Assembly (NCBI GenBank): GCA_001784115.1
Contig: MFPD01000002.1
Span: forward strand, 1-62,563
Direction of reading: 5' to 3'
Source of the DNA: Candidatus Levybacteria bacterium RIFCSPLOWO2_02_FULL_37_18
Lineage (GTDB): Bacteria; Patescibacteriota; Microgenomatia; Levybacterales; UBA12049
Length of the DNA stretch: 62,563 nt
Every line of letters starts with the position of its first letter. Positions within the stretch are counted from its first letter, which is position 1. The translations under genes were made by a program, and so were the position numbers. A model generated the notes under the pieces. That model worked only from the letters and a program-made list of their open reading frames with translations, made no database searches and had not been told where the DNA came from. Positions 1 through 62,563 of this stretch are shown piece by piece.

Positions 1-91
1 CTCCTTTCCGGAAAGTGATTAAGATTATGTAACAATTGAAACTTCGTTTACATGTAACAATTCAAATGTCGTGTAACAATCATAAACCCTC

Positions 92-120
92 TTGACACGG
101 AAAGAATTATTTAGTAATAT
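92..120 (+). promoter_or_regulatory. sigma70-type promoter of the his leader
   Basis: TTGACA (92-97), 17 nt spacer, TAATAT (115-120), just upstream of the T-box leader. Confidence 0.6.
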
Positions 121-320
121 ACTATAAGATTAAAAGAAAAAGCGTCATGAGTGGAGTCACGATCCACGATCAGAAATGAACGTTGAGAGCCAAAATACTC
201 TACGGAAGTCAACCGTAAAATTCAACAGACGATGTCACCGCGAGGTAGAGTCGCCACCAAGAGGTTCAAGAAGCAATTTTTGAACAAAAAGGATGGGACC
301 GCGGGAGGTCCTTTTTTGTT

Positions 321-448
321 ACCTCTCGTTCCTTACACATTTCTGTCATTGCGAGGTCGCCTGAGGTGACCGAAGCAATCTCACAAGATTACTTCGTCGC
401 TTCGCTCCTCGTAATGACGGTAAATAGTAACGAACGGGAGGTTTTTTG
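321..448 (+). terminator. T-box intrinsic terminator with enlarged loop
   Basis: ACCTCTCGTTC (321-331) pairs with GAACGGGAGGT (432-442, one G-U pair), followed by a T run; mutually exclusive with the antiterminator. Confidence 0.75.
345..418. repeat. GTCAT...ATGAC palindromic element
   Basis: GTCATTGCGAGG..GAAGCAATC..GATTACTTCG..CTCGTAATGAC; same family as 6868-6966 and 31965-32053. Confidence 0.85.
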
Positions 449-462
449 TTGAGCGAAGAAGG

Positions 463-1347
463 ATGTATATGGCTAATTTAAACAAAAACAGTATAAAACT
501 TGCAATACAAAAAGAGGGACGTTTAACAAATGAAACGCTGGATTTTTTGCGTAAATCCGGCCTGGAATTTGAGAGCTACAAACAAAAGCTCTTTGTCAGC
601 GCGCGCAATTTTCCTTTGGAAATTTTGTATGTCAGAGATGATGATATACCGGATTATGTCGAAAGCGGAGTTGTAGATCTGGGAATTTTAGGACAAAATA
701 TTTTAAATGAAGAACGGCCGAAAGTAAAAAAACTGCTTAATTTACGCTTCGGATTTTGCTCACTGGTAATTGCAGTTCCGAAAGAATCAAACATTACAAA
801 CGTCAAAGATTTAAAAAATAAAAAAATTGCAACTACGTATCCTTCTTCAACAAAATACTTTTTTAAAAAACAAAATATTCCCGTAGAAATTGTGACAATT
901 AGCGGATCTGTAGAAATTACTCCTTTCTTGGGAATTGCAGATGCAATCGTTGACATGACATCAACAGGATCCACTCTTGCTTTAAATGATTTACGATTTT
1001 TGGAAAAACTATATGACTCCGAAGCGGTCTTAATTGCTAACCAAAATGCAACAGCTAGTGTGTATCAAAAAAATCTTATTGGAAAACTCATCATTCGCTT
1101 TAAAGGAGTCTTGTCAGCAAAAAACTATAAATATGTTCTGATGAACGCTCCGGAAGATGTGTTACCGAAGCTCAAAAAAATCACTCCTGGTCTAAAATCT
1201 CCGACAATTTCTCCTCTAACAAAAGAAGGCTGGGTCTCTGTTGGGACAGTAATTAAAGAAGAAGTTTTCTGGGAAACAGTTGAAAAATTAAAAGATCTTG
1301 GAGCAACAGGGATTATTGTTTTACCAATAGAAAAAATGATTACCTAA
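463..1347 (+). CDS. hisG: ATP phosphoribosyltransferase, long form
   Basis: LAIQKEGRL, VRDDDIP, GSVE, DAIVD motifs plus C-terminal regulatory domain; start may be 469. Confidence 0.95.
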   Translation: MYMANLNKNSIKLAIQKEGRLTNETLDFLRKSGLEFESYKQKLFVSARNFPLEILYVRDDDIPDYVESGVVDLGILGQNILNEERPKVKKLLNLRFGFCSLVIAVPKESNITNVKDLKNKKIATTYPSSTKYFFKKQNIPVEIVTISGSVEITPFLGIADAIVDMTSTGSTLALNDLRFLEKLYDSEAVLIANQNATASVYQKNLIGKLIIRFKGVLSAKNYKYVLMNAPEDVLPKLKKITPGLKSPTISPLTKEGWVSVGTVIKEEVFWETVEKLKDLGATGIIVLPIEKMIT

Positions 1348-1353
1348 ACACCT

Positions 1354-2697
1354 ATGTTGCGAATTTACAACTGGAAAAAAACAGATCAAAAGACAAAACA
1401 AAAAATCCTGCAAAGATCAATGATAGATATTTCCTCTGTCAAGGAGTATGCAGAAAGATGGATTGAGATTATTAAAAAAGAAGGCGATAAGGGAATTTTA
1501 AAATATACCAGAGAGTTCGATAATAAAAATTTTGATCTTAAAAACTTAACAGTTGGAAAAAGTGAGATAGAACAAGCTTACAAAAAGGTAAATCCAAAAG
1601 CAGTTGAGGTAATTAAAAGACAAATTAGTATTTCCCGCCAAAATGCGATGTCAAAAGCCAAACAGGAAACTATTTTAAAATCATTTATCCCTGGTGTTAT
1701 GGTTGGTTATAAAATAACTCCAATTGAGTCTGTCGGTTTAGCTGTTCCTGCGGGACAAGTTCCCCTCCCAACAGTAATGCAAATATTAGCTGTTACTGCT
1801 AAGGCTGCCGGTGTATCAAGAGTTATTGCATGTTTCTCTCCTACTGGTGATTATCCGGAAATGCTTATTGCCGCAGATTTGGCCGGAGTAGATGAAATAT
1901 ACAGAGTTGGTGGAATTGCCGGAGTTGCGGCCATGGCGTATGGAACAGAAACTATTCACCCCGTGTTAAAAATTGTAGGTCCGGGAAGTATTTATACACA
2001 AGCCGCGAAAATGTTGGTCTTTGGTAAAGTAACAATTGATATGGTGGCCGGACCATCTGAAGCAGTTATCTTAGCTGATGAGAGTGCTAATCCCGTTTTC
2101 TGTGCTGCGGATATTTTAGCAAGAGCCGAACACGCTCCCGATGCTACAGGTGTTCTTGTCACCTATTCCAAAGAATTAGCAAAAGCAACCCAAAAGGAAG
2201 TTGCAAGACAAATAAAATACTTAAAAAGAAAAGCGGTAATTGAAAAATCTCTACATAATTATTCTTGTGCAATTGTGGTCAAGAATTGGCAGGAAGCTAT
2301 TGATGTAACAAATGACTATAGTCCCGAGCATTTGGAAATTTTAACAGATGATCCTTTTGCAGTTTTGCCAAAAATTAAAAACGCCGGCTCTATATTCTTA
2401 GGAAAGTACGCGCCGGTTGCCATAGGCGATTATGCAAGCGGAACAAATCATATCTTACCAACAGGTTATTGGTCAAAAATGGTTTCCGCGGTAAGTGTTG
2501 AAACATTTCAAAAATCTTCCGAAGTTCAGTATGTAACAAAAGAGGGACTATTAAATCTCGAAGAAATTGTAGATGTTGTCTCGGGGATAGAAAAATTAGA
2601 TGCTCACTGGAATAGCGTTAATATACGCATAAATAAGAAAAGGAGACTCTGGGATATGCTCAAAAATTCGAAATCCGAAGCACGAAATCCGAAATAA
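1354..2697 (+). CDS. hisD: histidinol dehydrogenase; C-terminus runs into a repeat element
   Basis: [26 protein letters not shown] motifs; tail [10 protein letters not shown] is encoded by a 7-mer repeat arm. Confidence 0.92.
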
Positions 2698-2760
2698 ATT
2701 CTAATTTAGATTATTCGAATTTTGGTATTGTTTCGAATTTCGATATTTGATATTCGAGTT
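2664..2760. repeat. 7-mer-periodic imperfect hairpin element
   Basis: AAATTCG AAATCCG AAGCACG AAATCCG ... TTTCGAA TTTCGAT ATTTGAT ATTCGAG. Confidence 0.75.
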
Positions 2761-2778
2761 TACGAAATATGCATACTT

Positions 2779-4050
2779 ATGAACTTAATAGATATCCAGA
2801 AATTAGCAAAAACAGATAAAAAAAGCGCAGAAGAAAAACTGCTTGTATTAACTCGGGAAATTTTTCCACAGCTTTCCATTCAGAAAATTTTAATAGATCA
2901 AAAATCATACTCACTTAATTCTGTTTTTGGTTTTATTACTATTGAGAGAAAAGAATACTTTTTTAAATTCCACAGCGAAGAAGGTGAGGAAAAAACCCTT
3001 AAAGAATATTACAACTCAGAGCTTTTATCAAAAAATGGCTTCCCTACTCTATTGCCTGTTTATAAATCAACAAAACCGGGAAAGCAATTTTTAATCTATA
3101 AAAAAATTTCTGACCCAAATGTTTTTGACGTATTAGATAGATTAGAAAAAACATATCTTAAAAATAAAACCTATGATCAAAAACTCAAAACAAAACTAAT
3201 AAAAACAGAAGAATCATTTGATAAACAAATAATCAAAAAATCTTTGCAAACATTAAAAACAGTTCCAGCGAAAAAAGTTGCAAAAGAAGAAATCAATCAG
3301 CTTTTCTATAACAGATTGGTTTCAGATATTACTACTCCCCGACTTGATTTGTTTTATAAAAACAAGAGCATGGGGCTTCCAAATGGAACAATACTTTCTT
3401 TTGAGGATTTGAAAAGATTACATTGGAATATAGATGGTGTATTATATAAAAAAACTATAGATGAACTTATTATAGAAGCAAAACGTCTTCTTAATCCCCT
3501 ACGGCTTACAAGATATCCTGTTATTACCGGTCATGGTGATGACCACAACGGAAATAAATTTTTCACAAAAAAAGGCTTTGTGTATTTTGATCATGCATTT
3601 GCCGGAGAAAATCAATATGCTCTTTTAACATTTATAAAGACAACATTTCACGATTGCCTGGCACATCCCCTATGGCTTTATGATCCAAAAGATTTTAATA
3701 TTGAGTTGTATAATACAATTAAAAAAAATGTGATTGAAATTGAAACAAATTTTAATTGGATTTCATGGGCTCCAGTTAGGGAAGAATTATTATGGATAAA
3801 AATAAAACAACTCTGGGTTCCGTTAATTAAAAAATTAAAATCGAAAAATCTGTTAGAAAAAGAGTGGGAAATATTCATAAGAAGCGCTCTTTTTACCTGT
3901 CCGTTTCTTGTATATAATCTTATTGATGAAAAAAGAATTTCTCCTCTGCATTCATTGTTTGCATTATCACAATGTGTGGTTGTCGGATCAAAATCAAAAA
4001 ACGGACCAATGGAAAAATATTTTGAGTATATGAAAGAGATGCTGAACTAA
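2779..4050 (+). CDS. APH/choline-kinase-like phosphotransferase-fold protein
   Basis: YFFKF Lys strand, HGDDHNGN Brenner-like motif, FDHAFAG Mg-binding motif; start moved to ATG 2779 because the upstream part of the ORF is repeat. Confidence 0.65.
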   Translation: MNLIDIQKLAKTDKKSAEEKLLVLTREIFPQLSIQKILIDQKSYSLNSVFGFITIERKEYFFKFHSEEGEEKTLKEYYNSELLSKNGFPTLLPVYKSTKPGKQFLIYKKISDPNVFDVLDRLEKTYLKNKTYDQKLKTKLIKTEESFDKQIIKKSLQTLKTVPAKKVAKEEINQLFYNRLVSDITTPRLDLFYKNKSMGLPNGTILSFEDLKRLHWNIDGVLYKKTIDELIIEAKRLLNPLRLTRYPVITGHGDDHNGNKFFTKKGFVYFDHAFAGENQYALLTFIKTTFHDCLAHPLWLYDPKDFNIELYNTIKKNVIEIETNFNWISWAPVREELLWIKIKQLWVPLIKKLKSKNLLEKEWEIFIRSALFTCPFLVYNLIDEKRISPLHSLFALSQCVVVGSKSKNGPMEKYFEYMKEMLN

Positions 4051-4073
4051 ATTCAGCATGACAAAGAAAAACT

Positions 4074-4805
4074 ATGATTACAATAATCGACTACGGTCTG
4101 GGAAACCTTACCAGCGTTAAAAATGCCTTGGATAAACTTGGAATTAATAATCAGATTTCCGCAGACTTATCTATTCTAGAAAAATCAGATGCTCTTATTT
4201 TACCAGGTGTCGGTGCAGCTAAAGCAGGAATGCAAAATTTAAAAAAGAAAAAAATCGATCAGGAAATTATTGCACATGTAAAAAAGGGGAAACCATTTCT
4301 AGGGGTATGTCTTGGTATGCAGTTGTTAATGAGTTTTTCGAAAGAAGGAAACGTAGAATGTCTTAATATAATTCCGGGAAGAGTCGTCATTCTGGGGATG
4401 ACTCAGGGCGAAGCGTGGAGGAGGACTCCAGAATCAAAAATAAGCGATTCTGGGCAGAAAACTCAGCTCTCACAAGCCCCGCTGAACGGGGCAAGCCAGA
4501 ATGTGACGGATTACGATTTTAAGGTACCACAAATTGGTTGGAACAACGTAGAAATTCAGAATTCAGAATTCAGAATTCAGAATTCTCTTTTTAAGAATAT
4601 CCCTGATAAGAGTTTTTTTTATTTTGTGCACTCATACTACTGTGAACCGGAGGATAAATCTGTAATTGCAGGAATAACAGAATATGGTATTGAGTTTTGT
4701 TCTGTATTGCAAAAAGAGAATGTTTGGGGAGCGCAATTCCATCCTGAAAAAAGCTCTGATGCCGGCTTACAGATGTTAAAGAACTTCTCAAAAATATGTA
4801 CTTAA
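4074..4805 (+). CDS. hisH: imidazole glycerol phosphate synthase glutaminase subunit, with two in-frame inserts
   Basis: PGVG, GVCLGMQ (catalytic Cys), YFVHSY, QFHPE. Confidence 0.95.
   Translation: MITIIDYGLGNLTSVKNALDKLGINNQISADLSILEKSDALILPGVGAAKAGMQNLKKKKIDQEIIAHVKKGKPFLGVCLGMQLLMSFSKEGNVECLNIIPGRVVILGMTQGEAWRRTPESKISDSGQKTQLSQAPLNGASQNVTDYDFKVPQIGWNNVEIQNSEFRIQNSLFKNIPDKSFFYFVHSYYCEPEDKSVIAGITEYGIEFCSVLQKENVWGAQFHPEKSSDAGLQMLKNFSKICT
4386..4507. repeat. palindromic element inserted in frame in hisH
   Basis: GTCATTCTGG..CCAGAATC..GATTCTGG..CCAGAATGTGAC; encodes about 40 extra aa (ILGMTQGEAW...SQNVT). Confidence 0.85.
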
Positions 4806-4837
4806 GTTTTGAGATTTGAGTTTTGAGTTGTAAATAT

Positions 4838-5644
4838 ATGTTAGTTATTCCCGCCATCGATATTAAAAACGGACAGTGCGTCAGACTTACTCAGGGAGAT
4901 TTTACAAAAGAAAAAATCTACGAGCAAGATCCTGTTGCCATGGCAAAAAAGTTTGAACAGAATGGGCCAGATTTGATTCATATTGTAGACCTGGACGGAG
5001 CAAAAGATGGACTTATGAAAAATAAAAAGGTGATTGAACAAATATCAAAGACTATTCAAGTCCCCATTGAGTTAGGAGGCGGAATCCGTGACAAAAAAAC
5101 AATTGATGGACTTTTATCCTTTGTAGATAGAATTATTTTAGGAACAGCAGCAATTGAAAACAAAGAATTCTTAAAAGAAGCAATAACCAAATATGGAGAT
5201 AGAATCGCTGTTTCTCTTGACGCAAAAGATGGGAAACTCACAACAAGAGGATGGGTTGAGACAACAGATCAAGATGTATTTGATTACGCCAAAGAACTGG
5301 AATCAATTGGGATTCAAACCATAATCTATACAGACATTGCAAGAGACGGTACACTCACCTCCCCTAATTTTAGTTCTATAGAACGATTAAGAAGTTATAT
5401 TTCGTGTTTCCTAATTGCAAGCGGCGGTGTTTCTTCTTTAGAAGATATTAAAAAACTAAAAGAACTTGGAGTTGACGGAGTTATTATCGGAAAAGCTCTC
5501 TATGAAGGAAAAGTAGATTTAAAAGAAACGATTGCGATTTGTCATCCTGAACTTGTTTTCACCGAGTCAGACTCGGTTTCAGGATCTGTTATGAAAGGAG
5601 ATGCTGAACTGAGAATTCAGCATGACACAGTGTATGCTGGCTAA
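4838..5644 (+). CDS. hisA: ProFAR isomerase; C-terminus extended by a palindromic element (5541-5626)
   Basis: [30 protein letters not shown] motifs; tail CHPELV...IQHD. Confidence 0.93.
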
Positions 5645-6389
5645 AAGAATTATACCCTGTCTGGATGTAGATTGTGGACGAGTAACAAAAGGGGTTCAAT
5701 TTTTAAAACACAAGGATGCAGGAGATCCTGTTGAACTGGGAAAATTTTACAGCAATCAAGGCGCGGACGAACTCGTTTTTTTGGATATTACTGCTTCTTA
5801 TCAAGGAAGGAAAACTATAATTGACGTTGTAGGAAAAGTTGCCAAGGAAGTTTTTATTCCGTTTACTGTTGGAGGTGGCATTTCTTCAATTGATGATATT
5901 AAAACAATTCTTCGCGCCGGCGCTGACAAAGTGTCTGTAAACACTGCTGCTGTAAAAAATCCCAGGTTTATTTCCATTGGTGCAAACGCATTTGGTAATC
6001 AATGCATTGTATTGGCAATCGATGCAAAGAAAAAAAACGATTCTTGGGAAATATATATTCACGGGGGACGAACACCAACAGGAATAGATGCAGTTGAATG
6101 GGCAAAAGAAGGAGTTACAAAAGGAGCGGGAGAAATTTTACTAACCAGTATGGATGCTGACGGAACAAAACAAGGATATGATATTGAGTTGACAAAAACA
6201 ATTTCCGAACAGGTTTCGGTTCCGGTAATTGCGTCAGGAGGAGCAGGAAAAGTAGAAGATTTTAGAGATGTGTTTGAACAAGGCAAAGCAGACGCAACAC
6301 TTGCCGCTTCCCTTTTTCACTTCAAAGAGATTACAATAAAAGAGGTAAAAGAATACTTACAAGATAAGAAAATTCCTGTAAGAATATAA
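5634..6389 (+). CDS. hisF: imidazole glycerol phosphate synthase cyclase subunit
   Basis: [35 protein letters not shown]. Confidence 0.96.
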
Positions 6390-6522
6390 ATCCGAATACC
6401 AAAATTCGAAATCCGAAACAAATACAAATGTTCAAAATACAAAAATACAAAACGTTTTTAACATTATTAAATTAGAATTTTGAAAATTGTTTCGAGTTTC
6501 GATATTCGAATTTCGAATTTTT
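6390..6522. repeat. 7-mer-periodic imperfect hairpin element
   Basis: Left arm AAATTCG AAATCCG AAACAAA TACAAAT; right arm TTGTTTCG AGTTTCG ATATTCG AATTTCG. Confidence 0.8.
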
Positions 6523-6528
6523 AAACAT

Positions 6529-6858
6529 ATGAATGTTGACTTTAAAAAAGGAAAAGGACTTATTCCGGCAGTAATCCAAGAATACGGTTCGGATAAAATT
6601 TTAATGCTCGGATTTATGAACGAAGAGGCTTTTAAAAAAACAAAAGAAACAGGCTTTGTGCATTTTTATTCCAGAACAAGAAAAAAACTCTGGAAAAAAG
6701 GAGAAGAATCCGGAAACACCTTAGAGGTTGAAGAAATGTATGCAGACTGCGATAATGATTCAATTCTCATTAAGGCAGTTTTGCATGGAGATGCCTGCTG
6801 TCATACAGGCGAAAAGAGTTGCTTTTTCACAAAGATGTATGATCAAAAGTTATCCTAA
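6529..6858 (+). CDS. hisI: phosphoribosyl-AMP cyclohydrolase
   Basis: YSRTR..LWKKGEESG, DCDND, CHTGEKSCF. Confidence 0.95.
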   Translation: MNVDFKKGKGLIPAVIQEYGSDKILMLGFMNEEAFKKTKETGFVHFYSRTRKKLWKKGEESGNTLEVEEMYADCDNDSILIKAVLHGDACCHTGEKSCFFTKMYDQKLS

Positions 6859-6867
6859 ACATCCGTC

Positions 6868-6966
6868 GTCATTGCGAGTATAGCGAAGCCAGGTACCATA
6901 CGGTACTTGGCGAAGCAATCTATTTTGCTTATGAGATTGCTTCGTCATTACATTCCTCGCAATGAC
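6868..6966. repeat. GTCAT...ATGAC palindromic element
   Basis: GTCATTGCGAG..CGAAGCAATC..GAGATTGCTTCG..CTCGCAATGAC with an inner hairpin. Confidence 0.85.
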
Positions 6967-6978
6967 AAATTTATAACT

Positions 6979-7254
6979 ATGACTACAGAAGAACTCTACC
7001 AAATTATTCTTAATAGAAAACAAAACCCAAAAGAAGGTTCGTATGTATCTTCATTGTTTAAACTTGGAATGGACAGAATTTCTCAAAAAGTAGGAGAAGA
7101 AGCAGTTGAAGTAGTCGTTGCATCGGCTCAAGAAACCAAACAAAGAGTTATCGAAGAAACAGCTGACCTTTGGTTTCATACTCTTGTATTATTAGCCCAA
7201 CTAAACATAGAGCCCAAAGAAATTTTTGAAGAACTCGAAAAAAGACATAAATGA
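6979..7254 (+). CDS. hisE: phosphoribosyl-ATP pyrophosphohydrolase
   Basis: GSYVSSL, QKVGEEAVE, ETADLWFH. Confidence 0.95.
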   Translation: MTTEELYQIILNRKQNPKEGSYVSSLFKLGMDRISQKVGEEAVEVVVASAQETKQRVIEETADLWFHTLVLLAQLNIEPKEIFEELEKRHK

Positions 7255-7266
7255 TATAATCAGTTT

Positions 7267-8490
7267 ATGAAACTGCAGACATTAAAAGGTTTCCGGGATT
7301 TTTTGCCAAAAGAGGCCAAAAAAAGGCAATTTGTTATTAACACTATAAAACAGGTGTTTGAGTCCTTTGGTTTTGAACCCTTAGAAACTCCTGCTCTAGA
7401 ATACGAAGAAGTTCTTTTGGGAAAATATGGGCAAGAAGGAGACAAGCTCATGTACCGTTTTGTTGACAACGGAGGAAGAAAAGTCGCTATGCGCTATGAT
7501 CAAACAGTGCCGACTGCTCGCGTTGTTGCTCAATATCAAGAGCTTGCCTTCCCTTTTAAGCGCTATCAAATACAACCGGTATGGCGGGCAGAAAACACGC
7601 AAAAAGGCAGATTTAGGGAATTCCTGCAATGTGATGCTGATACTTTTGGAACCACTTCCCCACTTACCGACGCAGAGGTAATCGCTGTTGCGATACAAGC
7701 TCTTAATACTCTCGGGTTTTCTCAGTTTAAAGTTTTGATAAATGACCGAACTGTGTTTGAGAATTTACCAAAAGAAGCAATTATTGTAATTGACAAACTT
7801 AAAAAAATTGGCGTTGACGGAGTAGCAAGAGAATTAGTTGAAAAAGGAATTGCAAAAACTATTAACGATGCTACTTCGATGATTCGAATCATCGAAGTAA
7901 AAACACTAACAGAAACTGTTACAAAAATCTTTTCTTATTTAAGTTCATTGGGTATTAACTCGAAATATTTTGAGTTCTCTCCGACACTTGCCCGCGGACT
8001 TGATTATTACACTTCAACTATTTTTGAGATAGAAATAGAAGGATATTCTGCCGGCTCTGTATGCGGAGGAGGAAGATACGACAATTTAATTGGACAACTT
8101 GGCGGAAAAGATACACCTGCTGTTGGATTCGCTTTTGGCTTTGATCGGCTCATGGAAGCGCTTGAAGAGTTTAAACTTTTTCCCCAAGAACTTAATCCTG
8201 TTAAAGCATTGGTAACTATTTTCTCAAAAGAATTAGTTGAACAATCAATTTCAATATGTTCTCAACTTCGTTCGAACAATATTTCAACAGAACTTTTCCC
8301 TGATGAAAATACTGCTTTAGAAAAACAATTAAAATACGCGGATAAAAAAGGAATTATGTATGTGGTTATTATTGGCCCGGAAGAAATAAAAGAAAATAAA
8401 GTAACTCTTAAGAATCTGAAAACCAGAGAACAAAAAACCTCTTCACAAAATGACATACTAGAGATTCTTCGTTCTTCGAACTCAGAATGA
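7267..8490 (+). CDS. hisS: histidyl-tRNA synthetase
   Basis: KGFRDFLP, RYDQTVP, GRFREFLQCD, RGLDYY, GGGRYD, C-terminal anticodon-binding domain; TATAAT 6 nt upstream of the ATG. Confidence 0.95.
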   Translation: MKLQTLKGFRDFLPKEAKKRQFVINTIKQVFESFGFEPLETPALEYEEVLLGKYGQEGDKLMYRFVDNGGRKVAMRYDQTVPTARVVAQYQELAFPFKRYQIQPVWRAENTQKGRFREFLQCDADTFGTTSPLTDAEVIAVAIQALNTLGFSQFKVLINDRTVFENLPKEAIIVIDKLKKIGVDGVARELVEKGIAKTINDATSMIRIIEVKTLTETVTKIFSYLSSLGINSKYFEFSPTLARGLDYYTSTIFEIEIEGYSAGSVCGGGRYDNLIGQLGGKDTPAVGFAFGFDRLMEALEEFKLFPQELNPVKALVTIFSKELVEQSISICSQLRSNNISTELFPDENTALEKQLKYADKKGIMYVVIIGPEEIKENKVTLKNLKTREQKTSSQNDILEILRSSNSE

Positions 8491-9386
8491 CAAACCATAA
8501 ACGCTCCCTTGCCTATCTTTCTTTAACCATTGCCTCTGTTATCTGGGGAGCAAACGGCCCGATTATGAAATTTGTTTTAGCCTCAATTCCACCTTTTACC
8601 CTGGCTTTTTTAAGATTTGGAGGAGCGTCACTGATACTCTTTCCATTTGTTTTTAAAAAGCTTTCTATCGCCAAAAAAGATAGAAAAAACGTGATATTAA
8701 GTGCAATTTTTGGCGTAAGTTTAAACATCGGATTTTTCTTTTTAGGACTTAACGCCACAACAGCGTTAAACGCGGGAATTATTGTTGCCTCCCTTCCTAT
8801 TTTTACTCTTATTTTTGCAGGCATATTTTTAAAAGAAAAAGTGGGGAAAAATTTTGTGTTAGGATCACTATTGGGATTATTGGGAATTTTAGTCATAATA
8901 GGAAAAGGTTTTTTTTCAGCTTCAATTTCTCCTTTGGGAGATATTTTAATTCTTCTGGCAACGCTATCGTATGTAATCTACGAAATAATAAGCAAACACT
9001 TAAAAAATTATTCCCCTCTTACCATTATCTTTTATATGTGTCTTATCGGCGCTTTATCATTTTTTCCCTTTGCTTTTTTGGAATACCAAACCAATCCGCT
9101 TTGGATTTACAGACTTTCTCCCGGAATAATTATGGGAATTGTATACGGCATTTTCTTTTCTTCGTTAGCAGCGTATGTATTGTGGCAATGGGCGCTGTGG
9201 CAATTACAAGCATCAAGAGTTGGATTTTTCTTTTATTTAGACCCCATCGTGTCAACAATCACGGCAGTTTTATTTTTATCCGAGCACATTACTCCTTCCT
9301 TTATTTTAGGTTCGTTATTAATTTTTTTAGGTCTTTTTGTTGCCGAAGGCCACTTCCGCCATTACCATGTGATTAATTGTATTTAA
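8487..9386 (+). CDS. EamA/DMT family transporter
   Basis: About 10 hydrophobic segments in two repeats, IWG motif. Confidence 0.85.
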   Translation: MTNHKRSLAYLSLTIASVIWGANGPIMKFVLASIPPFTLAFLRFGGASLILFPFVFKKLSIAKKDRKNVILSAIFGVSLNIGFFFLGLNATTALNAGIIVASLPIFTLIFAGIFLKEKVGKNFVLGSLLGLLGILVIIGKGFFSASISPLGDILILLATLSYVIYEIISKHLKNYSPLTIIFYMCLIGALSFFPFAFLEYQTNPLWIYRLSPGIIMGIVYGIFFSSLAAYVLWQWALWQLQASRVGFFFYLDPIVSTITAVLFLSEHITPSFILGSLLIFLGLFVAEGHFRHYHVINCI

Positions 9387-9415
9387 ATCATCCGCCCGCC
9401 AGAATAATAACCTTC

Positions 9416-11101
9416 CTAAGACGGAACTGATATGATTTTTTGCTCATTGTTTCCTTTCTTACTTTCTAAATGCACCTTTCTTCCCCAAACCATTGCAACA
9501 GCTTTCAATGCTTTACGAGTTGCTTCCTCATCTAATTCCCTTCCATCAAATGTATGTACTAAATATAGTTCTCTATTGCTATTCCAATCTCCTCCATTTT
9601 CGGCAACCTGAATAAGGGGCAATCCGTTATTTTCAACTGAATCTACCAAAGCTTTTTTTACCGTATTATAATCTCGATTTGTTGTTGAACCGGAAATTGC
9701 GGCAATTCCCAATTCTTCAACTATTTTTGGGGTAAGATAAGAATTCAAAAATCCCCAATCACTGCTAACATTTTCTCTGACATAGAGCGGATCATACTCT
9801 ATTTTCCCAATAAAACTTTTTGGATCTATAAACCGCCCTCTATAATCTTTTTCGCGTATTTCTCTTCTTATTACATCTTCTGACTCTGGGTCAAACTTTC
9901 CAAGTATGTCATCAAATAGAGCAATGCCCAGTTTGTTTGCCAATAATTCATATTCTTTTTCCCACTCTCCATTTGGTTTAATTTTTCCGCTTCTTTCTAA
10001 ATTTCTCATAATATTTCTTGCCACAAATGTTTTCCATCCCTCTAAAAGAATAGCTGTTTGCATTATTGGGTAAAAATACAGCGCCTCGGCTCTTACCATA
10101 GTAAGAACATCTCTTTGCCAGTCTTTTAAAACCGGTGAAAATGCAGCAATAAACCACAATATATCCTGTTCTGGTTTTGAAGGAAAAGGCGGAGGATTTT
10201 TTTCTTTGGGTTTTACGGGAGGACTTAGCAGTGCTCTTTTTTTAGCTTCGAGTTCTTGAAGAAAAACTGTCGCAAGTTGTTTTGCTTCTGGATCCTCCAG
10301 ATACGGTTTTACCTCTGCGATTTGGGAATCTATTTCTCTTAGTTTTTGGACTGATTCAGGAATTTTTGGCAGATCATCGTAGGGTGTTTTTTTCTCGGGT
10401 TTTAAACGTATAGAATCTCTGTGCTTTTGATCGCTTGCTTTTTTATAATCGCCGGGTGAAGATTTATTCGGATCAGATGGATCTATAAACCATTGAATTG
10501 AATACGCCCCGTCCAAAACCGCTTGCACTTCTTTAGCACCAAAATTTACTCCGTATTCTCTGATGCGGCTTGCATATTCTTGAAATATCAGACCCGTATT
10601 TCTGTCTGTTTTTGCAAATGCTTTATTATGTTTATAAAAATCAGCTTGCGCTAAAGCTCGAGCGTATCTCCAGGCGCTCACTGTTATTTTTTCACCTTCG
10701 GGAATATATACATAAGAAGGGTCTGTGTTGGTTACGTGTTCTAAGTGTGATTCCTTCAAACGCGCGTATCGAAGTTGTTGTATCCAATGAAAATATCTTC
10801 CTGGCGCACCGGAAGCGTTATACCGATGAATAAGCTCAACAGGCACTTTTTTACACAACGTATCAAAAGGATCAAGTCCTAATTCATAAGCTGCATCCCT
10901 AACATTTCCTAAAGAAGTCTCAAGATCGTCGGGCTTGGGTATATCTTCTTGCAACGGCACTTCCTGTAAAGACACAAAAGAAACTCTTTCTTTTCTCATT
11001 AAAACCACGTGGTTTGCTGCTCCATTTTTACCAACTCCATTAATACCGAATAAATCTTTTAAACCTCTTAATCTGTTACCTAATCTTTCTGCAATACCCA
11101 T
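9416..11101 (-). CDS. divergent SpoVR family protein
   Basis: ELGLDPF, GAPGRYFHW, NTDPSY, DFYKHN, PEQDILWFI, WQRDVLTMVRAEALYF, LEGW, VHLES; start is coupled (TAATG) to the upstream gene. Confidence 0.75.
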   Translation of the reverse strand: MGIAERLGNRLRGLKDLFGINGVGKNGAANHVVLMRKERVSFVSLQEVPLQEDIPKPDDLETSLGNVRDAAYELGLDPFDTLCKKVPVELIHRYNASGAPGRYFHWIQQLRYARLKESHLEHVTNTDPSYVYIPEGEKITVSAWRYARALAQADFYKHNKAFAKTDRNTGLIFQEYASRIREYGVNFGAKEVQAVLDGAYSIQWFIDPSDPNKSSPGDYKKASDQKHRDSIRLKPEKKTPYDDLPKIPESVQKLREIDSQIAEVKPYLEDPEAKQLATVFLQELEAKKRALLSPPVKPKEKNPPPFPSKPEQDILWFIAAFSPVLKDWQRDVLTMVRAEALYFYPIMQTAILLEGWKTFVARNIMRNLERSGKIKPNGEWEKEYELLANKLGIALFDDILGKFDPESEDVIRREIREKDYRGRFIDPKSFIGKIEYDPLYVRENVSSDWGFLNSYLTPKIVEELGIAAISGSTTNRDYNTVKKALVDSVENNGLPLIQVAENGGDWNSNRELYLVHTFDGRELDEEATRKALKAVAMVWGRKVHLESKKGNNEQKIISVPS

Positions 11102-12243
11102 TATTTTTTTGCCTCCTTCCATCCTGCCTTGGTTAATACAGCTTTTAAAACTTTTGGAACATCCCATTTTTCTGCGATAGTTGCTGTGGTAAAAGTGTTA
11201 TTTTTGACTTGCGCCCATCTTCCAAAGGCAGAATCAAGCTCTCCGGACGCATTTCCGATTCGCACTACCCCTGCCATGCGACACCGAGAAGCAAGATCAA
11301 CAAAACCGGGAAGTGATTTTTCGGTGTCTGCACGACTAATGCTACCGTCGGAAGAAAGCTGAAATACGTAAGCATCCCAACTATCTTTTGGATAATAACG
11401 ACCTACTCTAAAATCCGCGTCTTCATAGCTTGGTCTTTGAGTGCTTATGTTCCCGCCACCTTGAGGAGAAAAAAGAAAAGCTTCAGAAACCACCTCAGGA
11501 GTTTTGGTCTGGTTTATAAGAATTAGTTCTGTATGTCCATACTGCTGTTGGAAAAAAGCCAAAAGCCCAAGATAAAAAAGTTTGGCTAAGTAAATATTCT
11601 TTTCACTTCCCCGTCTTGGCGGAACACCCAAACCAATGACAACTGCGCTGGCACTTTGTTTGGGTTCATCATACGTTGGCATACCCCAAAAATCAGATAT
11701 GCCGGAAACTACCGGACCTTTTTTACCTGCTGCATTCCGTTTGATGTTTTCAAATACTGTTTTTCTTCGTGCAAGGTTGGTAAAAGGAATTGTGGATTTT
11801 CTCGGCGCGTGAAACACTGGAGTTTGAAGACCAAACCCTTCCCCTCGTACAAGTTCTGACGGCACAATACCGATATCTTCCAAAACTATCTGCCTTATTC
11901 TTTCTAACCGCATTGAGGTTTGATCTTCTTGAGAAGCAGATATAATTGAACTTGTTGAAGAAGAATTTGGCGGGGAATCAGGTACATTTGTATCAACTTT
12001 TTTGTATTGTCCCATTACTATTTGAGTATGAGGTAGAGCATAAAAAATACCCGGAACAACAATTCTTGGCAAGCTTACTAAAACCTTAGATTCCAGATCC
12101 GAAGTCAGAATGCTTGTATTCACAACTGCTCTTTGTAAAAAAATCGGGCTGCTTCTTAAAACCTGTTCTTCTATCTCCTCCAATCCATTATGTGGAGGAT
12201 CATCCATTGCCATGTCCAAATACTCATCAATTTCTTTTGCCAT
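11101..12243 (-). CDS. divergent YhbH/YeaH (DUF444) protein
   Basis: RKTVFENIKRN, SAVVI, LAKLFY..QQQYGHTELI, YPKDSWDAYVFQLSSDG; adjacent to a SpoVR-like gene. Confidence 0.65.
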   Translation of the reverse strand: MAKEIDEYLDMAMDDPPHNGLEEIEEQVLRSSPIFLQRAVVNTSILTSDLESKVLVSLPRIVVPGIFYALPHTQIVMGQYKKVDTNVPDSPPNSSSTSSIISASQEDQTSMRLERIRQIVLEDIGIVPSELVRGEGFGLQTPVFHAPRKSTIPFTNLARRKTVFENIKRNAAGKKGPVVSGISDFWGMPTYDEPKQSASAVVIGLGVPPRRGSEKNIYLAKLFYLGLLAFFQQQYGHTELILINQTKTPEVVSEAFLFSPQGGGNISTQRPSYEDADFRVGRYYPKDSWDAYVFQLSSDGSISRADTEKSLPGFVDLASRCRMAGVVRIGNASGELDSAFGRWAQVKNNTFTTATIAEKWDVPKVLKAVLTKAGWKEAKK

Positions 12244-12318
12244 AGTTTTAAAACCAAGCTATTGCGTAAAGAGAATAGTACCCAAGGCGTAGAAAATTGT
12301 CAAGAAGACCCGGATTTA

Positions 12319-12347
12319 TTGCTTTAAAGCTTCCAAAACCGTATAAT
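12319..12347 (+). promoter_or_regulatory. sigma70-type promoter
   Basis: TTGCTT-17-TATAAT upstream of the sigma factor gene. Confidence 0.65.
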
Positions 12348-12360
12348 TCTCTAACCTTAT

Positions 12361-13734
12361 ATGCCTAAAGAAACTTTACCTAACGCTTTTACGGTAAACG
12401 CAGTAGACGCAACCGGCTTTGCTATTGCTCCTCCTGTAACAAACGGGGTTGCTAAGCAAACAGAAATAACTTTATTTCCGCCTGCTCCAAAGTCTGATAA
12501 CAATGCGCCCTTAGACGAAAGTGTACATTTATACATGAAAGAAATTTCCAAGATTCCCGTCTTGACGCACCAACGAGAAATTGCCCTTTGCGAAAGAATT
12601 GCAAAAGCAACCGCAAGCGCGTTTCTGCTGCAAGCTTTCCAGGATGATAAAGAGGTTCAACCGATAAACGAACTTTCTCCACCAAGACTTACTCAAAACA
12701 TTCTAGAACCGATACCTATGTATAATTCATTTGCAGCTCTTCCGTTTGAATTTATTGTAAGAAAACCAAAAAAACCAAATAAAAAAATCAATACAAAAAA
12801 CAAAGACGGCTCGGATATGGTAAGAGAGGGAATTGTCACAAGCATTAAGCTCCTACCTGACCATGACCCAAAAACTCTTTTTAATTCAAACAGTGAGTAT
12901 GATGATTTTATTCAACAACTCTACGCTAATCTTAAAAATGGCCAAGAAGCAAAACAAGAGTTAATTATTCATAATCTTCGTTTGGTAGCAAATATTGCAA
13001 AAGAATATGCATCCAAAATGCATCTCTTGTCAGACTTAATTCAGGAAGGAAATTTAGGGCTTTACAAAGCGGTTGAAAAATTTGACGAAACCAGGGGTTA
13101 TAAATTTTCCTCATACGCGACCTGGTGGATAATACAAGCTATTACAAAAGCAAGGTCAAACACGGGAAATGTAATCCGTATTCCAATACATATAAAAGAT
13201 GCGCTATCCAGTCTGGATAAAACAGAACGTGAATTCTATCTTGAATATCACAGACATCCAATTCCTTTAGAAGCAGCCGTATATGAATTTCAACAAACTT
13301 TTCTTAAAACCAATAACCGCCTGCCAAACCCGGAAGAATTTACCGACGAACAAATTCAAAACGTATGTAAGAGGGCAAAATATATTGTAGGATTAAAAAG
13401 AGCGCGCGCGATTCAGCCGAAAAGCTTGGAATCTCCCCTCTTAATTGAAAACAGAGAGGAATCTGACCAAGGATTAGGCTCTTTTATAGAAGCAGATTCT
13501 GATGTTGCCAAATATGTGTTAAACAGAGTATTCATAAAAGATGCTATTGATCAAGTAGGGTTATCCAAACGAGAATTATATATTCTTTACATGGTTTATG
13601 TCCTTGAATTCAAGCTAAAAGACGTTGGGGACAAACTACCAAGACCAGTAACCAAAGAACGGGTCCGTCAGATTCATGCCCAAGCTTTAAAAAAACTGAG
13701 AAGCTCTCTCAATGTAACGGATTCAGAAACCTAA
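12361..13734 (+). CDS. RpoD-like sigma70 family factor (divergent; probably a non-primary paralog)
   Basis: Region 1.2 VHLYMKEI; regions 2.1-2.4 HNLRLV, DLIQEGNLGL..AVEKFD..RGYKFSSYATWWI; region 4 VTKERVRQI. Confidence 0.85.
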   Translation: MPKETLPNAFTVNAVDATGFAIAPPVTNGVAKQTEITLFPPAPKSDNNAPLDESVHLYMKEISKIPVLTHQREIALCERIAKATASAFLLQAFQDDKEVQPINELSPPRLTQNILEPIPMYNSFAALPFEFIVRKPKKPNKKINTKNKDGSDMVREGIVTSIKLLPDHDPKTLFNSNSEYDDFIQQLYANLKNGQEAKQELIIHNLRLVANIAKEYASKMHLLSDLIQEGNLGLYKAVEKFDETRGYKFSSYATWWIIQAITKARSNTGNVIRIPIHIKDALSSLDKTEREFYLEYHRHPIPLEAAVYEFQQTFLKTNNRLPNPEEFTDEQIQNVCKRAKYIVGLKRARAIQPKSLESPLLIENREESDQGLGSFIEADSDVAKYVLNRVFIKDAIDQVGLSKRELYILYMVYVLEFKLKDVGDKLPRPVTKERVRQIHAQALKKLRSSLNVTDSET

Positions 13735-14864
13735 ATTCGCTCCTTACCTTCTTTTTCCATGGCTGCGATTTGCTCGTGTCTCCAGTTGAAAATCCTAGAT
13801 TTAACCGTACCTAATGGCTGTCCGGTTATTTGAGCAATCTCTCTGTCTGTATTACTTCCAAACACTCTTAATTTTACCTCGACCGGAATAGTCGGATCTT
13901 CTATAATTCTTCTATACTCTTCGTCGTCTGATTCTTCAATTGATATCTCCATTTCTCCCCGATCAATTGCAGCAACTACTTTTCTATATCGTTTTAGCTT
14001 TCTTACTTCACCTCTTATACAATTAATAACTAAGGTAAAAATAAATCCCATCTGTCCTGATGAATTAAAAGGAAAACGCATTATATTTCGAGGTGATAAC
14101 AATTTTTTAGAAACTTCTTGCACGACATCTTGAGGATCTAAAGGTGGTCTTGCACGCCAGGACGCAACCGTATTCATCCATTGCTGAACTTCTCTTCTTG
14201 CTATTGCATTTATTCTGTCTCCTCCATCAAGGGTATAGGCAATACGCTTTTCCTCTTCTTGTAAAGAAGTATTAAACCATTCTTTGTCAACGGATCTGCC
14301 AATTTTTCCGTATTTGTTTAATAAACTCGTATCTTCTGCTCCAGCATCTACACACGCTTTATAAAATACCTCAAGTCTTAAAAGATTCGCGAAGGATTCC
14401 TCAATTGTACTTCTTCCCTTTTGTTCCCAAAGCGTACCTAGTCTATTCCAATAGGTAAGATCAAAGGTAAAAAACCCTTCCTTAAACAGTCTGTGCGCAA
14501 ACTCAAATTCCATAGTTTGTTCTTTTGTATATCCCCCTCTTTTTTCAACTTCCCATTTATTTTTAATTGCTTTACTTATTTTTTGCCGCTTTTTATCTTG
14601 AGAAAGAGAAGATAAATCTCCTCCCTGTCTTAAATTATTTCCCAAAATATCTATCTTTTTTCTATCGGCACGGGCAATTTGAGCAATTTCTTCATTTGTT
14701 CCTACCAGTCTTAGAAAAAACGGATATACCAACTCCCTTATTCCTTTATGGGCTTGGCTCATATGATTTCTCGATGCTTCTGTATGAACTGTTCCCCGAA
14801 GTTTATCTCCTATTCTTCTCCGTGTCTCAAAAGAAAGACTGCGTGTTGCTTGGGTTTCTTTCAC
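13731..14864 (-). CDS. protein with NUMOD3-like N-terminus and C-terminal ECF-type sigma domains
   Basis: HTEASRNHMSQAHKG; QDVVQEV..FTLVINCIRGEVRK; DREIAQITGQPLGTVKSRI; GTG start chosen to avoid overlap with rpmE. Confidence 0.6.
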   Translation of the reverse strand: MKETQATRSLSFETRRRIGDKLRGTVHTEASRNHMSQAHKGIRELVYPFFLRLVGTNEEIAQIARADRKKIDILGNNLRQGGDLSSLSQDKKRQKISKAIKNKWEVEKRGGYTKEQTMEFEFAHRLFKEGFFTFDLTYWNRLGTLWEQKGRSTIEESFANLLRLEVFYKACVDAGAEDTSLLNKYGKIGRSVDKEWFNTSLQEEEKRIAYTLDGGDRINAIARREVQQWMNTVASWRARPPLDPQDVVQEVSKKLLSPRNIMRFPFNSSGQMGFIFTLVINCIRGEVRKLKRYRKVVAAIDRGEMEISIEESDDEEYRRIIEDPTIPVEVKLRVFGSNTDREIAQITGQPLGTVKSRIFNWRHEQIAAMEKEGKERI

Positions 14865-14902
14865 ATTGCGGATTATACCTAAATAGTGTATGATATAGCA
14901 AT

Positions 14903-15211
14903 ATGAAAGCCAATATTCACCCGCAATATTTTGATAACGCAACCGTGATTTGCTCATGCGGAAATAAGTTTACCACCGGCTCAACAGTCGAACTCATTCA
15001 TATTGAACTCTGCAGCAAGTGTCACCCGTTTTATACAGGAGAACAGCGCTTTGTAGACAGTGCTTCCCGAATTCAAAAATTCCAGCAAAAACAACAAACT
15101 GCTACTCAAAAACCATATGTCAGCAAAAAAGCAAAGCTCGCTAAAAAACAACAAAAATCTAATTCTGCCCCAAAGACTCTACGGGAAATGCTGCTTGAGG
15201 TTTCAAAATAG
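14903..15211 (+). CDS. rpmE: 50S ribosomal protein L31 (Zn-binding type, C-terminal extension)
   Basis: [23 protein letters not shown]. Confidence 0.95.
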
Positions 15212-15218
15212 CCCCATT

Positions 15219-15276
15219 GTCATTCCGAATTTGTTTCGGAATCCCATGTGGGATACTGAAATGAATTCAGGATGAC
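15219..15276. repeat. GTCAT...ATGAC palindromic element
   Basis: GTCATTCCGAATTTGTTTCGGAATC..GATACTGAAATGAATTCAGGATGAC. Confidence 0.85.
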
Positions 15277-15282
15277 AAAAAC

Positions 15283-16194
15283 ATGAACGATTATAGAACA
15301 ATTCAAATTGCCGAGCTTGATAAAAAAATTGAAGAAACAAAACTTCTTCTTTCTGATCCTGCTATGGCCGAACTTGCACAATCAGAAATAAATGCTTTAA
15401 AACAACAAAAAAAAGAGCTTGAACTATCTCTTAAAGGTTCGGAAGAACAAGCCTCAAAAGACGATCTAGACCAAAGAAACGCGATCTTGGAGTTAAGCGG
15501 AGCTGCGGGCGGAGAAGAAGCAAGATTATGGGGCGAAGAACTTTTGCGCATGTATAATAGATTTGCGCAAAAAAAAGGATTTAAAGTCGAACAACCTGAT
15601 GAAGATGTCATAAAAATTACAGGTCCGAATGCTTTTGGAACATTTAAATTCGAAGCAGGCGTACATCGGGTCCAAAGAATTCCCCAAACAGAAAAGCGGG
15701 GAAGAATTCATACTTCAACAGCAACTGTTTCTGTATTGCCAGAACTTGAAGATTTAGATTTGCATATAAATCCCGATGACATAGAATTTGAAGCATTTCG
15801 AAGCGGAGGCCACGGGGGTCAGAATGTTAATAAAGTTTCAACAGCTGTCAGACTGAAACACAAACCAACTGGAATTGTCGTCACGTGTTCGATGGAGCGC
15901 TCCCAAGGCCAAAACCGAGATCTGGCCATGGAAATGATTCGGGCAAAACTTTGGGAAATCGAAGTGGAAAAACGCCATGGTGAACTTTCTTCTTTAAAAT
16001 CAACTCAAGTGGGTAGAGGCATGCGGGCTGAAAAAATTAGAACGTATAACTTCCCTCAAGACAGACTCACGGATCACAGAATCAATAAATCCTGGAGAAA
16101 TTTGGAAGTAATTTTAGACGGCAACCTTCTGGAAATCCTGGAAGAATTAAAAACCCAAAGTGCTAGCGGAGAAAAGCCAAATCCTTTACCTTAA
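15283..16194 (+). CDS. prfA: peptide chain release factor 1
   Basis: GVHRVQRIPQTE (PxT), GGQNVNK, IRTYNFPQDR. Confidence 0.93.
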   Translation: MNDYRTIQIAELDKKIEETKLLLSDPAMAELAQSEINALKQQKKELELSLKGSEEQASKDDLDQRNAILELSGAAGGEEARLWGEELLRMYNRFAQKKGFKVEQPDEDVIKITGPNAFGTFKFEAGVHRVQRIPQTEKRGRIHTSTATVSVLPELEDLDLHINPDDIEFEAFRSGGHGGQNVNKVSTAVRLKHKPTGIVVTCSMERSQGQNRDLAMEMIRAKLWEIEVEKRHGELSSLKSTQVGRGMRAEKIRTYNFPQDRLTDHRINKSWRNLEVILDGNLLEILEELKTQSASGEKPNPLP

Positions 16195-17833
16195 ACCTCT
16201 CTAAATGACCTAAGTGATTTTCTTTAATCAGTTTGGCAATATATCTTCCTCCGGCTAAATGAGGCAATACTACATAATCAGCTCCCGCTTTATACAAGGC
16301 CTCCGCTTCGTTTGTTTCATACGCCATAACCACAATTTTAGCTTTTTTATTTTCGTGATTAAGCCGCCTGATTAATTCTAAGTTATCTTCTAAATCCGGA
16401 ATTGTAGAAATAACCATTTTAGCTTTATCCAATTTGATCTGCTCTTGAATATCAATGTCTTCAATGTCTCCAAAAACAAAATTTATTCCTTTAGCTTTTA
16501 ATTTTTTGACAATATCCGGATCAAAATCAACCACCACAACTTTCTCTCCGTCTTCCAAAGCATCCAAAACACTTTGTCCCATTTGATGTCCTCCGATAAT
16601 TACCACATGATCATCTAATTCCCCTTCTAATTCAATCTCTTCTTTTCTTTTTGTACCGTCAAATACATAGATATATTTCTCAAATGATTTATATACTTTT
16701 TTACTTTTTATTATTAAAGTTGTTGAAAATGCGAATGTAATTATTGCTACAAGTGTAAGAATAGAGCTTACTTCGGAACCAATGTGTCCAAGCTTTGTTC
16801 CTAAAAACACGAGTATCAGAGAAAATTCAGATATTTGAGCCAGATTTATACCGGTTAGAAACGAGGTTCTTTTCTTATATCCAAACGCTGCCAGTGTCTG
16901 CATGACGAGAAATGGTTTACCAACGAGTACAATTCCCGAAAAAACAAGAACCGGGATTAAAATCGTATCAATATGTTTAAACGTAGATTCAACTCCCAAA
17001 AGCACAAAAAAAATAGTAATAAAAAAGTCCCGAAGGGGTCTTACTCGTGCGCTAATTTGAAAATGTTCCGAATAACTTGCCAAAGCAAGTCCTGCTAAAA
17101 ATCCGCCGATTTCAATTGAAAAACCCAAAAACGGCATGCTTATCAAAGCAGCAATAGAAAAAACCCACGCGAGACTGAATAAGAATAACATTTCCGTAGA
17201 TTTTGAACTAATCCTAATTAAAAATGGCAAAACGGTTTTAGAAACAATATAAAGCCAAATCCCAAACCATGCTCCTTTAATGCCTACCCATACAAAATCA
17301 AACGGGGTGAGAACTCCTTTGTTTTGAGAAAACGCAGATAAAACAATTAATGCAATAACTGCAAAAAAATCCTGAATAAGTAAAATACCAATTGAAATCT
17401 TAGAAGAAAGGCTTGCCAGATCTCTTTTATCGGAGAGGATTTTGACTATGATAATTGTGCTTGAAAATGTCAAAGCAATAGCGATATACAAGGAAGAAAC
17501 GTAAGAAAATCCAAGTAATATTGCAATGAATAAACCACCAAGAAATGTCGCTATGATCTGGATTACTCCGGCTAAAATTGCCACGACTCCAATTGATTTA
17601 AGATCTTTAATTTTTAGCTCAAGGCCCAGCATGAATAAAACCAATGTGACTCCAACTTGAGCTAACATATGCAAAGAATCAGTGCTTTTTAGAGTAAAAA
17701 GTCCTAAGGGGCCAAGTAAGATTCCGGCTGTAATGTATGCCAGAATTTGAGGCTGTTTGAATAATCGAAACGCAATCGATAAAACAGAAGCAGCTAAAAT
17801 AATAATAGTGATATCAAAAAAAACCCGCTCCAT
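16163..17833 (-). CDS. CPA2/Kef-type cation:proton antiporter with TrkA-N domain
   Basis: About 13 TM helices, FMLGLE, FSSTII, QISEF, then GGHQMG Rossmann domain. Confidence 0.9.
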   Translation of the reverse strand: MERVFFDITIIILAASVLSIAFRLFKQPQILAYITAGILLGPLGLFTLKSTDSLHMLAQVGVTLVLFMLGLELKIKDLKSIGVVAILAGVIQIIATFLGGLFIAILLGFSYVSSLYIAIALTFSSTIIIVKILSDKRDLASLSSKISIGILLIQDFFAVIALIVLSAFSQNKGVLTPFDFVWVGIKGAWFGIWLYIVSKTVLPFLIRISSKSTEMLFLFSLAWVFSIAALISMPFLGFSIEIGGFLAGLALASYSEHFQISARVRPLRDFFITIFFVLLGVESTFKHIDTILIPVLVFSGIVLVGKPFLVMQTLAAFGYKKRTSFLTGINLAQISEFSLILVFLGTKLGHIGSEVSSILTLVAIITFAFSTTLIIKSKKVYKSFEKYIYVFDGTKRKEEIELEGELDDHVVIIGGHQMGQSVLDALEDGEKVVVVDFDPDIVKKLKAKGINFVFGDIEDIDIQEQIKLDKAKMVISTIPDLEDNLELIRRLNHENKKAKIVVMAYETNEAEALYKAGADYVVLPHLAGGRYIAKLIKENHLGHLERFKVKDLAFLR

Positions 17834-17879
17834 TATTGTATTGTAGCAAATATTTATTGGTGAAAATCAAGAGGATGAT

Positions 17880-19037
17880 TTATTGGTTGGGGGTGGAAGT
17901 AAGAGCAGCTTTGAGTTCGACTTCTTTTCCCTGATCTTTTCCTTCGCTTCTCCATACTGTTATAGATATACTGTTCCCTGCTTTCTGTTTTGAAATTACC
18001 GCGCCCAAATCAGAATCTTTCCCGGAGATTCTTTTTCCATCAATTTTTGTGATAATATCTCCTTTTTTAATCCCGGCTTTGTCAGCAGGTGACCCCTCAA
18101 CAACTCTTTGGACGTATGCTCCTTCCGGAAGATTATTTAAAACAGACAGGTCTCTTGAAATCATTTTGTACGCAACTCCTAAATATGCACGGTTAAACTG
18201 CCCTGTTGTGTTAAAGTTATTAAGCGATTCTTTTACAACATTTATAGGCAGAGCAAATCCAATATTTTGCCCGCCTGAGGCAACAGCCGTATTAATACCA
18301 ATAACTTGCCCTGAAGAATTAACCAATGGTCCTCCGCTGTTGCCCGGATTTATTGCTGCATCTGTTTGGATTACATTATCAAGCTGTTCGACATACCCTT
18401 GAAACCTGCTTCCGGCAGAAATTCCCCGTCCAAGACCGGAAACAATTCCCGATGTTACAGAATTGTTAAACTCCCCCAAAGGCGTGCCTATCGCAACCAC
18501 TAACTGCCCTACTTCTAATTTTGACGAGTCACCTAATTTTACTCCGGCTAATCCCGAGGCATCTATTTTTAAAATCGCGACATCATTTAACGGATCTCGA
18601 TAAATTTTTTCGACAGTATATTTTTTATCGTCACTTGTTATGACTTGGTATTTTGCTTCTAAATCCGAAACCACGTGTTTGTTGGTTACGATAAGCCCAT
18701 CTGAAGTGACTACAAATCCGGATCCGATATTTTGCGGACCTTGTGGTTGATCTTCTTCCGGTAGTCCAAATATACCAAACGGACCAAAATCAAACGGAGA
18801 CAAACTCCTTTGAGGTAATTCTTCTGCCACAGTCACAACCGAAGGTTTTACTTTTTTAACAACGTCAATAATGACCGATTCTTCGGAGACTATTTTTACG
18901 TGTTGTGAACCTGACGCGGGTAAACTCAGCGGACTTTTTTTAAAATACTGGCCAAAATTTGGAAGGACTTTTGAGGTTCCATTCCAAACAAACAAAAAGG
19001 CAATTAATAAAGCAACTAAAACTATTAACTTACGCAT
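17880..19037 (-). CDS. HtrA/DegP serine protease with PDZ domain
   Basis: TNKHV, DVAILKI, QTDAAINPGNSGGPL. Confidence 0.93.
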   Translation of the reverse strand: MRKLIVLVALLIAFLFVWNGTSKVLPNFGQYFKKSPLSLPASGSQHVKIVSEESVIIDVVKKVKPSVVTVAEELPQRSLSPFDFGPFGIFGLPEEDQPQGPQNIGSGFVVTSDGLIVTNKHVVSDLEAKYQVITSDDKKYTVEKIYRDPLNDVAILKIDASGLAGVKLGDSSKLEVGQLVVAIGTPLGEFNNSVTSGIVSGLGRGISAGSRFQGYVEQLDNVIQTDAAINPGNSGGPLVNSSGQVIGINTAVASGGQNIGFALPINVVKESLNNFNTTGQFNRAYLGVAYKMISRDLSVLNNLPEGAYVQRVVEGSPADKAGIKKGDIITKIDGKRISGKDSDLGAVISKQKAGNSISITVWRSEGKDQGKEVELKAALTSTPNQ

Positions 19038-19050
19038 ACTTTGTTAATTG

Positions 19051-20316
19051 TCATTTTACCAATTCTTCCACTGCTTTTTCAAGCTGAACGTCTTTGGATA
19101 CGTCGTTTTTATCAGGCTCGACTTTAATATCCGGCTCAAGTCCTTTTCCGTTTACCCATATTTCATTGGGAGTAAGCCACTTGGCAACCGTTATGTGAAT
19201 GCCAGAACCGCTTCCTAAATCCTCTGCCTGCTGAATAGTACCCTTGCCAAAAGAAGTTTCTCCGACTAATTTTGCCCGTTTGTGATCACGCAGCGCGCCG
19301 GCCACGATTTCCGACGCCGAAGCCGAACCTTTATTAATCAAAACAACAATCGGATAAGAAAGAAACAAACCTTTTCTTGACACAGTATGGGGAATTTTCT
19401 CGCCATTTCCTTTCTCTTGAATTACAACTGTCCCACCGGAAATAAACTCGGAGGCGATAAATGTCGCGTCCTGCAAATAACCGCCCGGATTATTGCGAAG
19501 ATCAAGCACAATCCCTTTAAATGTATTGTCTTTTGGAATTTCCAAAGCGAGTTTATTAACTGTCGACAGCCATTCTTTATTGGTGTTATCGCCAAACTGT
19601 GAAAGCCGAACATACAAAATGCTTGGGCATTTTTCACATGCTTTTTCTTCCATTTGGAAATAATCATTTTTCAATCTCCATTTTTCAATCTTCCCCTCCA
19701 CACTCTTTACCTGTATTGTATCCCTTATAATTTTAATTTCAACAGGACTCGGTTCATTTTTGTGTGTGACGGTCAAAACCACCTCTGTCCTTTTGGGACC
19801 TCTGATTTTCTCAACCGCCTGGCTAATATTCCAGCCTTTTGTCGATTCGCTGTTAACTTTTACAATTACGTCTCCTGCTTTTACTCCTGCTTTTTGCGCG
19901 GGACTTCCGTCAAGAGGTGCTATTACTACAATCTGCTCTCCTTTTACTCCAAGCTGGGCTCCGATGCCTTCAAACTGGCCTGACAACCCTTGCTTAAATT
20001 CGGTATTTTGCACAGGCGGAAGATACACCGTATACGGGTCGCCAAGCGTGAAAAGCATGCCGTTAATTGCTCCTGTAACAAATTTTTGCGGGTCAATTGC
20101 TTTTTTGTCGTAATAATTTTCCTCAACTTTATCAAGCACTGTCCAAAAAGGAGAGAAATCGATTATTTTTAACTTTGCGGACGGTTCTTTGGAGATTATT
20201 TTAATTTGGGGTTTATAGTTTTTCCAATCAGCAGTAATTTTATTGACGCCAACGTAATACCCGGTTAAAAGAGAAATAGCAACGATTAATAATACATGTA
20301 AGCGTTTTCTTTGCAT
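19051..20316 (-). CDS. ctpA: S41 carboxyl-terminal processing protease
   Basis: PDZ domain, DLRNNPGG, SASASEI, GKGTIQ. Confidence 0.9.
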   Translation of the reverse strand: MQRKRLHVLLIVAISLLTGYYVGVNKITADWKNYKPQIKIISKEPSAKLKIIDFSPFWTVLDKVEENYYDKKAIDPQKFVTGAINGMLFTLGDPYTVYLPPVQNTEFKQGLSGQFEGIGAQLGVKGEQIVVIAPLDGSPAQKAGVKAGDVIVKVNSESTKGWNISQAVEKIRGPKRTEVVLTVTHKNEPSPVEIKIIRDTIQVKSVEGKIEKWRLKNDYFQMEEKACEKCPSILYVRLSQFGDNTNKEWLSTVNKLALEIPKDNTFKGIVLDLRNNPGGYLQDATFIASEFISGGTVVIQEKGNGEKIPHTVSRKGLFLSYPIVVLINKGSASASEIVAGALRDHKRAKLVGETSFGKGTIQQAEDLGSGSGIHITVAKWLTPNEIWVNGKGLEPDIKVEPDKNDVSKDVQLEKAVEELVK

Positions 20317-20338
20317 GGACAGATAAATTTGTGAGATT

Positions 20339-20587
20339 TTATCGTACGATAAATGGCAAAAGGGCCAAGTGTCTCGCGTGCTTTATGGTAATTGTCAAAT
20401 CTCTGTGATGCTTTGCGCAGAGTCCATTCCTGCTTCTGCCAATAATTTTACCCCGCTCGGTTAAAAAACGCCATAAAACTTCTGTATTAGAAAAATGCGG
20501 CTCTTTTCTTTCGGTGCAAAAATAGCATTTTTTTGGCACTTCTATTCGTCTTCTAACTCTTCTTTTTTGTGTTGCTTTCTTTTTCAT
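20339..20587 (-). CDS. rpsR: 30S ribosomal protein S18
   Basis: CYFC, FLTERGKI, ARHLALLPF. Confidence 0.95.
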   Translation of the reverse strand: MKKKATQKRRVRRRIEVPKKCYFCTERKEPHFSNTEVLWRFLTERGKIIGRSRNGLCAKHHRDLTITIKHARHLALLPFIVR

Positions 20588-20589
20588 AT

Positions 20590-21063
20590 TTAGAACGGTA
20601 TATCATCAGGAACAACTTCATCATCTGTTGATTCTGCAATTTCTTCAACTGCAGGTTGGGGTTTTTTAGGCGTCGGCTTTTCTTCTACTTTTTCTACCTT
20701 ATCTTGGGTTTGAACTACTCCTTCGGGTCGTTTTGAATCTAACAGGATCATGTCGTCAATCACAATTTCTGTGGTGGTTTTTTGAGTGCCATCCTGAGCT
20801 GTCCAACTTCTGGTAGATAGCCTTCCTTCAACGTATACTTTTCTGCCTTTGACCAAAAACTGAGAACACAATTCTGCCAGCTTATTCCACGATACAATCC
20901 TGTGGAATTCTGTTTCTTCGCGTTTTTCTCCCGCGTCTGTTGTCCAGCTTCTATTTGTCGCCAAACCAAACGTACAAACCGCTGTACCGCTTGGAGTATA
21001 TCTCAATTCCGGATCTCTGGTTAAATTTCCTATTAACTGAACTCTGTTTAAACTCCTAGCCAT
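20590..21063 (-). CDS. ssb: single-stranded DNA-binding protein
   Basis: LNRVQLIGNLTRDPELRYT, C-terminal DDIPF. Confidence 0.97.
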   Translation of the reverse strand: MARSLNRVQLIGNLTRDPELRYTPSGTAVCTFGLATNRSWTTDAGEKREETEFHRIVSWNKLAELCSQFLVKGRKVYVEGRLSTRSWTAQDGTQKTTTEIVIDDMILLDSKRPEGVVQTQDKVEKVEEKPTPKKPQPAVEEIAESTDDEVVPDDIPF

Positions 21064-21092
21064 ATATATACTTAATACTTGATATCTAATAC

Positions 21093-21368
21093 TTATTTTG
21101 TTCTAATCACCAAATGTCTTAACACGTGCTCGTTTGCGAGTATTTTTTTTTCCAAATCAGATGGAATAGTTTCTCCTTCTATAGCAAGAAAATAATATAC
21201 TCCTGTTTTTTCTTTTTTAATTGGGTAAGCCAGAGTCTTTTCTCCCCACTCGTCCTCTTTGCTAATTTTTACGTCTTTTAATAAATCTTTGACCGTCTTT
21301 ACTGCTTTTTTCTGCTCGGTTTCAGATATTGAACCCCGTACCACAAAAACCACATCATATACTCGCAT
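21093..21368 (-). CDS. rpsF: 30S ribosomal protein S6
   Basis: WGEKTLAYPIKK, VLRHLVIR; rpsF-ssb-rpsR order; start may be 21380. Confidence 0.93.
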   Translation of the reverse strand: MRVYDVVFVVRGSISETEQKKAVKTVKDLLKDVKISKEDEWGEKTLAYPIKKEKTGVYYFLAIEGETIPSDLEKKILANEHVLRHLVIRTK

Positions 21369-21556
21369 AATTTGAACCATATTATCATAACTGATCTTTT
21401 AAAAACAAGTAGGAAATTATAGATTCCTCTTCGTCTATCTTGTACGATACGGTATCGTAATAGCTAGACAATTTAGTTACACACTACACGCCACTGAAAG
21501 AGATTCCTTAACTTACCTTAACTTATCGGAGGTGTTGTAAGGCTAGCACCTCGGGA

Positions 21557-22828
21557 TTACGAACCGATTTTGAATTCAATCACGTCGCCGTCTTTGACAA
21601 TATAATCCCGTCCTTCAAGCCTTGCTCTCCCCGCTTCCCGCGAACCTTTCCAGCCTTTATTCTGAACAAAATCATCAAAACTTACTACTTCTGCTTTGAT
21701 AAATTTTTTTTCAAAGTCTGTGTGAATAACGCCCGCTGCATCAACTGCTTTTATTCCCTTTGGAACAGTCCAGGCACGCACTTCGTATTTTCCCCCTTGC
21801 CTCGCCGAAGCATCAGCGGAGGCGGGTGCTGTGAGAAATGAAATTAATCCTAATGTCTCGTATGCTTTCTTTATCAACCGCTCCAGTCCGGACTCTTCAA
21901 GACCCAAGTCTCCAAGGTATTCTTTTTGTTCATCTTCCGACAACACAGCAAGTTCCGATTCAATCTTGGCACAGATCACCACCATATTGTCATTCCCGCC
22001 CCGTGTCGTAGCACGGGGGGTAAACCTTGGCATCGTGAAAACGGGGCTCCAACGGGAGTCCATGGATCCCCGATCGGGGTCGGGGATGACAGAAAAAAGG
22101 AGTTGATTATATTCTTCAATTACTTTGGGGATATTTTCTTGTGTATATTGGTCTTCTGCAACATTAAGTACAATAATTTCAGGTTTTGAGGAAAGTAAAA
22201 AAAGATCCTTGACAACCTCCTGTTCTCCATCAATTAACCCAACATCTCTTGCAGGAATTCCCTTATTAAGTAATTCCTCAATTTTATCCAGTATATTTTG
22301 ACTTTTAACTTGAACTTTTGCCTTTTGCCTTTTGCCTTTTGCCTTTTCTAAAGTTTCTAAATCCGCAAGTATTAGTTCTGTTTGAATAACTTTATAGTCA
22401 GACATCGGATCAACCGAACCTTCTTTGATTACATTCGCATCTTCAAAAACTCGAACCACATGAGCAATAATGGAAACTTCCCGGATGTGGGACAAAAACT
22501 TATTACCAAGACCAGAACCTTCACTTGCTCCTTTTACCAATCCCGCAATATCTACAAATTCAACCGTTGCCGGTTTAATCGGCGGCCTCTTTCCAAACAA
22601 CACCTCGGGGGTGGCGCTTGACGACTCCCCCGAGGTTGAGGAACCACTTGCAACAATATCCGCCAAAGCTTCAAGTCTCTCATCCGGCACCGGAATTATT
22701 CCAACATTCGGTTCTATTGTTGCAAATGGGTAATTCGCAGCCAGCGCCTGCTGCTTTTTTAAGAGTGCATTGAACAAGGTACTCTTCCCCACATTTGGTA
22801 AACCAACAATCCCTATTGATAAATTCAT
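21557..22828 (-). CDS. ychF: ribosome-binding ATPase YchF with four in-frame inserts
   Basis: GLPNVGKST, NYPFATIEPN, DIAGLV, GVIHTDFEK, TGS domain. Confidence 0.95.
   Translation of the reverse strand: MNLSIGIVGLPNVGKSTLFNALLKKQQALAANYPFATIEPNVGIIPVPDERLEALADIVASGSSTSGESSSATPEVLFGKRPPIKPATVEFVDIAGLVKGASEGSGLGNKFLSHIREVSIIAHVVRVFEDANVIKEGSVDPMSDYKVIQTELILADLETLEKAKGKRQKAKVQVKSQNILDKIEELLNKGIPARDVGLIDGEQEVVKDLFLLSSKPEIIVLNVAEDQYTQENIPKVIEEYNQLLFSVIPDPDRGSMDSRWSPVFTMPRFTPRATTRGGNDNMVVICAKIESELAVLSEDEQKEYLGDLGLEESGLERLIKKAYETLGLISFLTAPASADASARQGGKYEVRAWTVPKGIKAVDAAGVIHTDFEKKFIKAEVVSFDDFVQNKGWKGSREAGRARLEGRDYIVKDGDVIEFKIGS
21989..22090. repeat. 102-nt palindromic element in frame in ychF
   Basis: GTCATTCCCG..CGGGAGTCC..GGATCCCCG..CGGGGATGAC. 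Confidence 0.85.
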
Positions 22829-22891
22829 ATGTTTTATTTCCCCAGATTTGTTTGCTGCATTTTTAAAAGCGCATTAAACAGCTTTGATTTT

Positions 22892-23293
22892 CTAATTTTT
22901 TATTCTTTCTTTCCCATCAAGCGCTGCAATTTGTTTGATTGAGACGTCAAGCGTCATAAACCATTTTCTCAGCAATTTCCAGAGCGGATCGTATGAATGT
23001 AAAAACGAAGGCACAAGTTCTGCCTGCAAAAGTCCCATGACAACTTCTTTTTCCTCCTGAGGATTGTCATTCTTAATAGTTTCAAATTGTAAGTCAAATA
23101 ATCCTAAAACAGATACTTCAAGCTCATTAAAAATTCTATCCTGCTCAACCTGGGGAATATTGGCAAACTCTATATAAAGTCTAAAATCTTTCCGGGACCA
23201 AAGATCAAAAGAAGAACTCGCGGCAACGTGAGCTAAATTTTTAGCAGCACTGCTCATCATCTCAGAAATTTCGGCAGCTAGATTTTTCTTCAC
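22892..23293 (-). CDS. hypothetical protein
   Basis: ORF with TACAAT 6 nt upstream of a GTG start. Confidence 0.55.
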   Translation of the reverse strand: MKKNLAAEISEMMSSAAKNLAHVAASSSFDLWSRKDFRLYIEFANIPQVEQDRIFNELEVSVLGLFDLQFETIKNDNPQEEKEVVMGLLQAELVPSFLHSYDPLWKLLRKWFMTLDVSIKQIAALDGKERIKN

Positions 23294-23373
23294 TACATAA
23301 TTGTACCAAAAACACGAAAGCGCTTTCCGTTTGATTTTGTTTTTTCGGACAGAACTATTATTGTAACTATTTG

Positions 23374-24591
23374 ATGTATAATAGATATCGTGTGAGGATT
23401 GTTAAGATTCTTTTTGCTATCTTTATTCTTGTTATTGTTTTTGTTGGAATAAAATTCTCTCAAAAACCAAAGACTATACCAATCCCCTCTTCTGAAAAAC
23501 CTGTTAAATCCTTAATTTCCTCCGGAGGAATACCAAATATTCCCTTTAAACTTGCCTCAGAATTTACAATCCACATATATGCAGAAGGTCTTGGAAACCC
23601 GCGGGATTTAGTATTTTCTCCTGGTGGAACCTTACTCGCCTCAAATCCTATCGGTAACCAAATCGTAGCTTTGCCTGACAAAGACCACAATGGTGTTTCT
23701 GATATAGAAAAAATTGTTATAGACGAAGGCAATCACGTCCATGGCCTTGCGTTTTATAACAAGCTCTTTGTCGCAGAGGAAAAACGCGTTGTCAGATATA
23801 CCTGGGATGAAGAAAATCTTAAGGCAACTTTTGATAAAGTTCTGTTTTCACTGCCTGAAAATAACAATCATAATAACAGGACGCTTGTGTTTGATACGGA
23901 TGGAACACTCTATATATCTGTTGGCTCAACCTGCAATGCATGTTTGGAAACTTCTGAATTTTCAGCAACAGTGCTTATTTCTGATTACAACGGAACAACT
24001 CCGAGAGTTTTTGCCAAAGGCCTTCGCAACGCTCCCTTTCTTGCGTTTAATCCTTTGACCAATGAACTTTGGGCAACAGAAATGGGACGAGACTGGCTGG
24101 GAGATAATACTCCTCCCGACGAAATAAATATTGTCCGTGGAAAAAGGGATTATGGTTGGCCGTATTGCTATGGCAATCGCGTTCATGACAACAATTTTGA
24201 CCCTTCAAACTTTCATTTTTGTAACAAAACCGAACTACCTGTCCACGAAATTCCCGCGCATTCCGCTCCGCTTGGTTTAGTTTTTGTTCAATCCAAACAA
24301 TTCCCTAGCGATTGGCAACATGATTTGCTGGTTTCGTACCATGGATCGTGGAACAGAAGTATTCCAACCGGATACAAAGTGGTTCGTATGAAAGTCAAGG
24401 ATAATACGATTACAAAAGTAGAAGATTTTCTGACTGGATTTATGGAAGGAGAAACAGTGTATGCCCGCCCGGTTGATCTAATTTTTGACGACGCTGGTAG
24501 TCTCTACGTCTCAGACGACAAAGCCGGAAATATCTACATTATTCAAAAAAAAATAAAACTATCTATGCTCGACATATCCTCTCGACCATAA
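23374..24591 (+). CDS. PQQ-dependent glucose/sorbosone dehydrogenase family beta-propeller
   Basis: N-terminal TM, LYISVGSTCN, GLRNA, MGRDWLG, YGWPYCY, HSAPLG, HGSWNR. Confidence 0.88.
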   Translation: MYNRYRVRIVKILFAIFILVIVFVGIKFSQKPKTIPIPSSEKPVKSLISSGGIPNIPFKLASEFTIHIYAEGLGNPRDLVFSPGGTLLASNPIGNQIVALPDKDHNGVSDIEKIVIDEGNHVHGLAFYNKLFVAEEKRVVRYTWDEENLKATFDKVLFSLPENNNHNNRTLVFDTDGTLYISVGSTCNACLETSEFSATVLISDYNGTTPRVFAKGLRNAPFLAFNPLTNELWATEMGRDWLGDNTPPDEINIVRGKRDYGWPYCYGNRVHDNNFDPSNFHFCNKTELPVHEIPAHSAPLGLVFVQSKQFPSDWQHDLLVSYHGSWNRSIPTGYKVVRMKVKDNTITKVEDFLTGFMEGETVYARPVDLIFDDAGSLYVSDDKAGNIYIIQKKIKLSMLDISSRP

Positions 24592-24996
24592 TGAAACTTC
24601 TTTATACGCTTCCCAAAGTGCATCTTCGAGCCTTCCTTCATCTTGCGAAAAACGTAAGGTATCCATTATTTGCCTTCGATCCGTTATGGTGGGTTGACCA
24701 CCTGAAGAGTGTGTTACGCTTGATGCATACACGTCCATCGGAATAGAAAACACGCCGTCAGACCACGATTCGTCCCGCGCAATAACACTTTTTTTAACTC
24801 CATCGTCATCCCAAGAAAAACATATTTGAGGATCACCCAAAACCACTACTCTTTTCAGAACAACCTCATCCAGTTTTAAAGCTATCTGTCTCTTGCCAAG
24901 CATTGTATAAAATACCTGCTCTATTCTATTCAAAACGGGATTCGCAACAAGCTCTGCTTCTGTTGGACATGGAAAACGATTTTCTTTTAAACCCAT
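24559..24996 (-). CDS. hypothetical protein
   Basis: ORF only. Confidence 0.55.
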   Translation of the reverse strand: MGLKENRFPCPTEAELVANPVLNRIEQVFYTMLGKRQIALKLDEVVLKRVVVLGDPQICFSWDDDGVKKSVIARDESWSDGVFSIPMDVYASSVTHSSGGQPTITDRRQIMDTLRFSQDEGRLEDALWEAYKEVSLWSRGYVEHR

Positions 24997-25088
24997 ATAA
25001 ATTTTGCCTATAATAGCTCTTTCTTACAGAGAAATCAGGCGTTATGTAAAAGTAAGAATCGTGTTACACATTTGCTATAATTGACAAA

Positions 25089-25736
25089 ATGGAAAGTATT
25101 ATCGAGGAAAAAGTTGCTTCGTTTTTTAAAAAACACAAACACGTACGGCTTAAAAAAGGAGAACTCATTCTCAAACCGTCTGAATCTATTCCGTACATTT
25201 TCTATGTTTGGAAAGGACTAATCAGACAGTATGGATTTTCTGAAGATGGACAGGAGTTTACGCTGCATTTTTTTAAACCCGGTACATACTTCCCTTTAAT
25301 GCTGGTTTTAAGTAACGAAAAAGGAACGTATTTTTTTGAAGCTTCTTCCGAGACGCACGTTTTTAAAGCCCCTGTAGACGAGGTATTGGAATTCTTAAAA
25401 CACGAGCCGGAAATAGTATTTGATTTAGCGTGCAGATTTTCCATAGCCCTTTCAAAAATGTCTGTAAGACTTGAGAATGCTTTAAGCATGAACTCGTTTT
25501 CCAAAGTTGCGTCAATACTTCTCTATCTGGCTTCCCGATTTGGACAACAAATTAATAATAAACTTGTAATCAAACAACCGTTTACCCATCATGATATTTC
25601 AACCTGGACAGGAATAACACGCGAAACAGCCAGCAGAAGCATGGAAAAATTAAAAAAAATGGGAATAATTAATTATAAAAATCGCAATATTGTCATAAAA
25701 GACATACAAAAACTCCAAGGTCTCGTTGCTTCGTAA
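25089..25736 (+). CDS. Crp/Fnr family transcriptional regulator
   Basis: cNMP-binding-like domain plus HTH FTHHDISTWTGITRETASR. Confidence 0.92.
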   Translation: MESIIEEKVASFFKKHKHVRLKKGELILKPSESIPYIFYVWKGLIRQYGFSEDGQEFTLHFFKPGTYFPLMLVLSNEKGTYFFEASSETHVFKAPVDEVLEFLKHEPEIVFDLACRFSIALSKMSVRLENALSMNSFSKVASILLYLASRFGQQINNKLVIKQPFTHHDISTWTGITRETASRSMEKLKKMGIINYKNRNIVIKDIQKLQGLVAS

Positions 25737-25773
25737 CATTTATCACATACGATTTTGAAATTTATGTTATTCT
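25732..25773 (+). promoter_or_regulatory. putative Crp-box plus extended -10 promoter
   Basis: CGTAA-N6-TCACA (25732-25747); TGnTATTCT (25765-25773), 6 nt before the GTG. Confidence 0.55.
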
Positions 25774-25779
25774 GTTTGT

Positions 25780-26241
25780 GTGTATTCAAAAAGTTTTTTA
25801 TTATTACTTTTGCCTCTTGGACTGGTATGGCTAAAAAGCAGCGTAACTAAAATCGGAGGAGGGAAATTTATCCCTTTTTTTGCTCAAACCATGGCAAAAC
25901 TAGCCAGTAATAACCCGCACTCTTGGTTTAAATCTTTAGTTGAGACCATAGTAATCCCGAATGCAAAAGTATTTGGCCCCTTAATTATGTGGGGAGAATT
26001 TATTACGGCTCTTTGTATTGTTGGTGGTATCGTAGCTTTGATATTTGCTTTTGAACAGAAATTAGCTTTGTGGGTTTTACTTGCAGGTCTTTTGGGAGGA
26101 TTTGTATTAAATACGCTATTTTATTTCGGAGCCGGCTGGACAGGAGTTTCTACCGAAACCTTAAATCTCTTGATGCTCTTAACCGAAGGAATCGCAATCT
26201 ACTTCGTTATAAAATCCCTCATTTCTATTGGAACAATCTAA
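25780..26241 (+). CDS. DoxX/TQO small-subunit-like membrane protein
   Basis: LGLVWLKSSVTKI, WGEF, four hydrophobic segments. Confidence 0.7.
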   Translation: MYSKSFLLLLLPLGLVWLKSSVTKIGGGKFIPFFAQTMAKLASNNPHSWFKSLVETIVIPNAKVFGPLIMWGEFITALCIVGGIVALIFAFEQKLALWVLLAGLLGGFVLNTLFYFGAGWTGVSTETLNLLMLLTEGIAIYFVIKSLISIGTI

Positions 26242-26931
26242 TCTATGCTCCCCAATTCCAAGACAGAAAACGCAGAATTTCTTCGCCTCTCCTTTTGCCT
26301 TAATAACAATTTTTCCATTTTCATGGGTTTCTATGATTGTTATCTCTCCATCTTCGAATTCAACAGGTTCAAACGTAGCAACTTGGGCAATAACCGGTTC
26401 CATAATGCCGTAAGCCTCTAGAGTCACTTCCAAATCAGCTCTTTGCAATATCAAAGGAAGCATACTTCCCGTGACATTTTTTAAGTACGCAATCATTTCC
26501 GCAGCTTTTCTTCGCACTTCAACTGAATATTTGGTAATTGCGCTTTTTGCTCTTTCTAATATATCTGTTGTCGAAGATCGGCCTTGCGGGTGACCTAACA
26601 CTTCTTGAATGTCAGACCCATATCCGAATGCATTACCGTCATGGGTTGCAATCGAACCACCAGCAGCAATTGCTCTAAAGGTGTCAGAGAAAACATCACC
26701 AACAACACTTGTGCTTCCCAATACATTTCCCCGTCTTACCACCGTAATTCCAGCTACAGTTACCCCATTATCCATAGCAACTAGGGCATGGTTAAGTTCA
26801 TGCCCTGCAGTATGAACTAATCTTTCAGATATATGCTTTCGCCTGCCTTCTGGTCCAGGAATAAAAGGTAATAGAAATTGAGCCGGCCTCTCGGCAACCG
26901 GTACAGCAATAAGTGCTTCTTTTGATCTCAT
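26179..26931 (-). CDS. stand-alone M41 (FtsH protease domain)-like metallopeptidase
   Basis: TAGHELNHALVA (HExxH), VRRGNVLGST, GSD; C-terminal CxxC-H-C cluster. Confidence 0.6.
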   Translation of the reverse strand: MRSKEALIAVPVAERPAQFLLPFIPGPEGRRKHISERLVHTAGHELNHALVAMDNGVTVAGITVVRRGNVLGSTSVVGDVFSDTFRAIAAGGSIATHDGNAFGYGSDIQEVLGHPQGRSSTTDILERAKSAITKYSVEVRRKAAEMIAYLKNVTGSMLPLILQRADLEVTLEAYGIMEPVIAQVATFEPVEFEDGEITIIETHENGKIVIKAKGEAKKFCVFCLGIGEHRLDCSNRNEGFYNEVDCDSFG

Positions 26932-26962
26932 AACTACCTGCAATTATACCATATAGGCTTTT

Positions 26963-27002
26963 GTTTCCACCCTTGGGGTGGAAACAAAGCTCCACCTGCG
27001 GA
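26963..27002. repeat. CACC-n-GGTG palindromic repeat
   Basis: GTTTCCACCCTTGGGGTGGAAAC..GCTCCACCTGCGGA; near-copies at 51213 and 52735. Confidence 0.8.
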
Positions 27003-27004
27003 AT

Positions 27005-28555
27005 TTAGCGATTTATAAGCAGGACGCGGTTTTTTTTGAATCCGTAAACCTGTTCTACCTGAGAAAAAAAAGAACTGCACAGAGCTCTAAATTCTTCGAA
27101 TTCCTCTGGTTTTTTTTCTTGATATTGACTGTTGTATAAGATTATGCCGTTTTTATTAAGAATCTCTCTAAGTTTTTTTAGAAAGTCCCCTTGGCGAGAT
27201 GACGGTGGATTCAAGGCACCTATGAAAAGATCAACTATAATTAAATCATACTTTCTATTAGCTGGTTTTTTATTCACCCACAAAACCGCATCCGAAATCA
27301 CCACTTTTGATGCTAATTTTGGATCAAGATTAAAGTGTTCTTTGGCAATTTGTACCATTATAGGATCTATCTCAACCGCTGTAATCTTTACATCAGGGAA
27401 GTATTTTTTTAAAAATTCAATAACCGTCCCCCCACCAACTCCAAGTATTAAACAATTTTTAACTTTTAATTTTGAACTTTTAACTTGGCTTATAAGCCTT
27501 CTCCACATCCACACAAACTCTCCTCCGCTTTGAGGGCCTCCTGAAAAAACCGTTTTTGATCCATACGATTTATCTATTAAAATGTGTCCATTTATATTGG
27601 AATGGAATACAGCTTTGGGCTTTTTGGCAAAAAGAGTACTAAATGTATACATTAATTTAAATATAGGGCTGTAAAATTTAATATATGCCGGCGGATATTC
27701 AAGATATTCTCCATGAAACCTGGTTTTAAATTCGGTATAGTTTTTCCATCGCTTATTAACATTTGGATACCGAGGATCATAGACGGATTCGAAATCAAAC
27801 ACTTTCATGCCCAATTTTTTGCCAAGCAAAATCCCCTCCCAAACCAATAAATAATTTGCCAGTAAATCATATCCTCTATTATTAATTCCTGTTTGGAAAT
27901 ACGATATAACAGGCTTATAAAAGCCATACCATACTACAGCGACCGGCTTTTTATCTTTAGGATCCAACCCAAACAATAAAAAAGAGTTATCTTTAAAAGA
28001 AACCCATTTTTTATGAAATTCATCATACGAGGGTACATAAAACTTTTTCATTTTTGAAAGATTTTTAAGAAGTTTATAAAACATTCGAAACTCACTGTCA
28101 TCCTTTTCATCTTTAAAAAATACCGGCTTAACAATTACTCCCATCTCTTTTGCTTTTTTAATATTTCGTCTGGCATTTTCGGAAAATGACTTAAAAATTT
28201 CTGTCTCAAAAGAAGCGATATTTATTCTTCTTGTCGCTGTATGGGCAAATCGAAAAAATGACTCTTGATATCCATTTTTTAGATAGTCTTGCTTGTTGAA
28301 TTTGTAAGCATGAGGTTCAATAACAATATATACACAGTTGTATTTTTTAGCTATTTTGTCGATTTTGGCAAACGGCATTGGGCCGACAGCATGCTGGATT
28401 TTAATAACAGAGTGATTTAATAATGGAACTCTCCTAATATAAATCTGTCTGCCGTCTATGACTTCCACATCCCATCCAAGTTTTTTAAGAAATTCGCCCC
28501 ACTGAAGAAATTGCCTGCCGTCCAATGCGGAAAGTAATACGTTATTTTTAGCCAT
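27005..28555 (-). CDS. FemABX/GNAT peptidyltransferase fused to a spermidine-synthase-like SAM methyltransferase
   Basis: FLQWGEF, FSENARRNIKKA, LLVWEGI..FDF (Fem); CLILGVGGG, VEIDP, YDLIIVD (MTase). Confidence 0.75.
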   Translation of the reverse strand: MAKNNVLLSALDGRQFLQWGEFLKKLGWDVEVIDGRQIYIRRVPLLNHSVIKIQHAVGPMPFAKIDKIAKKYNCVYIVIEPHAYKFNKQDYLKNGYQESFFRFAHTATRRINIASFETEIFKSFSENARRNIKKAKEMGVIVKPVFFKDEKDDSEFRMFYKLLKNLSKMKKFYVPSYDEFHKKWVSFKDNSFLLFGLDPKDKKPVAVVWYGFYKPVISYFQTGINNRGYDLLANYLLVWEGILLGKKLGMKVFDFESVYDPRYPNVNKRWKNYTEFKTRFHGEYLEYPPAYIKFYSPIFKLMYTFSTLFAKKPKAVFHSNINGHILIDKSYGSKTVFSGGPQSGGEFVWMWRRLISQVKSSKLKVKNCLILGVGGGTVIEFLKKYFPDVKITAVEIDPIMVQIAKEHFNLDPKLASKVVISDAVLWVNKKPANRKYDLIIVDLFIGALNPPSSRQGDFLKKLREILNKNGIILYNSQYQEKKPEEFEEFRALCSSFFSQVEQVYGFKKNRVLLINR

Positions 28556-28590
28556 AAATATATTGTATCATCTTCTTAACTGAGCTGAGT

Positions 28591-28619
28591 TTGACTTTCT
28601 ATAGGATATTTTGTATACT
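28591..28619 (+). promoter_or_regulatory. sigma70-type promoter giving a leaderless mRNA
   Basis: TTGACT-17-TATACT, 7 nt before ATG 28627. Confidence 0.7.
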
Positions 28620-28626
28620 ATAAGCT

Positions 28627-29835
28627 ATGGAACGACGTTTTCGACGAATGAGAGATCTCTTGCCTGTACCTGCCTATTCTCAAGCAGATTCGCATGTGTT
28701 ACTTATAGCTCAACATTCTACTCTAAATCCCAATGCGCCAGTTCGATTAAGAAAAAGAGATGTTGGTATTCTCACGATCTCTGCTGCGATAGTTACAGCC
28801 ACAATTGCAGCAGCATCAAAGTGTAACTTTGGGTTTTCGGTTACTACTGATTCTATTCCAACTTCGAATTCGCAGCCAACTTCCCAACCTTTACTTAATC
28901 ACGTTTCTGAACCCATTCCTGTTCCGACTGCAACTGCCACTCCCCAACCAACTGCTACTCCTTCTCCCGAACTACTTCCTACTCCTCAAAAAGACAGATT
29001 AAAAAATATTATGAACATGATGCTAAGAGCAGGAAGCATAGCAGGAGAAAAATCAATCTTTTTTGACCCAATACTTACTGATTCGGAAAGAAGAGCTGCT
29101 TTTTCTGTAATGCAAAACAAAACTGCAAGAATTGAGGCGCGAGAACGATTATGGAAAGACCGAATTGCTCAAGAAAAAAAATTAGGATTTATCTTTAATC
29201 CTGCACTGCAGGAAACATGTAAGCAATTTGGCATCCATGAAGAAGTATTAACCACAGCATGGAAGGTGCATGAAGAACTCGCAAAAACAGGTACCGACAG
29301 TAAACAATCTGTCTATAGACAACTTCCCATCCACTTGAGAGTCCCACCGTTATTTTTAGCCATGATTGTTCAAAGAGAAACAACCGGAGGGATTGATTTT
29401 GGCAACAGATTCTATAAAGACGTGTTTTCCCCGGATCAGATAACCAAGCTCGCTAAATATTTAGCACATGTAAAACCCTTTGGGCTTACAATACAATGGA
29501 ATATAAACTCTTTATTTGCTTCTGCTAATGGATTTTTAGGAATTCCCCAGGTAGCTGTTAACACGCTTCCCTTACTCATGCCTGATACTGATAGAAAAAG
29601 TGAAAACAAAGTCCATAAAGAAGACGGATCGTACTTAAATATATACGACTTATTTGAAGGAATACTGGCTGTCAATTGGATTTTAGTTCACCCGGACAAA
29701 GGCTGGAACAACAACAGTAAGGATTCGTGTTTGAAAGCATCGAACGGGTATGGAAGAAATAATAATTTTGAACAGTTGTGGAATAAAAGTTTTGAAGTAA
29801 ATCAAATGCCTCTTTTTATCCCCAATACAAAATAA
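28627..29835 (+). CDS. membrane-anchored protein with Pro/Thr linker and lysozyme/SLT-like domain
   Basis: Hydrophobic segment, PTATATPQPTATP, AMIVQRET, GIPQ. Confidence 0.55.
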   Translation: MERRFRRMRDLLPVPAYSQADSHVLLIAQHSTLNPNAPVRLRKRDVGILTISAAIVTATIAAASKCNFGFSVTTDSIPTSNSQPTSQPLLNHVSEPIPVPTATATPQPTATPSPELLPTPQKDRLKNIMNMMLRAGSIAGEKSIFFDPILTDSERRAAFSVMQNKTARIEARERLWKDRIAQEKKLGFIFNPALQETCKQFGIHEEVLTTAWKVHEELAKTGTDSKQSVYRQLPIHLRVPPLFLAMIVQRETTGGIDFGNRFYKDVFSPDQITKLAKYLAHVKPFGLTIQWNINSLFASANGFLGIPQVAVNTLPLLMPDTDRKSENKVHKEDGSYLNIYDLFEGILAVNWILVHPDKGWNNNSKDSCLKASNGYGRNNNFEQLWNKSFEVNQMPLFIPNTK

Positions 29836-29863
29836 GTGTGTCATACTGAACTTGATTCAGCAT

Positions 29864-31234
29864 CTAGATTCTAACAATTTTTGTTTTTTCGCCTTTTTCG
29901 TCTATTACATCATACCCTGATTTTCTAATTTTATGCCTGATTTGATCTGACAAATGAAACCGTTTTTGTTTTCTAAGTCCCTCACGTTCATCTATTAGTT
30001 TTTGAACATCCTCCGGCACTTTTATTTCTTCATGCCTGTTTAACTGAAGTCCTAAAATCTTGTCCATTTTATACAAAGACTCTGCTTTGGCTTTTGACGG
30101 GTAATCAGACTTAACCAATTCCCACGCAATAGCCAATGCCTCCGGCATATTTACGTCATCATTTACCGCGTTTACAAACCTTCCCTCGAATTCTGCACAT
30201 CCAATTTTTGGCTCGTCCCATTCTGAAATAATTGATCTCAAATGTTTTAATGCATTTTGCGCTCCATCTAACGACTTGAAAGTAAAATTCATTTCTTGCC
30301 TGTAGTGCGTTTGGAGATATAAGTACCGAAGAGCCAACGGATCAAATCCTTTTTTTTGAATGTCTTCAACCGTATAAAAATTGCCAAGACTCTTACTCAT
30401 TTTTTGCCCATTTACTTGTAAAAAATTATGATGCACCCAATACTTCACAAATTGCTTGTTACTTGCTGCTTGACTTTGCGCAATTTCATTGGTGTGATGG
30501 ATAGTAATGTGATCAATTCCTCCTGTATGGATATCAAATGTAGGGCCTAAGTTTTTCATACTCATAGCACTGCATTCTATATGCCATCCGGGAAACCCAA
30601 TTCCCCACGGACTGTCCCATTCCATTTGACGTTTTTCACCTTTGGACGAAAACTTCCACAAGGCAAAATCTGTTATATTTTTTTTGCCTTCTATCATGTC
30701 TACCCTTGCACCTGCTTTTAATTCATCTGGATTTTGATGAGACAGCTCAAAATAACGGGGAAATTTTGACGTATCAAAATAAATGCCATCTGAAGTCTTG
30801 TAGGTAAATCCTTTTTCTTCCAATATTTGAATTAGGTCAACTTGGTCTTGTATTGCATCTGTTGCATGAATGACAACATTCGGCCGTTTGATATTTAGTA
30901 AGTCGCTAGAATCGAAAAATTGCTTTTCAAATTTTTTGGCAATATCCCACACAGACATGCCAAATTTCTTTGCACCCTTTTCCATTTTATCCTCTCCCGT
31001 ATCGCTGTCAGATGTCAAATGCCCCACATCGGTTATGTTCATGACGTGCTTCACATCAAAACCATTTGCTCTTATGACACGAACCAAAATATCATCTCCA
31101 ACATACCTCCGCATGTGTCCTATGTGCTGATAGTCATAGACAGTCGGCCCGCAGGAATAGATACTAACGTGAAGTGGGTTGATAGGTTTAAATTCTTCTA
31201 CCGAACGTGAAAGTGTATTGTATATTTGTAACAT
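29864..31234 (-). CDS. cysS: cysteinyl-tRNA synthetase
   Basis: CGPTVYDYQHIGH, PGWHIECSAM, KMSKSLGN. Confidence 0.97.
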   Translation of the reverse strand: MLQIYNTLSRSVEEFKPINPLHVSIYSCGPTVYDYQHIGHMRRYVGDDILVRVIRANGFDVKHVMNITDVGHLTSDSDTGEDKMEKGAKKFGMSVWDIAKKFEKQFFDSSDLLNIKRPNVVIHATDAIQDQVDLIQILEEKGFTYKTSDGIYFDTSKFPRYFELSHQNPDELKAGARVDMIEGKKNITDFALWKFSSKGEKRQMEWDSPWGIGFPGWHIECSAMSMKNLGPTFDIHTGGIDHITIHHTNEIAQSQAASNKQFVKYWVHHNFLQVNGQKMSKSLGNFYTVEDIQKKGFDPLALRYLYLQTHYRQEMNFTFKSLDGAQNALKHLRSIISEWDEPKIGCAEFEGRFVNAVNDDVNMPEALAIAWELVKSDYPSKAKAESLYKMDKILGLQLNRHEEIKVPEDVQKLIDEREGLRKQKRFHLSDQIRHKIRKSGYDVIDEKGEKTKIVRI

Positions 31235-31249
31235 AATACTAATAATTAC

Positions 31250-31330
31250 CAATCAACTAATCAACCAATAAATACCAATTTCCAATTATTAGTTGATTTG
31301 TTGATTTGAATATTGGTTGATTAGTTGATT
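31250..31330. repeat. CAAT/ATTG periodic imperfect hairpin
   Basis: CAACTAAT CAACCAAT ... ATTAGTTG ATTTGTTG; similar at 39030-39130 and 49880-49990. Confidence 0.65.
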
Positions 31331-31332
31331 TT

Positions 31333-31905
31333 TTATCCTGCTCCTGGTCTTTTTTCTGTTTTTGTTCTCTCTCTTTCCAAAGAAATATCTTCACTTGCTC
31401 TCTTTTTCTTTTCTTCTTCTTTCTTTTGCAAGTCTTCCGTTTCTAACCTTTCTATCCGCTCTTTGGGTTTTTCCACTTCTTCTTGTTTTTTGGGTCTGGT
31501 AATCAAATGCTGGTAATACGTTTCTTGATGCAGTTTATTTCTCAGTTGTTGTAATTTTGCTTGCTCGTCGGGCGACAATTCTGCCTTTTGTTGAGTTTGT
31601 TGTTGATCTTTAACTCGACCTGGCTTTTGATCTTGATTTGGATCAGTTGGGACGATTTGTTCGGGTTTGTCCGCAGGCGTATCTGCTCCATATAACCCAT
31701 TTACAAAATCTTCCGTATCCTTGCTGCGATCAACCTTGGATGTTATCTTTTCTTTCCTTTCCGGTTTTTCCGGCCTTTCAAATCCAGCTTGAGATAAAAC
31801 ACTTTTTGCCATATCTTTTGGCAATTTTGTAGCATCTTTGACAGTTTGCTTACCCAGATTTCCAATTTGTTTTAAGCTACTCCCTAGTATTGAATCATCG
31901 TTCAT
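31333..31905 (-). CDS. hypothetical charged, low-complexity protein
   Basis: ORF only. Confidence 0.65.
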   Translation of the reverse strand: MNDDSILGSSLKQIGNLGKQTVKDATKLPKDMAKSVLSQAGFERPEKPERKEKITSKVDRSKDTEDFVNGLYGADTPADKPEQIVPTDPNQDQKPGRVKDQQQTQQKAELSPDEQAKLQQLRNKLHQETYYQHLITRPKKQEEVEKPKERIERLETEDLQKKEEEKKKRASEDISLERERTKTEKRPGAG

Positions 31906-31920
31906 TGTAGATAAATAATG

Positions 31921-32125
31921 CTAATCAACTAATCTACAAGTTTCGCAGTTCAACTCATCCAGATGTCATTGCGAGGAATGGTGAACGAAGTCGAGCCAAA
32001 CGAAGCAATCCCAAAAAGAGATTGCCACGCTTCCTCTGGTCACTCGCAATGACAGAGAACGCGAAACTCGTGTAATTATCCAATTATTAGTTGATTTGTT
32101 GATTTGATATTTGTTGATTCGTTAA
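31921..32125. repeat. nested repeat: GTCAT element (31965-32053) inside a CAAT/ATTG hairpin
   Basis: Outer CAACTAATC / ATTAGTTG arms, AGTTTCGC/GCGAAACT stem, inner GTCATTGCGAG..CTCGCAATGAC. Confidence 0.75.
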
Positions 32126-32127
32126 TT

Positions 32128-32436
32128 CTATTGTATTATTCCCAATTCTTCCTTTGCCTCCTCACTTATTTTATCAGGATTCCAGGCAGGTTCCCAGACC
32201 AAGTTTATCCGCGCGTTTTGAACTCCGGGGACGCGTTTTACCGCAGCCGGCACCCAATCTTCAAAAACCATAGATAACGGACACCCGGGAGAAGTCAATG
32301 TCATGATAATCTCTACTTCTCCTGTATTTTGAACTATACCCACGTCATAAATAAGCCCCAAATCCACAATATTTATCCCAAGCTCCGGATCTATTATTGT
32401 CCGCAATTCTTCCCGAATTCTCTCTTCATTTATCAT
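32128..32436 (-). CDS. DUF59/SufT-like metal-sulfur cluster assembly factor
   Basis: IIDPELGINIVDLGLIY, MTLTSPGCP, WEPAW. Confidence 0.92.
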   Translation of the reverse strand: MINEERIREELRTIIDPELGINIVDLGLIYDVGIVQNTGEVEIIMTLTSPGCPLSMVFEDWVPAAVKRVPGVQNARINLVWEPAWNPDKISEEAKEELGIIQ

Positions 32437-32550
32437 GTTCCTAATCCTAACACAGCTTGGAATCTATGACAACTAAGAAAAACCACACCGAAAACAAGAA
32501 TAGAGTAACTCATTTTAAAGAAAGAAGTTATTGAAATCTATCACTCGGTA

Positions 32551-33378
32551 TGTTTCCGTAAATATCCGGCACTACTCTCTTCTTAACAGCGTTTTCATAC
32601 CAAGACCAAGATGCGGTCTATGATAATGATTGTTCATTTTTCTTGTAGGGAGCAGATACTCTGTAACGGTTGGTGTATTGGTATACTTTTTGTTTGAACT
32701 TGTCTTTAAACTCTGGTCCTCCGTCTGATTGAATCAGCTCAGTATGACCATTAAACCTTCTTTGCATACATGTATCCAGGAATGCTGCCCCATCAGAGCT
32801 GGTGAGCGAGGGACGAAGAATAACATCTGCCTCTTTTGAGAAGATATCAACGGCTGTAAATGCAAACACAGCTCCAAAGTCAATGGTATCCATCTGAATT
32901 ACTTCTCTGGGCTTTTCTGCTTTGGGCACAGGACATCTTTTTTGATTCTTTTTCCATTTACTTTTGATTACATACTTTTCTGCAAGGACTTCATAGATTT
33001 TAGGAACTGAGAGTTTTGTACCAAACTCAGTTTCAAGGAAATATTGAATCTTTTGTCCGCAGCAATCCATCTCTCTGTCTCGAAGCATCCATACCCGTCT
33101 TTTGAGTATTGCATCAACCTGACGTTTAAGACGGGGACCTTTCTTTGCTTTACTATATGAATCAAGAAATGAGGTTAAACCCATCGCAGCAATTGCCTGA
33201 ACCCAAAGCCTCACCGTATCTCTGTTAATCCGCAGTCTTTCTGCAATATGAGTTTTTGGCAATCCCTGCTCAAACAGTTCCCAGGCAAGAATAATCTTTG
33301 TTGTTTGTATCACTTCCATCATTATACCTTTACCAGCTACAGAAGATGCAGACGATATCTCCCGATTATTTATTGGCA
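32551..33378 (-). mobile_element. defective IS (HTH plus rve/DDE transposase, IS481-like)
   Basis: QMDT and QSDGGPEF present; the segment carrying the catalytic Glu is missing, and YHRPHLGLGMKT resumes in another frame; imperfect terminal IRs TGTTTCCGTAAATATCCGG / TGCCAATAAATAATCGGG. Confidence 0.75.
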
Positions 33379-33563
33379 GCCTCTATCAACAAACGAATGG
33401 AAAACCAATACATTTTTCTGATGTCCGCGCAACAATTGCAACAACAACAAATAACGGAAGAAGAACTGTAGATATCTTTGGAATAGATAAAACCAAACAA
33501 CCAGGTGGTTACCGCTATGTTCCAGAAATAAATGTGTGGGAAGTAATTTCTTCCATGGATTGA

Positions 33564-34172
33564 TTAATACTCGCTTCTTCCCTCCATTGCCCTTTGCAGA
33601 GTAACGTCATCTGCGTATTCAATATCCGCCCCAACCGGCAAACCCCGCCCAATACGCGTAATTCGTAATTCGTAATTCGTAATTCGTAATTGTTTTACTA
33701 TAAACATTGCTGTAGCTTCTCCCTCCATGGTCGGATTCGTCGCGAGTATCACTTCTATAAACTGTGAACCATTAACTGTGAACCTATCAAGCAATTGCTT
33801 TATATAAATTTCGTCGGGGCCAATATTATTTAAAGGATCAATTCTGCCATGAAGCACATGATACAATCCTTTGTAGGTTTTGCCTTTTTCCAAAGCCAAA
33901 ACATCTAAGGGCTGTTCTACAACACACATTATCGACGTATCCCGATTAGAATCGCTGCAAATACTACATGGGTCTGTTTCGCCGATCATATAGCAATTAC
34001 TGCAAATTACTGTCCCTTTTTTTAAATTTTCAACCGCAGCCGAAAACGTATCTAATTCGTGTTGTGGAACGTGTAATAAGTAAAACGTCAAACGCTGGGC
34101 TGTTTTTGGCCCGATACCTGGCAGTCTCTCAAAAGATTCTATAAGTTGCTGTATTGCTTTTGGTACTTTCAT
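33564..34172 (-). CDS. recR: recombination mediator RecR (two 7-mer inserts)
   Basis: LPGIGPKTAQRL, C4 zinc finger, EVILATNPTMEGEATA. Confidence 0.97.
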   Translation of the reverse strand: MKVPKAIQQLIESFERLPGIGPKTAQRLTFYLLHVPQHELDTFSAAVENLKKGTVICSNCYMIGETDPCSICSDSNRDTSIMCVVEQPLDVLALEKGKTYKGLYHVLHGRIDPLNNIGPDEIYIKQLLDRFTVNGSQFIEVILATNPTMEGEATAMFIVKQLRITNYELRITRIGRGLPVGADIEYADDVTLQRAMEGRSEY

Positions 34173-35074
34173 CGTAGTTCATCCGCTACCATCTCTGCAG
34201 TAGATAATATCTCAAGTTTTTCGAGCTGTTTTTCCTTCCCAACATAAATAGTGTTTGTTACGTATACCTTCTCAACGTCTGACTCCTCAAGCGTTTTAAC
34301 AGCGTCATCGGAAAAAACCGCGTGTGTTGCAAATACAATAACTTCTGAAAGACCATGTTGTTTTAAAAGTTTAGACGCTACTTGGATTGTCCCTCCGCTT
34401 GAAATCATGTCATCAACAATCAGAGCACGTTTACATGAATTACGTAAAGAACCAGAAATTGTATCTGCGGTTACAGTTCCAGAAACCAAATCTCGGTTTT
34501 TTTCTATTGCTACAAACTGCATAGTATTCAATAATGCAGATAATTGTTTTATTCTTCTAATCCCGCCCATATCCGGAGAAACGAGAACCGAATCAGAATC
34601 ATTCCACTTGTTTTTTATAATCTCCCCGGCAAATAGAGGCAAAGCTGACAAATGAGAAACCGGGACATTAAACAGCTCTGGTATGCGAATAGAATGAAGG
34701 TCAAACACAATTACTTTACTCACTCCCCTATTCTCTAAAATGTGAATAATTACATCCAAGGATACTGCTTCTCCGCTTCGAAATATATGATCTTGTCGCC
34801 CGTACCCAAGATATGGAATTACTGCGGTAATTGACTTTGCCCCGCTTCTTTTTAATCCATCAATAATAAAAAATAACTCCATATAATGTGAATCAGCAGG
34901 AATTGACGTGGACTGAACCACTACGCAATCCTTATCAACAACCGAATCAATAATTCTGACCCGTTTTTCTAAATCAGGAAATACGTGAATATCCAAAGGA
35001 GAAAGTTCTATTCCAAGATGAGATGATATTTTTTTTGCAAGATCGGGATTAGATGAACCAGAAAAGATTAACAT
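34169..35074 (-). CDS. prs: ribose-phosphate pyrophosphokinase, paralog 1
   Basis: PYLGYGRQD, VSPDMGG, VDDMISSGGT. Confidence 0.9.
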   Translation of the reverse strand: MLIFSGSSNPDLAKKISSHLGIELSPLDIHVFPDLEKRVRIIDSVVDKDCVVVQSTSIPADSHYMELFFIIDGLKRSGAKSITAVIPYLGYGRQDHIFRSGEAVSLDVIIHILENRGVSKVIVFDLHSIRIPELFNVPVSHLSALPLFAGEIIKNKWNDSDSVLVSPDMGGIRRIKQLSALLNTMQFVAIEKNRDLVSGTVTADTISGSLRNSCKRALIVDDMISSGGTIQVASKLLKQHGLSEVIVFATHAVFSDDAVKTLEESDVEKVYVTNTIYVGKEKQLEKLEILSTAEMVADELR

Positions 35075-35084
35075 TAATATATTA

Positions 35085-35170
35085 TAGAATTTATAATTTC
35101 AAATTTCCAATTTGTAATTTCCAATGGTTCATTTGAAATTTGATATTTGAAATTGGTAATTATTTGAAAT
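35085..35170. repeat. 7-mer-periodic AT-rich hairpin
   Basis: AATTTCA AATTTCC AATTTGT ... TGAAATT TGATATT TGAAATT. Confidence 0.65.
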
Positions 35171-35172
35171 AA

Positions 35173-36126
35173 TTAAAGGATAAGGTCTTTACTCATGGAC
35201 TCTCCGGTTTGGATTCGGCGGATTGCTTCCGCTAACAGATTTGCAACGGAAATAACAGTAATTTTTTTATTTTGTAATACTCCAGGTTTTGACGGGATGG
35301 TATCGGTGATAAGTACTTCATCAATGGCAGACTGTGAAATTTTTTCCAAAGCACCTCCTGTGAATAACCCATGCGTTGTAGAGGCTAAAATTCTGCGAGC
35401 CCCTCTTTTTTTAATAAGATTTGCAGCATTCACAAGCGTTGTTGCTGTATCAAGCATGTCGTCAACTAATAGCACGTCTTTACCATTAACATTTCCTATT
35501 ATCTCCAAAGCCTCTGATTTATTGTTTACTGCCATATCTCGCTCTTTATAAACGATTGCTATTCCTTCCGCGTTTAAAAGACGGGCATATCCTGTTGCTC
35601 GCTTTACTCCCCCTTTATCAGGCGAAGCAACTACCAGGTGCTTTAGTCTTTTCGACTTAATTACTGGAATAAGGGAATAACTCGCGTAGAGGTTATCCCA
35701 TGGACCAGTAATAAATCCTTGTTGTTGTTCTGAATGAATATCAACAGTTACAATCGTGTCTGCTCCGGCATTTTCAATAAGCCTTGCGACAACGGAAGAA
35801 GATATTGGCACTCGTGGCATTTCTTTCCTGTCTTGCCTGGAATAACCACAATATGGCAAAACCGCTATTATTTCCGATGCTGACGCTCGCTTGGCAGCGT
35901 CAATCATAAATATAAGCTCCATAAGATTATCATTGACAGGGGTACACGTTGATTGAATAACAAAAACATGTCGTCTTCGTAAATTGTGGGCAATTTTTAC
36001 TCGAATTTCACCGTCTGAAAATATAGTTACTGGTTCGAAAACTTCTTTTTTGAGGATTTTACCAATAAATTTTGCCAGCTTTGGGTTTGATCGACCGGTT
36101 AAAAGAATAAAATCATTAAAACCCAT
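35173..36126 (-). CDS. prs: ribose-phosphate pyrophosphokinase, paralog 2
   Basis: FSDGE, YSRQDRK, ASPDKGG, VDDMLDTATT. Confidence 0.92.
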   Translation of the reverse strand: MGFNDFILLTGRSNPKLAKFIGKILKKEVFEPVTIFSDGEIRVKIAHNLRRRHVFVIQSTCTPVNDNLMELIFMIDAAKRASASEIIAVLPYCGYSRQDRKEMPRVPISSSVVARLIENAGADTIVTVDIHSEQQQGFITGPWDNLYASYSLIPVIKSKRLKHLVVASPDKGGVKRATGYARLLNAEGIAIVYKERDMAVNNKSEALEIIGNVNGKDVLLVDDMLDTATTLVNAANLIKKRGARRILASTTHGLFTGGALEKISQSAIDEVLITDTIPSKPGVLQNKKITVISVANLLAEAIRRIQTGESMSKDLIL

Positions 36127-36176
36127 AGACGTAGTGCGTATTGTATCACGAGATCTTCCGGCAAGCAAGAAAATTA

Positions 36177-36455
36177 TTACTTTCCCAACAATCCGCTTAA
36201 GCCTCCACTCATTGATTGCAATTTTTTTGCAGCGACTTCTTGAGACTTTTTAATTGCTTCATTAACAGCTTCTTTTATGTCGTTATCTGATTTACCATTG
36301 GTCAGAAGCGTTTTAATTTTTTGATCTCCTGTTATAAGCACATGGACTCCGTTTTTGTCCACGCTTACCTCTTCTGCCTGTAATTGTCTTTGAATTTGCA
36401 TCGCCTGATCCCGCATTTTTTTAATATCGCTTATTTGTTGAAATGGATTAAACAT
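36177..36455 (-). CDS. YbaB/EbfC nucleoid-associated protein
   Basis: KKMRDQAMQIQRQL, VLITGDQKI; downstream of dnaX. Confidence 0.85.
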   Translation of the reverse strand: MFNPFQQISDIKKMRDQAMQIQRQLQAEEVSVDKNGVHVLITGDQKIKTLLTNGKSDNDIKEAVNEAIKKSQEVAAKKLQSMSGGLSGLLGK

Positions 36456-36469
36456 AAAGCACCTCCTCT

Positions 36470-37915
36470 CTACTTCCCTTTTAATTCTATCAGAACTTTA
36501 ACTGGATTTCCTGTTATTTCCGAGGCGACTTGTTCTAAAACCCTTACTGCTTTTTCTTCGGAAAGTTTTTCTTTATGGAATTGAAACGAAGTCTCTATGA
36601 CAAGCTCACTATCACTGAAGCTTTTTAATGAACATCCCCTGAGAACTCCGGCTAAGGAATGGTTGTGAGTTTTGACCTTATCAATTAATTGCCCCCAGAT
36701 TCTGTTATCGGTTTTCGGTTTACCGGTTAACTGATTAACTGATTGACTATTATCTGACAACTGAGAACTGAGAACCGATAACTGATTATTTTTTTCGATT
36801 CCCCATTCTATAATTGCTAATTCCAAAGGCAACTGCGGCAATACTGCATATCTCAATTCCTGATGCGCTTTTGAAAACAGTTCTACTAATCTTTTTATAT
36901 CCTCGATACTCATTTCTTGTTTCTTATTTCTTGTTTCTGTTTCTACTCCAACCTGCATTAAAAGATCAACGTGAAGTTTGGAAATTAACTGTTCGAGAAA
37001 GTATTTAATATCTGTTCCTTTCTCTATTACATCCTCAACTGTTGAAAGTGCGAACTTTGTATCTTTATTTTTTAGATGACTTACTATATTTTCTACGTAG
37101 TACTTTATACTTGCTACTTGATACTTTTCCTCGAGAAGCTCTTTGGTGATTTTTTCTCCACCAGATACTAAAACAAGCTCTTCTAAAATTTTTGCTCCTT
37201 CTCGAAAACTTCCATCTGACAATTTTGCAACTTCACCAAAAACCTCTTCGTCTATAGACAATTTTTCACCCTTTCCTATTCGATGAAAAGAACTAATAAG
37301 TTCTTCGTCTGTTGCGATATGGAATTGCACATGAAAACAACGAGAAACAATAGTTCCCGGCACTTTATGAGCTTCGGTTGTACAAAAGATAAACATGGCA
37401 TGAACAGGAGGCTCTTCCAAAGTCTTAAGTAGCGCATTAAAAGCATCTGTGGTAAGCATGTGTACTTCGTCAATTATGTATACTTTTTTCTTTGCGGACA
37501 CAGGCAACAGCTTAATTTTTTCCCGCAGATCTCTTATTTCTTCTATTCCCCTATTCGACGCTCCGTCAATTTCCAAGACATCAAGACTCGAACCATTCGT
37601 TATGGAAATACACTGCGCACACTCATTACAAGGCTCAATGTCTTCGACACTCTTAACTTTTAACTCAGAACCAAGAATTTTCCCTTTTTGTTCTTTGTTC
37701 TTAGTTTTTTGTTCTTTGTTAATTGCAAAACGTTTTTCGCAATTAACCGCTTTTGCCACAATCCGCGCAGTTGAGGTTTTTCCCAACCCCTTTGGACCTG
37801 TAAATAAAAATGCATGGGCAACGGAAGAAGAAAGAACAGGATATAACCTTTCTCTCAAATCTTTACTGTCAAGTTCTTCTATTTTTTGAGGCCGATACTT
37901 TCGATAATAAACCAT
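36470..37915 (-). CDS. dnaX: DNA polymerase III gamma/tau (four 7-mer-type inserts)
   Basis: YRKYRPQ, GPKGLGKTS, EIDGASNRG, IIDEVHML, NALLKTLEEPP. Confidence 0.97.
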   Translation of the reverse strand: MVYYRKYRPQKIEELDSKDLRERLYPVLSSSVAHAFLFTGPKGLGKTSTARIVAKAVNCEKRFAINKEQKTKNKEQKGKILGSELKVKSVEDIEPCNECAQCISITNGSSLDVLEIDGASNRGIEEIRDLREKIKLLPVSAKKKVYIIDEVHMLTTDAFNALLKTLEEPPVHAMFIFCTTEAHKVPGTIVSRCFHVQFHIATDEELISSFHRIGKGEKLSIDEEVFGEVAKLSDGSFREGAKILEELVLVSGGEKITKELLEEKYQVASIKYYVENIVSHLKNKDTKFALSTVEDVIEKGTDIKYFLEQLISKLHVDLLMQVGVETETRNKKQEMSIEDIKRLVELFSKAHQELRYAVLPQLPLELAIIEWGIEKNNQLSVLSSQLSDNSQSVNQLTGKPKTDNRIWGQLIDKVKTHNHSLAGVLRGCSLKSFSDSELVIETSFQFHKEKLSEEKAVRVLEQVASEITGNPVKVLIELKGK

Positions 37916-37918
37916 AGA

Positions 37919-38323
37919 CTAGTGGTGAATTCCTAACAAATGGGACAAACCATGGACGAGCAGTTCGTCGATTTTATCATCAACCAGCATTTCATCTTCG
38001 GCTGCTTCTTTAATCAGCTCAGGATACGACAATACGATATCTCCCAATCGAAGGATTTTTAATCCTCCTTCTCTATGAGGAGGAAGTACTACCGGCTCTC
38101 CCTCTGTTAAAGAAAACGATAAAATATTAGTCGTTTTATCAATGTCGCGATATTTTTTATTAATCTGACGCATTTTTCTGTTTCCTACAAAAGCAACAGA
38201 TACCTCAGACTGGTCAGATAACCCATGCTTTTTAAGCTCCGAAACAACAGTTGTGCGGATTCGCTTTCGATTTACTTTGTACCTGCTTTCAACAAATATA
38301 AAAACCGAAATTTCTTCACTCAT
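37919..38323 (-). CDS. ybeY: rRNA maturation endoribonuclease YbeY
   Basis: NKKYR..TNILSF, LGDI, HGLSHLLG. Confidence 0.93.
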   Translation of the reverse strand: MSEEISVFIFVESRYKVNRKRIRTTVVSELKKHGLSDQSEVSVAFVGNRKMRQINKKYRDIDKTTNILSFSLTEGEPVVLPPHREGGLKILRLGDIVLSYPELIKEAAEDEMLVDDKIDELLVHGLSHLLGIHH

Positions 38324-38511
38324 GCGGCAATCCTTTGCATTTTTCGCACTCTTCTGGCTTCTTCCTGTTTCTGTTTCTTTGCCAAAGAAGGCTTAAGATA
38401 AAACTGGCGGCGCTTTGCCTCAGCTAAAATATTTTCATTAATTACTTTTCGGGTAAACTTTCTTATTACAGAATCATCGCTGTCACCCGGCATCTTTTTT
38501 ACAACTACCAT
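38320..38511 (-). CDS. rpsU: 30S ribosomal protein S21
   Basis: IRKFTRKV, RRQFYLKPS. Confidence 0.88.
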   Translation of the reverse strand: MVVVKKMPGDSDDSVIRKFTRKVINENILAEAKRRQFYLKPSLAKKQKQEEARRVRKMQRIAA

Positions 38512-38529
38512 AAAACACCACCTATCATT

Positions 38530-38655
38530 AAAAATTCCAATATCTAAATACTAAATAAATTCAAATGTCTAATGCCAATTCTTAAACAGTTTTTAACTTT
38601 GGTAATTTGTATTTTGATATTATTTAGAATTTACGATTTGTAATTTAGGATTTAG
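38530..38655. repeat. 7-mer-periodic hairpin element, close copy of 47785-47915
   Basis: Shared right arm TTTGG(T/A)ATTTGTATTTT(G/A)ATATTATTTAGAATTTA(C/T)GATTTGT(A/G)ATTTAGGATTTA. Confidence 0.8.
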
Positions 38656-38693
38656 TCTATTCTACTCCAAATCGTAAGGGGTGTAAAGACGAA

Positions 38694-39023
38694 CTACATG
38701 GCTGCTGCTTTCCCCATGGGACCCATGAGGTGAATGTGCACATGGTCAATCGCCTGAGCTCCTCCACCATTTATACCAACTCTAAATCCCCTTTTATTAA
38801 GCTTAGTTTCTTTAACCATTTTTTGAATTGTTTTTCTGACTGCAACAAGAATTGAATCGTCAGAAAGCTCCAAAAGATCAGGAACATGTTTTTTTGGAAC
38901 AATAAGAAGATGAATAGGCTTAACAGGATGAATGTCCGGAAAGACAATTACATCGCTATCTTCATACACGACTTTTGCCGGAATTTCTTTGTTTACTATT
39001 TTACAAAAAACACAGTCTGCCAT
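38694..39023 (-). CDS. HIT family nucleotide-binding protein
   Basis: DCVFCKI, HLLIVPKKH, HVHIHL. Confidence 0.93.
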   Translation of the reverse strand: MADCVFCKIVNKEIPAKVVYEDSDVIVFPDIHPVKPIHLLIVPKKHVPDLLELSDDSILVAVRKTIQKMVKETKLNKRGFRVGINGGGAQAIDHVHIHLMGPMGKAAAM

Positions 39024-39126
39024 AATACTACCAATACTACCAATAACCCAATCAATATGTAAATGCATACTAGAATTTTTAATTGGGTTATTGATTGGAT
39101 TATTTGAATATTGGATTATTGGGTTA

Positions 39127-40029
39127 TTAAACTTTTTCTAATACCGCAATTATTTCTTTAAGCGTTAGTTTGGTTGGTACCATCTTTGGATTCTTCGGCG
39201 TTCCGTTTAAAAGCATTTTTTTGGAAACATGAAGATACCACGTAGCCTCCGGATCAATTTTCTTTAACTTTTCATATGCTAGAGTTAGATCTATTTCGTT
39301 TTGAGTTTGTGAAGGCCTCGCCTTTATCCTAACGTATCCTTTTCTCGGATCTTTTCGTACTGCTAATACATATCCCATTTTTTGAGCAAGTTTTACCACC
39401 GAGTCATTTATTGTTTCAAATCCAATACCTTTTCCATATCTGGTGCTAAATTCTATTCCTTTTTCCTTTATTTCTATCTCTGCCCAAATTCTGTTTTTGA
39501 AATTATGGACTAACGCGTCGAGTACTTGCATTCCAAACTCTACATAATACTCATCGTCATCCGGCTTTTGCAGTTTTAATCCTTCCAAAACTCCCAAAAG
39601 AGAAAACTCATGATAATCAGCAGTCGGATTGTCCCAAAATACTTCCTTAAAATGATCAATATCTACGACAATTCTTACAATTCTATCAATCGCTTCTAGT
39701 TTGTCCTCTAAATGTTCTTTCCCTTCGTAGTTTTGAGTTTTAATAAGATTTGAGTTTTGAGTTCGCTTGACAAAGTCAAGCGTTCTGCTGGCAGCACACA
39801 CATTCTGGTCATTCGTCTCGTGATGATCAAGCGGCCCCATTCCCGTATCCACATGAATAACCTCATCTCCGTCTATCTTCTCTATCGGAGCTTTGAGTTT
39901 TCCAATTCGTTCCCCCGCAGGAACGAATTGGATATTTGCCGTATTCCATCCCGGAAAAAATCGCTTTAATAGCCACACTGAAGTAATCGCATCCCAATCA
40001 GGTGACGAGTGAGTAACTATAATTTTCAT
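39127..40029 (-). CDS. DHH/MYG1-like phosphoesterase
   Basis: IVTHSSPDWDA, VDTG, DHH. Confidence 0.6.
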   Translation of the reverse strand: MKIIVTHSSPDWDAITSVWLLKRFFPGWNTANIQFVPAGERIGKLKAPIEKIDGDEVIHVDTGMGPLDHHETNDQNVCAASRTLDFVKRTQNSNLIKTQNYEGKEHLEDKLEAIDRIVRIVVDIDHFKEVFWDNPTADYHEFSLLGVLEGLKLQKPDDDEYYVEFGMQVLDALVHNFKNRIWAEIEIKEKGIEFSTRYGKGIGFETINDSVVKLAQKMGYVLAVRKDPRKGYVRIKARPSQTQNEIDLTLAYEKLKKIDPEATWYLHVSKKMLLNGTPKNPKMVPTKLTLKEIIAVLEKV

Positions 40030-40108
40030 CTTTGTAAGTATACACTGTTTGTCCTCACTTGACAAAAAATTGTAATTGAGCCATCATACATACGGATATT
40101 ATACTGTC

Positions 40109-40429
40109 ATGGACAAAAAACAAACTGAATTAAACCCAAAGCTCAAAGAAATTTATGAGCGGGTGATGAGCACAAAAATTTCTTCTCCTGCTCAAAAACC
40201 ATCTGCACCAACCCAACCTCAACCAGCTTCGAATGAAGTTCATACTCCTCAGCTTACTTCAATTGCAGTTAACCCTTTTTCTTCACCCATAAAATCCCCA
40301 ATAAAAAGGCAGGTAAAAAACCCGCCGCAGTTTGTACTGATAATAACCGGCGTTATTTTTTTTCTCGCTTATGCCTTTTTTTGGGTTCGATTTTTTAACC
40401 TCAAGCTTCCTTTTAATCTTCCGTTCTAG
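40109..40429 (+). CDS. small protein with C-terminal TM helix
   Basis: ORF with a Pro-rich middle and a hydrophobic C-terminus. Confidence 0.65.
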   Translation: MDKKQTELNPKLKEIYERVMSTKISSPAQKPSAPTQPQPASNEVHTPQLTSIAVNPFSSPIKSPIKRQVKNPPQFVLIITGVIFFLAYAFFWVRFFNLKLPFNLPF

Positions 40430-42176
40430 AAGAAAGTCTTTGAAGGACTTGTAAGGGAGTTAATAATTCAGATTCACTCTTTGTACGTTCTTTCCATTCT
40501 ATTTTTTCTTCTGTTTTTGAACTTATGACTAACCGTATTGGAATTCCAATCAAGTCAGCATCCGCAAACTTTTCTCCTGCCGACACATTCCCCCGATCAT
40601 CCCAAAGAACTTCAACTCCTTCCTCCTGCAATTTCTTATAAACTTCCTCCGCAATCTCCCTCACCTCGGAGGTGGCCCGCTTCGCCGAAGCTCCAGCGAG
40701 GCGAGCCGAATGGACTCCTCCGAGGTGGATTAGATGAACCTGAAAAGGCGCCACCGCTTCCGGCCACACAATTCCTTTATCATCATGGTAAACTTCTACA
40801 ATTGTGGCCATAGTTCTTGCTAAACCAATTCCATAACATCCCATGTAGTAAGGCTTGGCTTTGCCTTTTTCATCCACAAAATTCGCATCATGCATTTTGG
40901 CAGAATAATGAAATCCCAGTTGGAAAATATTACCCACTTCAATTCCTTTTTTAGCAAAAAAAGGCTTTCCCTCTAACGAAAGATATCCTTCTTTAGCAAG
41001 AGCAATATCTCCTTCCAAATCTGAGGCATAATCCCGGTCAATATTCATATTAAGACGATCCTTGTGCTTTTTATTGGCTCCGCCATAGGCATTTTTAATG
41101 GTACGAAGAGACGTATCTGCCACTACCACCAGTTTGACGTCTTTTTCGATAATTTCTTTAATACCGACCGGAGAAATAAAACCAGGTTCGCTGTTGATTT
41201 TTTGGCGAATTTCTTCGTCTGTCCCGTGACGTAGTTGATAAGCTTTTACCAAATGCATTAGCTTAATTTCGTTTACCTCATAATCGCCCCTGATAATAGC
41301 CAAGATAAATCGTCCTTTTTCATCTACAAATAACACATCTTTAATCTGCTGCCATAACGGCAACCCATGAAGCTTAACTCCGTCTTCCATGGTAGTTCCC
41401 CGAACGGCCTCTACTTCCTGCACTGGTTTTTCTGCTTCACCCACATTTTTTTGGTCTCTTTGAAATTTAGCTACTTCTTCGTGCGCGGCATATGAACCAT
41501 CTTTTGTGGTGAAGAACTTGGACTCTCCTGCTTCGGACTCTACCACAAACTCATGACAATATTCTCCTCCAATATAGCCATTATCTGATTCAACAACGAT
41601 CGTTTTGAGTCCTAATCGATCAAAGATCCTGGTGTATATCTCCCACATACTCTGGTATTCCTTTTTAAATTCTTCCTCTGTTGCGTGAAAGGAATACGCG
41701 TCTTTCATGACAAATTCCCGAAGCCTTAAAAGTCCTCCGCGAGTTCGCATTTCGTCTCGAAACTTTGATGAGAATTGATAAAGATTAAACGGCAAGTCTT
41801 TATAACTTATCTGGAATTTGCGAACCAAATCAACCAGCATTTCTTCTGCGGTACCGCCTAAAACAAATTCAAACTTATTCCTGTCTTTGATTGTCATAAG
41901 TTCAAATCCTACCGAACTTGTCCTGTTGGTTTCTTCCCACAAATATTTCGGATGCAAAATAGGAGTCACAACTTCCTGAGCACCCGCTTTATCCATTCCT
42001 TCTTTGGTGATTTTTTTGATTTTGTCGTGCACCCGAATTCCCAGAGGCAAAAGATAATACCGTCCGGCTGTACTTTCCCGAATAAACCCGGCCCGATACA
42101 ACAACGTATGAGAGACAAGTATTGCATCTTTTGGAGTATCTTTTATAGTCTTACCAAATAATTTTGAATAACGCAT
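40413..42176 (-). CDS. proS: prolyl-tRNA synthetase (bacterial type, with editing domain)
   Basis: RDEMRTRGGLLRLREFVMKDAYSF, IEVGNIFQLG, GCYGIG, FADADLIGIP. Confidence 0.96.
   Translation of the reverse strand: MRYSKLFGKTIKDTPKDAILVSHTLLYRAGFIRESTAGRYYLLPLGIRVHDKIKKITKEGMDKAGAQEVVTPILHPKYLWEETNRTSSVGFELMTIKDRNKFEFVLGGTAEEMLVDLVRKFQISYKDLPFNLYQFSSKFRDEMRTRGGLLRLREFVMKDAYSFHATEEEFKKEYQSMWEIYTRIFDRLGLKTIVVESDNGYIGGEYCHEFVVESEAGESKFFTTKDGSYAAHEEVAKFQRDQKNVGEAEKPVQEVEAVRGTTMEDGVKLHGLPLWQQIKDVLFVDEKGRFILAIIRGDYEVNEIKLMHLVKAYQLRHGTDEEIRQKINSEPGFISPVGIKEIIEKDVKLVVVADTSLRTIKNAYGGANKKHKDRLNMNIDRDYASDLEGDIALAKEGYLSLEGKPFFAKKGIEVGNIFQLGFHYSAKMHDANFVDEKGKAKPYYMGCYGIGLARTMATIVEVYHDDKGIVWPEAVAPFQVHLIHLGGVHSARLAGASAKRATSEVREIAEEVYKKLQEEGVEVLWDDRGNVSAGEKFADADLIGIPIRLVISSKTEEKIEWKERTKSESELLTPLQVLQRLSSRTED
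40662..40728. repeat. composite palindromic element in frame in proS
   Basis: CACCTCGGAGGTG-[GCTTCGCCGAAGCTCCAGCGAGGCGAGC]-GACTCCTCCGAGGTG; encodes HSARLAGASAKRATSEV. Confidence 0.8.
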
Positions 42177-42222
42177 AATTCTTCCTCTCATCCTGAACTT
42201 GTTTCAAGATGATATTGTCATG

Positions 42223-43248
42223 TTAGTATAGCACACATGAAATCAAGTCTTTTGGGTCTTGAGTAACAGGTGTAAGATTTAACTCCTTGCCGATATCGTA
42301 TTCTTCCGCAAGTTCGTAAGTGAGCCTAAGTGCTGAATAATCTTCAAGCGCAATACCAACCGAATCAAAAATAGTTATTTCATTTTTATTCTCTCTGCCT
42401 TTTTTTACCTCTCTAACTAGCTCATGCAGCTCCGCATGAACGAATTTTTTGGCGTCTTTTCTGGTGAGTCTTTGGATTTCTCCTTCAATAAAAGATTGAT
42501 CAAAATATTCAACAGTTATTCGACTGCGTGACAGAATACTAAGCTCCAGTTCGGTTTTTCCTACTGTATCTCCTCCAAGAGCGTTAATATGAACCCCAGA
42601 AGCAATCCAATCATTTTTAATGACAACAACTTGAGCTTTGTTTGCCGTGCAAACGGTAATAATATCTGCTCCTTCAAAAGCTTCCTCAGCATTTTTACAA
42701 CGAACAAGTTTGAACTGGTGATTGGACAAATTCTTTTCAAATTTATCCATAGCGTGAGTATCAATATCAAAAAAGCGAACTTCTTTAATATCCCGAATAA
42801 GTTGTAAAGCCAGCACCTGAAACTCACTTTGGCTACCTGTGCCAATAATTACAAGAGTTCGTGAATCTTTCCGCGCCATAAAATCTGTTGCTAAAGCGCT
42901 CGTTGCAGCAGTTCGAAGTGCAGTAAGTATGGTCATTTCAGAAAACAGCAAAGGATACCCCGTATCAATTCTCGATAACTGTCCAGTAGCTACAACTGTC
43001 GATAAACCAATGAGTGGATTTTTTGGATGGCAATTTACATATTTAAACGAATAATATTGTTTGTTATCACAAATCGGCATAAGTTCCAAAACACCACCAT
43101 CAACATGTATCGCTGGCCTGGGCATTTTGGTAAATGAATCCCAACGAATAAAATCTTGTTTAAGAACTTCTATTAAATCTCTCATGAAATTTTCAAATCC
43201 ATGACGATTTATTATTTCTGATAATGCTTCAACAGTTATTATTTTCAT
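42223..43248 (-). CDS. ocd: ornithine cyclodeaminase
   Basis: ELMP, FKYVNCHPKNP, LTALRTAATSA, GTGSQ, GGDTVGKTEL, DSVGIALED. Confidence 0.88.
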   Translation of the reverse strand: MKIITVEALSEIINRHGFENFMRDLIEVLKQDFIRWDSFTKMPRPAIHVDGGVLELMPICDNKQYYSFKYVNCHPKNPLIGLSTVVATGQLSRIDTGYPLLFSEMTILTALRTAATSALATDFMARKDSRTLVIIGTGSQSEFQVLALQLIRDIKEVRFFDIDTHAMDKFEKNLSNHQFKLVRCKNAEEAFEGADIITVCTANKAQVVVIKNDWIASGVHINALGGDTVGKTELELSILSRSRITVEYFDQSFIEGEIQRLTRKDAKKFVHAELHELVREVKKGRENKNEITIFDSVGIALEDYSALRLTYELAEEYDIGKELNLTPVTQDPKDLISCVLY

Positions 43249-43291
43249 AAATTTAGCCTTACATTCCAAGGGTGTAAACGTAAGAGTTTAC

Positions 43292-43566
43292 AAAAAAACC
43301 CTTGCAAACCACCAAGCCATTATGTGACTTAGAAATTTACAAGGGCGAAATTCTGAATTCTAGATTCTCGCTGTACCACCTTGCTTTTATTCTCTTTTCT
43401 ATAAAAAATGCTCGCCTTCGCGAGCACAATCAACAAAAGAGAACCTCTTTCTTGACGTGCTCTATTTTTTCAAACGATTCACGCTACTGTCTTTTACGGT
43501 TTCGTCTCCGTACTACTCATCGTAGTCTGCAACTCGTTTGGCGGGAAACCAAACTAATAACGCTTT
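43292..43566 (-). ncRNA. T-box riboswitch, Pro-specific, ultrashort Stem I, transcriptional
   Basis: Minus strand: AAGCGTTATTA-GTTTGG-TTTCCCG-CCAAAC-GA (CCC at 43545-43543); TACGG..ACCGTAAAA; CAAGG-TGGTACA-GCGAGA..TTTCGC-CCTTG antiterminator; terminator CCCTTGTAAA/TTTGCAAGGG plus T7; upstream of ocd-proS. Confidence 0.88.
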
Positions 43567-43654
43567 ATTATTCTAATATAGCATACAAACATTTCTCTAA
43601 TACTACATATAACACGCAGCAGTCTGTCTACAATTGGTATTGCCATATGTAGGA

Positions 43655-44557
43655 TTAATACGGCCTATTCCAAAGTTCTCGCACGTATGCACCTGCTTTT
43701 TTACTAGGAAGGTCAAGCCTGAGAAATGCTTCAACTGCCTCTACAAGTGTTTTCTCTTTCAACCCATCTTTTTTATTTGTTGAAGCTGTTTCTGGCGACA
43801 CAGAAGTGGTTGCTTCTTTTTCTGCTCTTTCTTCTTTATCGGCAGCTTGCGCAGCAGGTTGGTTTGTTTGATTTAGCATTTCTGTATGTTTTACTTCAAA
43901 ATCAGTAAAGCGTTGTCTTTGATGATCAAAAATAATACGCTCCGCTTCTGCCACCACTGCTTCTTCTTGTAATATTGTTCTCGCGTTTTCCTGTTCTGCC
44001 AACTCTTTTGTTAATGGTTCCTTTGCCAGCTCGTCAGCATAAAAAGAAGCGGCAACATGCTTGAGCTTTCTCAAAGCTTCAGCTGTTATATCTATATTAA
44101 ATATTTCAACCTTCCCCTCTTCCTCGTGGTAGGTAGAGGAATAATGAGGCGTTATTCCCTGCTGTATTTTTCTCTCACAATTATCAATAAACTTAATAAG
44201 TTTTCCGTATTGCCATGCGCGTTGCATACCTCGATTAACCTGTCTCATGTTTTGCACAACATTTGTTGGATCACTAAAGGGAACAAGAATAAGAGTAACC
44301 GTTGGCTTTACTGCTGGTTGATTTTCTTCAATTTTAGGAGATGGTAACTCTATTGCAGGAACATTAAAAATTGCATATGGTCTTCCATCGCTCCTTGGTA
44401 AAGCATCTAAAAGATAAGGAACGGTGGTAAAATTTTTGGCGTGGACTAGTTTGTTACTGCTTGGCCTCTCCGGAAGAACTATCTGCGACTGGACATCTGT
44501 GCCATATATTAGTAAATTACGTATTTGCCCTCCAGGATTTACTTCATTTTTCCGCAT
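43655..44557 (-). CDS. hypothetical protein
   Basis: Long ORF; coiled-coil-like C-terminal half. Confidence 0.65.
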   Translation of the reverse strand: MRKNEVNPGGQIRNLLIYGTDVQSQIVLPERPSSNKLVHAKNFTTVPYLLDALPRSDGRPYAIFNVPAIELPSPKIEENQPAVKPTVTLILVPFSDPTNVVQNMRQVNRGMQRAWQYGKLIKFIDNCERKIQQGITPHYSSTYHEEEGKVEIFNIDITAEALRKLKHVAASFYADELAKEPLTKELAEQENARTILQEEAVVAEAERIIFDHQRQRFTDFEVKHTEMLNQTNQPAAQAADKEERAEKEATTSVSPETASTNKKDGLKEKTLVEAVEAFLRLDLPSKKAGAYVRELWNRPY

Positions 44558-44665
44558 ATGCTTCTTTACTAACGTTCACAACTCATAGTATAACAAAAAA
44601 TTGCTTGTAATGTACAATACCTTACCTTTTTATTGTTAAGACAAGCTGTCGTTGTGCAGTGTGGT

Positions 44666-45655
44666 TTATTTTTCTTTTACCCCGTGGCCGCCGAATGCTT
44701 GGCGAAGATCTGCAACAAGTTTGGCAGCAAAGGAATTTTGAACTTCTGGATTAGTCTGTGATTGTCTTCTAAATTCAAGTGAGCCTTTTATTATAGGAAC
44801 AGGGACTCTTTCGTTTTCCGCTTCTTCTACAGTCCATTTCGCTTCTCCGGATTCTTCAATTACTCCAAGTACTTGCTCCAAACTCTTATCCTGATCAAAA
44901 ACTTCAACTGTTCTGTCCAGCATAAATCCGGATACCAATGTTCCTTTTTGATATAACCGAGCTACTTTGAGAAGGTCGAATTTGTATTCTGCTTTTTGCA
45001 GTACTCCAAATCCTTCCCCCAAACTCTGCATAAATCCATACTCAATACCATTATGTATCATTTTTACAAAATGCCCTGCGCCACCACTGCCAAAATATTC
45101 GTGCCCGCCATGTGGTTTTGCCAACGAATCTAAAATTGGCTTTATGAATTCATATCCGCACTCATCCCCACCCGCCATCAGCGGATATCCATGGTGAGCG
45201 GCTATCACACCGCCGCTCACTCCAATTCCCAAAAACCGAATACCTTTATTTTTAAACTGTTTAAATCGCTCTTCTGTATCCCGAAAGTGCGCATTTCCGC
45301 CATCTATTGCAATATCATCTTTCGAACAAAGAGTAAGAAGTTCATCCAAAACCGCTCTCGTTGCTTCCCCAGCCGTCACCATACACCACACTATACGTGG
45401 AGATTGTAATTGCCGAACAAGCTCTTCTATCGTTCCTGCAATTATTAGTTTTTCTGAGAAAGTATTTAGTATTTTGTATTTAGTATTTTGTATTTGCTTT
45501 GAATTTCTATATTCGGATTTCGGATTTAATTGAGATATGAGTTCTTCTACTGGCTGAGGTGATCTATTCCACACAACAACTTCATGTCCTTCTTTGAGGA
45601 GCTTAAAAACCATTCTCGAACCCATCTTGCCAAGTCCAATAAATCCAATTTTCAT
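44666..45655 (-). CDS. gnd: 6-phosphogluconate dehydrogenase (decarboxylating, short type) with 7-mer insert
   Basis: GLGKMG, IDGGN, GVSGG, GHFVKMIHNGIEYG. Confidence 0.95.
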   Translation of the reverse strand: MKIGFIGLGKMGSRMVFKLLKEGHEVVVWNRSPQPVEELISQLNPKSEYRNSKQIQNTKYKILNTFSEKLIIAGTIEELVRQLQSPRIVWCMVTAGEATRAVLDELLTLCSKDDIAIDGGNAHFRDTEERFKQFKNKGIRFLGIGVSGGVIAAHHGYPLMAGGDECGYEFIKPILDSLAKPHGGHEYFGSGGAGHFVKMIHNGIEYGFMQSLGEGFGVLQKAEYKFDLLKVARLYQKGTLVSGFMLDRTVEVFDQDKSLEQVLGVIEESGEAKWTVEEAENERVPVPIIKGSLEFRRQSQTNPEVQNSFAAKLVADLRQAFGGHGVKEK

Positions 45656-45781
45656 AATTATTTTCTCTTATTTTTCTTCTGCCATACACTCTTTTTGTAC
45701 AGTATAACACAATAGTTTTAGCAAACTGTTACCCAAAATGCCAGTTGACTTCTGGAAAAAATGTGATAGTATTCTCTTACC

Positions 45782-46318
45782 ATGACAGTTCAATCTCCAG
45801 ACAGTACACCTAATTACGAACAATTTGCGAAATTCGGCATTATTCTCAATAGGGTGTTACAACCACTGTCAGAGCGTAAAAGAGATGGCGCGCTGACGGC
45901 AATAGAACAAATGCGAACATATGTGAGGGATGTAAGTGATGTTTTTGGGAAACAATGCCCACAGGTACTTGTCATTGCTCTCCATGAGATTTTTTTAGAC
46001 AATGGTTTTCGAGAAAAACCTATTGTACATTTTAAATACGAAGACACGGAAGGAAACGGCGATTCTTCGGAAGGAAGATATTCGACTTCGTGGGAAGATA
46101 CAGCCCGCGATGCACTAAGAGATCAAAATGATTTTGGGAGGGCGAAGAGTGCTGTTGACGCATTACATGGAGCTGTAAACACTCTTAGGAGAGTAGACGG
46201 AATAAGTATTCAAGGTGCCGCAGACATTACAGTTGCCGTGTTGGGTAAAGAGCTAAATCCCCGACCCGCTCCTCTTTATAGTTTTAGCGCAAGAGTCGAA
46301 CCACCCTCTCTGGCATAG
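45782..46318 (+). CDS. hypothetical protein
   Basis: ORF preceded by TTGACT-16-TAGTAT. Confidence 0.6.
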   Translation: MTVQSPDSTPNYEQFAKFGIILNRVLQPLSERKRDGALTAIEQMRTYVRDVSDVFGKQCPQVLVIALHEIFLDNGFREKPIVHFKYEDTEGNGDSSEGRYSTSWEDTARDALRDQNDFGRAKSAVDALHGAVNTLRRVDGISIQGAADITVAVLGKELNPRPAPLYSFSARVEPPSLA

Positions 46319-46329
46319 TGCTGATTACT

Positions 46330-47775
46330 CTACAACCATTTTTTCCCGTCACGTTCTATAAGGTCAAGTGCTTCCTTAGGTCCCCACGTACCCGGCTCAT
46401 ATATAAGAGGCTTTTGTGAACTTTTATGCCACCCAAGCAAAATCTGATTTATAAATTCCCAAGAGCTTTCCAGCTCATCCGAGCGATTGAAAAGCATTTG
46501 ATCCCCGTGTAGAATGTCTTGCAAAATCTTTTCGTACGCATCACTTCCTTTTGTCCCAAATTCCGAAGCATACGTAAATTTCATGTCAACTGTTTTTAAA
46601 GATAAAGTTGAACCCGGAACCTTAGCCACAACCCGCATGCCGATTCCCTCATCGGGTTGAATATGAATAGTTAGGACATTCCCTTCTTCCGGACACCCGT
46701 ATTCTTTAAATAAAATGTGGCACGTTTGTTTAAATACAATTGAAATTTTTACTTCATTTTTGTCTACATTTTTTCCTGCCCGAAGATAAAACGGTACTCC
46801 TTCAAACCTGGGGGTATCCACACAAAGTTTTAAAGCCACAAATGTCTCTGTAACAAAATTGGGGTCAACGTCTTTTTCTTCCAAATATCCCTTATATTGA
46901 GCCCTTACCACCAGTTTCCCAACTTCCTCCGGCTTGATGCATCGGATAGCTTCTATGGCATTAAACCGCTCGTCTCGAATTGCTTCTTTTTCAAAACTTC
47001 TGGGCTGCTCCATGGCAACTGCGGCAACGAGCTGCATTAAATGGTTTTGGGCAACATCCCGCAAAAGTCCTACTCCGTCAAAAAATTTTCCCCTTCCAGA
47101 AATTCCTTTTTTCTCACCCCAGATAATTTGTACGTGATCAATATGCTCTTTATTCCACACAGGCTCGAAAATACCATTGGCAAAACGAAATGCAATCATA
47201 TTCTGGACTGTTTCTTTTCCCAAATAGTGGTCTACTCGAAAAATCTGTTTTTCTTCAAAAATTTCGGCCAATTTTTTATCAAGATTTCGTGCGGTTTCCA
47301 AATCTTTTCCAAACGGCTTTTCAATTGCCAACCGCGTCCATTTTGCAGATCCTTGACTACAGCCTTCTGAAAGTTTTGTTGAACTTAAATAATTAAGGAT
47401 TGTTTCGTAATTATCAGGCGGAGTTGCTAAATAAAAAACTCTGGTAATACACGCGCCGACTTTTGCGTCAAAGGTATGTAACTTTTGGATTAACTGTTGG
47501 TACCCCTGTTGCTCATCGAATAAACCTCGTTGGTAATAAAGATTTTGAGAAAACTTCTTCCACTCACTCTGATAATACGTATTATTAGAGTGAATAGACT
47601 TCCTCATCAATTCTCGAAATGCTTCGTTGGTAAAGTCCCGTCTGGCAAAACCGACAATATAAAATTCTTGCCCGAGTTGATTTTGTCGATATAACGAAAA
47701 CAAAGCGGGAGTTAATTTATTTTTTGCAAGATCCCCAGTTGCTCCAAAGATGATAATTACGAAAGAACTATTCAT
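46330..47775 (-). CDS. zwf: glucose-6-phosphate 1-dehydrogenase
   Basis: GATGDLA, EKPFG, RVDHYLGKE, RDVAQNHLMQ. Confidence 0.97.
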   Translation of the reverse strand: MNSSFVIIIFGATGDLAKNKLTPALFSLYRQNQLGQEFYIVGFARRDFTNEAFRELMRKSIHSNNTYYQSEWKKFSQNLYYQRGLFDEQQGYQQLIQKLHTFDAKVGACITRVFYLATPPDNYETILNYLSSTKLSEGCSQGSAKWTRLAIEKPFGKDLETARNLDKKLAEIFEEKQIFRVDHYLGKETVQNMIAFRFANGIFEPVWNKEHIDHVQIIWGEKKGISGRGKFFDGVGLLRDVAQNHLMQLVAAVAMEQPRSFEKEAIRDERFNAIEAIRCIKPEEVGKLVVRAQYKGYLEEKDVDPNFVTETFVALKLCVDTPRFEGVPFYLRAGKNVDKNEVKISIVFKQTCHILFKEYGCPEEGNVLTIHIQPDEGIGMRVVAKVPGSTLSLKTVDMKFTYASEFGTKGSDAYEKILQDILHGDQMLFNRSDELESSWEFINQILLGWHKSSQKPLIYEPGTWGPKEALDLIERDGKKWL

Positions 47776-47784
47776 TATTTTCTA

Positions 47785-47915
47785 GAATTTCTAATCTCTA
47801 ATATCTAAATCCTAAACAAATTACAAATTTTCAAAATCTAAAATCCTAAACAGTTTTGTGTTTTGGTTATTTGTATTTTAATATTATTTAGAATTTATGA
47901 TTTGTGATTTAGGAT
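47785..47915. repeat. 7-mer-periodic hairpin element
   Basis: AATCTCT AATATCT AAATCCT AAACAAA ... TTATTTAG AATTTATG ATTTGTG ATTTAGG. Confidence 0.8.
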
Positions 47916-48637
47916 TTAATTAATACTGCTCGTACTGGTGAACCATCGGACGAAACTCTCAAAGGCAGGCATATCAACTTGTATTCTCCTTCTGGAACTT
48001 CTGATAGATCAAGTCCTTCCGCAATTACAATCCCTGCTTTTAAAAGAGCTGTGTGAACCGGATGTCCTGGATTTTTTTCTTTCTCAATTCCCAGAAAGTC
48101 TGTCCCTACTAAAACAGCTCCTTTTTTAAGGAGGTATTCTGCTCCTTTTAAAGAAAGTGATATATAGCTATCAGGAAATGTTGGTTGTTTAAGGAGTTTA
48201 TAATTTCCTGTTTTAAAAAGTATCCGATCTCCTTTTTTAATACTGAATTGAACGAGATCTTCTGGAAGAATTTCTAGATCATACGTCATTCTGGCAAGGT
48301 CGCCCAGGCGACCGCGTCCAGAATCTCTCTTTTTTTGATTCTGGAGTCCTCTGGATAAACCAGAGTCCCCAGAATGACGACTAAACATGTCTGCTAAATC
48401 CAAAACTCGGCACGGGCCAATTAGTTTTTCTAAATCTATCATATCAATATTTGATCCTTTTTCAACAAAATGTGAAGGAGCATCAATGTGAGTTCCTGTG
48501 TGGCTTGAAAAGGATAACTGGGAAAACCCAACGCCGTGACTTTTTACAGTAGTTTTTACTTCGATATGAGGTTTCGGATCACCCCACCACACAAGCATGT
48601 TGTCGTGAATTGGAAGGGTTATGTCATAAATCTTCAT
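47909..48637 (-). CDS. cyclase family (kynurenine formamidase-like) metallohydrolase with in-frame palindromic insert (48285-48378)
   Basis: HTGTHIDAPSHF, GTDFLGIE, HTALL, DGSPVRAV. Confidence 0.9.
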   Translation of the reverse strand: MKIYDITLPIHDNMLVWWGDPKPHIEVKTTVKSHGVGFSQLSFSSHTGTHIDAPSHFVEKGSNIDMIDLEKLIGPCRVLDLADMFSRHSGDSGLSRGLQNQKKRDSGRGRLGDLARMTYDLEILPEDLVQFSIKKGDRILFKTGNYKLLKQPTFPDSYISLSLKGAEYLLKKGAVLVGTDFLGIEKEKNPGHPVHTALLKAGIVIAEGLDLSEVPEGEYKLICLPLRVSSDGSPVRAVLIKS

Positions 48638-49860
48638 GGCCGAAATAGTTTTGAAACGTCTTTAAATGTAATGAGCAAAATAAGAGTAAGCAGCACAATC
48701 ATGCCAATTTGATGAATAAACCCCTCTATTCTTTGATTTACTTTTTTGCCAGTTATTCCTTCGATTGCAATAAAAAACAACCGCCCGCCGTCCAAAGCCG
48801 GAATGGGTAGAATATTAAATACAGCCAAAGACATGGACAAAACTCCGGCTAAATTCAAAACTCCTAATATTCTTTCTTTTACATCCGGAATTTGCACAAT
48901 CGTGCCAACCAACGAATAGATTCCAACCGGCCCTGCAACTCCTTCGGAAACCGGTGCCACTGTTTTTCTTTGTAAAGATACGGCAATGAGCCGCTTTAAG
49001 ATTTGAAAATTATATCCCATTAGATTTATCGGATGGACAATCCCGCTTAACAATTTTTGGCCTGGAGTTTTGTAATCTAAAACAGCTGTGATAGCGCCAA
49101 AAAACCCAATTCCCATTGCTCCTTCACCTTTTGGCGGATTGACCCGGGGGACTAACGCTTCCCGAGTTTCTTTTTGGGTTTTTATATCTTCAAATACAAT
49201 TGTAATTTCCTTGCCTTTGTTTTTATTGACAATAGCAACAAACTGCTTTAAATCAGTTACCTGTATTTCGTTGATTTTTTTAATTTTTGAAAGCGGAGCT
49301 AAACCTGCTTTTTGAGCCGGAGAATTTTTGGAAACACTGCTTACGACCAGTTCTGTCTTGTTAGTTTGAATAACACCTAAAAACGTATAATCTCCAAGTA
49401 ATGGAATTTCTGTTTTAAAATTTGAAATAAATAAAAATACATAGAATATCACTGCTGCTAATACCGCGTTCATAATAACTCCGGCCACAACAACCGCTAA
49501 TTTCTGAGGAGCAGACCGCGCATAAAACGCCCTCCTAACATCAGTATTAGGTATAGAGTATTGAGTATTAAGTATTTTTTTCTTTTTGCCTGATACTTTA
49601 TACTTGCTACTTGATACTGGCAGGCGGAGCCTGCCGGCTCCTGCTTCGTCTTCGCCGTATAACTTTACAAATCCTCCAATTGGGAGCCAATTTATGGAAT
49701 ATTCCGTCTCGCCTTTTTTTATAGAAAATGCTTTCGGTGGAAACCCAAATCCAAATTCTTCAACTTTAATTCCTAATTTTTTGGCAACCAAAAAATGCCC
49801 TAACTCATGGATGAGAACTAATACTGAAAGTATGAGTAGGAAAAGTAAAGCTGTTAACAT
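48634..49860 (-). CDS. rseP: RseP-like M50 intramembrane protease with PDZ domain and repeat-derived insert
   Basis: HELGH, GFGFPP, LPIGGFV, NILPIPALDGG. Confidence 0.92.
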   Translation of the reverse strand: MLTALLFLLILSVLVLIHELGHFLVAKKLGIKVEEFGFGFPPKAFSIKKGETEYSINWLPIGGFVKLYGEDEAGAGRLRLPVSSSKYKVSGKKKKILNTQYSIPNTDVRRAFYARSAPQKLAVVVAGVIMNAVLAAVIFYVFLFISNFKTEIPLLGDYTFLGVIQTNKTELVVSSVSKNSPAQKAGLAPLSKIKKINEIQVTDLKQFVAIVNKNKGKEITIVFEDIKTQKETREALVPRVNPPKGEGAMGIGFFGAITAVLDYKTPGQKLLSGIVHPINLMGYNFQILKRLIAVSLQRKTVAPVSEGVAGPVGIYSLVGTIVQIPDVKERILGVLNLAGVLSMSLAVFNILPIPALDGGRLFFIAIEGITGKKVNQRIEGFIHQIGMIVLLTLILLITFKDVSKLFRP

Positions 49861-49998
49861 AGACTATATTATATCAAATAAACAAATCAGTAGTGAATCA
49901 ACAAATAAATACCAATAATCCAATCAACTAATCAACAAATATTGGATAATTAGTTGATTTGACATTAGTTGATTAGATGATTTCTATTGGTAGTATTC

Positions 49999-50559
49999 TT
50001 ATATCTGTAGCAGCTCTTCCTCTTTTTTCTTCCCAAGCGTTTCAATTTCTGAGGTAACTTCATCAACTACCCTTTGCACTTCTTTTTCAAGCCGAAGCAT
50101 TATGTCTTCCGAAATATCTTTATTTGCATAATCTTTTTTAATCGCTGTCATGGCTTCTTGTCTGACGTGTCTTGTCATAATTTTCCCATTCTCTAGCTTT
50201 TGCCTCATAAGATGAATTAACTGTTGCCGTCTTTCTTCTGACAATTGCGGGATAGAAATGCGAATATTCTGCCCGTCAATAACCGGAGTAAGTCCTATAT
50301 TTGCTTCCATAATTCCCTTTTGAATTTCTCCGATTATTGATTGGTCAAAGGGTGTAATAAGAATTGTCTGATTATCTTGCACACCAATTGTTGCAAGCTC
50401 CATGATTTTCATTCGAGTTGAACCACCATATACCGATACAACTACATGATCTACTAATCCAGGTGTTGCCCGTCCGGTCCTGACAGTAGAAATATCTGTT
50501 TTTAACACTTCCAAAACCTTCGCCAGTTTTGCCTTTACTTCTTCGTCAAGCGGATCCAT
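49999..50559 (-). CDS. frr: ribosome recycling factor
   Basis: VRTGRATP, IPQLSEERR. Confidence 0.96.
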   Translation of the reverse strand: MDPLDEEVKAKLAKVLEVLKTDISTVRTGRATPGLVDHVVVSVYGGSTRMKIMELATIGVQDNQTILITPFDQSIIGEIQKGIMEANIGLTPVIDGQNIRISIPQLSEERRQQLIHLMRQKLENGKIMTRHVRQEAMTAIKKDYANKDISEDIMLRLEKEVQRVVDEVTSEIETLGKKKEEELLQI

Positions 50560-50622
50560 AGTTGCTAGTGTAGCAGAAAATAATTATCTTGAAAAGTGAA
50601 AGGAATTTTACACTCCCTCTTG

Positions 50623-51186
50623 TCATGTTTTTGAAGAAGCAACCTTAATACTTTCGAATCCACCAAATTCTTCCTGTCCTCCATCGTTAATTCTCATGTC
50701 CAAAGCCTCCCAATGTGCATCCTCTGCATGAGCAAGTGCTTCTTGTACTCTTTCCTCAAGAGATGGCACTTCTCTTCTTTGTCCTCTTCGGAATGCTTTT
50801 ATTAAATACCATGGCTGCCTTTCCAACTGAACCCAACCTGAAGATTTTGTATATTCTACATGCACTTTTCCATTTGAAGATGCTACAATACTTATACCTT
50901 TATATGTTTCTTCCACTCCAACGCCGGCAGCATATTTTTGTCTTCCCCACAATAAAATAAGTCTATTTTCATTTGGATTAACGCTTCGGTGCTGCTCAAA
51001 AAGAAATGGCATTTCAAATTCCTCACTTTTAAATCTTTCTCCTAAGGTTATAAAAATTTCTCCTCCCCCAACTTGTCTCATACGCTCCTGTGCCCTTTCA
51101 AACGCAGCAAATTGCGAAGAACTTTCTCCGGTAAGACGAAGCCTAATTTCTTGTGCTTTTCTTCCTAATGCCTCAAGTCTTTGCAT
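50623..51186 (-). CDS. hypothetical protein between tsf and frr
   Basis: ORF; the first 26 codons of the track ORF are repeat and were removed. Confidence 0.55.
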   Translation of the reverse strand: MQRLEALGRKAQEIRLRLTGESSSQFAAFERAQERMRQVGGGEIFITLGERFKSEEFEMPFLFEQHRSVNPNENRLILLWGRQKYAAGVGVEETYKGISIVASSNGKVHVEYTKSSGWVQLERQPWYLIKAFRRGQRREVPSLEERVQEALAHAEDAHWEALDMRINDGGQEEFGGFESIKVASSKT

Positions 51187-51212
51187 ATTTCTCCAAGTTC
51201 TAATCTTGTATG

Positions 51213-51249
51213 TACACCCTTGGGGTGGAAACGAGACTCCACCCGCGGA
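51213..51249. repeat. CACC-n-GGTG repeat (35/37 identical to 52735-52771)
   Basis: TACACCCTTGGGGTGGAAACGAGACTCCACCCGCGGA. Confidence 0.85.
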
Positions 51250-51267
51250 TTTTTTAAGATTCAATCT

Positions 51268-51726
51268 CTAGTATTCAATCTCCAGTCTTGAAAATCGTTT
51301 TAAAACAATATTTTCCCCTAATTTCGCGATTGTTTCCTTTATTAAGTCTTGAGCTGTTTTTGAACTGTCACGGATGTATTCTTGTTTAAGTAAAGTTTTA
51401 ACGTCTTTTGGGTTCATTGCAGACACTTGCAGCGCAATTTCATGAGCCAAATGTTTGAACTCATCTGTCCTTGCAACAAAATCAGTCTCGCACAATAGTT
51501 CCACAAGAACTCCGATGCGGCCATTTGCGTGAATATAAGACTCTATAATCCCCTGTAAGGTAGTTCTATCTGATTTCTTCTCCGCCTTTTCAATCCCATG
51601 CTTTGCCAGCCACTTGACAGCTCTTTCATAGTCATTATCTGTCTCTTCCAATGCCTTCCGACAATCTGCAATAGAGATTCCTGTTTCTGTCCGAAGCTGT
51701 TTTAGAAGTATTAAATCTGCTGCCAT
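51268..51726 (-). CDS. tsf: elongation factor Ts (short form)
   Basis: LRTETGISIADCRKAL, VELLCETDFVART, LGENI. Confidence 0.95.
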   Translation of the reverse strand: MAADLILLKQLRTETGISIADCRKALEETDNDYERAVKWLAKHGIEKAEKKSDRTTLQGIIESYIHANGRIGVLVELLCETDFVARTDEFKHLAHEIALQVSAMNPKDVKTLLKQEYIRDSSKTAQDLIKETIAKLGENIVLKRFSRLEIEY

Positions 51727-51739
51727 AATCCTCCCCTTG

Positions 51740-52621
51740 TCATGTTGAGCTCGATTCAGCATCCTTCTTTGGTTTTGCCTTTGTTTTCTTTTGGGTTGTC
51801 TTTTTCTTTTCTTCCTTTGCCTCAGCCGCGTTTGACGCTGTCTCCTCTTTAGCTTTTTGTTCTTTTGGTGCTCCATTTGATACCTTTGATACTTCTGGTA
51901 CTTTTGATACTTCTTTCGCTTGCTTTCTTCCCTCAATCCAAGCATCTACAATATGAACAACGATAAGCTTGAGACTTCCGACGGCATCATCATTTGCAGG
52001 TATGGGATAATCAATTACCAAAGGATCTGCATTGGTATCAACAATTCCAACCGTAGTAACTCCCATTTTTTGCGCCTCTCTTACCGCTAAGTCTTCCAAA
52101 TGAGTATCAATAATAAACAACGCGTCGGGGATTGCTTGTATAGTTGATACTCCGCCGTATAATCTTTCTAATTTTACTTTTTCTTTTTCCCAAAGTCCGA
52201 CTTCTCTTTTTGTATATTTGGCTTTTTCTTCATCATTCCTAATTTTTACTTCTAAATCTTTTAGTTTTTTGTAATTTTTTGCAACTTCTGAGAAATTAGT
52301 TAATGTCCCGCCGATCCATCTCTCGGTTGCGTAAAACAAACCGTCTGCACCTGTTTCATAAGCTCGCTTTATATTTTCGAGAACAAGAGGTTGAGCTTGC
52401 CTTTTGGTGCCGACAATAAGAAGGGTCCCTCCCCGCTGTGCAAGCAAACGAACGTACTGGGCAGCTTCGTCTAATCCTTTCTTGGTTTTGACAAGATCAA
52501 TAATGTGGATGTTATCCCTGGCTTCAAAAATAAAATCCCGGGCTTTGGGGTTTTGGCGGGTAACCTGGTGGCCAAAATGACAACCGGCTTCCAATAATTC
52601 TTCTAAAATTATTTCTCTCAT
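51740..52621 (-). CDS. rpsB: 30S ribosomal protein S2
   Basis: LLEAGCHFGH, RWIGGTLTN, PANDDA. Confidence 0.97.
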   Translation of the reverse strand: MREIILEELLEAGCHFGHQVTRQNPKARDFIFEARDNIHIIDLVKTKKGLDEAAQYVRLLAQRGGTLLIVGTKRQAQPLVLENIKRAYETGADGLFYATERWIGGTLTNFSEVAKNYKKLKDLEVKIRNDEEKAKYTKREVGLWEKEKVKLERLYGGVSTIQAIPDALFIIDTHLEDLAVREAQKMGVTTVGIVDTNADPLVIDYPIPANDDAVGSLKLIVVHIVDAWIEGRKQAKEVSKVPEVSKVSNGAPKEQKAKEETASNAAEAKEEKKKTTQKKTKAKPKKDAESSST

Positions 52622-52682
52622 AATCCTATAAACCTCCGTTCGATTCGTTCCGATTTTGGAATAGGATTACCATCGAACGTGT
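52621..52682 (-). promoter_or_regulatory. putative S2 (rpsB) autoregulatory leader
   Basis: Minus strand ACACGTTCGAT...ATCGAACGGAGG, plus TAATCCTAT/ATAGGATTA pairing onto the AUG. Confidence 0.6.
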
Positions 52683-52734
52683 TAAGATAGATACATCTTA
52701 TCAAAGTTTAAACAAGAATACAAGTGATTCGATT

Positions 52735-52771
52735 TACACCCTTGGGGTGGAAATGAGGCTCCACCCGCGGA
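52735..52771. repeat. CACC-n-GGTG repeat
   Basis: TACACCCTTGGGGTGGAAATGAGGCTCCACCCGCGGA. Confidence 0.85.
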
Positions 52772-52824
52772 AAACACCTCTTTCTTGCTTTTTAGAAGCA
52801 TTTGGCATACAATGGCTTTCTTGT

Positions 52825-53676
52825 ATGACAGCAGTACGCGAACTTCAGCCATCAATAATTGTTCCCGAAGAACCAATACCAGCGGTTTTCCAAAGACATC
52901 CGGAGCTTTTGGCAATCCCTCCGCATAAATTCCCAAACTCTGTACTTATTATTCCGGACGGCAATGGCAGGTTTGCCCAGACGCATGGCTTGCCCATTAT
53001 AGAGGGACACAAAGCAGGTGCAAAAGCTTTAAAAAAAGCAGTTGAATTTTTTGTTGAAATTCCTGAGATAAAACGGCTTGTTGTCTGGGGATTTTCTCAT
53101 GATAACTGGAAACGAGACGAAACAAGTCCCGGAGAAGTTGATGGAATTATGGCAGTAACTGAGGCAACTATTTTAGGAAGTTTGGAAATGTTTCATAAAC
53201 ATAAAATTAGATTTAGAAGGATCGGAAGGCCGGAAAGAATTCAAGAAGAATATAAGTCGCTTTGGCACACAATAATACAGGCAGAACAAGAAACTGCAGG
53301 CTATATAAATAAAGAGCTTGTTTTGGCACTGGATTTTAGCGGAAAAGACCAGGTAGAAAGAATGCTTGCAGAATTTGGCCGAATTTGTATGACTGGAATA
53401 AGTATTATGGATCCCAAAGAATCAGCAGCAATCATGGTTGATCTATTACGCGATGGAGGAGGCACGATAACTCCTGTTGATTTAGTAGCGCGAACCTCTG
53501 GAGAAAATAGAACATCTGACATTGGTTGGATTGGAGAAAACTCTGAATTTTTCCCTATAGAAAAATTGCTTCCCGATGTTACTGAAAAAGACTTTGCAGA
53601 TGTGTTAATTGATTATTCAAAAAGAGAAAGAAGATTCGGCGCCCGCCCCACACCGTCTACAAATAATACCGCTTAG
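52825..53676 (+). CDS. uppS: cis-prenyltransferase (undecaprenyl diphosphate synthase family)
   Basis: IIPDGNGRF, GHKAG, FSHDNWKR, ARTSGENRTSD; TTGCTT-17-TACAAT promoter. Confidence 0.85.
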   Translation: MTAVRELQPSIIVPEEPIPAVFQRHPELLAIPPHKFPNSVLIIPDGNGRFAQTHGLPIIEGHKAGAKALKKAVEFFVEIPEIKRLVVWGFSHDNWKRDETSPGEVDGIMAVTEATILGSLEMFHKHKIRFRRIGRPERIQEEYKSLWHTIIQAEQETAGYINKELVLALDFSGKDQVERMLAEFGRICMTGISIMDPKESAAIMVDLLRDGGGTITPVDLVARTSGENRTSDIGWIGENSEFFPIEKLLPDVTEKDFADVLIDYSKRERRFGARPTPSTNNTA

Positions 53677-53678
53677 TT

Positions 53679-53969
53679 TTATGCAGCTTCTGCAAACCTC
53701 TGAGGTAAAATTCCCGCTCTTTCAAAAACTGGGACAAGAGTAGGAACAGAATATGGCCGAGGTGCTATCCATACTACCCGTGGTTCTTGGTAAACTATAG
53801 GAAGCGGTTTACGATCATGTGTTCCATTTAAAGAAACAAGAGGAATATCGTTTGTCCTAACTTGTAACGCAAGACGAGTGTTGGAAGTATGACGATCTAC
53901 AAACCCTCTTCTATGTACCAAGAAATTGGTAAACGCCTTCTCGCTGTATCTACGCCGACATAGTTCCAT
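53679..53969 (-). CDS. hypothetical small protein
   Basis: ORF that fills the gap exactly; no motif. Confidence 0.35.
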   Translation of the reverse strand: MELCRRRYSEKAFTNFLVHRRGFVDRHTSNTRLALQVRTNDIPLVSLNGTHDRKPLPIVYQEPRVVWIAPRPYSVPTLVPVFERAGILPQRFAEAA

Positions 53970-54032
53970 AGTATCATTGATAGTATATCTCTGTTTTTTG
54001 AAAATGCAATAGGTATGCTATAATCCCCAGAT

Positions 54033-55119
54033 ATGACAACTGTAGAAACACACCCAGGAAGAAGAGAAGTCGAACCTTTTCCTTTTTCTCTTCCCATTGT
54101 TACCAGACTTGGAGACACTCCTATATCAAACGCAGATATAGAAGCATATGCTAAAAAAAAAGGCGTAACAACTGCAAGCGGAACACTTCTTACCGCAGAA
54201 AAAATATTCGCAAATACGGGAGTTTCCACACGTTTTGAATCTGGTCCTTTACAAACCCAGGAAAGCATGGCACGAAGTATAGCTGCAGAACTTGCAGAAG
54301 CTTATGGCGGCCCCCCGAATGCTATTGTTGTTTCAAGTAACCCACCCCCAGAGAAAAAATTTGGCGTTCGCAGGATGGAACGAGTTGCATCAAAGAGGAA
54401 TACTGGATGAACCTCCCACGGAAAGTAATAGGGTTCCTGGTCAGTACTTTGAAGTAAATGCCGCTTGTTCCGGTCTAGTGGTTGCGCTTGCTCACTTGTA
54501 CACACATGCTTCTTATTATCATGGAAAACTGGTCTATCTCATTGCTACCGAAGGAGGATATCGAAAAACGCTTCCGCCTCTTGAGGAGGATGATGGAGAA
54601 ACCGGCTCACTACAGAGAACTCTTTTTACAGATGGAGCTGCTGGGATACGAGGAAGATATGGAATTGATTTTACGATAGTAAAAAAACCGCTAATAAAGC
54701 TATTCTGTGATGCGGAAAAAACGCTTTGTATTCCTATGGCTCCTGCTTCCCCACCATCTTTTACTTTAGAAATTCCTCCGCCAAACGGAATTTTTCAACG
54801 AATGAAAGGAAATCCTGTATTCAAATGGACGAACAGAGAACTTCCTGCAGCGATCCGAGAAACTATTAAAGGTACTAACGCAAAAAAAGTAATTCTCCAC
54901 CAGGCAAACGGAAGAATTATCGAAATGCAACAAAGACTATTCCCTCATCTTGATTTTCCTAATCACATAAAAGATACCGGAAACACTTCCTCTGCGTCTA
55001 TTTTGTTTGCACTTTCCGAAGAGATAAAAAGAGGAACTATTTCAAAAGGAGAAGAAGTAGGACTTATTGGATTCGGCGGCGGGCTTATGATTGCGGGAGC
55101 AGTAGTAAAGTTTGGATAA
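54033..55119 (+). pseudogene. FabH/KAS III-like ketosynthase, one frameshift near 54340-54349
   Basis: Two overlapping ORFs; VNAACSG, ILHQAN, GNTSSAS (Cys-His-Asn triad), GFGGG. Confidence 0.8.
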
Positions 55120-55143
55120 ACTTTATTTTCTTATCGCTTCTTT

Positions 55144-55557
55144 TTAACCGAAACTTTTCAACGCCTGTACAAAGGAAAATTTTGTTTTTTCTTTAAATCG
55201 CCCGTCTGCGGTAATGAGTTTGGCTTTCCTTCTTTTGGCAATGACTGCATACAGCATGTCATACACTGAAGTTTTATACTTTTTAGCAAGCTTTCCTTAC
55301 TCAATAAGATCAACTTTTTCTTCTGTAGAAGTACCAAACTGAAGACTATAAAGAAATTCAAGGCTTTTTGTAATTGTCCTACTTGTGGTATCTGATTTTG
55401 TTGCCAAAGCGTTTGCAATTTCAATAAAGGCAAATTTTGGAACAACTATCTGCTCTTCTCCACGTTTAAACTTTTCGAACAAAAATAATGCAGGCTCACT
55501 TTCTTCTTCATCCGGTTTGACCCATTTAAAAATGACCGATGCATCAACTACAATCAT
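55144..55557 (-). pseudogene. PIN/VapC toxin with in-frame TAA at 55297-55299
   Basis: IVVDASV..E..NAL; the frame continues past the stop as GKLAKKYKTSVYDMLYAVIA..LITAD. Confidence 0.85.
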
Positions 55558-55799
55558 TATTCGTAGCGCATTTCAATAAGTGCTTTAGTGAGATTGCGTC
55601 CTTTGTTCTCTTTTATCATTGCCTTTTGAATTTCCAAAAGATCTTTATCAAGCTTTACCTCTTTATTTTTATACTTTTTTTTAGGTAAAACTCTTTCACG
55701 AATAATAGCGGCAACACTTTTTCTTTTTTTTGCTGCTTCCATTTTTAATTCCATATATTCTTCTTCGGGAAACCGAATGTTGGTAGTAATCCAATTCAT
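55557..55799 (-). CDS. ribbon-helix-helix antitoxin
   Basis: TTNIRFPEEEY..KSVAAIIRE; TAATG coupling to the toxin; TACAAT 6 nt upstream. Confidence 0.8.
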   Translation of the reverse strand: MNWITTNIRFPEEEYMELKMEAAKKRKSVAAIIRERVLPKKKYKNKEVKLDKDLLEIQKAMIKENKGRNLTKALIEMRYE

Positions 55800-55918
55800 A
55801 GTATGATTGTACAATGATACTAAAAACCTGTCAAAATGGAAAGAGGTTCTGTTTACTATAAGTTATTGACATTGGAATACCCCGGTGATATTCTTCCCGT
55901 TATCACTGTCCAAACGAT

Positions 55919-56866
55919 ATGGCAGCACCAGAAACACCAACAGTTAAACCGGACAATTTTCCAGCTACGTATCCTCCTCTTATTCCTACAGAACCCCAAC
56001 TTCTTGCCGATGATTCCTATGAACAATTTGTAAGCGCACCAAAAATTGTTGCAGTTGATACCGAACTTGCAAGAAGAATTCCAACAGTAACAAAGAAAAC
56101 ACTCCTTGATAATGGAACAGGAACCGGTGCAATGATTATCCATGCACATGAGCAAGGTAAGCTAGTACATCCTTTTAAAGTAGTTGGGGTTGATCCGGAC
56201 ACGAAGGCTCTTGATAAAGCAAAAGCAAAATTAGCTTTTTTGGGTGATGCTGTAGAGTTAATAGAAGGTAAATCAGAAGACCTTCCGGTTCCTTCGGAAT
56301 CTGTTGATGTAATTATACATGCAAATTCTTCACATCTTGCAAAACCCATTCAGAAAGCTTTTAGTGAAAGTTTTCGTGTTTTGAAACCTGGTGGAGAGTA
56401 TCATATGATTATGGCATATGAAAAAAAAAGGTCATACGCAGAAGGTATGGAAGGAAGAGCCTGGGGATTATGGATTTCTCTTGTCCGAGAATACTTAATG
56501 GAAAGAAAAGGTTACAAAAAAGAACAATTCCAAAGCCCAGTTGATTTAAGACAACATACAGAAGAAGAGATGGTTCAAATGTTAAAAGATGAAGGGTTTG
56601 TTGAATTAGAAACAGAATTTGTTGACGTAGATATGGGTCCTGAAGAATTTGTTGGAATTGGAAATTACCATGATTTTGCCGAAGGCGCTTTACCTGGTAT
56701 TCCAGTAGAGGATGCTCGTGAAGCATTAGTTAAAACTGTTCCTGCTTTATTTAGGAGACTAAATAGAGACCATGAAAAAGATCCAGCAAAACCAGCAGTA
56801 GTAAAATCAACAAGAAGGTGGTTCTTTGTAAAAGCAAAAACCCGCTGCAGTGGCAACATAAAGTAA
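55919..56866 (+). CDS. class I SAM-dependent methyltransferase
   Basis: LLDNGTGTG, GVDPD, VLKPGG; TTGACA-17-TATTCT promoter (55866-55894). Confidence 0.85.
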   Translation: MAAPETPTVKPDNFPATYPPLIPTEPQLLADDSYEQFVSAPKIVAVDTELARRIPTVTKKTLLDNGTGTGAMIIHAHEQGKLVHPFKVVGVDPDTKALDKAKAKLAFLGDAVELIEGKSEDLPVPSESVDVIIHANSSHLAKPIQKAFSESFRVLKPGGEYHMIMAYEKKRSYAEGMEGRAWGLWISLVREYLMERKGYKKEQFQSPVDLRQHTEEEMVQMLKDEGFVELETEFVDVDMGPEEFVGIGNYHDFAEGALPGIPVEDAREALVKTVPALFRRLNRDHEKDPAKPAVVKSTRRWFFVKAKTRCSGNIK

Positions 56867-56874
56867 ATACAAAT

Positions 56875-57806
56875 ATGACAGAAACACGATTAGCCCGACA
56901 AATGGGAGCAGTAGACGTTCAAGGAACAGGATAACCTGATGCTAGGATTGGATTTACTCCCCAAGGCCTTATAGAAGCTCGGGAAAGAAAAATAATGCAA
57001 GGACAAGTTGCTATTGTAATTGGCGCAAGTCCTGACGGAATCGGCGGAGCAAGTGCCAGGCAACTATCCCTTCTTGGAGCAACTGTTGTGACCAGTTCTC
57101 GAAATAAAGGAGAAGAGTCACAACAAGCAGCTAATGCATTTGCCGCCAAACTAAAAGAAGAAACAGGATCTGAAGTTAACTGGATCCCGACAGATGTAAC
57201 AGATGAAAATTCGGTAAAAGCTCTGATTGATGAAACTATACAAAGATTTGGTCGGATTGATACTGTAAGTTATAAGTCCAGGTGTAAAGGAAGATACTGT
57301 ATTTTGGAGAATGTCAGAAGCACAAATGCCACAAATGCATAGAGTTTTTGAAACAAATTTCTTTGGTCCAATGAGAGTTGTAAAAGCTGTGACAAGCAAA
57401 TTGGTAAGACAAAAAGACGCCGCCTCCTGTGAAGTTTGTTGCTGTCTCAAGTGAATCTTCAATTGGAGCTCCGGGACAGGCAAATTACAGTGGATCAAAA
57501 GCAGCTTTAAATGCTGCTTTCCAATCCTGCATTCATGATATTGAATGGACTAGGCAAATGTTCCCTCATGTAAATGCAAGATTCAACATTGTTTCTCCGG
57601 GACTTACTAATACACCAATGGTTAAATCAGAAATAGAAGATGATGCAAAAAGGTAAATGATACTTGATTGGTCTCATGCGGATAGAGTTATGCCTCCATA
57701 CGAAGCAGGACAAGTGGTTGCATACCTTGCCTCCCCTGCGTCTGGTGATATTAATGGTCAAGTTGTTTCAGTAATAGGAAAAGGCGAAAACCCACCTGCT
57801 GATTAA
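56875..57806 (+). pseudogene. FabG-like SDR oxidoreductase with two in-frame stops and two frameshifts
   Basis: VIGASPDGIG, FGRIDT, NFFG, NYSGSK (YxxxK), VSPG, GQV; TAA at 56932 and 57654; extra base near 57268 and near 57420. Confidence 0.8.
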
Positions 57807-57826
57807 TCTCCTGCCTAATAGTATGG

Positions 57827-58702
57827 ATGATGAAGATTTTTGTTTTTAAATGAGTCGTCAAATTAGGATATCTCCAGGAAGTGTTAGATACTTTTGGTCC
57901 AGATAATCTTAATGCGAATGTTTGGCAAGATGTGCCAAATCCAGATTCTCCATTTTTTACCAACACTGCCTTTGTGCAGCCGCTGGTGTATACTCTTTCC
58001 GACCTGGCCGCTGAACTAACAACAGAGACTTTGCAAAGAAGAAATATCACTCCTATTTTTGTGGCCGGGCATAGCCTTGGCGAATACGAAGCGGCAACAA
58101 AAGCAGGATGTGTAACCCGCCTTCAAGGCTTAGAAATTGTTGCGTTTCGAGGAAGAATCATGCAGGAAGCTTCAGTCGAAAATCCGAGTAAATTAGTGAG
58201 CATTTTGGGTATGTCTGAAGATGAAGTAAGACGGACAATCTGCACAAGAATTGAAAGTGAAATTGCTTTAGTAAAAGCTCCTACATGTATTGTTATAGGA
58301 ACTTCAAAGGATACACCTACTTAAGACATCGAAGTTATTGCCAAAGAAAATGGAAACAGACGAGTAACTGAATTAGATACTGCGGGAGCTTTTCACACGT
58401 CTTTTATGAACAAAGCAGCTTGGAGGTTGGAAGAATTTTTAAGACGCTACCCTTTTGCAGACGCAGGCCTACCTTTTGTTGGCAATTTCAGCGGAACTTC
58501 TACTACCAAAGGCAACCAGATAAAAAAGCAACTAATAGGTGTTATGACACAAACAGCCCTGTGATCTGATGTATTACAAACAATAAAACAAGAAGATGCA
58601 AAGTTATTTGTAGAACTTGGCCCTGGCAATTCTTTTGCGTCTTTAAACAAAATAAATGGCATAGACCCAAGTACAACAATAGCAACTGCAGATTTATTCT
58701 AA
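57827..58702 (+). pseudogene. FabD-like malonyl/acyltransferase with in-frame stops
   Basis: VQP, GHSLGE, RGRIMQ, GAFH, VELGPG; stops at 57851, 58322 and 58561. Confidence 0.8.
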
Positions 58703-58799
58703 ATCCATTTCGTTTTCCCCAGTTACCCAGTTACTCTGCCTGCAATTTCCCTGGCTTTTTGCAGAAACCCGAAACTCCACCACAAAATTCAGTACATCA

Positions 58800-58824
58800 A
58801 TACGCTATAGCAGACTATTGTAAT
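58800..58824. repeat. direct repeat, left copy
   Basis: ATACGCTATAGCAGACTATTGTAAT (22/25 identical to 59457-59481). Confidence 0.8.
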
Positions 58825-58834
58825 TTTTAAAATT

Positions 58835-58894
58835 ATGAATTACTATTCTTACGGTATTACTACTACTAATAATAATAATAATAATAATTTCTAG
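58835..58894 (+). other. poly-Asn uORF / AAT microsatellite
   Basis: ATG..(ACT)3(AAT)7 TTC TAG, in frame with the downstream ATG at 58898. Confidence 0.45.
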
Positions 58895-58897
58895 AAA

Positions 58898-59467
58898 ATG
58901 AGTGCGGAAAAGACTAAGATCAGAACCCAAGATATCCTTAAAGTACTTGCAGCTTCGGGAATAATTTCTCTTACTCTCATTGCCCCCAGCATACCATTTG
59001 CACTTATGCAATTCTACAAATCTTGGAAGAAAGCGAACTCTGCGGATATTGGAAGAATTATAAAGCGTCTCCAAAAACAAGAAATGATTTCTATCCAGGA
59101 AAATAAGGATAGTATAACTATAGAAATTACAGAAAAAGGCAAACACAGAGTTTTGGAATATGATTTTGAGAATATTAAGCGTAAGGCTAAAAAACGTGAC
59201 GGAAAATGGAGACTTATTATTTTTGATATTCCAGAAGGGAAAAAACGAAATAGAGATGCTTTCAGGAAAAAATTGCTGCAACTGGGATGTATTTGGTTAC
59301 AAGATAGTGTCTTTGTGAGTGCTTTTCCATGCAAAGATGAGGTTGATTTCTTAAGCAATTATCTTGAAATATCAGATTATGTAACCGTAGCAGTTGTTGA
59401 AAAAATTGAACGAGGCGAAGAATTACTTTTTAAAAACTTACGTAACTTTGACATTGATACGCTATAG
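58898..59467 (+). CDS. PaaX-like protein (winged helix plus Cas2/VapD-like C-terminal domain)
   Basis: IKRLQKQEMI..ITEKG; WRLIIFDIPE..RDAFRKKL..G..LQDSVF. Confidence 0.8.
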   Translation: MSAEKTKIRTQDILKVLAASGIISLTLIAPSIPFALMQFYKSWKKANSADIGRIIKRLQKQEMISIQENKDSITIEITEKGKHRVLEYDFENIKRKAKKRDGKWRLIIFDIPEGKKRNRDAFRKKLLQLGCIWLQDSVFVSAFPCKDEVDFLSNYLEISDYVTVAVVEKIERGEELLFKNLRNFDIDTL

Positions 59468-59481
59468 CGTAATATTGTAAT
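59457..59481. repeat. direct repeat, right copy (contains the stop codon; palindromic core TACGCTATAGCGTA)
   Basis: ATACGCTATAGCGTAATATTGTAAT. Confidence 0.8.
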
Positions 59482-59525
59482 AAATGCGACGAGAAATATA
59501 ACTTTATCCTAACTTTAATTTACAA

Positions 59526-60872
59526 CTATGGCAGAGGGTATTTGCAAGCAAGTGAAATTACTTCCCGGTTAATTCGAAGAAGGGTTTTGTTTTTCCAGAC
59601 TTTTGTCCTGAAATCCTTCCAAAATGCGCTTCTTGCTTCTTTTATGGTGAGCTTGTCGAATCCATTTTTCTCAGGAAACTTTTCTGTGCTAACCGCTTCG
59701 ATTGTCTGATGAATCCACTTGGCCACTTTTTTCATTTCCCTTTCTTTGAGTCCACGGGTTGTAATAGCCGGAGTTCCCAAACGGATTCCCGATGGATAAA
59801 ATGGCGGCATTGGGTCATTTGGCACTGCGTTCTTGTTTAGAACTATTCCTGAAACTTCCAAAGCCAAAGCTGCAACAGCGCCGTTTACTCCTTTATTTTG
59901 TAAATCAATCAAAAGCAAATGATTATCTGTACCTCCTGAAGAAAGATTGAAGCCGTATTTAATGAGTTCGTCAGCCAAAACTCTTGCATTCTTTACTATT
60001 TGTTTTCCATAAACTCTAAACTTTAGGGTAGCAGCTTCCTTTAAAGCAACTGCTATGGCTGCTGTCTGATTATCATGCGGACCTCCTTGCAAACCTGGAA
60101 AGACTGCCTTATCAACTTTATCTGCTAATTCCGGGTCTTTTTTTAGTCCTTTTTGGGTTACCATTATCATAGCTCCTCTTGGGCCACGAAGTGTTTTATG
60201 GGTTGTGGTCATAATAATATGAGCGTATGGAACAGGACTTGGATGCACTCCGGCAATGATTAAACCAGTTATATGAGAAATATCTGCAAGTAAGTATGCT
60301 CCGACTTTGTCTGCAATCTGGCCAAATTTTTTAAAATCAATAATTCTTGGATATGCTGTTGCACCGCAGACAATTATTTTTGGCTTATGAAATTTAGCTA
60401 AACGTTCAATTTCTGCAAAATCCAAATACCCTTTCTTATCAAGAGTATAAGAAACAATGGGAAAATATTTTCCTGAAAAAGATACGGGCGAACCATGAGT
60501 AAGATGTCCGCCAAAAGCCAAAGATAATCCCATAATTTTGTCTTTGAATGGTTCTAAAAGAGCAAAATACACAGCGGTGTTTGCAGGACTACCTGAATAT
60601 GGCTGAACATTGACATGCACAACACCGAACAATTTTTTTGCTCGTTCTTCTGCTAAAAGCTCTATGTCATCGATTACCCTATTTCCCTGGTAATACCGTT
60701 TCTTCGCGTACCCTTCTGAATATTTGTTTGTTAACTCATTTCCTAAAGCTTCCATAACAGCGCCCGAGGCATAATTTTCCGAGGGAATCATTTCCAAGAC
60801 TTCCCTTTGTCTTTTTTGTTCTTCTAAAACGAGTTTATGAACCTGCGGATCTGTCTGTTTTAACTGCTTCAT
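59526..60872 (-). CDS. glyA: serine hydroxymethyltransferase
   Basis: IPSENYAS, NKYSEGY, GGHLTHG, TTTHKTLRGPRG, GIRLGTPA. Confidence 0.97.
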   Translation of the reverse strand: MKQLKQTDPQVHKLVLEEQKRQREVLEMIPSENYASGAVMEALGNELTNKYSEGYAKKRYYQGNRVIDDIELLAEERAKKLFGVVHVNVQPYSGSPANTAVYFALLEPFKDKIMGLSLAFGGHLTHGSPVSFSGKYFPIVSYTLDKKGYLDFAEIERLAKFHKPKIIVCGATAYPRIIDFKKFGQIADKVGAYLLADISHITGLIIAGVHPSPVPYAHIIMTTTHKTLRGPRGAMIMVTQKGLKKDPELADKVDKAVFPGLQGGPHDNQTAAIAVALKEAATLKFRVYGKQIVKNARVLADELIKYGFNLSSGGTDNHLLLIDLQNKGVNGAVAALALEVSGIVLNKNAVPNDPMPPFYPSGIRLGTPAITTRGLKEREMKKVAKWIHQTIEAVSTEKFPEKNGFDKLTIKEARSAFWKDFRTKVWKNKTLLRINREVISLACKYPLP

Positions 60873-61003
60873 AGACAAAGCGATGCTAATATTAAAAGTT
60901 CATGCAAATGATGCTAATAGTTAATTCTTATAATTCGCATGCAATTGGGCAACATTCGTATCGCTCACTATAAAATATTTCTCCCCCATTTGCAACGGGT
61001 AAA

Positions 61004-62563
61004 TTATTTTCCATTCCTATGCTCAGCTGCAATAAAAGCAGCATCACTGGTTACAATTCTATGATTATGCCCATTTACTGAAATATTCTCCCGAAGCCCT
61101 CCTATACTTTGAACATCCTGATCAGCCAGAGCTCTTCCCACAAACATCCTTCTGTCGGCAAAATCCTCAACAACAGAATTTACCGATGCAGGTTTAAATG
61201 TATAATTTGGCTTTCCCTCAACATCTTCTAATCTCCCGGCATTATTAAACCGAGATCTTGCAACATATGGGTTAAAAACCGCTTCTTTCCATATAGTTAT
61301 CGCACTCGCGCTACCGTGATAGGGCTGGGCTACTTTTCCATTTGTGTGCTCAACAAAAAGTCCGCCTGTCTCAATCCCACCCGCAATTCCACGTCTATTT
61401 AAAGAAATTACATCAAGCATTCCAAGCAATGCGCCTATCTCATCTCCTGTTCCGCCTTCTAGTCCGATAGCAGTATTATTAAAATCAGGATCTAAATACA
61501 TTGAGTACAAAAGCTCCAAAGAATTTGCTGTTCCCCCTCCGGCAAGAGATGTACAATTTTCTCCTCCTCCATGCCCAGCCAGCAAAATGTTTACGCCAAT
61601 ATTTGGATACACAAGTTGCTTAGCCTGATATAAATCAACAATTGGCCCAACACAAATGGTAAAATCTTCTCCAACTACCTCCCTTATCCTTCTGGCTGTT
61701 TCAACTGTCCTGTAATCTGTGTTTGTGGTATAGATTCGTACAGATGAACACCCTGCCTTTTTGAATTTTAAAACATCTTTGGCAATTTGTTTCGGGTCTT
61801 CGCATCCAACCGAAATTCCAATTTGGGCAATAACAATTTTTTCTATATCTTTTGGAAGACCATATGATTCTATTGCCTCTTTTGCTTGCTGAAACAGTTT
61901 AATCTGAAGATCCGGATTTTTTACAAATATACTATTTCTTGGAATATCAGACCTCATAAAAGACATGGCAGCTGTAACAAGCACGTCTCGAAAACCGCTA
62001 ACTGGCGGCATCCCGCCAATTGCAAATAAAGAGGATGGCACACCAACACTATTTAAAATAAGTCCTTTTGTTCGCGGTTTTTTTCTGCTCATTTCCCGAT
62101 CGGAAAATATTCTGGTATACCCTAGTTCCTGGGTTGCTGCTGTTTTATGAAAAATCATATTTCCTTCTTTATCTCTTATTACATCAAGCAATTTTTCAAT
62201 TACCAAAGACTGTGTATTGGATCGTTTTGAAATTTGCAAATCTCCACTTACTAAACTTCTTAAATATTCATATACCGCTTCGTTATGAAATTGTAAAAAC
62301 TCCTGTGCTCTGGAAGCCAAAGCAAGCCGAACTGCCTCTTTTCCCATCTGCCAAAAAATTACGTCTCCTTCTTTTGTAAGTTGAAGTCTTCTCGGGTTTC
62401 CATATAAATCAACAGCTTTATCCCATGGAGTAATAATAAGTCCAATGCTTGCAGAGTCTAAGTTAGAAACATATCTTTTAATATGGCCATCTGCATATTG
62501 TATTTCGTAATATGGAGGCATTTTTTCCACTCTAAACTCTGGATTTGGGGTAACTCCGGCAAG
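61004..62563 (-). CDS. highly divergent IMPDH/GMP-reductase-family protein (probably 5'-partial)
   Basis: GHGGGENCTS (compare GIGPGSICTT), LEGG, YHGSAS, VEG; the frame is open to the window edge. Confidence 0.6.
   Translation of the reverse strand, partial: LAGVTPNPEFRVEKMPPYYEIQYADGHIKRYVSNLDSASIGLIITPWDKAVDLYGNPRRLQLTKEGDVIFWQMGKEAVRLALASRAQEFLQFHNEAVYEYLRSLVSGDLQISKRSNTQSLVIEKLLDVIRDKEGNMIFHKTAATQELGYTRIFSDREMSRKKPRTKGLILNSVGVPSSLFAIGGMPPVSGFRDVLVTAAMSFMRSDIPRNSIFVKNPDLQIKLFQQAKEAIESYGLPKDIEKIVIAQIGISVGCEDPKQIAKDVLKFKKAGCSSVRIYTTNTDYRTVETARRIREVVGEDFTICVGPIVDLYQAKQLVYPNIGVNILLAGHGGGENCTSLAGGGTANSLELLYSMYLDPDFNNTAIGLEGGTGDEIGALLGMLDVISLNRRGIAGGIETGGLFVEHTNGKVAQPYHGSASAITIWKEAVFNPYVARSRFNNAGRLEDVEGKPNYTFKPASVNSVVEDFADRRMFVGRALADQDVQSIGGLRENISVNGHNHRIVTSDAAFIAAEHRNGK

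Follow-up and report, generated by a model that had tools for sequence, protein, structure and literature searches.

T-box leaders are currently divided into four classes, of which class III has a short, platform-less Stem I with the specifier in a 5–6-nt apical loop and requires a Stem II, while control in classes III and IV is mostly translational (PMC10482949). The known class III leaders precede ileS in Actinobacteria such as Nocardia farcinica and Mycobacterium (Sherwood 2015, through PMC10482949; bioRxiv 10.1101/2023.02.28.530422), and a preprint from the Henkin group gives ileS as the target of all ultrashort T-boxes. Transcriptional T-boxes are stated in a review to require, in general, a long Stem I platform for fast tRNA capture. 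Class I leaders typically regulate amino-acid biosynthesis operons, his operons included. The class II model in TBDB was built from Actinobacteria alone, and in the glyQS T-box programmed pauses act as kinetic checkpoints (bioRxiv 10.64898/2026.03.06.710129). A first-pass annotation of the DNA studied here had held that translational ileS leaders of Actinobacteria are the only known T-boxes with an apical specifier, and the literature we searched agrees: it contains no description of an apical specifier combined with a transcription terminator. Our search likewise found no T-box papers on Patescibacteria, CPR or Saccharibacteria.

The window, as we call the whole stretch of DNA analysed, comprises 62,563 nt of a contig from Candidatus Levybacteria bacterium RIFCSPLOWO2_02_FULL_37_18, a groundwater bacterium. 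Its promoter-proximal leader at 138–448 is, we consider it probable from its sequence, a functional tRNA-His-sensing transcriptional T-box with the specifier in an apical loop. The leader stands ahead of a his operon that extends to 8490 in the order hisG-hisD-ORF442-hisH-hisA-hisF-hisI-hisE-hisS (NCBIfam and Pfam matches), in which ORF442 encodes 442 aa with no family assigned and the database copy of HisG has 292 aa. The promoter matches the consensus at 10 of 12 positions, and its location predicts that the transcript should start about 10–15 nt 5′ of Stem I. A tRNA gene search of the whole window found none.

The antiterminator, Stem III, terminator, Stem IIA/F-box-like hairpin and ultrashort Stem I listed in the first-pass annotation were all recovered where it had placed them (Table 1), and the leader as a whole folds at z = −6.7 relative to shuffled sequences. 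Beyond that list lie the 3′ half of Stem I, with its mini-hairpin (170–179) and closing helix (141–145/180–184), the hairpins at 186–201 and 228–255, the palindrome in the terminator loop, and the mini-hairpin with U6 at 296–317. As the annotation had anticipated, an Rfam T-box model matches with Stem I missing. At the gathering threshold Rfam gives no match anywhere in the window; with relaxed filters RF00230 aligns over its full length to 138–336 (35.3 bits, cut-off 93; E = 3e-6), with 23 nt standing in for 82 interior positions of Stem I. Three hallmarks of the T-box family are found in the window leader or its relatives, namely a 7-nt UGGN bulge in the antiterminator, a match between bulge and tRNA discriminator, and a match between codon and downstream gene.

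Table 1 Features of the leader and its surroundings in the window, with predicted energies where available
Feature	Positions	Strand	Composition	Basis
Sigma-70-type promoter	92–120	+	TTGACA 92–97, 17-nt spacer, TAATAT 115–120	Consensus scan
Ultrashort Stem I	141–184	+	Base helix 141–145/180–184 (5′ strand within AAGCGU 141–146, AAAGCGU; closing strand ACGUU); K-turn-like internal loop, CAU-GA 146–150 facing GA 168–169; specifier hairpin of 5 bp, GUGGA 151–155/UCCAC 163–167; mini-hairpin UCA-GAAA-UGA 170–179 inserted on the 3′ strand	Sequence, MFE fold, Rfam K-turn alignment
Apical specifier loop	156–162	+	GUCACGA, 7 nt; His codon CAC 158–160	
Small Stem II-like hairpin	186–201	+	4 bp AGAG/CUCU, A-rich loop CCAAAAUA	Compensatory pairs
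Stem IIA + F-box-like element	201–220	+	UACGG-AAGUCAA-CCGUAAAA; ACGG 202–205/CCGU 213–216, loop AAGUCAA	
Extra UGU/GAG hairpin	228–255	+	UGU(C)/(A)GAG internal loop between lower and upper stem; GCGA tetraloop 240–243	
Stem III	264–285	+	9 bp, GCAA loop; flanks AAGAG 259–263 and AA 286–287	Rfam alignment; −8.3 kcal/mol predicted
T-box + antiterminator	289–334	+	A1 289–293/330–334 (5 bp), A2 301–309/321–329 (9 bp), loop CCUUUUUUGUU 310–320; bulge UGGGACC 294–300; T-box sequence AGGAUGGGACCGCG 290–303	
Terminator-like mini-hairpin	296–317	+	GGACC-GCGGGA-GGUCC + U6	Terminator scan; −9.3 kcal/mol predicted
Intrinsic terminator (predicted)	321–447	+	Basal stem 321–336/427–442, then U6 442–447; inverted repeat 321–356/407–442	−65 kcal/mol predicted
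Palindromic repeat element	337–426	+	~90 nt, ends UGUCAUUGCGAGG ... CCUCGUAAUGACG; in the terminator loop	
hisG + Shine-Dalgarno	459–1347	+	AAGGA 459–463; start codon 469 or 463	
Pro-specific leader, same build	~43292–43567	−	Upstream of ornithine cyclodeaminase and proS; hairpin 43554–43549/43541–43536, loop UUUCCCG, codon CCC 43545–43543; Stem IIA + F-box 43511–43493; bulge UGGUACA, UGGU 43378–43375; terminator + U7, down to 43292	

In the apical loop of Stem I, the CAC codon has a U on its 5′ side and a purine on its 3′ side, and the loop resembles a mirror-imaged anticodon loop. An internal replicate with Pro identity, which the first-pass annotation had reported at 43292–43566, proved real and scores 23.2 bits against RF00230. 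Two copies cannot decide whether the apical CAC is the specifier, and relatives were therefore sought. A first strict pattern gave six matches in GTDB genomes, three of them by chance and three real: L003, a His leader from a Saccharibacteria chromosome, and the Pro leaders L005 and L006. HisG homologues at 70–80% identity occur commonly among genomes named Gottesman-, Davies- and Levybacteria and Saccharimonadales. At one of four hisG-homologue loci, from Gottesmanbacteria (L009), we found a His leader that is almost the same in sequence and ends in a plain 20-bp terminator; the T-box is absent from the other three (L007, L008 and L010), where a TrpR-family gene lies upstream of hisG instead. 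A second pattern, built from four examples with AAGCGU and the IIA/F-box element fixed and the hairpin left free, returned 83 loci in a metagenome scan, about 75 of which are real leaders. The 83 metagenome and three GTDB loci yielded a family set of 67 distinct leaders, whose hosts, judged from the names of homologues, appear to be CPR/Patescibacteria.

Across this set the loop codon changes together with the variable base of the bulge. GU-CAC-GA loops (His) occur with UGGG in 19 of 19 leaders, U-CCY-R loops (Pro) with UGGU in 17, U/A-UGG-R loops (Trp) with UGGC in 15, GU-CGC-G(A) loops (Arg) with UGGU in eight and GU-UGC-GA loops (Cys) with UGGA in all four; the size of the apical loop ranges from 5 to 11 nt. 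The tRNA genes that adjoin related leaders carry the expected discriminators, A73 in tRNA-Pro and tRNA-Arg and G73 in tRNA-Trp, and tRNA-His(GUG) has C73 and an encoded G-1, in line with the earlier proposal that the G of UGGG suits C73. The downstream genes follow the codon as well: HisG comes first after His leaders at no fewer than six loci, ProB-type kinases (7), ornithine cyclodeaminase (3) or ProRS after Pro leaders, ArgG and ArgH-type lyases after Arg leaders, CysK/CBS-type PLP enzymes after Cys leaders, and TrpRS or TrpB after Trp leaders. Covariation of the loop codon with downstream genes, which the first-pass annotation had made a measure of its reading, thus extends over five amino acids, as does its covariation with the UGGN base and the discriminator. 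A covariance model search of all collected loci found no sixth specificity.

The specifier hairpin itself shows compensatory change. When arms were anchored on the codon and each 5′ arm was compared with its own and with foreign partners, nine different arm pairs appeared among the His leaders, all of them complementary (GUGGA/UCCAC, GCGGA/UCCGC, CCGGA/UCCGG, CUGAA/UUCAG, GCGAA/UUCGC, UAGGA/UCCUA, GUUCC/GGAAC, GCUCC/GGAGC and CUGGA/UCCAG). A MAFFT alignment of all five specificities placed the hairpin arms in different columns, and pairs were therefore counted on the His/Arg/Cys subset and on a model-fitted alignment. When the 17 His/Arg/Cys leaders are aligned with MAFFT, pairing holds in 99% of cells (100% in the base helix, 98.8% in the apical helix), seven pairs show double-sided changes, and three of the five apical-helix pairs are compensatory. 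The covariation score of 0.394, against 0.131 for shuffled alignments, was reached in none of 500 shuffles, and a shift of the partners by a single column makes it collapse. All five apical-helix pairs are compensatory in the model-fitted alignment of the 67 distinct leaders, in which the fitting itself favours the structure. Comparison at the sequence level thereby establishes the architecture, the identity of the specifier and the membership of the window leader in a large family.

It is hardly credible, given these patterns, that the leader is a conventional T-box with a long Stem I and its true specifier elsewhere, the loop CAC being a coincidence. Further CAC triplets do occur in the leader, at 236–238 and 255–257, but they are not conserved, whereas in five groups the codon in the loop follows the identity of the amino acid. 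Space is also lacking, with only ~15 nt between promoter and Stem I and only 62 nt from AAAGCG to Stem IIA. A promoter of the form TTGACA-N16–18-TAnnnT ends 7–27 nt before AAGCGU in 47 of the 67 leaders; because the transcript begins at the foot of the specifier hairpin, a long Stem I further upstream is impossible. The −10 element of the window leader ends at 120, and the absence of a conventional long Stem I, asserted in the first-pass annotation, is borne out. The conventional reading is contradicted both by this lack of room and by the way the loop codon tracks identity.

Among described T-boxes, the class III ileS leaders are the closest kind to the window leader. Both have a short, platform-less Stem I with the codon in the apical loop, a basal K-turn, IIA/B-type elements and a UGGN bulge for reading the 3′ end of the tRNA. 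Class III, however, is tied to ileS and tRNA-Ile and is mostly translational, whereas the window leader has a His codon, a his operon and, like 52 of 59 relatives, a predicted intrinsic terminator; the family reads His, Pro, Trp, Arg or Cys, often before biosynthetic operons. The apical loop has 7 nt in the window leader versus the 5–6 nt described for class III, a 4–5-bp hairpin (4 bp in the window leader) takes the place of the long S-turn Stem II that in class III docks on the specifier, the UGU/GAG hairpin 3′ of the pseudoknot is an addition, and the hosts are apparently CPR/Patescibacteria rather than Actinobacteria. With class I (Bacillus subtilis tyrS type, RF00230) the leader shares the K-turn, Stem IIA/F-box, Stem III with its flanking purines, the T-box sequence, the 7-nt bulge, the mutually exclusive antiterminator and terminator (the latter as a prediction) and the U-run. 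About 60 of the ~100 nt of a class I Stem I are missing, comprising the S-turn specifier internal loop, the AG bulge and the distal loop platform, and the Stem II S-turn is missing as well; Stem I is confined to 141–184, with no room for the distal, interdigitated double T-loop elbow platform that marks the long Stem I of classes I and II. Class II glyQS, in which pausing ahead of the decision point matters, is likewise streamlined and transcriptional, and hairpins with U-runs in the family lie at places comparable to its pauses, but glyQS keeps a long Stem I and the elbow contact, lacks Stem II and IIA/B, and is Gly-specific. By its sequence the window leader therefore resembles a combination of an aptamer of the class III type with an expression platform of the class I type, and it lacks defining features of both.

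On sequence evidence, two generalizations of the T-box literature we searched are contradicted by the window leader and by no fewer than 67 distinct relatives: that transcriptional T-boxes need the platform, and that apical specifiers are a translational, ileS-only, actinobacterial speciality. The family is a natural source of minimal aptamers, ~120 nt long and covering at least five amino acids, which makes the minimum that a T-box needs for a kinetic, co-transcriptional decision directly testable. Its distribution suggests that ultra-small bacteria of the CPR type control their few retained biosynthetic operons with tRNA-sensing RNAs. Standard annotation misses such leaders (none of 20 related leaders reached the RF00230 cut-off), and riboswitch censuses of CPR-type phyla are consequently biased low.

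We infer tRNA binding, the sensing of charging and termination from homology with other T-boxes. In the mechanism that we propose, transcription would begin just 3′ of the promoter, and the loop CAC would meet the GUG anticodon by loop–loop pairing. Other transcriptional T-boxes grip the tRNA elbow with a part of Stem I that this leader lacks, and the small hairpin, Stem IIA/F-box and UGU/GAG hairpin would probably help to hold the anticodon arm. If tRNA-His is uncharged, its 3′ ACCC should pair with UGGG (294–297) and stabilise the antiterminator, allowing RNA polymerase to read into hisG...hisS. With charged or absent tRNA, 321–336 would instead pair with 427–442, and the hairpin followed by U6 would stop the transcript before hisG. 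Function without a platform counts against this explanation because the literature ties fast tRNA capture to the elbow platform.

Between Stem I and the antiterminator, the small Stem II-like hairpin has four of five pairs compensatory in the model-fitted alignment of 67 distinct leaders. No S-turn is recognisable in it, and the Stem II S-turn positions of Rfam are deleted in the RF00230 alignment. The adjacent F-box-like motif, ACGG-N6–9-CCGUAAA, occurs twice in the window, where chance would give 0.03 occurrences, and both are F-box elements of the leaders. A possible IIB partner for the IIA loop is GAC at 228–230. Complementarity of the IIA loop to downstream sequence reaches at least 4 bp in 20 of 56 leaders, compared with 10% of mismatched pairings, and the own-versus-cross test gives a modest signal (3.07 versus 2.52). 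Many relatives have 4–5 bp; in the window leader the pseudoknot complementarity is a weak 3 bp, an observation that speaks against the main explanation.

Downstream, the basal stem of the predicted terminator reuses the entire 3′ strand of the antiterminator, so that 321–334 is common to both and the two structures are established, at the level of sequence, as alternatives. Counting hairpins that start within or just after the antiterminator and are followed by at least five U, 52 of 59 non-redundant complete leaders have such a hairpin overlapping the antiterminator, which agrees with the transcriptional platform assigned in the first-pass annotation. Exceptions without a U-run include five Saccharibacteria-type His leaders (L003, L017, L025, L026 and L051), in which the partner of UCCUUAG is CUAAGGAG at the Shine-Dalgarno sequence; the same aptamer thus appears to serve a translational platform in that lineage. 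These leaders raise the question of whether the window switch, like class III/IV ileS leaders, hides a ribosome-binding site, in translational or dual control. The window does contain a segment adjoining the Shine-Dalgarno sequence (451–458, GAGCGAAG) that is complementary to 400–407, but 400–407 belongs to the inserted repeat and is absent from relatives. The switching strand 321–336 pairs with 427–442 ahead of U6, and the Shine-Dalgarno sequence lies 3′ of the terminator and its U-run, outside the switch. We regard translational or dual control of the window leader as very improbable and retain transcriptional control as the preferred reading.

The palindromic repeat in the terminator loop lengthens the hairpin and recurs in the window at ~6868–6967 and ~31964–32056. 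It is absent from the terminators of L009, L020, L063 and L073, and relatives without it keep the same basal stem (for example L009). A mobile palindrome of 90 nt at this place means that the window copy could be impaired. Together with the additional insert in the 3′ strand of Stem I and the 3-bp pseudoknot, where many relatives have 4–5 bp, it might be taken for the mark of a decaying or disabled copy, with constitutive expression or constitutive silence of the his operon. The insert, however, also forms a hairpin and does no more than lengthen the terminator. Inserts at the same site are tolerated in L019, L029, L069 and L076, and hairpins are inserted at the same site of the Stem I 3′ strand in L064, L069, L073, L045 and L014, the first three of which we likewise count as tolerating them. 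The hairpin of the specifier, both antiterminator helices (A1 and A2), the terminator's basal stem and U6 are intact, and the operon contains the essential hisS. Because every core pairing is intact and hisS lies within the operon, we consider decay improbable and continue to read the leader as functional.

A second hairpin with a U-run, at 296–317, is built partly from the T-box bulge and is a candidate pause site or early checkpoint. It could also end transcripts earlier than we propose, an observation that weighs against the main explanation. Attenuation might accordingly involve two checkpoints, the decisive or first decision falling at GGACC-N6-GGUCC + U6, which contains half of the UGGG bulge: were UGGG left unpaired by the tRNA 3′ end, the hairpin would form and polymerase would pause or terminate, and the downstream terminator would act as a second check. 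This arrangement is compatible with the main explanation, and we rate it as unlikely though appreciable. The element was flagged by the terminator scan, and 18 of 19 His leaders, the terminator-less Saccharibacteria-type ones included, retain the loop start C(C/U) followed by U5–8, so that a U-run of at least five opens the antiterminator loop in translational leaders as well. An analogous arrangement, a GC-rich Stem III hairpin with U5–7 lying 22–30 nt before the T-box, is present in 18 of 18 Trp and seven of 17 Pro leaders, and the programmed pauses of glyQS offer a precedent for kinetic checkpoints. The stem has only 5 bp, however, and conservation of the mini-hairpin is only partly independent evidence, because the A2 helix and the T-box sequence by themselves dictate three of its five pairs. 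Leaders like L021, before a TrpRS gene, end at the Stem III hairpin and U-run and are followed directly by the essential gene; that they run into essential genes suggests that such elements are leaky, pauses rather than stops. By analogy with glyQS, where pauses are kinetic checkpoints, we think that the hairpin and U-run elements are programmed pauses that would gain time for a slow-binding aptamer, early termination being the alternative.

The family could represent a fifth architectural class of T-box, a possible but still doubtful reading in which the transcriptional decision is made without elbow contact, an extra module and the built-in hairpin/U-tract compensate, and tRNA genes stand under the control of their own T-box. 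In its first part, the UGU/GAG hairpin would act together with the U-codon-purine loop, which could extend codon–anticodon pairing to 4–5 bp. In its second, polymerase would be held or aborted at a hairpin and U-tract lying within the discriminator or immediately ahead of it, pending capture of the tRNA 3′ end, and in His leaders this element would be made from the UGGG bulge itself. The UGU/GAG hairpin that would serve as the extra module is absent from the Rfam consensus and appears as a 30-nt insertion in the RF00230 alignment. Its motif, N4-UGU-stem-loop-stem-GAG-N4′ after the pseudoknot, has covarying lower stems in all five specificities, among them CGAG/CUCG, AGUG/CACU, CUGA/UCAG and CAUA/UAUG. 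Between its strands, GAU and AGUC, and the GAA and AGUA of the S-turn absent from Stem II there may be a likeness, so that an S-turn-like hairpin may stand after the pseudoknot instead.

In seven loci related to the window, transfer RNA genes of the matching amino acid are placed after the T-box terminator and ahead of the regulated genes. These leader-associated genes encode tRNA-His (four), tRNA-Arg(UCU) together with tRNA-Arg(UCG), tRNA-Pro(UGG) and tRNA-Trp. In the Gottesmanbacteria His locus (L009), the ATG of hisG shares nucleotides with the CCA end encoded in the tRNA-His gene. The tRNA-Trp gene of L082 lies directly 3′ of the T-box motif. Given this placement, the gene for the T-box's own ligand may therefore be under the control of that T-box.

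The Saccharibacteria-type His leaders, whose loop has 9 nt (AGUCACGCC), share their aptamer with the terminator-type family. They form no terminator; the Shine-Dalgarno is sequestered by pairing of UCCUUAG with CUAAGGAG, and the U-run of the antiterminator loop is still kept. Some leaders with Trp or Pro specifiers keep the specifier hairpin, Stem IIA/F-box and UGU/GAG hairpin, and the UGGN T-box is entirely absent from those of L021, L022, L041, L070, L078 and L088. These leaders end in a final hairpin and U-run immediately 5′ of the gene, which encodes a TrpRS fusion, an Asp/Glu racemase or a tRNA-binding-domain protein, and they are either truncated switches or subject to another mode of control.

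No T-box is present in three other CPR-type his operons (L007, L008 and L010). A 105-aa TrpR-family gene (PF01371) is located directly 5′ of hisG in all three, which suggests a protein repressor as their alternative regulator. The his operon of the window has no recognisable hisC or hisB, and relatives carry hisC (an aminotransferase–phosphatase fusion) and hisB (IGPD) at the position of its 442-aa ORF, for which Pfam and NCBIfam gave zero matches.

Coordinates of leaders, genes and repeats in the window and related loci
Feature	Locus	Positions	Strand	Remark
Saccharibacteria-type His leader	L003	3687-3960
Saccharibacteria-type His leaders	L017, L025, L026, L051, L086
UGGN-less leader	L021	~6750-7017	-
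UGGN-less leader	L022	3799-3990
UGGN-less leaders	L041, L070, L078
UGGN-less leader	L088	377-520
TrpR-family region	L007	9529-9846
TrpR-family region	L008	9615-9932
TrpR-family region	L010	206-523
442-aa ORF	window	2722-4050	+	between hisD and hisH
tRNA gene	L009	9927-10001
tRNA gene	L064	257-332	-
tRNA gene	L063	3452-3523	-
tRNA gene	L020	1849-1920
tRNA gene(s)	L027	1454-1609
tRNA gene	L048	626-701
tRNA gene	L082	1807-1879	-
Palindromic repeat	window	337-426
Palindromic repeat	window	~6868-6967
Palindromic repeat	window	~31964-32056

Unexpected genes are among those regulated in the related loci. Trp leaders precede an Asp/Glu racemase (L022, L023, L040) and the PvcA-like enzyme DIT1_PvcA (L044), His leaders precede peptidases M20 (L017) and M15 (L049, L051), and Pro leaders precede tRNA_bind/CsaA-like tRNA-binding proteins (L043, L046, L092); SLOG (L069) and GNAT (L031, L039) genes also occur. 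Pro leaders of the ultrashort-Stem-I family are found on two contigs of MAGs labelled non-CPR, as uncultured Gammaproteobacteria (L005) and Candidatus Acidiferrales (L006). The L006 contig has a GC content of ~41%, and its cyclodeaminase is 73% identical to that of the window. These contigs may be mis-binned, or the leader family may extend beyond CPR.

The T-box terminator loop of the window houses one of three copies of a palindromic repeat with ends TGTCATTGCGAGG and CCTCGCAATGACA and core CGAAGCAATCTC, and the terminator loops of two related His leaders (L019 and L076) hold similar GTCATT-ended inserts. Within the inserted repeat, positions 400-407 (CUUCGCUC) form an 8-nt perfect complement to 451-458 (GAGCGAAG), just 5′ of the hisG Shine-Dalgarno, which could affect translation of the readthrough transcript or could be due to chance.

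Follow-up and report, generated by a model that had tools for sequence, protein, structure and literature searches.

The hisH gene (4074–4805) carries, in frame, a 122-nt palindromic element on the plus strand (4386–4507, read as VILGMTQGEAWRRTPESKISDSGQKTQLSQAPLNGASQNV), which is one of eight such elements in the window, i.e. the whole stretch of 62,563 nt that was analysed. A first-pass annotation, made from the sequence letters, had described repeats with GTCAT...ATGAC ends in hisH, the hisA tail, ychF and a cyclase gene, together with intergenic siblings at 345, 6868, 15219 and 31965, and every one of them was recovered where it had been placed. The other copies within genes are found in the C-terminal tail of hisA (5541–5626, plus strand, 86 nt; gene 4823–5644), in frame in ychF (21989–22090, minus strand, 102 nt or 34 codons, read as VIPDPDRGSMDSRWSPVFTMPRFTPRATTRGGND; gene 21557–22828, minus strand) and in frame in a cyclase or kynurenine-formamidase-like gene (48285–48378, minus strand, 94 nt, read as HSGDSGLSRGLQNQKKRDSGRGRLGDLARM; gene 47909–48637, minus strand). 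Among the intergenic copies, all on the plus strand, those at 345–418 (74 nt), 6868–6966 (99 nt) and 31965–32053 (89 nt) are of the ATTGCGAG type, and the copy at 15219–15276 (58 nt) is a minimal head-to-head dimer of two canonical units. The 6868 copy lies between hisI (PRA-CH, ending at 6858) and hisE (PRA-PH), where the Pfam match begins at residue 28 of an ORF that starts at 6907. The 345 copy is placed between a terminator-like hairpin of the His leader (about 295–318) and the hisG start at 463; readings of 138–448 as a His leader or T-box must allow for part of it being a dispersed repeat.

Each of the eight elements is an inverted (head-to-head) pair of hairpin units with the tags facing outwards, and their ends agree at 10–12 of the 14 outermost positions, which bears out the common ends and two-hairpin layout of the earlier description. 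The hisH copy departs slightly at its right end, which reads ATGTGAC, i.e. ATGAC with two extra nucleotides. Each unit opens with a (C/T)GTC tag, followed by an AT-starting stem of 8 bp; then come a loop, the other strand of the stem and a short tail rich in C. The stems encountered in the window are ATTCCGAA, ATCCTGAA, ATGCTGAA, ATACTGAA, ATCCCCGA, ATTCTGG and ATTGCGAG. All seven strict units have a TGTC tag, and the units of the 48285 and 4386 copies have CGTC. Loops of the simple units span 3–7 nt (5 nt in four of seven), while the units of hisH and the cyclase and the left unit of hisA have, instead of a simple loop, 20–28 nt that contain a nested hairpin. Thus both units of the hisH element have ATTCTGG/CCAGAAT basal stems and long structured loops; in the hisA element the nested hairpin belongs to the left unit and the right unit (5598–5627, minus strand) is canonical. 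The inner hairpin GGTCGCC/GG(T/C)GACC that had been reported as common to the 345 and 48285 copies is indeed present in both. The simplest arrangement is that at 15219–15276, TGTC-ATTCCGAA-TTTGT-TTCGGAAT-CCC plus its inverted partner, with covariance model E values of 3e-10 and 3e-6.

Single units also occur, mostly at gene ends. The canonical unit at 4036–4063 (minus strand, E 3e-9) forms the 3' end of an ORF at 2722–4050, where it encodes the last residues EMLN and holds the TAA stop inside its loop; a second canonical unit (29839–29866, plus strand, E 5e-8) lies between two convergent genes (28627–29835, plus strand, and 29864–31252, minus strand). At the 3' end of rpsB, a minus-strand gene, the TGA stop sits within the ATGAC tag of the unit at 51738–51765 (plus strand, E 5e-5). 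A degenerate unit at the hisS/EamA junction (8461–8492, minus strand, E 0.006) has a tag whose ATGA comprises both the hisS stop (8488–8490) and the start of the EamA transporter gene (8487). The density thus amounts to eight two-unit elements and four single units per 62.6-kb window, in DNA with a G+C content of about 38%.

The frequency of these units exceeds that expected by chance. Seven strict tag-plus-hairpin units were observed, against 1.07 in 200 dinucleotide shuffles (maximum 4), and all eight elements fold better than their shuffled versions (z -2.7 to -7.5). A covariance model that had been built exclusively from 50 units in the genomes of other organisms, belonging to other phyla, matched eight window units with E values from 3e-10 to 6e-3, followed by three ATTGCGAG-type units at E about 0.05; the in-gene units of hisH and the cyclase, with their structured loops, score poorly. 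The published SRM pattern, HGTCWYN(0-2)YYVSBRHN(0-5)WNVSBRGN(0-2)RNCYNB, has one match in the window, at the ychF unit 22062–22091, where 0.05 would be expected, and the remaining units miss it probably because their stems are richer in A/T. In a loose hairpin scan of the window, with loops of up to 45 nt, GTC was not enriched over other triplets, and an Rfam search of the window matched no family.

The reading frame of the host gene passes through all four in-gene inserts without a stop codon. Two frames are used, in which either GTC is read as Val or CAT as His, and the gain in length relative to orthologs is always in whole codons (38 residues in HisH, 34 in the cyclase and about 30–34 in YchF). 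The extra residues of HisH fall between two strands, and among the 120 best orthologs listed (196–233 aa) none is long enough to hold the insert except by means of an N-terminal extension. In the AlphaFold model the core has a pLDDT above 90, and the insert, residues 109–153 between strands 100–106 and 155–161, has values of 27–36, so that it is predicted to be a disordered loop; a surface loop had been expected. The fold of HisA, as judged by homology to solved structures, ends at residue 239, and the element adds a C-terminal tail of 34 residues that runs into the likely hisF start (ATG at 5634). In the cyclase, the additional residues follow a conserved His and are absent from all 12 aligned orthologs. 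The 120 best cyclase orthologs listed are mostly 194–216 aa long, and in the four aligned ones of at least 231 aa the surplus consists of N- or C-terminal extensions or of a 9-residue insert elsewhere. By these comparisons, no other protein among the 120 best orthologs listed for HisH, or among those for the cyclase, has the insert. Conservation as a protein segment across the clade, which would have spoken against mobile repeats, is therefore not seen for hisH and the cyclase, while in ychF 17 of 38 orthologs are filled and the elements differ. The claim that the catalytic motifs of the host genes are intact also holds, as C79/H223/E225 of HisH, the G-motifs of YchF and the H46-H56 motif of the cyclase are invariant in the alignments.

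The elements in hisH and the cyclase are homologous and align from end to end (AGTCGTCATTCTGGGG...GGACTCCAGAATCAAAAA...GATTCTGG...GCCAGAATGACG). Peptides encoded within the inserts include, from translation, VILGMTQGEAWR and SMDSRWSPVFTMPR, and the conservation of the frame suggests that the inserts are translated as peptide. Target duplications, which the first-pass annotation had proposed to define at the insert boundaries, were sought at the junctions in hisH, ychF and the cyclase, and none was found. At three sites native V, H and D codons coincide with GTC, CAT and GAC of the tag; as these are matches of 3 nt, they give only a hint of microhomology.

Could the inserts be removed before the protein is made, in the manner of introns or inteins, or be artefacts of assembly? 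Either is very improbable. All four inserts are free of stops and leave the host frame undisturbed, neither of which would be needed if they were removed; they show neither intron or intein features nor a match to Rfam. The hisH region is present in nine runs from six studies, and the HisH protein was found on 22 contigs. Contigs of four independent runs cover 4000–4579 with no differences, and one covers 4558–5800; because these four assemblies reproduce the hisH insert base for base, it is not an assembly artefact. No empty-site allele lacking the insert, and no indel, was detected in the contigs of the four runs. Since contigs drop rare variants, a missing empty-site allele is weak evidence. 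The assertion that the repeat is active in this lineage thus has support on the evolutionary scale only, given the unique hisH and cyclase inserts. Depth on metagenome contigs spikes over the units, and more than 60 different spacers were seen between the same two units, so the repeats must be abundant in these communities.

The same units are found far beyond the window. Among 197 units from other genomes, 178 have a [TC]GTC tag, 188 an 8-bp stem starting with AT and 181 a 5-nt loop, with a C[TC]N tail, and behind the invariant GTCAT one sees 17 distinct stems, all of them perfectly paired. At least 120 genome stretches, drawn from many phyla, contain the exact unit GTCATCCTGAA-N5-TTCAGGATC, usually as part of an inverted dimer; among its hosts are Sphingomonadaceae, Bacteroidota, Gastranaerophilales, Treponema, Elusimicrobiota, Rickettsiales and several groups of the Candidate Phyla Radiation (CPR). 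A metagenome scan for the left unit of the hisH/cyclase subfamily returned at least 130 units on at least 120 contigs; among the units listed, 36 form dimers of 57–117 nt and 56 lie in stop-free frames of at least 250 aa. Members of this subfamily reside in frame in at least 19 identified genes, which by Pfam encode CarB, three class-I tRNA synthetases, ATP-dependent DNA ligase, MutS, UvrD and two RecJ proteins, as well as topoisomerase I, a P-type ATPase, GMP synthase, ThyX, an ATP synthase subunit, anthranilate synthase and membrane proteins. The best named relatives of HisH and YchF come from Levybacteria, Roizmanbacteria, Daviesbacteria and Patescibacteria, which marks the window as DNA of a CPR bacterium of Microgenomates/Levybacteria type.

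With this distribution, the idea that the inserts are lineage-specific loops, produced by local slippage or duplication and alike by chance, has hardly any probability left. Heptamer arrays and untagged GC-rich hairpins do occur in frame in the window and might be taken as products of such a process, but the same units turn up repeatedly, both within the window and in over 120 genomes from many phyla and over 120 metagenome contigs, and the hisH and cyclase elements can be aligned along their length.

These features are those of the CGTC REPs, for which families CGTC-1 to -4 have been described by Di Nocera, De Gregorio & Rocco 2013 (PMC3733652). As defined there, a CGTC REP has an unpaired CGTC or TGTC (or CCTC) tag, a stem of 8–9 bp starting with A-T, T-A, a loop of 4–5 nt and a short tail; such repeats are dispersed in high copy number, mostly as head-to-head dimers with variable spacers, and are mostly located just downstream of ORFs and transcribed, with occasional in-frame intragenic copies (PMC3733652). 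The families described are from five phyla, mostly alpha-Proteobacteria; in that account of their distribution candidate phyla are not named, and in its account of the families no dedicated enzyme was found (PMC3733652). RPE-4 and RPE-6 of R. conorii are equated there with CGTC-4 and CGTC-1, and Neisseria dRS3 is also included in the superfamily; for classic RPE-1 the description of the families makes no such equation (PMC3733652). The elements of the window resemble the CGTC REPs as described in their tag, AT-starting stem, C-rich tail, head-to-head dimers, location at ORF 3' ends and in-frame copies. They differ from that description in that many window units have long loops with nested hairpins, and in that the hisH/cyclase subfamily has about every second of its metagenome copies within a long ORF. 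By their anatomy, the window elements are CGTC/TGTC-tagged REPs, or Ssn-related motifs. Our literature search found no description of this repeat class in the Candidate Phyla Radiation or the Levybacteria group.

The likeness to Rickettsia palindromic elements (RPEs), which was the core of the first-pass annotation, can now be put more precisely. As in the RPEs, palindromic repeats are tolerated in frame in housekeeping genes (hisH, ychF, cyclase), to which they add peptide; they are repeated, absent from the orthologs of hisH and the cyclase, and predicted to form a disordered loop. The host differs: it is a groundwater CPR bacterium with a tiny genome, free-living or epibiotic, whereas Rickettsia is obligately intracellular. 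Classic RPE-1 exceeds the present elements in length. The term 'analogous', however, says too little, as the units fit the CGTC/TGTC REP definition, to which RPE-4 and RPE-6 belong according to the published family assignment. The kinship with RPEs is based on this equation of RPE-4 and RPE-6 by Di Nocera et al. (2013), and not on Rickettsia sequences.

An indication of the enzyme that may be involved came from related loci. In one of them (L169), a 403-nt segment (278–680) has the termini of the hisH/cyclase type enclosing a GIY-YIG ORF (PF01541, E 3e-14), and the TGA stop of this ORF is located inside the inverted right unit. The GIY-YIG gene of the cassette has about 95 residues and is Ssn-type; the ORF has no sequence relative among solved structures and no NCBIfam family above the cut-off. 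Tagged units were also found at most 200 nt upstream of GIY-YIG ORFs in L158, L159, L178, L044 and L089, and an inverted unit at or near the GIY-YIG stop in L158, L159 and L169. The loci L169, L158, L159 and L178 were obtained from the subfamily scan, while L044 and L089 are other related loci. The 62.6-kb window itself has no Ssn/GIY-YIG gene. As L169 has the same termini around its GIY-YIG gene, the window elements look like the cassette minus the gene.

Neisseria provides the biochemical precedent. SsnA is a GIY-YIG nuclease of 94 residues that binds and cuts the Neisseria NTS (CGTCATTCCCGCG...GCGGGAATC) as single-stranded DNA, the cut being made next to the NTS, and ssnA homologues across phyla are flanked by SRMs (Chenal et al. 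2025, PMC11893778). NTS and SsnA together modulate transformation in Neisseria, and neither Patescibacteria nor intragenic translated copies are mentioned in that study (PMC11893778). The CPR elements share with the NTS/SRM-SsnA system the CGTCAT-stem-loop-stem hairpins and the small single-domain GIY-YIG genes flanked on both sides (L169). They differ in that a single window unit fits the SRM pattern, and the cassette is known from related loci and the cleavage from Neisseria only. There is a further likeness to REPIN-RAYT systems, in which GTAG-tagged REPs are associated with a single-copy enzyme gene for an IS200/IS605-like tyrosine transposase: tagged hairpins, inverted doublets and an enzyme gene flanked by its own repeats are found in both, but the window tag is (C/T)GTC instead of GTAG and the flanked gene encodes a GIY-YIG protein instead of a Y1 transposase. 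An IS-derived MITE would differ by its target-site duplication and by a parent encoding a transposase, whereas the cassette that resembles a parent here encodes a GIY-YIG nuclease. The MITEs of Coxiella burnetii, discussed with 'implications for protein and small RNA evolution', are presented as IS derivatives minus the transposase (PMC5896051), and we liken our elements to them by that description only, not by sequence.

Taking these observations together, we consider it probable that the elements are a gene-less, MITE-like form of a cassette in which tagged REP hairpins bracket a GIY-YIG (Ssn-type) gene of about 95 residues.

The ychF gene is informative about how the elements move. Its element is located between the G4 (NVAE) and G5 (CAKIE) motifs. 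The inserts of 38 YchF orthologs from Microgenomates (364–441 aa) fall into three clusters by position, and 17 of these proteins have one at the window's site. In six loci (L124, L125, L126, L127, L130 and the window) one and the same codon is occupied, with unchanged frame and orientation, by elements that differ; those of the five further loci are mostly of the ATTGCGAG type and all end in ...AATGAC. On a tree of ychF built without the insert columns, the filled state requires 13 changes, compared to a mean of 12.2 for shuffled labels, and monophyly of the filled alleles is rejected (AU p 6e-15). Monophyly is likewise rejected for the eight most similar inserts, a group chosen after a first tree had been viewed, even with the flank columns removed as well (p 5e-8). 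The 25 residues upstream of the insert nevertheless show 57% identity among filled alleles versus 40–41% in the other comparisons, a contrast reached in none of 500 permutations, while the rest of the gene has 71% identity in all classes. Polyphyletic filled alleles with a common upstream flank imply that the history of the insert, together with some 25 codons upstream of it, is not that of the rest of the gene. Such a history fits a recombinational (homing-like) spread, the alternative being selection on the flank, and it makes homologous recombination between lineages at a fixed site at least part of the mechanism. A strain variant, P0124, may add to this: its YchF is 100% identical to that of the window (242 of 242 residues) downstream of site 1 and 85% identical upstream, and the hairpin of site 1 is absent. 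This split also points to recombination unless P0124 is a chimeric assembly; an exact search for P0124 found no contig.

From these data it could be argued that the elements spread mainly by allele exchange at fixed sites, i.e. through homologous recombination or gene conversion (natural transformation being one possible occasion), with little transposition and with the hairpins marking or promoting the boundaries of exchange. The six ychF loci with differing inner sequences at one codon, the polyphyletic alleles with their common flank and the P0124 variant (if not chimeric) all speak for it. On the other hand, no donor allele is known for the inserts of hisH and the cyclase, which are species-unique among the 120 listed best orthologs of each, and the hisH/cyclase subfamily has been found in no fewer than 19 distinct genes, at numerous unrelated sites, a pattern that calls for de novo insertion. 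We therefore regard allele exchange as the main route as possible, if somewhat unlikely. We are a little more hesitant about a bolder reading, in which the hairpin pairs of the CPR are homing-type cassettes at fixed sites in conserved genes, passed between lineages together with a short flank and driven by an Ssn-type GIY-YIG nuclease acting on single strands of transforming or replicating DNA; this we consider unlikely. The ychF data themselves point to fixed-site recombination at least as much as to free transposition.

If the elements are the gene-less form of the GIY-YIG cassette, as we favour, the tagged hairpin, extruded in single-stranded DNA, would be the recognition site of the nuclease, by extension from SsnA and the NTS of Neisseria. 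Copies might then arise when the cut DNA is repaired by, or recombined against, an element-bearing template, and in ychF homologous recombination at a fixed site between lineages would account for at least part of the spread. That the nuclease takes part in the copying is thus inferred from the biochemistry of another phylum; we know of no GIY-YIG nuclease that catalyses transposition. As almost no intergenic space is available, copies would persist in three situations only: at gene ends, where the ATGAC tag may even supply a TGA or an ATG; in C-terminal tails; and in tolerant loops that offer a stop-free frame, where they would be translated as disordered peptide.

Units located exactly at gene 3' ends, where they supply stop or start codons, are numerous enough to raise the question of a host function. 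The hairpins might be kept as terminators, mRNA stabilisers, translational pause sites or Ssn-controlled boundaries of DNA uptake, with the in-gene copies being functional and not merely tolerated. It would agree with this that the REPs described from other bacteria are mostly found just downstream of ORFs and are transcribed (PMC3733652) and that Neisseria NTS, with SsnA, modulates transformation (PMC11893778). Yet orthologs often have no in-gene insert, or have one of another sequence and length, such remnants as VQH or TSFAQD at ychF site 2 suggest decay, and no Rfam family was matched, so that we judge retention for a host function improbable.

With these elements a known repeat class, the CGTC REPs or Ssn-related motifs, to which the literature assigns some RPEs, reaches into the Candidate Phyla Radiation, and they show how often such repeats become translated where a genome has almost no non-coding space. 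They also link dimers that have no gene to a GIY-YIG cassette whose ends are identical, which bears on the question of which enzyme, if any, serves the CGTC REPs. In ychF, different elements at the same codon and a history of insert and flank apart from that of the gene provide a testable hint on how the repeats move. A practical consequence is that proteins predicted from CPR genomes are enlarged and distorted by such inserts, which can give rise to spurious stops, starts and tails and also break assemblies. Should the homing-type reading be true, it would mean that nucleases drive, throughout an entire radiation, a systematic remodelling of the loops of housekeeping proteins, and REPIN/RAYT would be joined by a second type of partnership between REPs and an enzyme.

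Several other features were noted in the window and related loci. A public scaffold from a near-identical strain (L001, 483–490) lacks 110 nt relative to 51980–52089 of the window; this difference was rejected as an element, as it removes the conserved core of rpsB between TTGGAAG/TCGGAAG repeats, and is probably an assembly error at these repeats. The same scaffold has an N-gap at the hairpin region of rseP, also probably an assembly error at a repeat. The ORF at 2722–4050 (442 codons), between hisD and hisH, has no match in Pfam at E<1e-5; the HGDDHNGN in it resembles the catalytic loop of kinases of the APH/choline-kinase type, and in the related locus L003 its position is taken by hisC, a PHP phosphatase and hisB. 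In a metagenome locus, L194 (3–3068, minus strand), a class-I tRNA synthetase has a histidine-phosphatase domain (His_Phos_1) between the halves of its catalytic domain, besides its hairpin unit. Within hisH, an array of about 4.5 copies of the heptamer AATTCAG (4553–4585) is also in frame (EIQNSEFRIQNS); on metagenome contigs the depth at this array peaks at about 500–2500x, from which it must be very common elsewhere in these communities.

Hairpin inserts that are GC-rich and have no GTCAT tag are found in frame as well. The ychF gene (minus strand) has one of 22 aa at 22583–22651, with the stem CCTCGGGGG/CCCCCGAGG, and an 11-aa insert, PASADASARQG, at 21790–21830; PSFAKASEGQW-like peptides recur at the latter place in other YchF orthologs. 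A GC-rich segment of 105 nt (40639–40743, -44.8 kcal/mol) in a prolyl-tRNA-synthetase-like gene (tRNA-synt_2b + tRNA_edit + HGTP_anticodon) is probably an in-frame hairpin insert of a different family, and like segments occur in a 6PGD-like gene (45151–45240, -27.7 kcal/mol) and in rseP (49601–49670, -20.4 kcal/mol). An intergenic motif with a small hairpin, CACCCTTGGGGTGGAAAC..CTCCACCCGCGGA, is present in three copies (26958–27006, 51205–51253 and 52727–52775), the second being at the 5' end of the tsf ORF (50623–51264, minus strand) and the third just upstream of an ORF at 52747–53676. Finally, AT-rich intergenic blocks of periodic 7–8-nt units (AAATTCGAAATCCGAAA and like), related to one another in both orientations, are located at 2654–2765, 6387–6530, 38525–38667, 45458–45531 and 47786–47931.

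Follow-up and report, generated by a model that had tools for sequence, protein, structure and literature searches.

A predicted ECF-type sigma factor with a homing-endonuclease-style array at its N-terminus

In the genome of a groundwater bacterium (a tiny genome, 96.5% complete), a gene of 377 codons encodes a protein in which an ECF-type sigma module follows a 212-aa N-terminal extension with predicted DNA-binding modules of its own. The gene lies in the window, by which the whole stretch of 62,563 nucleotides analyzed here is meant. It is given an even chance that the protein (hereafter the target) is a working ECF sigma factor whose N-terminal array adds upstream DNA contacts, a function predicted from sequence and structural model. 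The preceding sequence-only reading had called this sigma architecture undescribed, and literature searches indeed yielded no paper on an ECF sigma factor with a homing-endonuclease-type DNA-binding head.

ECF sigma factors represent the largest class of alternative sigma factors. If the proposed function is correct, a sigma factor with its own sequence-reading array would constitute a new way to set promoter specificity, with the activator fused in cis, and would document the reuse of homing-endonuclease DNA-binding modules for transcription. It would also provide a compact orthogonal part for synthetic circuits and a first handle on gene regulation in uncultured bacteria with tiny genomes; the strict rpmE-prfA linkage of the protein family offers a concrete candidate target.

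Gene and domain organization

The features of the locus are as follows (window coordinates; residues of the 377-aa form; basis of the assignment in brackets).

12361..13734, plus strand: RpoD-like sigma paralog, 457 aa, convergent to the target gene (Pfam regions 1.2, 2 and 4)
13731..14864, minus strand: complete target gene of 377 aa, from the GTG start at 14864 to the TAG stop at 13731-13733 (ORF list)
13734..13898, minus strand, aa 323-377: sigma-70 region 4 helix-turn-helix, REIAQITGQPLGTVKSRI (Pfam, phmmer, profiles, VIA-align)
13899..13964, minus strand, aa 301-322: acidic linker from sigma2 to sigma4, no region 3 (pLDDT, pI 4.1)
13965..14228, minus strand, aa 213-300: sigma-70 region 2, ECF type (PDB profile matches, leave-one-out HMM, VIA-align)
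14229..14528, minus strand, aa 113-212: acidic, all-helical core domain, conserved and family-defining (own HMM, pLDDT 80-98, pI 5.2)
14529..14612, minus strand, aa 85-112: third NUMOD3-like basic helix, SQDKKRQKISKAIKNKWEVEKRGG (helix H89-109, pI 10.2)
14613..14741, minus strand, aa 42-84: helix-turn-helix (HTH) of three helices, sigma4/LuxR-like, YPFFLRL..NEEIAQIA..DRKKIDILGNNLRQ (AlphaFold, profile matches)
14742..14864, minus strand, aa 1-41: two NUMOD3-like basic helices, SLSFETRRRIGDKLRG and HTEASRNHMSQAHKG (sub-threshold in Pfam, AlphaFold helices, pI 11.4)
14872..14901, minus strand: promoter-like site of the target gene, TTGCTA, 18 nt, TATAAT, then 7 nt to the GTG (consensus scan)
14903..15211, plus strand: rpmE, ribosomal protein L31, divergent neighbor (ORF)

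Counted from its first ATG, the same minus-strand frame (13731..14957) is open for 408 aa. The 377-aa form starting at GTG 14864 occurs as an identical protein in a public protein collection (8 member sequences, 3 contigs), and since the alignments of relatives to the target begin at residues 4-10, translation is taken to start at or before this GTG. Contigs of three public runs, possibly the source samples, cover 13400-15300 without a difference or a gap, so that an assembly chimera was rejected as the origin of the fusion. The three motifs picked out by the sequence-only reading are all present in the intact gene, HTEASRNHMSQAHKG at aa 27-41, KRQKISKAIK at aa 92-101, and GQPLGTVKSRI at aa 348-358. 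The site at 14872..14901 is a putative promoter of leaderless geometry, which in the consensus scan resembles the sigma-70 type and not the ECF type; the region contains 4 promoter-like sites against 4.6 expected from shuffles, so there is no excess.

The sigma module

On the evidence of sequence and model, aa 213-377 is an ECF-type sigma2-linker-sigma4 module of group 4. In a Pfam search with the target alone, Sigma70_r4_2 is matched below its cut-off (15.4 bits, E 0.014; cut-off 25.7), and Sigma70_r2 is not matched at E<=1. The Sigma70_r2 cut-off is passed by seven fused relatives in a scan of 50 proteins, i.e. the 49 relatives at least 320 aa long and P0128. When a profile of 14 fused members was run against the PDB, all 27 matches at E<=0.01 were sigma-factor chains, the best being SigW (5wuq, E 3.2e-18) and SigH (E 4.5e-17). 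These two matches span profile positions 264-428 and hence both sigma domains, which bears out the sigma2-like and sigma4 segments that had been proposed from the sequence. A leave-one-out profile, from which the target was excluded, recovers aa 225-367 of the target at 43.1 bits. Region 4 of the target matches region 4 of RpoE and SigR in the PDB (phmmer). GQPLGTVKSRI aligns to RpoE 2q1z, and the region 4.2 motif LGTVKSR has the textbook form.

Structural support for sigma2, the absence of which the sequence-only reading had named as a refutation, comes from AlphaFold domain parsing, a check which that reading had itself suggested. In the model of the target (pLDDT 85.6; pTM 0.62), sigma2 (aa 213-299) superposes on RpoE 5uxx_C with a Z of 10.1 and an rmsd of 2.8 A over 84 residues, and sigma4 (aa 309-375) on region 4 of CnrH, SigR, SigE, and SigL with Z 5.5-6.2 (VIA-align). 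Foldseek with the same model against the PDB returned sigma chains in 50 of 50 cases among the matches listed. Sigma2 is predicted to end near aa 300 and sigma4 to start near aa 314-323, with disordered linker residues 296-311 (pLDDT below 50). No Sigma70_r3 or r1 domain was matched in the target by Pfam, and an assignment of the N-terminal extension to region 1.1, supported neither by Pfam nor by the PDB profile search, was rejected.

In the tree, the branch of the target's sigma module is very long, at 2.1-2.6 changes per column, and its position shifted between two taxon samples; in the 'N.A.D..R' stretch the conserved Asp of the fused relatives is a Gly. The fused-family profile detects neither a second family copy nor another ECF-type sigma in the 96.5%-complete genome, in which the matches of a Sigma70_r2 (PF04542) scan are limited to three RpoD-like sigmas and one FliA-like fragment.

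The N-terminal DNA-binding array

The assignment of aa 1-112 to a homing-endonuclease-style modular array with predicted DNA binding, in the order NUMOD3-like, NUMOD3-like, HTH, NUMOD3-like, is supported by relatives and by the structural model. The resemblance to NUMOD3 (PF07460) that had been noted in the sequence stays below the Pfam cut-off of 20.4 for the target alone (13.2 bits, E 0.089) but holds for relatives: 12 of the 139 family members match NUMOD3 at E<=0.01 (best E 1.3e-6), and P0003 exceeds the cut-off with 27.1 bits at the position aligned to HTEASRNHMSQAH of the target. Two PHROG homing-endonuclease families are matched by 10/139 and 8/139 members, respectively. Since no nuclease family is found among the 23 Pfam families matched by the 139 members at E<=0.01, these PHROG matches most simply reflect the DNA-binding repeats.

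The AlphaFold model places helices H12-23 and H29-39 in aa 1-41 (block pLDDT 83-94) and the HTH helices H42-50, H57-64, and H68-81 at pLDDT 94-97. Over the HTH part, a profile of sigma-less relatives matches a designed HTH repeat (8vd6, E 2.3e-10) and region 4 of SigH (3mzy, E 0.0065), and HTH_23/HTH_28 are matched in some relatives in Pfam. The helix of aa 85-112 aligns with 'PTKEE..AKRRAHLGK' in relatives, and the NUMOD3-like segments have a pI of 10.2-11.4. As a prediction, the extra DNA-binding N-terminus put forward by the sequence-only reading is thus upheld by the NUMOD3 and PHROG matches in relatives, the confident helices, and a pI of 10-11. The description of about 200 aa as sequence of unknown type applies to aa 113-212 but not to aa 42-84 and 85-112, which correspond to the HTH and the third NUMOD3-like helix.

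The core domain and its family

Judged by sequence, the N-terminal 212 aa is a protein family in its own right, lineage-restricted and mostly sigma-less. An exhaustive search recovered 138 relatives (clusters) of the target, and a sigma module is present in only 14 of these 138 family clusters and absent from 124 (~90%). An HMM built in this analysis detects the core domain in 138 of 139 proteins, with residue E165 almost invariant; the domain is tandemly duplicated in 8 representatives and shows no Pfam or PDB sequence match to any known family. The target lacks the nearly invariant family Pro at column 155. The search for the same architecture, likewise suggested beforehand, returned 13 other fused cluster representatives; the identity of the 14 fused representatives to the target is only 16-27%, and the architecture is not unique to one genome.

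Evolution of the family is very rapid (median end branch, 1.2 changes per column). A tree in which all 15 fused sigma modules are forced into one clade is not rejected (p-AU 0.649) and exceeds the free tree by 9.84 log-likelihood units. In the head tree, fused and unfused forms are interleaved with 12 changes, only 2 of which are forced by well-supported branches. Compared with host family labels, the family tree requires 2 changes, the minimum possible and a value as low as that of none of 200 shuffles, which favors vertical inheritance and loss over homing.

The rpmE locus

The GTG at 14864 and the rpmE start at 14903 are separated by 38 bp (14865-14902), in agreement with the spacing given by the sequence-only reading. 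TATGAT lies 8 nt before the rpmE ATG, and the putative rpmE promoter overlaps the putative target promoter. The coordinates also agree with the tail-to-tail arrangement noted for the RpoD paralog, the TAA of which (13732-13734) and the TAG of the target (13731-13733) produce a 4-nt ORF overlap, stops counted. This paralog was rejected as the housekeeping sigma (RpoD_Cterm 159.6 bits vs cut-off 354); the true RpoD is encoded on contig C1 (PRK09210 511.6 bits; RpoD_Cterm 380.9, above the cut-off of 354). With the convergent RpoD-like sigma and divergent rpmE as neighbors, no anti-sigma candidate is found next to the target.

The family is tied to rpmE and not to the RpoD paralog. It was found in 26 of 245 genomes of the window's taxonomic order, and rpmE is the divergent neighbor in 23 of the 26 family loci, across 20 genera, with or without the sigma module; the gene on the other flank varies. 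This near-constant back-to-back arrangement makes the control region shared by rpmE and the family gene itself one likely target. The fused form is also present at the rpmE site in G175, and G132 harbors a frameshifted fused form with the break between head and sigma. The rpmE-adjoining site was inspected in five family-less genomes as well. Four have a recognizable same-strand gene abutting rpmE (hisS, an EamA-like transporter in two cases, and an ABC-type transporter, named by eye), and the fifth has an unrelated divergent 196-aa ORF beside it.

Proposed mechanism and alternative explanations

The gene, its domains, its relatives, and its synteny are established by the above results, and DNA binding, RNA polymerase binding, and the target site of the protein are presumed. 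As a working ECF sigma factor, its sigma module would bind core RNA polymerase and read the -35/-10 elements like other ECF sigmas, with the basic N-terminal array lying on the DNA upstream of or beside the promoter. The array contacts would consist of minor-groove helices and one major-groove HTH, as in I-TevI and I-HmuI. The longer recognized site would restrict the sigma factor to very few promoters, in an activator-like fashion but tethered in cis. Counting against this reading are the divergence of the target sigma2 beyond detection by Pfam, the long and unstably placed branch of the sigma module, the Gly and the missing Pro at conserved positions, the large share of sigma-less clusters, the family-positive genomes with no Sigma70_r4_2 match, and the sigma-70-like rather than ECF-like promoter-like site of the gene.

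It is considered unlikely that the 212-aa extension serves as an autoinhibitory or regulatory head instead, anti-sigma-like or a pro-sequence, that holds sigma2/sigma4 inactive until a signal or proteolysis, any DNA binding being secondary. Anti-sigma genes usually lie directly downstream of their ECF sigma gene, and in G111 a family gene directly follows, in the same orientation, an ECF sigma that stands alone, an arrangement that also speaks for a maintained association of head and sigma. The acidic core domain (pI 5.2) and the pTM of 0.62, which would allow some fixed interdomain packing, point in the same direction. Precedents within the cited sections (PMC7826278) are BldN, whose N-terminal extension is cleaved to yield the mature sigma, SigC, whose extension is proposed to block DNA contact, and ECF36s3, where the neighboring anti-sigma gene is apparently fused to the N-terminus. 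However, a profile of 65 sigma-less members run against the PDB at E<=10 yielded no anti-sigma domain, five of the six rows being HTH-type and one a coat protein (E 2.6). The head carries three basic NUMOD3-like helices and an HTH, which have no role in the known anti-sigma domains. Nor are stand-alone ECF-sized sigmas commoner with the family than without it: ECF-sized frames over the Sigma70_r4_2 cut-off occur in 16/26 family-positive and 13/26 family-negative genomes, the latter hand-picked and highly complete, which is no enrichment. Six of the 26 family-positive genomes, including G090 (98% complete), G015 (97%), and G048 (95%), show no Sigma70_r4_2 match and no ECF-type region 4, which argues for a sigma-independent function of the head.

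In a further alternative, the protein would, like its relatives without sigma, be a transcription factor or an architectural protein for the rpmE-prfA/own-gene region, whose diverged sigma-like C-terminus no longer recruits polymerase and acts only as a second HTH or an interaction surface, as in PhyR, the sigma-like domain of which is not known to function as a sigma. The PhyR/NepR structure 3t0y is among the fold matches of the target model (Z 5.4). Such a relic would fit the 124 sigma-less clusters, the rpmE linkage regardless of sigma presence, the long branch and the sigma2 undetected by Pfam in the target, the interleaving in the head tree (although few of its changes are well supported), and the frameshifted copy of G132. 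It is nevertheless rated rather improbable, given that the sigma2-sigma4 pair is kept open and modeled as well folded (pLDDT mostly 80-95), that the region 4.2 motif is of textbook form, and that a single old lineage could account for the fused sigma modules; the recurrence of the module in 14 clusters diverged to about 20-27% identity argues for selection on it.

A more far-reaching variant of the working-sigma reading, judged quite doubtful, holds that homing-endonuclease arrays were domesticated as long-site 'promoter anchors' and that the fused protein represents a new sigma class. The endonuclease-style module would then dominate promoter choice over the -35/-10 contacts and confine the protein to one or few promoters. 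On this view the fusion would be ancestral, given that a single origin was not rejected for the fused modules, and in the many descendants without sigma the anchor would persist to regulate the rpmE-prfA control region in trans. A translation-factor operon would in this case be linked to a private transcription switch.

Highly improbable is a domesticated or decaying selfish element, in which a free-standing homing endonuclease homed upstream of rpmE and lost its nuclease, with little host function and an incidental sigma fusion: the homing-endonuclease type of the DNA-binding parts, the patchy distribution (26/245 genomes), the one fixed intergenic site by a conserved gene, which is cleanly unoccupied in relatives, and the very fast evolution would agree with it, but no nuclease family was matched in Pfam, the family tree tracks the host family labels, the core domain is conserved across 138 clusters, and a very insensitive search of viral contigs found no close relative.

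Relation to known systems

Like the group 4 ECF sigmas SigW (5wuq), SigH (5zx2), SigL (6dv9), and RpoE (1or7, 5uxx), the target consists in its sigma part of sigma2, a short linker, and sigma4 and has no region 3. Unlike them, it possesses a 212-aa N-terminal extension with its own predicted DNA-binding modules, has no adjoining anti-sigma candidate, and contains a sigma2 too diverged for Pfam; according to the cited sections, an anti-sigma is missing from many ECF groups (PMC7826278). In the same phylum, ordinary ECFs are stand-alone proteins of 170-240 aa, compared with 377 aa including the head in the target. In a 401-genome sample, the sigma part was matched in 207 genomes, and among the 150 matches listed only that of the window covers the head.

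Additional sequence N-terminal to the ECF core is shared with BldN (ECF121), SigC (ECF36s4), ECF36s3, and the long isoforms of sigma-R/SigH (PMC7826278, cited sections). According to these sections of the ECF reclassification, nearly all add-ons known are either sensors at the C-terminus or short pro-sequences at the N-terminus. N-terminal extensions are rarer and generally shorter than C-terminal ones; they serve as pro-sequences or degradation tags, block DNA contact, or form membrane anti-sigma parts. A DNA-binding array, as predicted for the target, is not among the extensions described there, and 'NUMOD' has 0 occurrences in the searched portion of one supplement file (PMC7826278).

The combination of NUMOD3 for the minor groove and an HTH for the major groove is the DNA-binding design of I-HmuI, I-TevI, and I-BmoI, as outlined in the cited part of the source (PMC3664794). 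By sequence, the target resembles these enzymes in its predicted repeats of short basic NUMOD3-like helices interleaved with an HTH. It differs in that no nuclease domain was matched in any of the 139 family members, the array adjoins a helical domain of novel type and, in 14 family clusters, is combined with a sigma module, and its own NUMOD3 score is sub-threshold.

By function only, and as an analogy, the proposed DNA anchor working with an ECF sigma may be compared to CarD-CarG of Myxococcus xanthus, where CarD binds DNA via a separate HMGA-type module (PMC4374960, PMC2919716, cited parts). CarD is a polypeptide of its own, and its domains (CarD_CdnL_TRCF and HMGA) are unrelated, whereas the predicted anchor of the target is fused in cis.

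Gene P0001 and its flanks

The gene under study, P0001, codes for a protein of 377 aa when read from a GTG start (14864). Its head comprises aa 1-212, and its C-terminal module comprises aa 213-377. The features adjoining it, together with the other sigma factors of the same genome, are as follows.

9416-12243, minus strand: SpoVR-like gene and DUF444/YeaH-like gene, an overlapping pair just upstream of the RpoD paralog
12361-13734, plus strand, and contigs C9 and C5 of the same genome: further sigma genes besides P0001, with diverged RpoD-like paralogs and a FliA-like fragment next to the housekeeping RpoD
13731-14864, minus strand: P0001
14903 (start), plus strand: rpmE, divergent neighbor of P0001

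The positions assigned to P0001 by the sequence-only reading were all borne out by the ORF coordinates and the sequence. The convergent ORFs of P0001 and the RpoD paralog share nt 13731-13734, stops counted, and 38 bp lie between the GTG of P0001 and the ATG of rpmE. The open frame on the minus strand extends over 13731-14957, which amounts to 408 aa counted from the first ATG, and the 377-aa form starting at GTG 14864 is the version found in the public protein collection. Since the alignments of the HMMER relatives begin at residue 4-10 of P0001, translation is placed at or before this GTG. The 408-aa form (ATG 14957) was judged less probable, as it would run 55 nt into rpmE and the deposited protein lacks its 31 additional aa. 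The exhaustive relative search was made with the 377-aa form. An assembly artefact as origin of the fusion is ruled out by Logan contigs from three public groundwater/soil metagenome runs, possibly the source samples themselves, that span 13400-15300 without any difference.

The protein family

An exhaustive HMMER search with P0001 over 1.84 billion cluster representatives returned 139 proteins at E<=1e-3, query counted, and 41 at E<=1e-10. In most of these 139 proteins, the match is confined to query residues about 10-212, and an HMM of the core (residues about 113-212) matches all but one of them (138/139). The exception, P0128, is a plain ECF sigma of 194 aa. Fused proteins, with head and ECF-type sigma module in one chain, were identified by an HMM of the C-terminal part; there are 14 (P0001, P0010, P0011, P0016, P0021, P0025, P0039, P0042, P0097, P0108, P0109, P0117, P0122, and P0130). 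Seven fused relatives pass Pfam's own cut-off for Sigma70_r2 in a scan covering 50 proteins, namely the 49 relatives of at least 320 aa and P0128. A word-indexed search with the fused alignment retrieved 84 matches, 82 of them ordinary ECF sigmas, and from the family only P0001 and P0108. Viral contigs gave no match to the P0001 protein in a very insensitive scan for exact peptide patterns.

In 8 of the 138 representatives the core is duplicated in tandem (P0004, P0027, P0058, P0091, P0119, P0120, P0124, and P0135), which hints at single-domain members acting as dimers. Because of these duplications, two copies of the core (aa 108-216) were modeled as a complex, which scored 0.34, 0.02, and 0.04 on a scale where 0.42 is the mark. 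Several sigma-less members carry another conserved tail, 'G.DE.G.F....G.KWR....V.FDN..LA..R' (alignment A6, columns 440-540), in the place where the sigma module would be. This tail is an alternative C-terminal extension within the family.

An ECF-type sigma module at the C-terminus

Searches with P0001 as a single sequence give weak signals. Pfam scores it at 13.2 bits for NUMOD3 (cut-off 20.4) and 15.4 bits for Sigma70_r4_2 (cut-off 25.7), with no match to sigma-70 region 2. Sigma-factor models make up 11 of the 12 weak NCBIfam matches (best E 0.0016), a phage sigma family is matched in PHROGs at E 0.0022, and phmmer against the PDB finds region 4 of RpoE and SigR at E 0.1-0.5. The word-indexed homolog search with the protein returned the self-match and nothing else, and an AlphaFold model from the single sequence was unusable (pLDDT 39).

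The assignment of the module as an ECF sigma comes from profiles and from an alignment-based model. Compared with all PDB sequences, a profile built from all 14 fused members detects 27 distinct sequences at E<=0.01, every one a sigma factor, led by SigW (5wuq, 3.2e-18), SigH (5zx2, 4.5e-17), and SigL (6dv9, 6.2e-15); these matches cover profile positions 264-428, corresponding to regions 2 and 4. With P0001 left out, a profile of the 13 other fused proteins still detects its residues 225-367 at 43.1 bits. AlphaFold, supplied with a 67-row alignment selected to keep the sigma part in register, yielded a model with a pLDDT of 85.6 and a pTM of 0.62. Among the 48,161 PDB representatives compared by VIA-align, sigma matches fill the list: the top match overall is sigma2 of Bartonella RpoE (model range 213-299, Z 10.1, rmsd 2.8 Å over 84 residues), and range 309-375 matches the region-4 domains of CnrH, SigR, SigE, SigL, and SigW at Z 5.2-6.2. 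The two regions are joined by an acidic, disordered linker of 22 aa, and region 3 is absent. Foldseek also lists sigma chains in all 50 PDB rows (E 0.04 or worse) and places phage ECF-type sigmas on top in the viral library BFVD; neither library gave a match at E<=0.001, the poor E-values being due to the multi-domain nature of the model.

The head combines NUMOD3-like helices, an HTH, and a family-specific core

In the AlphaFold model, aa 1-41 and 85-112 form confident helices (pI 11.4 and 10.2), which align with repeats of the relatives that Pfam recognizes as NUMOD3. This Pfam domain is found in 12 of the 139 members at E<=0.01 (best 1.3e-6; 27.1 bits in P0003), and 10 and 8 members, respectively, match two PHROG families that carry a homing-endonuclease annotation. 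No nuclease family is matched in Pfam by any of the 139. Between the helices, aa 42-84 are modeled as a three-helix HTH. For this segment, a profile of 65 sigma-less members finds in the PDB the designed HTH repeat 8vd6 (E 2.3e-10) and SigH region 4 (3mzy, E 0.0065). The homing endonucleases I-HmuI, I-TevI, and I-BmoI bind DNA by a design that pairs an HTH with NUMOD3 helices for the minor groove (PMC3664794).

The remainder of the head, aa 113-212, is the signature of the family; it is acidic (pI 5.2), all helical, and contains a nearly invariant Glu (E165), and it has no sequence match in Pfam or the PDB. ESM Atlas gave no usable match for P0001 aa 1-215, and for the relative P0002 HTH-type leads only, all under 0.9. 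The head was also considered as a second, permuted sigma; this was rejected as the hhalign probabilities were too weak (core versus sigma2 of ECF sigmas, 10%; N-terminal HTH versus ECF region 4, 20%).

Head and sigma in other genomes

At the rpmE site of genome G175, a fused form of 641 aa with two core domains is encoded. At the same site in G132 (L010, 1031-2331, minus strand), a head ORF of 306 aa and a sigma ORF of 145 aa share 58 nt, read in different frames. The arrangement is most simply a frameshifted fusion, and the split could come from decay to a pseudogene, from an error in sequencing, or from programmed frameshifting. In G111 (L078, 2660-5167, minus strand), a locus that does not adjoin rpmE, a canonical ECF sigma of 231 aa precedes a same-strand family gene of 522 aa, with 243 bp between the two; by eye, the family member shows repeated HTH and NUMOD3-like modules followed by a single C-terminal core.

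In a tree of the sigma modules, 11 of 15 fused modules group together (SH-aLRT 80), and P0001 sits on a long branch whose position shifted with the taxon sample. Forcing all 15 into one clade improved the likelihood by 9.84 and was not rejected (p-AU 0.649). The head tree is poorly resolved; fused forms are scattered over it with 12 changes, two of them forced by supported branches. Stand-alone sigmas of ECF size occur in 16 of 26 family-positive and in 13 of 26 family-negative genomes, the latter hand-picked and complete, and six family-positive genomes have no Sigma70_r4_2 match. From this similar frequency and these six genomes it follows that the head needs no sigma. In a sample of 401 genomes of the phylum, the sigma part finds matches in 207 genomes, mostly in frames of 170-240 aa, and among the 150 matches listed of 340 only that of the window covers the head.

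Genomic context and descent

The genome carrying P0001 (1.11 Mb, 31 contigs, 96.5% complete) has a sigma set that is rich for its size. The housekeeping RpoD is encoded on a separate contig (PRK09210, 511.6 bits; RpoD_Cterm, 380.9 versus a cut-off of 354). Two diverged RpoD-like paralogs, one of 457 aa (the convergent neighbor of P0001) and one of 445 aa, both carry long insertions that separate region 1.2 from region 2. A FliA-like fragment of 174 aa aligns with the first half of the FliA/WhiG models and no further, and it appears to lack region 4. The fused profile finds P0001 as its sole match in this genome. Beyond the RpoD paralog, the SpoVR-like gene codes for 583 aa (Pfam SpoVR, 3e-48) and the DUF444/YeaH-like gene for 380 aa, of which the Pfam model matches the C-terminal 160 aa only.

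Within the order, the family profile detects 26 of 245 genomes and 20 of 103 genera. The family gene is the divergent neighbor of rpmE in 23 of the 26 loci (exceptions: G161, G162, and G111), and its other flank is variable, with hisS, an EamA-type transporter, or, in the window, the RpoD paralog. Five family-negative genomes of the same host family all retain rpmE-prfA; the gene directly abutting rpmE is hisS or an EamA or ABC transporter in four and an unrelated 196-aa ORF in the fifth. Mapping host family labels on the family tree requires two changes, the minimum, a value reached by none of 200 shuffles. This pattern is better explained by vertical descent with loss than by homing.

A proposed sigma factor with a tethered DNA anchor

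The domain make-up of P0001 is secure. As the preferred mechanism, the protein would be a working ECF sigma with a DNA anchor tethered in cis. This reading is favored by the intact sigma2/sigma4 pair conserved across 14 deeply diverged clusters, by a head of DNA-binding type, and by the physical linkage of head and sigma in four genomes. It is weakened by the diverged sigma2 of P0001, by the substitution of a conserved Asp, and by the sigma-less state of most of the family. The rivals, each less probable, are an autoinhibitory head, which would restrain the attached sigma, a regulator with a relic sigma, and, least likely, a decaying selfish element.

According to a reclassification of the ECF sigmas, extensions at the N-terminus occur less often than those at the C-terminus and tend to be shorter, with BldN, SigC, sigma-R/SigH, and ECF36s3 named as examples (PMC7826278); 'NUMOD' occurs zero times in the portion covered of one supplement file of that paper. 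The NUMOD3 literature retrieved contains nothing on sigma factors, with both terms together only in a phage genome paper, and searches on ECF sigma factors in the Candidate Phyla Radiation returned unrelated papers only. No published description of a sigma with a NUMOD3-type head, which the sequence-only reading had called undescribed, was found in the open-access literature searched.

DNA upstream of rpmE

On the minus strand, a consensus scan finds TTGCTA-18-TATAAT, ending 7 nt ahead of the GTG of P0001. On the plus strand, TTGCGG-17-TATGAT, ending 8 nt ahead of the rpmE ATG, was seen by eye; the scan's own plus-strand site is a different, weaker one (TTCACA-16-AATAGT). The sites of both genes lie over each other, within one segment of roughly 36 bp and on opposite strands, and such sites are no more numerous in the region than in shuffled sequence. 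We infer the promoters of P0001 and rpmE from these promoter-like sites only. The transcripts would then begin near 14865 (minus strand) and 14895-14902 (plus strand). Across 17 loci (window 14866-14902 and L009-L047), a -10-like hexamer (TATAAT, TAAAAT, or TATGAT) lies 6-9 nt ahead of the rpmE ATG in 15, whether the family gene is present or not, and by eye no Shine-Dalgarno sequence precedes rpmE in the loci compared. The proximity of the hexamer to the ATG suggests that rpmE messages may be leaderless in this order. In L009, hexamer and ATG are separated by an insertion of some 45 nt that resembles a hairpin. A spacer motif, 'CAAAAACARG', was noted by eye ahead of rpmE in seven family-positive loci; as a conserved operator it was rejected, being missing from the window and several other family-positive loci, and it probably reflects kinship.

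In the gap between rpmE and prfA (15215-15281), two stretches of 29-31 nt (15215-15246 and 15252-15281) attract many extra short contigs, and their summed k-mer depth is 4-10x that of the flanks in four of four runs, which indicates a short repeat shared with other places or organisms.

Follow-up and report, generated by a model that had tools for sequence, protein, structure and literature searches.

YchF is a universally conserved translation-associated ATPase. Can the gene for such a protein take repeat DNA of several kinds into its reading frame and still work? The 62,563-nt window (the whole stretch of DNA analyzed here) raises this question for a tiny-genome groundwater bacterium, a Levybacteria-like member of the Candidate Phyla Radiation (CPR). 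An initial annotation had described four different in-frame repeat inserts in its ychF gene, and had read them as the outcome of strong insertion pressure filtered for frame and loop position. The account that we consider probable is that this is a single working ychF, and that structured repeat DNA of four classes is now part of its frame.

An intact ychF with added length at three sites

The window ORF is a genuine member of the YchF/OLA1 subfamily of Obg-type P-loop NTPases. In a profile search, its product scored 379 bits against TIGR00092, the YchF equivalog model (cut-off 279), and it also matched PF01926 and PF06071. The protein comprises an ATPase/G domain, an inserted helical domain and a C-terminal TGS-like domain. 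The G-motifs, said from the outset to be intact, are indeed present: G1 (GLPNVGKST), G3 (DIAG), and the YchF-type G4 (NVAE), a motif defined as (N/T)(M/L/V)xE (PMC11814078). In each alignment column where 120 orthologs agree completely, the window YchF has the common residue. An AlphaFold2 model (pLDDT 83, pTM 0.84) keeps the YchF fold, and its best Foldseek matches are the YchF structures 8kie, 2dwq and 1jal, with target-normalized TM-scores of ~0.8. The initial annotation had also named a second intact ychF, with the inserts reduced to decay, as the finding that would overturn its reading; the same genome contains no second ychF in a 96.5%-complete assembly, and the gene bears no sign of decay.

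The ORF encodes 423 aa, as first reported, and typical relatives have 365-370 aa, in line with the ~365 aa given for comparison. The ortholog alignment and structure mapping that had been proposed as a check place this difference precisely. Relative to H. influenzae YchF, E. coli YchF and other relatives, extra length occurs only at aa 60-82, ~246-281 and 335-345, where feature (iv) adds ~13 aa, feature (ii) ~31 aa and feature (i) 11 aa (sum ~56). All three net inserts are low-pLDDT surface segments of the model, and its core is confident. The four repeat features first described were all found, at coordinates that were exact or a few bases off (Table 1), and the presence of four different repeat classes in one conserved, intact, single-copy gene is upheld. 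All four classes have further members in this genome. The description of all four as in-frame inserts held for (i), (ii) and (iv), which add length, but not for (iii), which adds almost none.

Table 1. Positions of ychF, its repeat features and one related hairpin in the window
Feature	Position	Strand	Description	Basis
ychF CDS	21557..22828	minus	423 aa	ORF list and TIGR00092
(i)	21794..21826	minus	33-nt hairpin CCCGCCTCCGCTGATGCTTCGGCGAGGCAAGGG, encoding PASADASARQG	fold and alignment
(ii)	21989..22091	.	head-to-head dimer TGTCAT...ATGACA, encoding aa 246-280	sequence
(ii) unit B	21989..22065	plus	tag TGTC, arms ATTCCCGC and degenerate ACGGGAGT, tail CCA	read directly
(ii) unit A	22066..22091	minus	tag TGTC, stem ATCCCCGA/TCGGGGAT, loop CCCCGA, tail CCA	unit scan
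(iii)	~22296..22351	minus	heptamer-periodic stretch; perfect AAAGGCA x4.7 at 22315-22347	
Hot spot 1 segment	22586..22648	minus	aa 61-81, SGSSTSGESSSATPEVLFGKR; pLDDT ~56	alignments
(iv)	22602..22636	.	35-nt hairpin ACCTCGGGGG-TGGCGCTTGACGACT-CCCCCGAGGT	hairpin scan
(iv)-type hairpin with (i)-type nested in loop	40663..40726	minus	in frame in a ProRS-like 596-aa ORF (...HLIHLGGVHSARLAGASAKRATSEV...)	

Four classes of repeat DNA

Feature (ii), first noted as a 102-nt GTCAT element at 21989-22090, is present and extends over 103 nt; it has 63% G+C and encodes SVIPDPDRGSMDSRWSPVFTMPRFTPRATTRGGND, of which aa 253-277 have pLDDT <50. A TGTC tag stands at each outer end (21989-21992 and the reverse complement of 22088-22091), and both units end in CCA at a common center, CCATGG, giving a head-to-head dimer. 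This is the architecture of the CGTC-tagged REPs, CGTC-1 to CGTC-4, described from five phyla, a list in which CPR bacteria do not appear (Di Nocera, De Gregorio and Rocco 2013; PMC3733652). Feature (ii) has in common with them the TGTC tag, the CCA tail and head-to-head dimers, and its family likewise has many copies, most of them between genes and some within. The definition of these REPs also includes a stem of 8-9 bp beginning with AT and a loop of 4-5 nt (PMC3733652), to which (ii) conforms in part: unit A has an 8-bp stem without mismatches but a loop of 6 nt, and in unit B the arms pair at 6/8 positions around a loop of ~51 nt, in which another hairpin, CCCGTG-TCGTAG-CACGGG, is nested. 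The first 12 nt of unit B match 11/12 positions of the Neisseria NTS consensus CGTCATTCCCGC (PMC11893778). The ortholog in genome G016 has a canonical 55-nt dimer at the (ii) site, with a unit almost identical to this consensus.

A census of the genome yielded 97 simple TGTC units (74 with 5-nt loops) and 74 head-to-head dimers. These units are underrepresented within genes, with 27% located in long ORFs compared to 68% of random sites (P 2e-16). The idea that TGTC dimers are unusually stop-free was rejected, as random segments are at least as open.

Feature (iv) combines a perfect 10-bp stem with a 15-nt loop (-23.8 kcal/mol, z -4.5; 0/200 shuffles fold as well), and belongs to a family of the form ACCTCSGRGG...CCYCSGAGGT. 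The genome holds six perfect copies, all inside long ORFs; those outside ychF are in a large surface protein, a UvrD-like helicase, ProRS and PurL, the last with two perfect copies and one more that is degenerate. Across the order it was found in 11 of 121 genomes (0 hits for a reversed-pattern control), at a low copy number of 1-6 per genome and almost entirely within genes: 23/25 copies are inside ORFs, versus an expected fraction of 0.68 (P 0.0045). Orthologous sites in ProRS, DNA ligase, TsaE, FolD and PurL carry it repeatedly, and its DNA is read in differing frames in unrelated proteins (e.g., TSGES vs HLGGV). Among 28 collected copies, the two variable stem positions are complementary in 27/28 and 28/28 cases.

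Feature (i) is a 13-bp hairpin (73% G+C, -20.1 kcal/mol, z -2.6) that interrupts a β-turn of the C-terminal domain, between FLTA and GEKEV in relatives, and appears as an 11-aa gap in the alignment with 1JAL. It is present at the same site in 6/120 orthologs, and its core motif in 20/121 genomes of the order, with 0 hits for the control. Parsimony requires six changes for the six carriers of (i) and 9-11 changes for (iv); in an AU test, a single clade of (i) carriers was not rejected (p 0.355). The two families also meet in one structure in the window, the nested copy in the ProRS-like ORF (-45.5 kcal/mol, z -4.4), and genome G008 has the same outer hairpin at the orthologous ProRS site. Direct BLAST of the four ychF pieces against the genome returned copies only for the heptamer and, weakly, the ends of (ii); the (iv) and (i) families were detected only by a hairpin scan and motif patterns. 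Searches of Rfam gave no family match at E up to 1.

Feature (iii) is of a different nature. Tandem Repeats Finder reported the perfect array as period 7, 4.7 copies and 100% matches (unit CTTTTGC; AAAGGCA on the coding strand). It encodes aa 161-172, EKAKGKRQKAKV, the tip of a helical hairpin that the AlphaFold2 model builds from helices H141-169 and H174-188. The region spans 29 aa, within the 26-30 aa seen in orthologs, and is therefore repeat DNA without net insertion. It aligns with tip residues K149-K159 of E. coli YchF, a Lys-rich tip that touches H62 of 23S rRNA (PMC11814078); an H2O2-sensitivity phenotype is described in the same paper. Two orthologs, L009 and L015, are likewise heptamer-periodic here. 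The genome contains 316 period-7 arrays, (iii) among them; most have 4.3-5 copies (~31-34 nt) of many different units, and nearly half are in ORFs. In all three frames, the ychF heptamer gives Lys, Arg, Gln, Gly or Ala.

Recurrent insertion and hairpin conservation across genera

At hot spot 1, 25 aa separate the flanking anchors; relatives without an insert have 12 aa (EITKEEEKMSxL), the baseline. This loop is longer than baseline in 82 of 120 close orthologs, and a second site (hot spot 2) has extra length in ~59 of 120, in both cases with many unrelated sequences. In P0002, hot spot 1 holds a (iv)-type hairpin read in another frame, and in L005, L008 and L012, hot spot 2 holds REP units that differ in kind and orientation; both cases show independent events. 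The two loops are permissive hot spots, repeatedly hit. All inserts are in frame and without stop codons, and the four ychF pieces are open in 4-6 of six frames. No target-site duplications were seen. Native GTCAT/ATGAC codons (VVI = GTC GTC ATT; MT = ATG ACN) were considered as insertion targets and found little favor: such motifs occur at aa 78 and 284, but also at the insert-free positions 120-122 and 323.

The presence of unrelated inserts at two shared sites fits strong insertion pressure filtered by tolerance, and this part of the original proposal gains from the open frames and the low-confidence surface location of the added segments. Other parts of it need amendment: (iii) involves no net insertion and encodes a Lys-rich helical tip rather than a neutral loop, TGTC units are depleted in genes, and (i) and (iv) are shared with other genera.

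This last point is most evident at the nucleotide level. A 36-nt core of (iv) is identical (36/36) in the ychF of G006 and G026, which belong to two other genera; the next best ychF window in the same comparison reaches 31-33/36. For (i), identity is 32/33 nt to P0015 and 30/30 to P0002. Elsewhere in ychF, third-codon identity is 0.25-0.6. The two hairpins are the best-conserved ychF DNA between genera, above even the P-loop coding DNA, and in other genera, too, ychF orthologs have them at identical codon positions. The pressure is thus order-wide and partly old or site-directed, and not a set of private recent hits. Decay is what one would expect of plain selfish DNA, and a host-level role or active homogenization may therefore be involved.

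We propose the following explanation. The three net insertions are G+C-rich palindromic DNA and appear to be translated as floppy surface loops. Of these, (ii) is a TGTC-tagged REP pair of the type seen in Rickettsia RPE-4/6 and Neisseria NTS, and contains an additional nested hairpin; (iv) and (i) are small hairpins of low-copy families. The 33-nt array of 7-nt units in (iii) replaces, rather than lengthens, the Lys-rich tip that holds YchF on the 50S subunit. The elements may spread by single-strand or hairpin-based processes, for which GIY-YIG (Ssn-like) and Y1 genes are candidates, and would survive only in permissive loops, at lengths divisible by three and where no stop is read. This would be why the same two loops hold unrelated elements in most orthologs. 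Either intrastrand (quasi-palindrome) correction or selection acting on the hairpin could then keep the stems complementary, which would explain why the hairpins outlast neighboring synonymous sites. The frame, the missing stops and the integrity of the gene suggest that the inserts are translated. Candidate junction peptides of the predicted protein are ...ATPEVLFGK, GGNDNMVVICAK, QGGKYEVR and the AKGKR-type tip.

The most serious alternative, although we regard it as unlikely, is that the host retains (iv), (i) and possibly (ii) for something that the DNA or RNA does, such as pausing ribosomes between folding units, affecting mRNA stability, or being recognized by a nuclease or recombinase, in the way that Ssn recognizes NTS. 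The peptide would then be a by-product. The conservation of the hairpins across genera (36/36, 32/33, 30/30), the compensatory covariation that keeps the stem paired, and the enrichment of (iv) in ORFs with its recurrence at orthologous sites all speak for such a role. However, most orthologs have other elements or none in the same loops, so that ychF needs no particular hairpin, and the hairpins match no Rfam family. Pairing plus coding constraint on both arms, or intrastrand correction, could also conserve them.

That the inserts are adaptive, lineage-specific protein loops (e.g., interaction surfaces) selected as peptides is less likely still. The peptides STSGESSSATPEV and PASAxASARQG do recur in several genera, and the heptamer region, on the rRNA-contacting tip, is still Lys-rich. 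Selection on peptides nevertheless fails to explain identity at all synonymous sites or the appearance of the same DNA families in unrelated proteins in other frames, and the inserts are modeled with low confidence.

We give almost no credence to a decaying gene (a nascent pseudogene) or to inserts arising from misassembly. Four foreign pieces in one gene are unusual, and there is one apparent variant without (iv), the 311-aa record P0001. Against this, the ORF is intact, the invariant residues are kept, the fold is confidently predicted and the gene is the only copy. Of the collection, 30 blocks list exactly this protein; 24 contigs were examined, and at least 24 contigs of independent NCBI, ENA and JGI assemblies carry an identical ychF. 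Aquifer assemblies that include this genome are GCA_001782205, GCA_001782445 and GCA_001782685. Six ychF loci that we compared differ by 0-3 SNPs per 7.3 kb, none inside any insert: the inserts are fixed in the population and are no assembly artifact. P0001 was rejected as a polymorphic allele. It has no encoding contig, comes from SRC, presumably a protein-level assembly, and is 100% identical over residues 83-324 but divergent before; the break at residue 83 and the source make it probably a chimera. Finally, stable G+C-rich hairpins within coding sequence recall the GC-rich 'byp' hairpins that are bypassed in translation in Magnusiomyces mitochondria, but bypassing or RNA-level excision is just as improbable here, since every examined intragenic copy keeps the host frame without stops, a constraint that would be unnecessary if the segments were skipped.

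Candidate enzymes, known systems and implications

Neisseria dRS3/NTS repeats pair with the Ssn nuclease (PMC11893778). In the genome studied here, four short open frames of 71-119 aa match PF01541 (GIY-YIG) at 34.7-51.3 bits. One of them, C13:36277, has GTCAT-tagged hairpins on both sides; the other three have a hairpin on one side or a bare tag only. By analogy, these small genes and their flanking hairpins have the layout of an NTS-Ssn pair, with cleavage putative. The local GIY-YIG protein found no match among solved structures or NCBIfam models. Several Y1_Tnp genes in the genome are flanked by CACC-N5-GGTG palindromes, which the (iv) arm CACCTCSGAGGTG resembles. A Y1 transposase linked to (iv) was nonetheless rejected: no (iv) arms lie beside any Y1 gene in the loci examined, and no mobilizing enzyme could be tied directly to families (i) or (iv).

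In REP/REPIN-RAYT systems, repeats with a GTAG tag flank their cognate Y1 (RAYT) gene. Feature (iv) shares with REPINs two inverted arms that form a hairpin, but it lacks the GTAG tag and a Y1 gene with its arms, and it is low-copy and intragenic. The STRRs of cyanobacteria are tandem heptanucleotide repeats scattered over the genome. Feature (iii) resembles them as one of many tandem 7-nt arrays across a genome, but here the arrays are short and stereotyped, with many units, and the one in ychF codes for a Lys-rich tip.

In the account of Ogata et al. (2000, Science 290:347) relayed by PMC10969869, Rickettsia palindromic elements (RPEs) are in-frame palindromes in housekeeping genes. As far as that account goes, the ychF inserts behave in the same way: short palindromes in frame in unrelated housekeeping genes of a reduced genome, adding a peptide compatible with the fold. 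They differ in host phylum (a Levybacteria-like CPR lineage), in size (units mostly 25-35 nt and dimers 55-120 nt, compared to ~150 bp given there for RPE-1), and in the presence of several families in one gene; the CGTC-tagged architecture is common to RPE-4 and RPE-6 only (PMC3733652). The likeness is one of behavior and architecture, established from descriptions and not from RPE sequences. Viewed through this analogy, the window ychF is a clear new example of 'selfish DNA inside genes', a kind known from Rickettsia. We found no published description of such in-gene repeat DNA in this bacterial group.

More tentatively, and with the odds in our view against it, (iv) and (i) could represent a distinct gene-dwelling element: low-copy, confined almost wholly to coding sequence, present in many housekeeping genes at codons that are orthologous between genera, able to enter one loop in differing frames, nested in each other at a fixed point, and more constant than P-loop codons. 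If so, such a gene-adapted element would point to site-directed insertion (homing) by a single-strand enzyme, or to active maintenance of hairpins. We know of no description of either homing or hairpin maintenance of this kind in bacteria whose genomes are so small. The nucleotide stasis of the two hairpins is the sign of a process that is still poorly understood and is directly testable.

The universality of YchF makes this gene a stringent case for asking how much foreign DNA can be accommodated in a core protein. Across the order, its two loops are natural maps of insertion tolerance, useful for tagging YchF/OLA1. Such bacteria have almost no intergenic space, and genes appear to be a main habitat of their repeat DNA. 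The findings bear on the lineage-specific insertions of CPR proteins, on gene calling and homology searches, and on how palindromic repeats spread.

Length gains in a single-copy ychF

The 423-aa ychF product scored 379 bits against the YchF equivalog TIGR00092 (cut-off 279), contained PF01926 and PF06071, and had its best named matches in Candidatus Levybacteria and Microgenomates. The initial annotation had reasoned that a second intact ychF would leave its repeat inserts as mere decay; when the whole assembly (1.11 Mb in 31 contigs, G+C 36.8%, 96.5% complete) was searched with the protein by tblastn, this locus alone was found. The exact protein appears in 30 indexed blocks of public assemblies, and six ychF loci fetched from NCBI, ENA and JGI differed from the window by 0-3 SNPs per 7.3 kb, none within the inserts and the single intragenic one silent. 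Because near-identical loci occur in separate assemblies, the insert-bearing structure is real and is fixed in a near-clonal population. Nucleotide identity between the window and L008, the ychF of genome G026, was 0.72-0.86 over the first ~150 codons versus 0.36-0.6 mid-gene, which suggests that ychF alleles have recombined between Levybacteria lineages and are mosaic in origin.

HMMER alignment to the H. influenzae and E. coli proteins fell into three blocks, with query residues 60-82, ~231-281 and 335-345 unmatched. We defined the uninserted state from 28 orthologs in genomes of the same order: EITKEEEKMSxL (12 aa) at site 1, the loop holding feature (iv), a 35-nt hairpin; ~six residues (e.g., LGV-SSE-S) ahead of VVICAKIE at site 2, the loop holding feature (ii), a 103-nt TGTC-tagged REP dimer; and FLTA-GEKEV at a third site, the turn holding feature (i), a 33-nt hairpin. 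Relative to this state the window's YchF has gained 13, 31 and 11 aa, respectively; these gains, plus one more residue in region (iii), the site of a heptamer array, make up its 423 aa, versus 366-370 aa in relatives. Four in-frame repeat inserts had been proposed: three stand as net gains, whereas region (iii) carries repeat DNA with no net insertion (29 aa, versus 26-30 aa among 120 orthologs).

An AlphaFold2 model built with a 120-sequence alignment (pLDDT 83, pTM 0.84) matched YchF structures in Foldseek with a target-normalised TM of ~0.8. Local pLDDT was ~56 for insert (iv) (residues 61-80), <50 for (ii) (residues 253-277), and ~75 both for (i) (residues 341-350) and for the helical tip encoded by (iii) (residues 161-180).

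Site 1 exceeded its baseline in 82 of 120 orthologs (up to 49 aa) and site 2 in ~59 of 120 (up to 49 aa), and several repeat-family signatures occurred at these hot spots (...QVQHD..., ...IASS..PRND..., ...SGQA..., TSEE...PSEV, HLGG). Three orthologs (L015, from genome G034; L021; P0055) carry more inserts at other sites, among them an 11-aa sequence, GGPASPDSASL, repeated three times in tandem within the C-terminal domain, and PSxxSGQA placed after VRAFxD. In uninserted orthologs (L009, L016, L017, L020 and others), the hot-spot codons that align with window aa 78 and 284 frequently reproduce the repeat tag (VVI, GTC GTC ATT; MT, ATG ACN). Inserts may be targeted to, or nucleate at, such native codons; at other tag-spelling codons, aa 120-122 and 323, none were seen.

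TGTC-tagged dimers and other palindromes

Feature (ii) reads TGTC-ATCCCCGA-CCCCGA-TCGGGGAT-CCATGG-...-ATTCCCGC(rc)-GACA. CGTC-tagged REPs consist of a CGTC/TGTC tag, an 8-9-bp stem starting AT, a 4-5-nt loop and a near-CCA tail, and occur predominantly as head-to-head dimers (PMC3733652). By this standard unit A is canonical except for its 6-nt loop, whereas unit B keeps the tag, 5' arm and tail around a loop grown to ~51 nt, which contains a further hairpin (CCCGTG-TCGTAG-CACGGG). The genome holds 74 head-to-head TGTC-type dimers and 97 simple units, 74 of the latter with 5-nt loops, and with CTA, CTC or CCA tails; simple units are rarer in long ORFs (26/97) than random sites (68%; simple binomial P 2e-16).

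At the same ychF site, the G016 ortholog has a clean 55-nt dimer whose units stand in reverse order compared with the window, one of them approximating the Neisseria NTS consensus, and L008 and L012 have single units whose stem differences are compensatory. Hot spot 2 was thus hit several times independently.

Outside the window are four small GIY-YIG open frames (71-119 aa); the one with hairpins on both sides matches the published arrangement of Ssn, Neisseria nucleases, and their repeats (PMC11893778). Two spurious ORFs of 87-91 aa run opposite to ychF across insert (ii) and exist only because this G+C-rich insert is free of stops; inserts of this kind could lead gene callers into false predictions. 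The genome also contains 14 core copies of a third palindrome family (...CACCCTTGGGGTG...CCACCYGCGG...), members of which flank a 243-aa Y1 transposase (Y1_Tnp, RAYT-like) gene; Y1 genes on contigs C7 and C15 have their own flanks, of CACC-N5-GGTG type. A transposase link for (iv) could not be confirmed: in the Y1 loci fetched, no gene had (iv) arms on its flanks.

Coordinates of ychF and repeat-associated features (C2, C5, C13 and C14 are contigs of the genome)
Feature	Location	Strand	Remarks
ychF ORF	window 21557-22828	minus	423 aa
Spurious ORF over insert (ii)	window 21831-22106	plus	
Spurious ORF over insert (ii)	window 21926-22189	plus	
(i)-type hairpin nested in (iv)-type loop	window 40663-40726	minus	in frame (HLGGVHSARLAGASAKRATSEV) in ProRS-like 596-aa ORF
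Third palindrome family	window 26958-27006, 51205-51253, 52727-52775		
Y1_Tnp locus	C14:33600-34400		third-family palindromes on flanks
GIY-YIG open frame	C13:36277-36483		GTCAT-tagged hairpins directly upstream and downstream
GIY-YIG open frames	C5:15640-15861, C13:27727-27930, C2:70760-70909		one-sided GTCAT-tagged hairpin or bare tag
Period-7 arrays (examples)	window 4553-4585, 33657-33691, 45461-45495		

Conserved hairpins (iv) and (i)

A hairpin scan placed (iv) in a small family, ACCTCSGRGG-(TGGC...GACT)-CCYCSGAGGT. All six perfect copies in the genome are in-frame parts of long ORFs: two are in PurL, which also has a third, degenerate one, and one each is in ProRS, a UvrD-like helicase, a 2460-aa surface protein and ychF. 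Eleven of 121 genomes of the order have 1-6 copies (reversed-pattern control, 0), and 17 of the 19 fetched from other genomes fall in long open frames of housekeeping genes (SufS, TsaE, FolD, DNA ligase, ProRS, PurL, Tgt, transketolase and others), often at orthologous sites. Pooled, 23/25 copies are genic, judged, like all ORF context here, by open frames rather than gene calls, versus 0.68 expected (simple binomial P 0.0045). The two variable stem positions keep their complementarity in 27/28 and 28/28 copies, across three stem types. The 36-nt core in ychF is identical among genomes G000, G006 and G026; the next best 36-nt window of the gene has only 31-33 matches, and third-codon identity outside the core is 0.25-0.6. 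In ortholog P0002 this loop also holds a (iv)-type hairpin, but in a different reading frame (GHLGGAHSVIPEE), so independent insertion occurs here as well.

Feature (i) folds as a 13-bp hairpin, and its only other copy in the genome is nested in the loop of the (iv)-type hairpin in ProRS. In G008, the outer hairpin of ProRS is shared and sits at the corresponding site, around an inner element that reads like the reverse complement of the window's. The core YCGCTNNNGCTTCKGCGRR occurs in 20/121 genomes (control, 0), and six of 120 orthologs have (i) in this turn of the C-terminal domain; its DNA matches that of P0015 at 32/33 positions and that of P0002 at 30/30, compared with a gene-wide identity of 0.65-0.69; its family (SFAKAS...) is also found in region (iii) of other orthologs. 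The six carriers are scattered in a tree with insert columns removed. An AU test did not reject one clade for them (p 0.355), and (i) may therefore have been gained once, long ago.

Heptamer coding and probable tolerance of repeats

In array (iii), Tandem Repeats Finder counts a 7-nt unit 4.7 times without mismatch; degenerate heptamers follow, and L009 and L015 show (AAAANNC)n periodicity in the same region. Period 7 is the dominant tandem repeat of the genome (316 arrays, versus 43 of period 6), mostly as stereotyped runs of 4.3-5 copies (~31-34 nt) of many different units; 146 of the 316 lie within ORFs of at least 120 aa. Those in long ORFs read, for example, as ISNFKFQISN, IGNWKLEIGN or IQNSEFRIQNS. 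In the AlphaFold2 model, the residues encoded by array (iii) close helix 141-169 and form the turn that leads into helix 174-188. K149, K152, K156 and K159 at the E. coli YchF tip bind 23S rRNA H62 (PMC11814078), and window K169, K171 and K175 align to E. coli K150, K152 and K159. Since AAAGGCA yields K, A, K, G, K, R and Q over its three frames, a repeat of it can serve as YchF's basic tip.

The simplest account of these sequences is a working ychF gene with tolerated, translated repeat DNA, in which permissive loops, the same ones throughout the order, would have been hit repeatedly. Rickettsia palindromic elements (RPEs) and CGTC-tagged REPs are known to behave similarly; our literature search turned up no paper describing such repeats in Patescibacteria/CPR. 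Tolerance of repeats does not explain why hairpins (iv) and (i) have stayed so constant in nucleotide sequence. This stasis may reflect a double constraint, both arms having to pair and to encode protein, correction of quasi-palindromes within a strand, homing or gene conversion, or a function that the hairpin itself has for the host.
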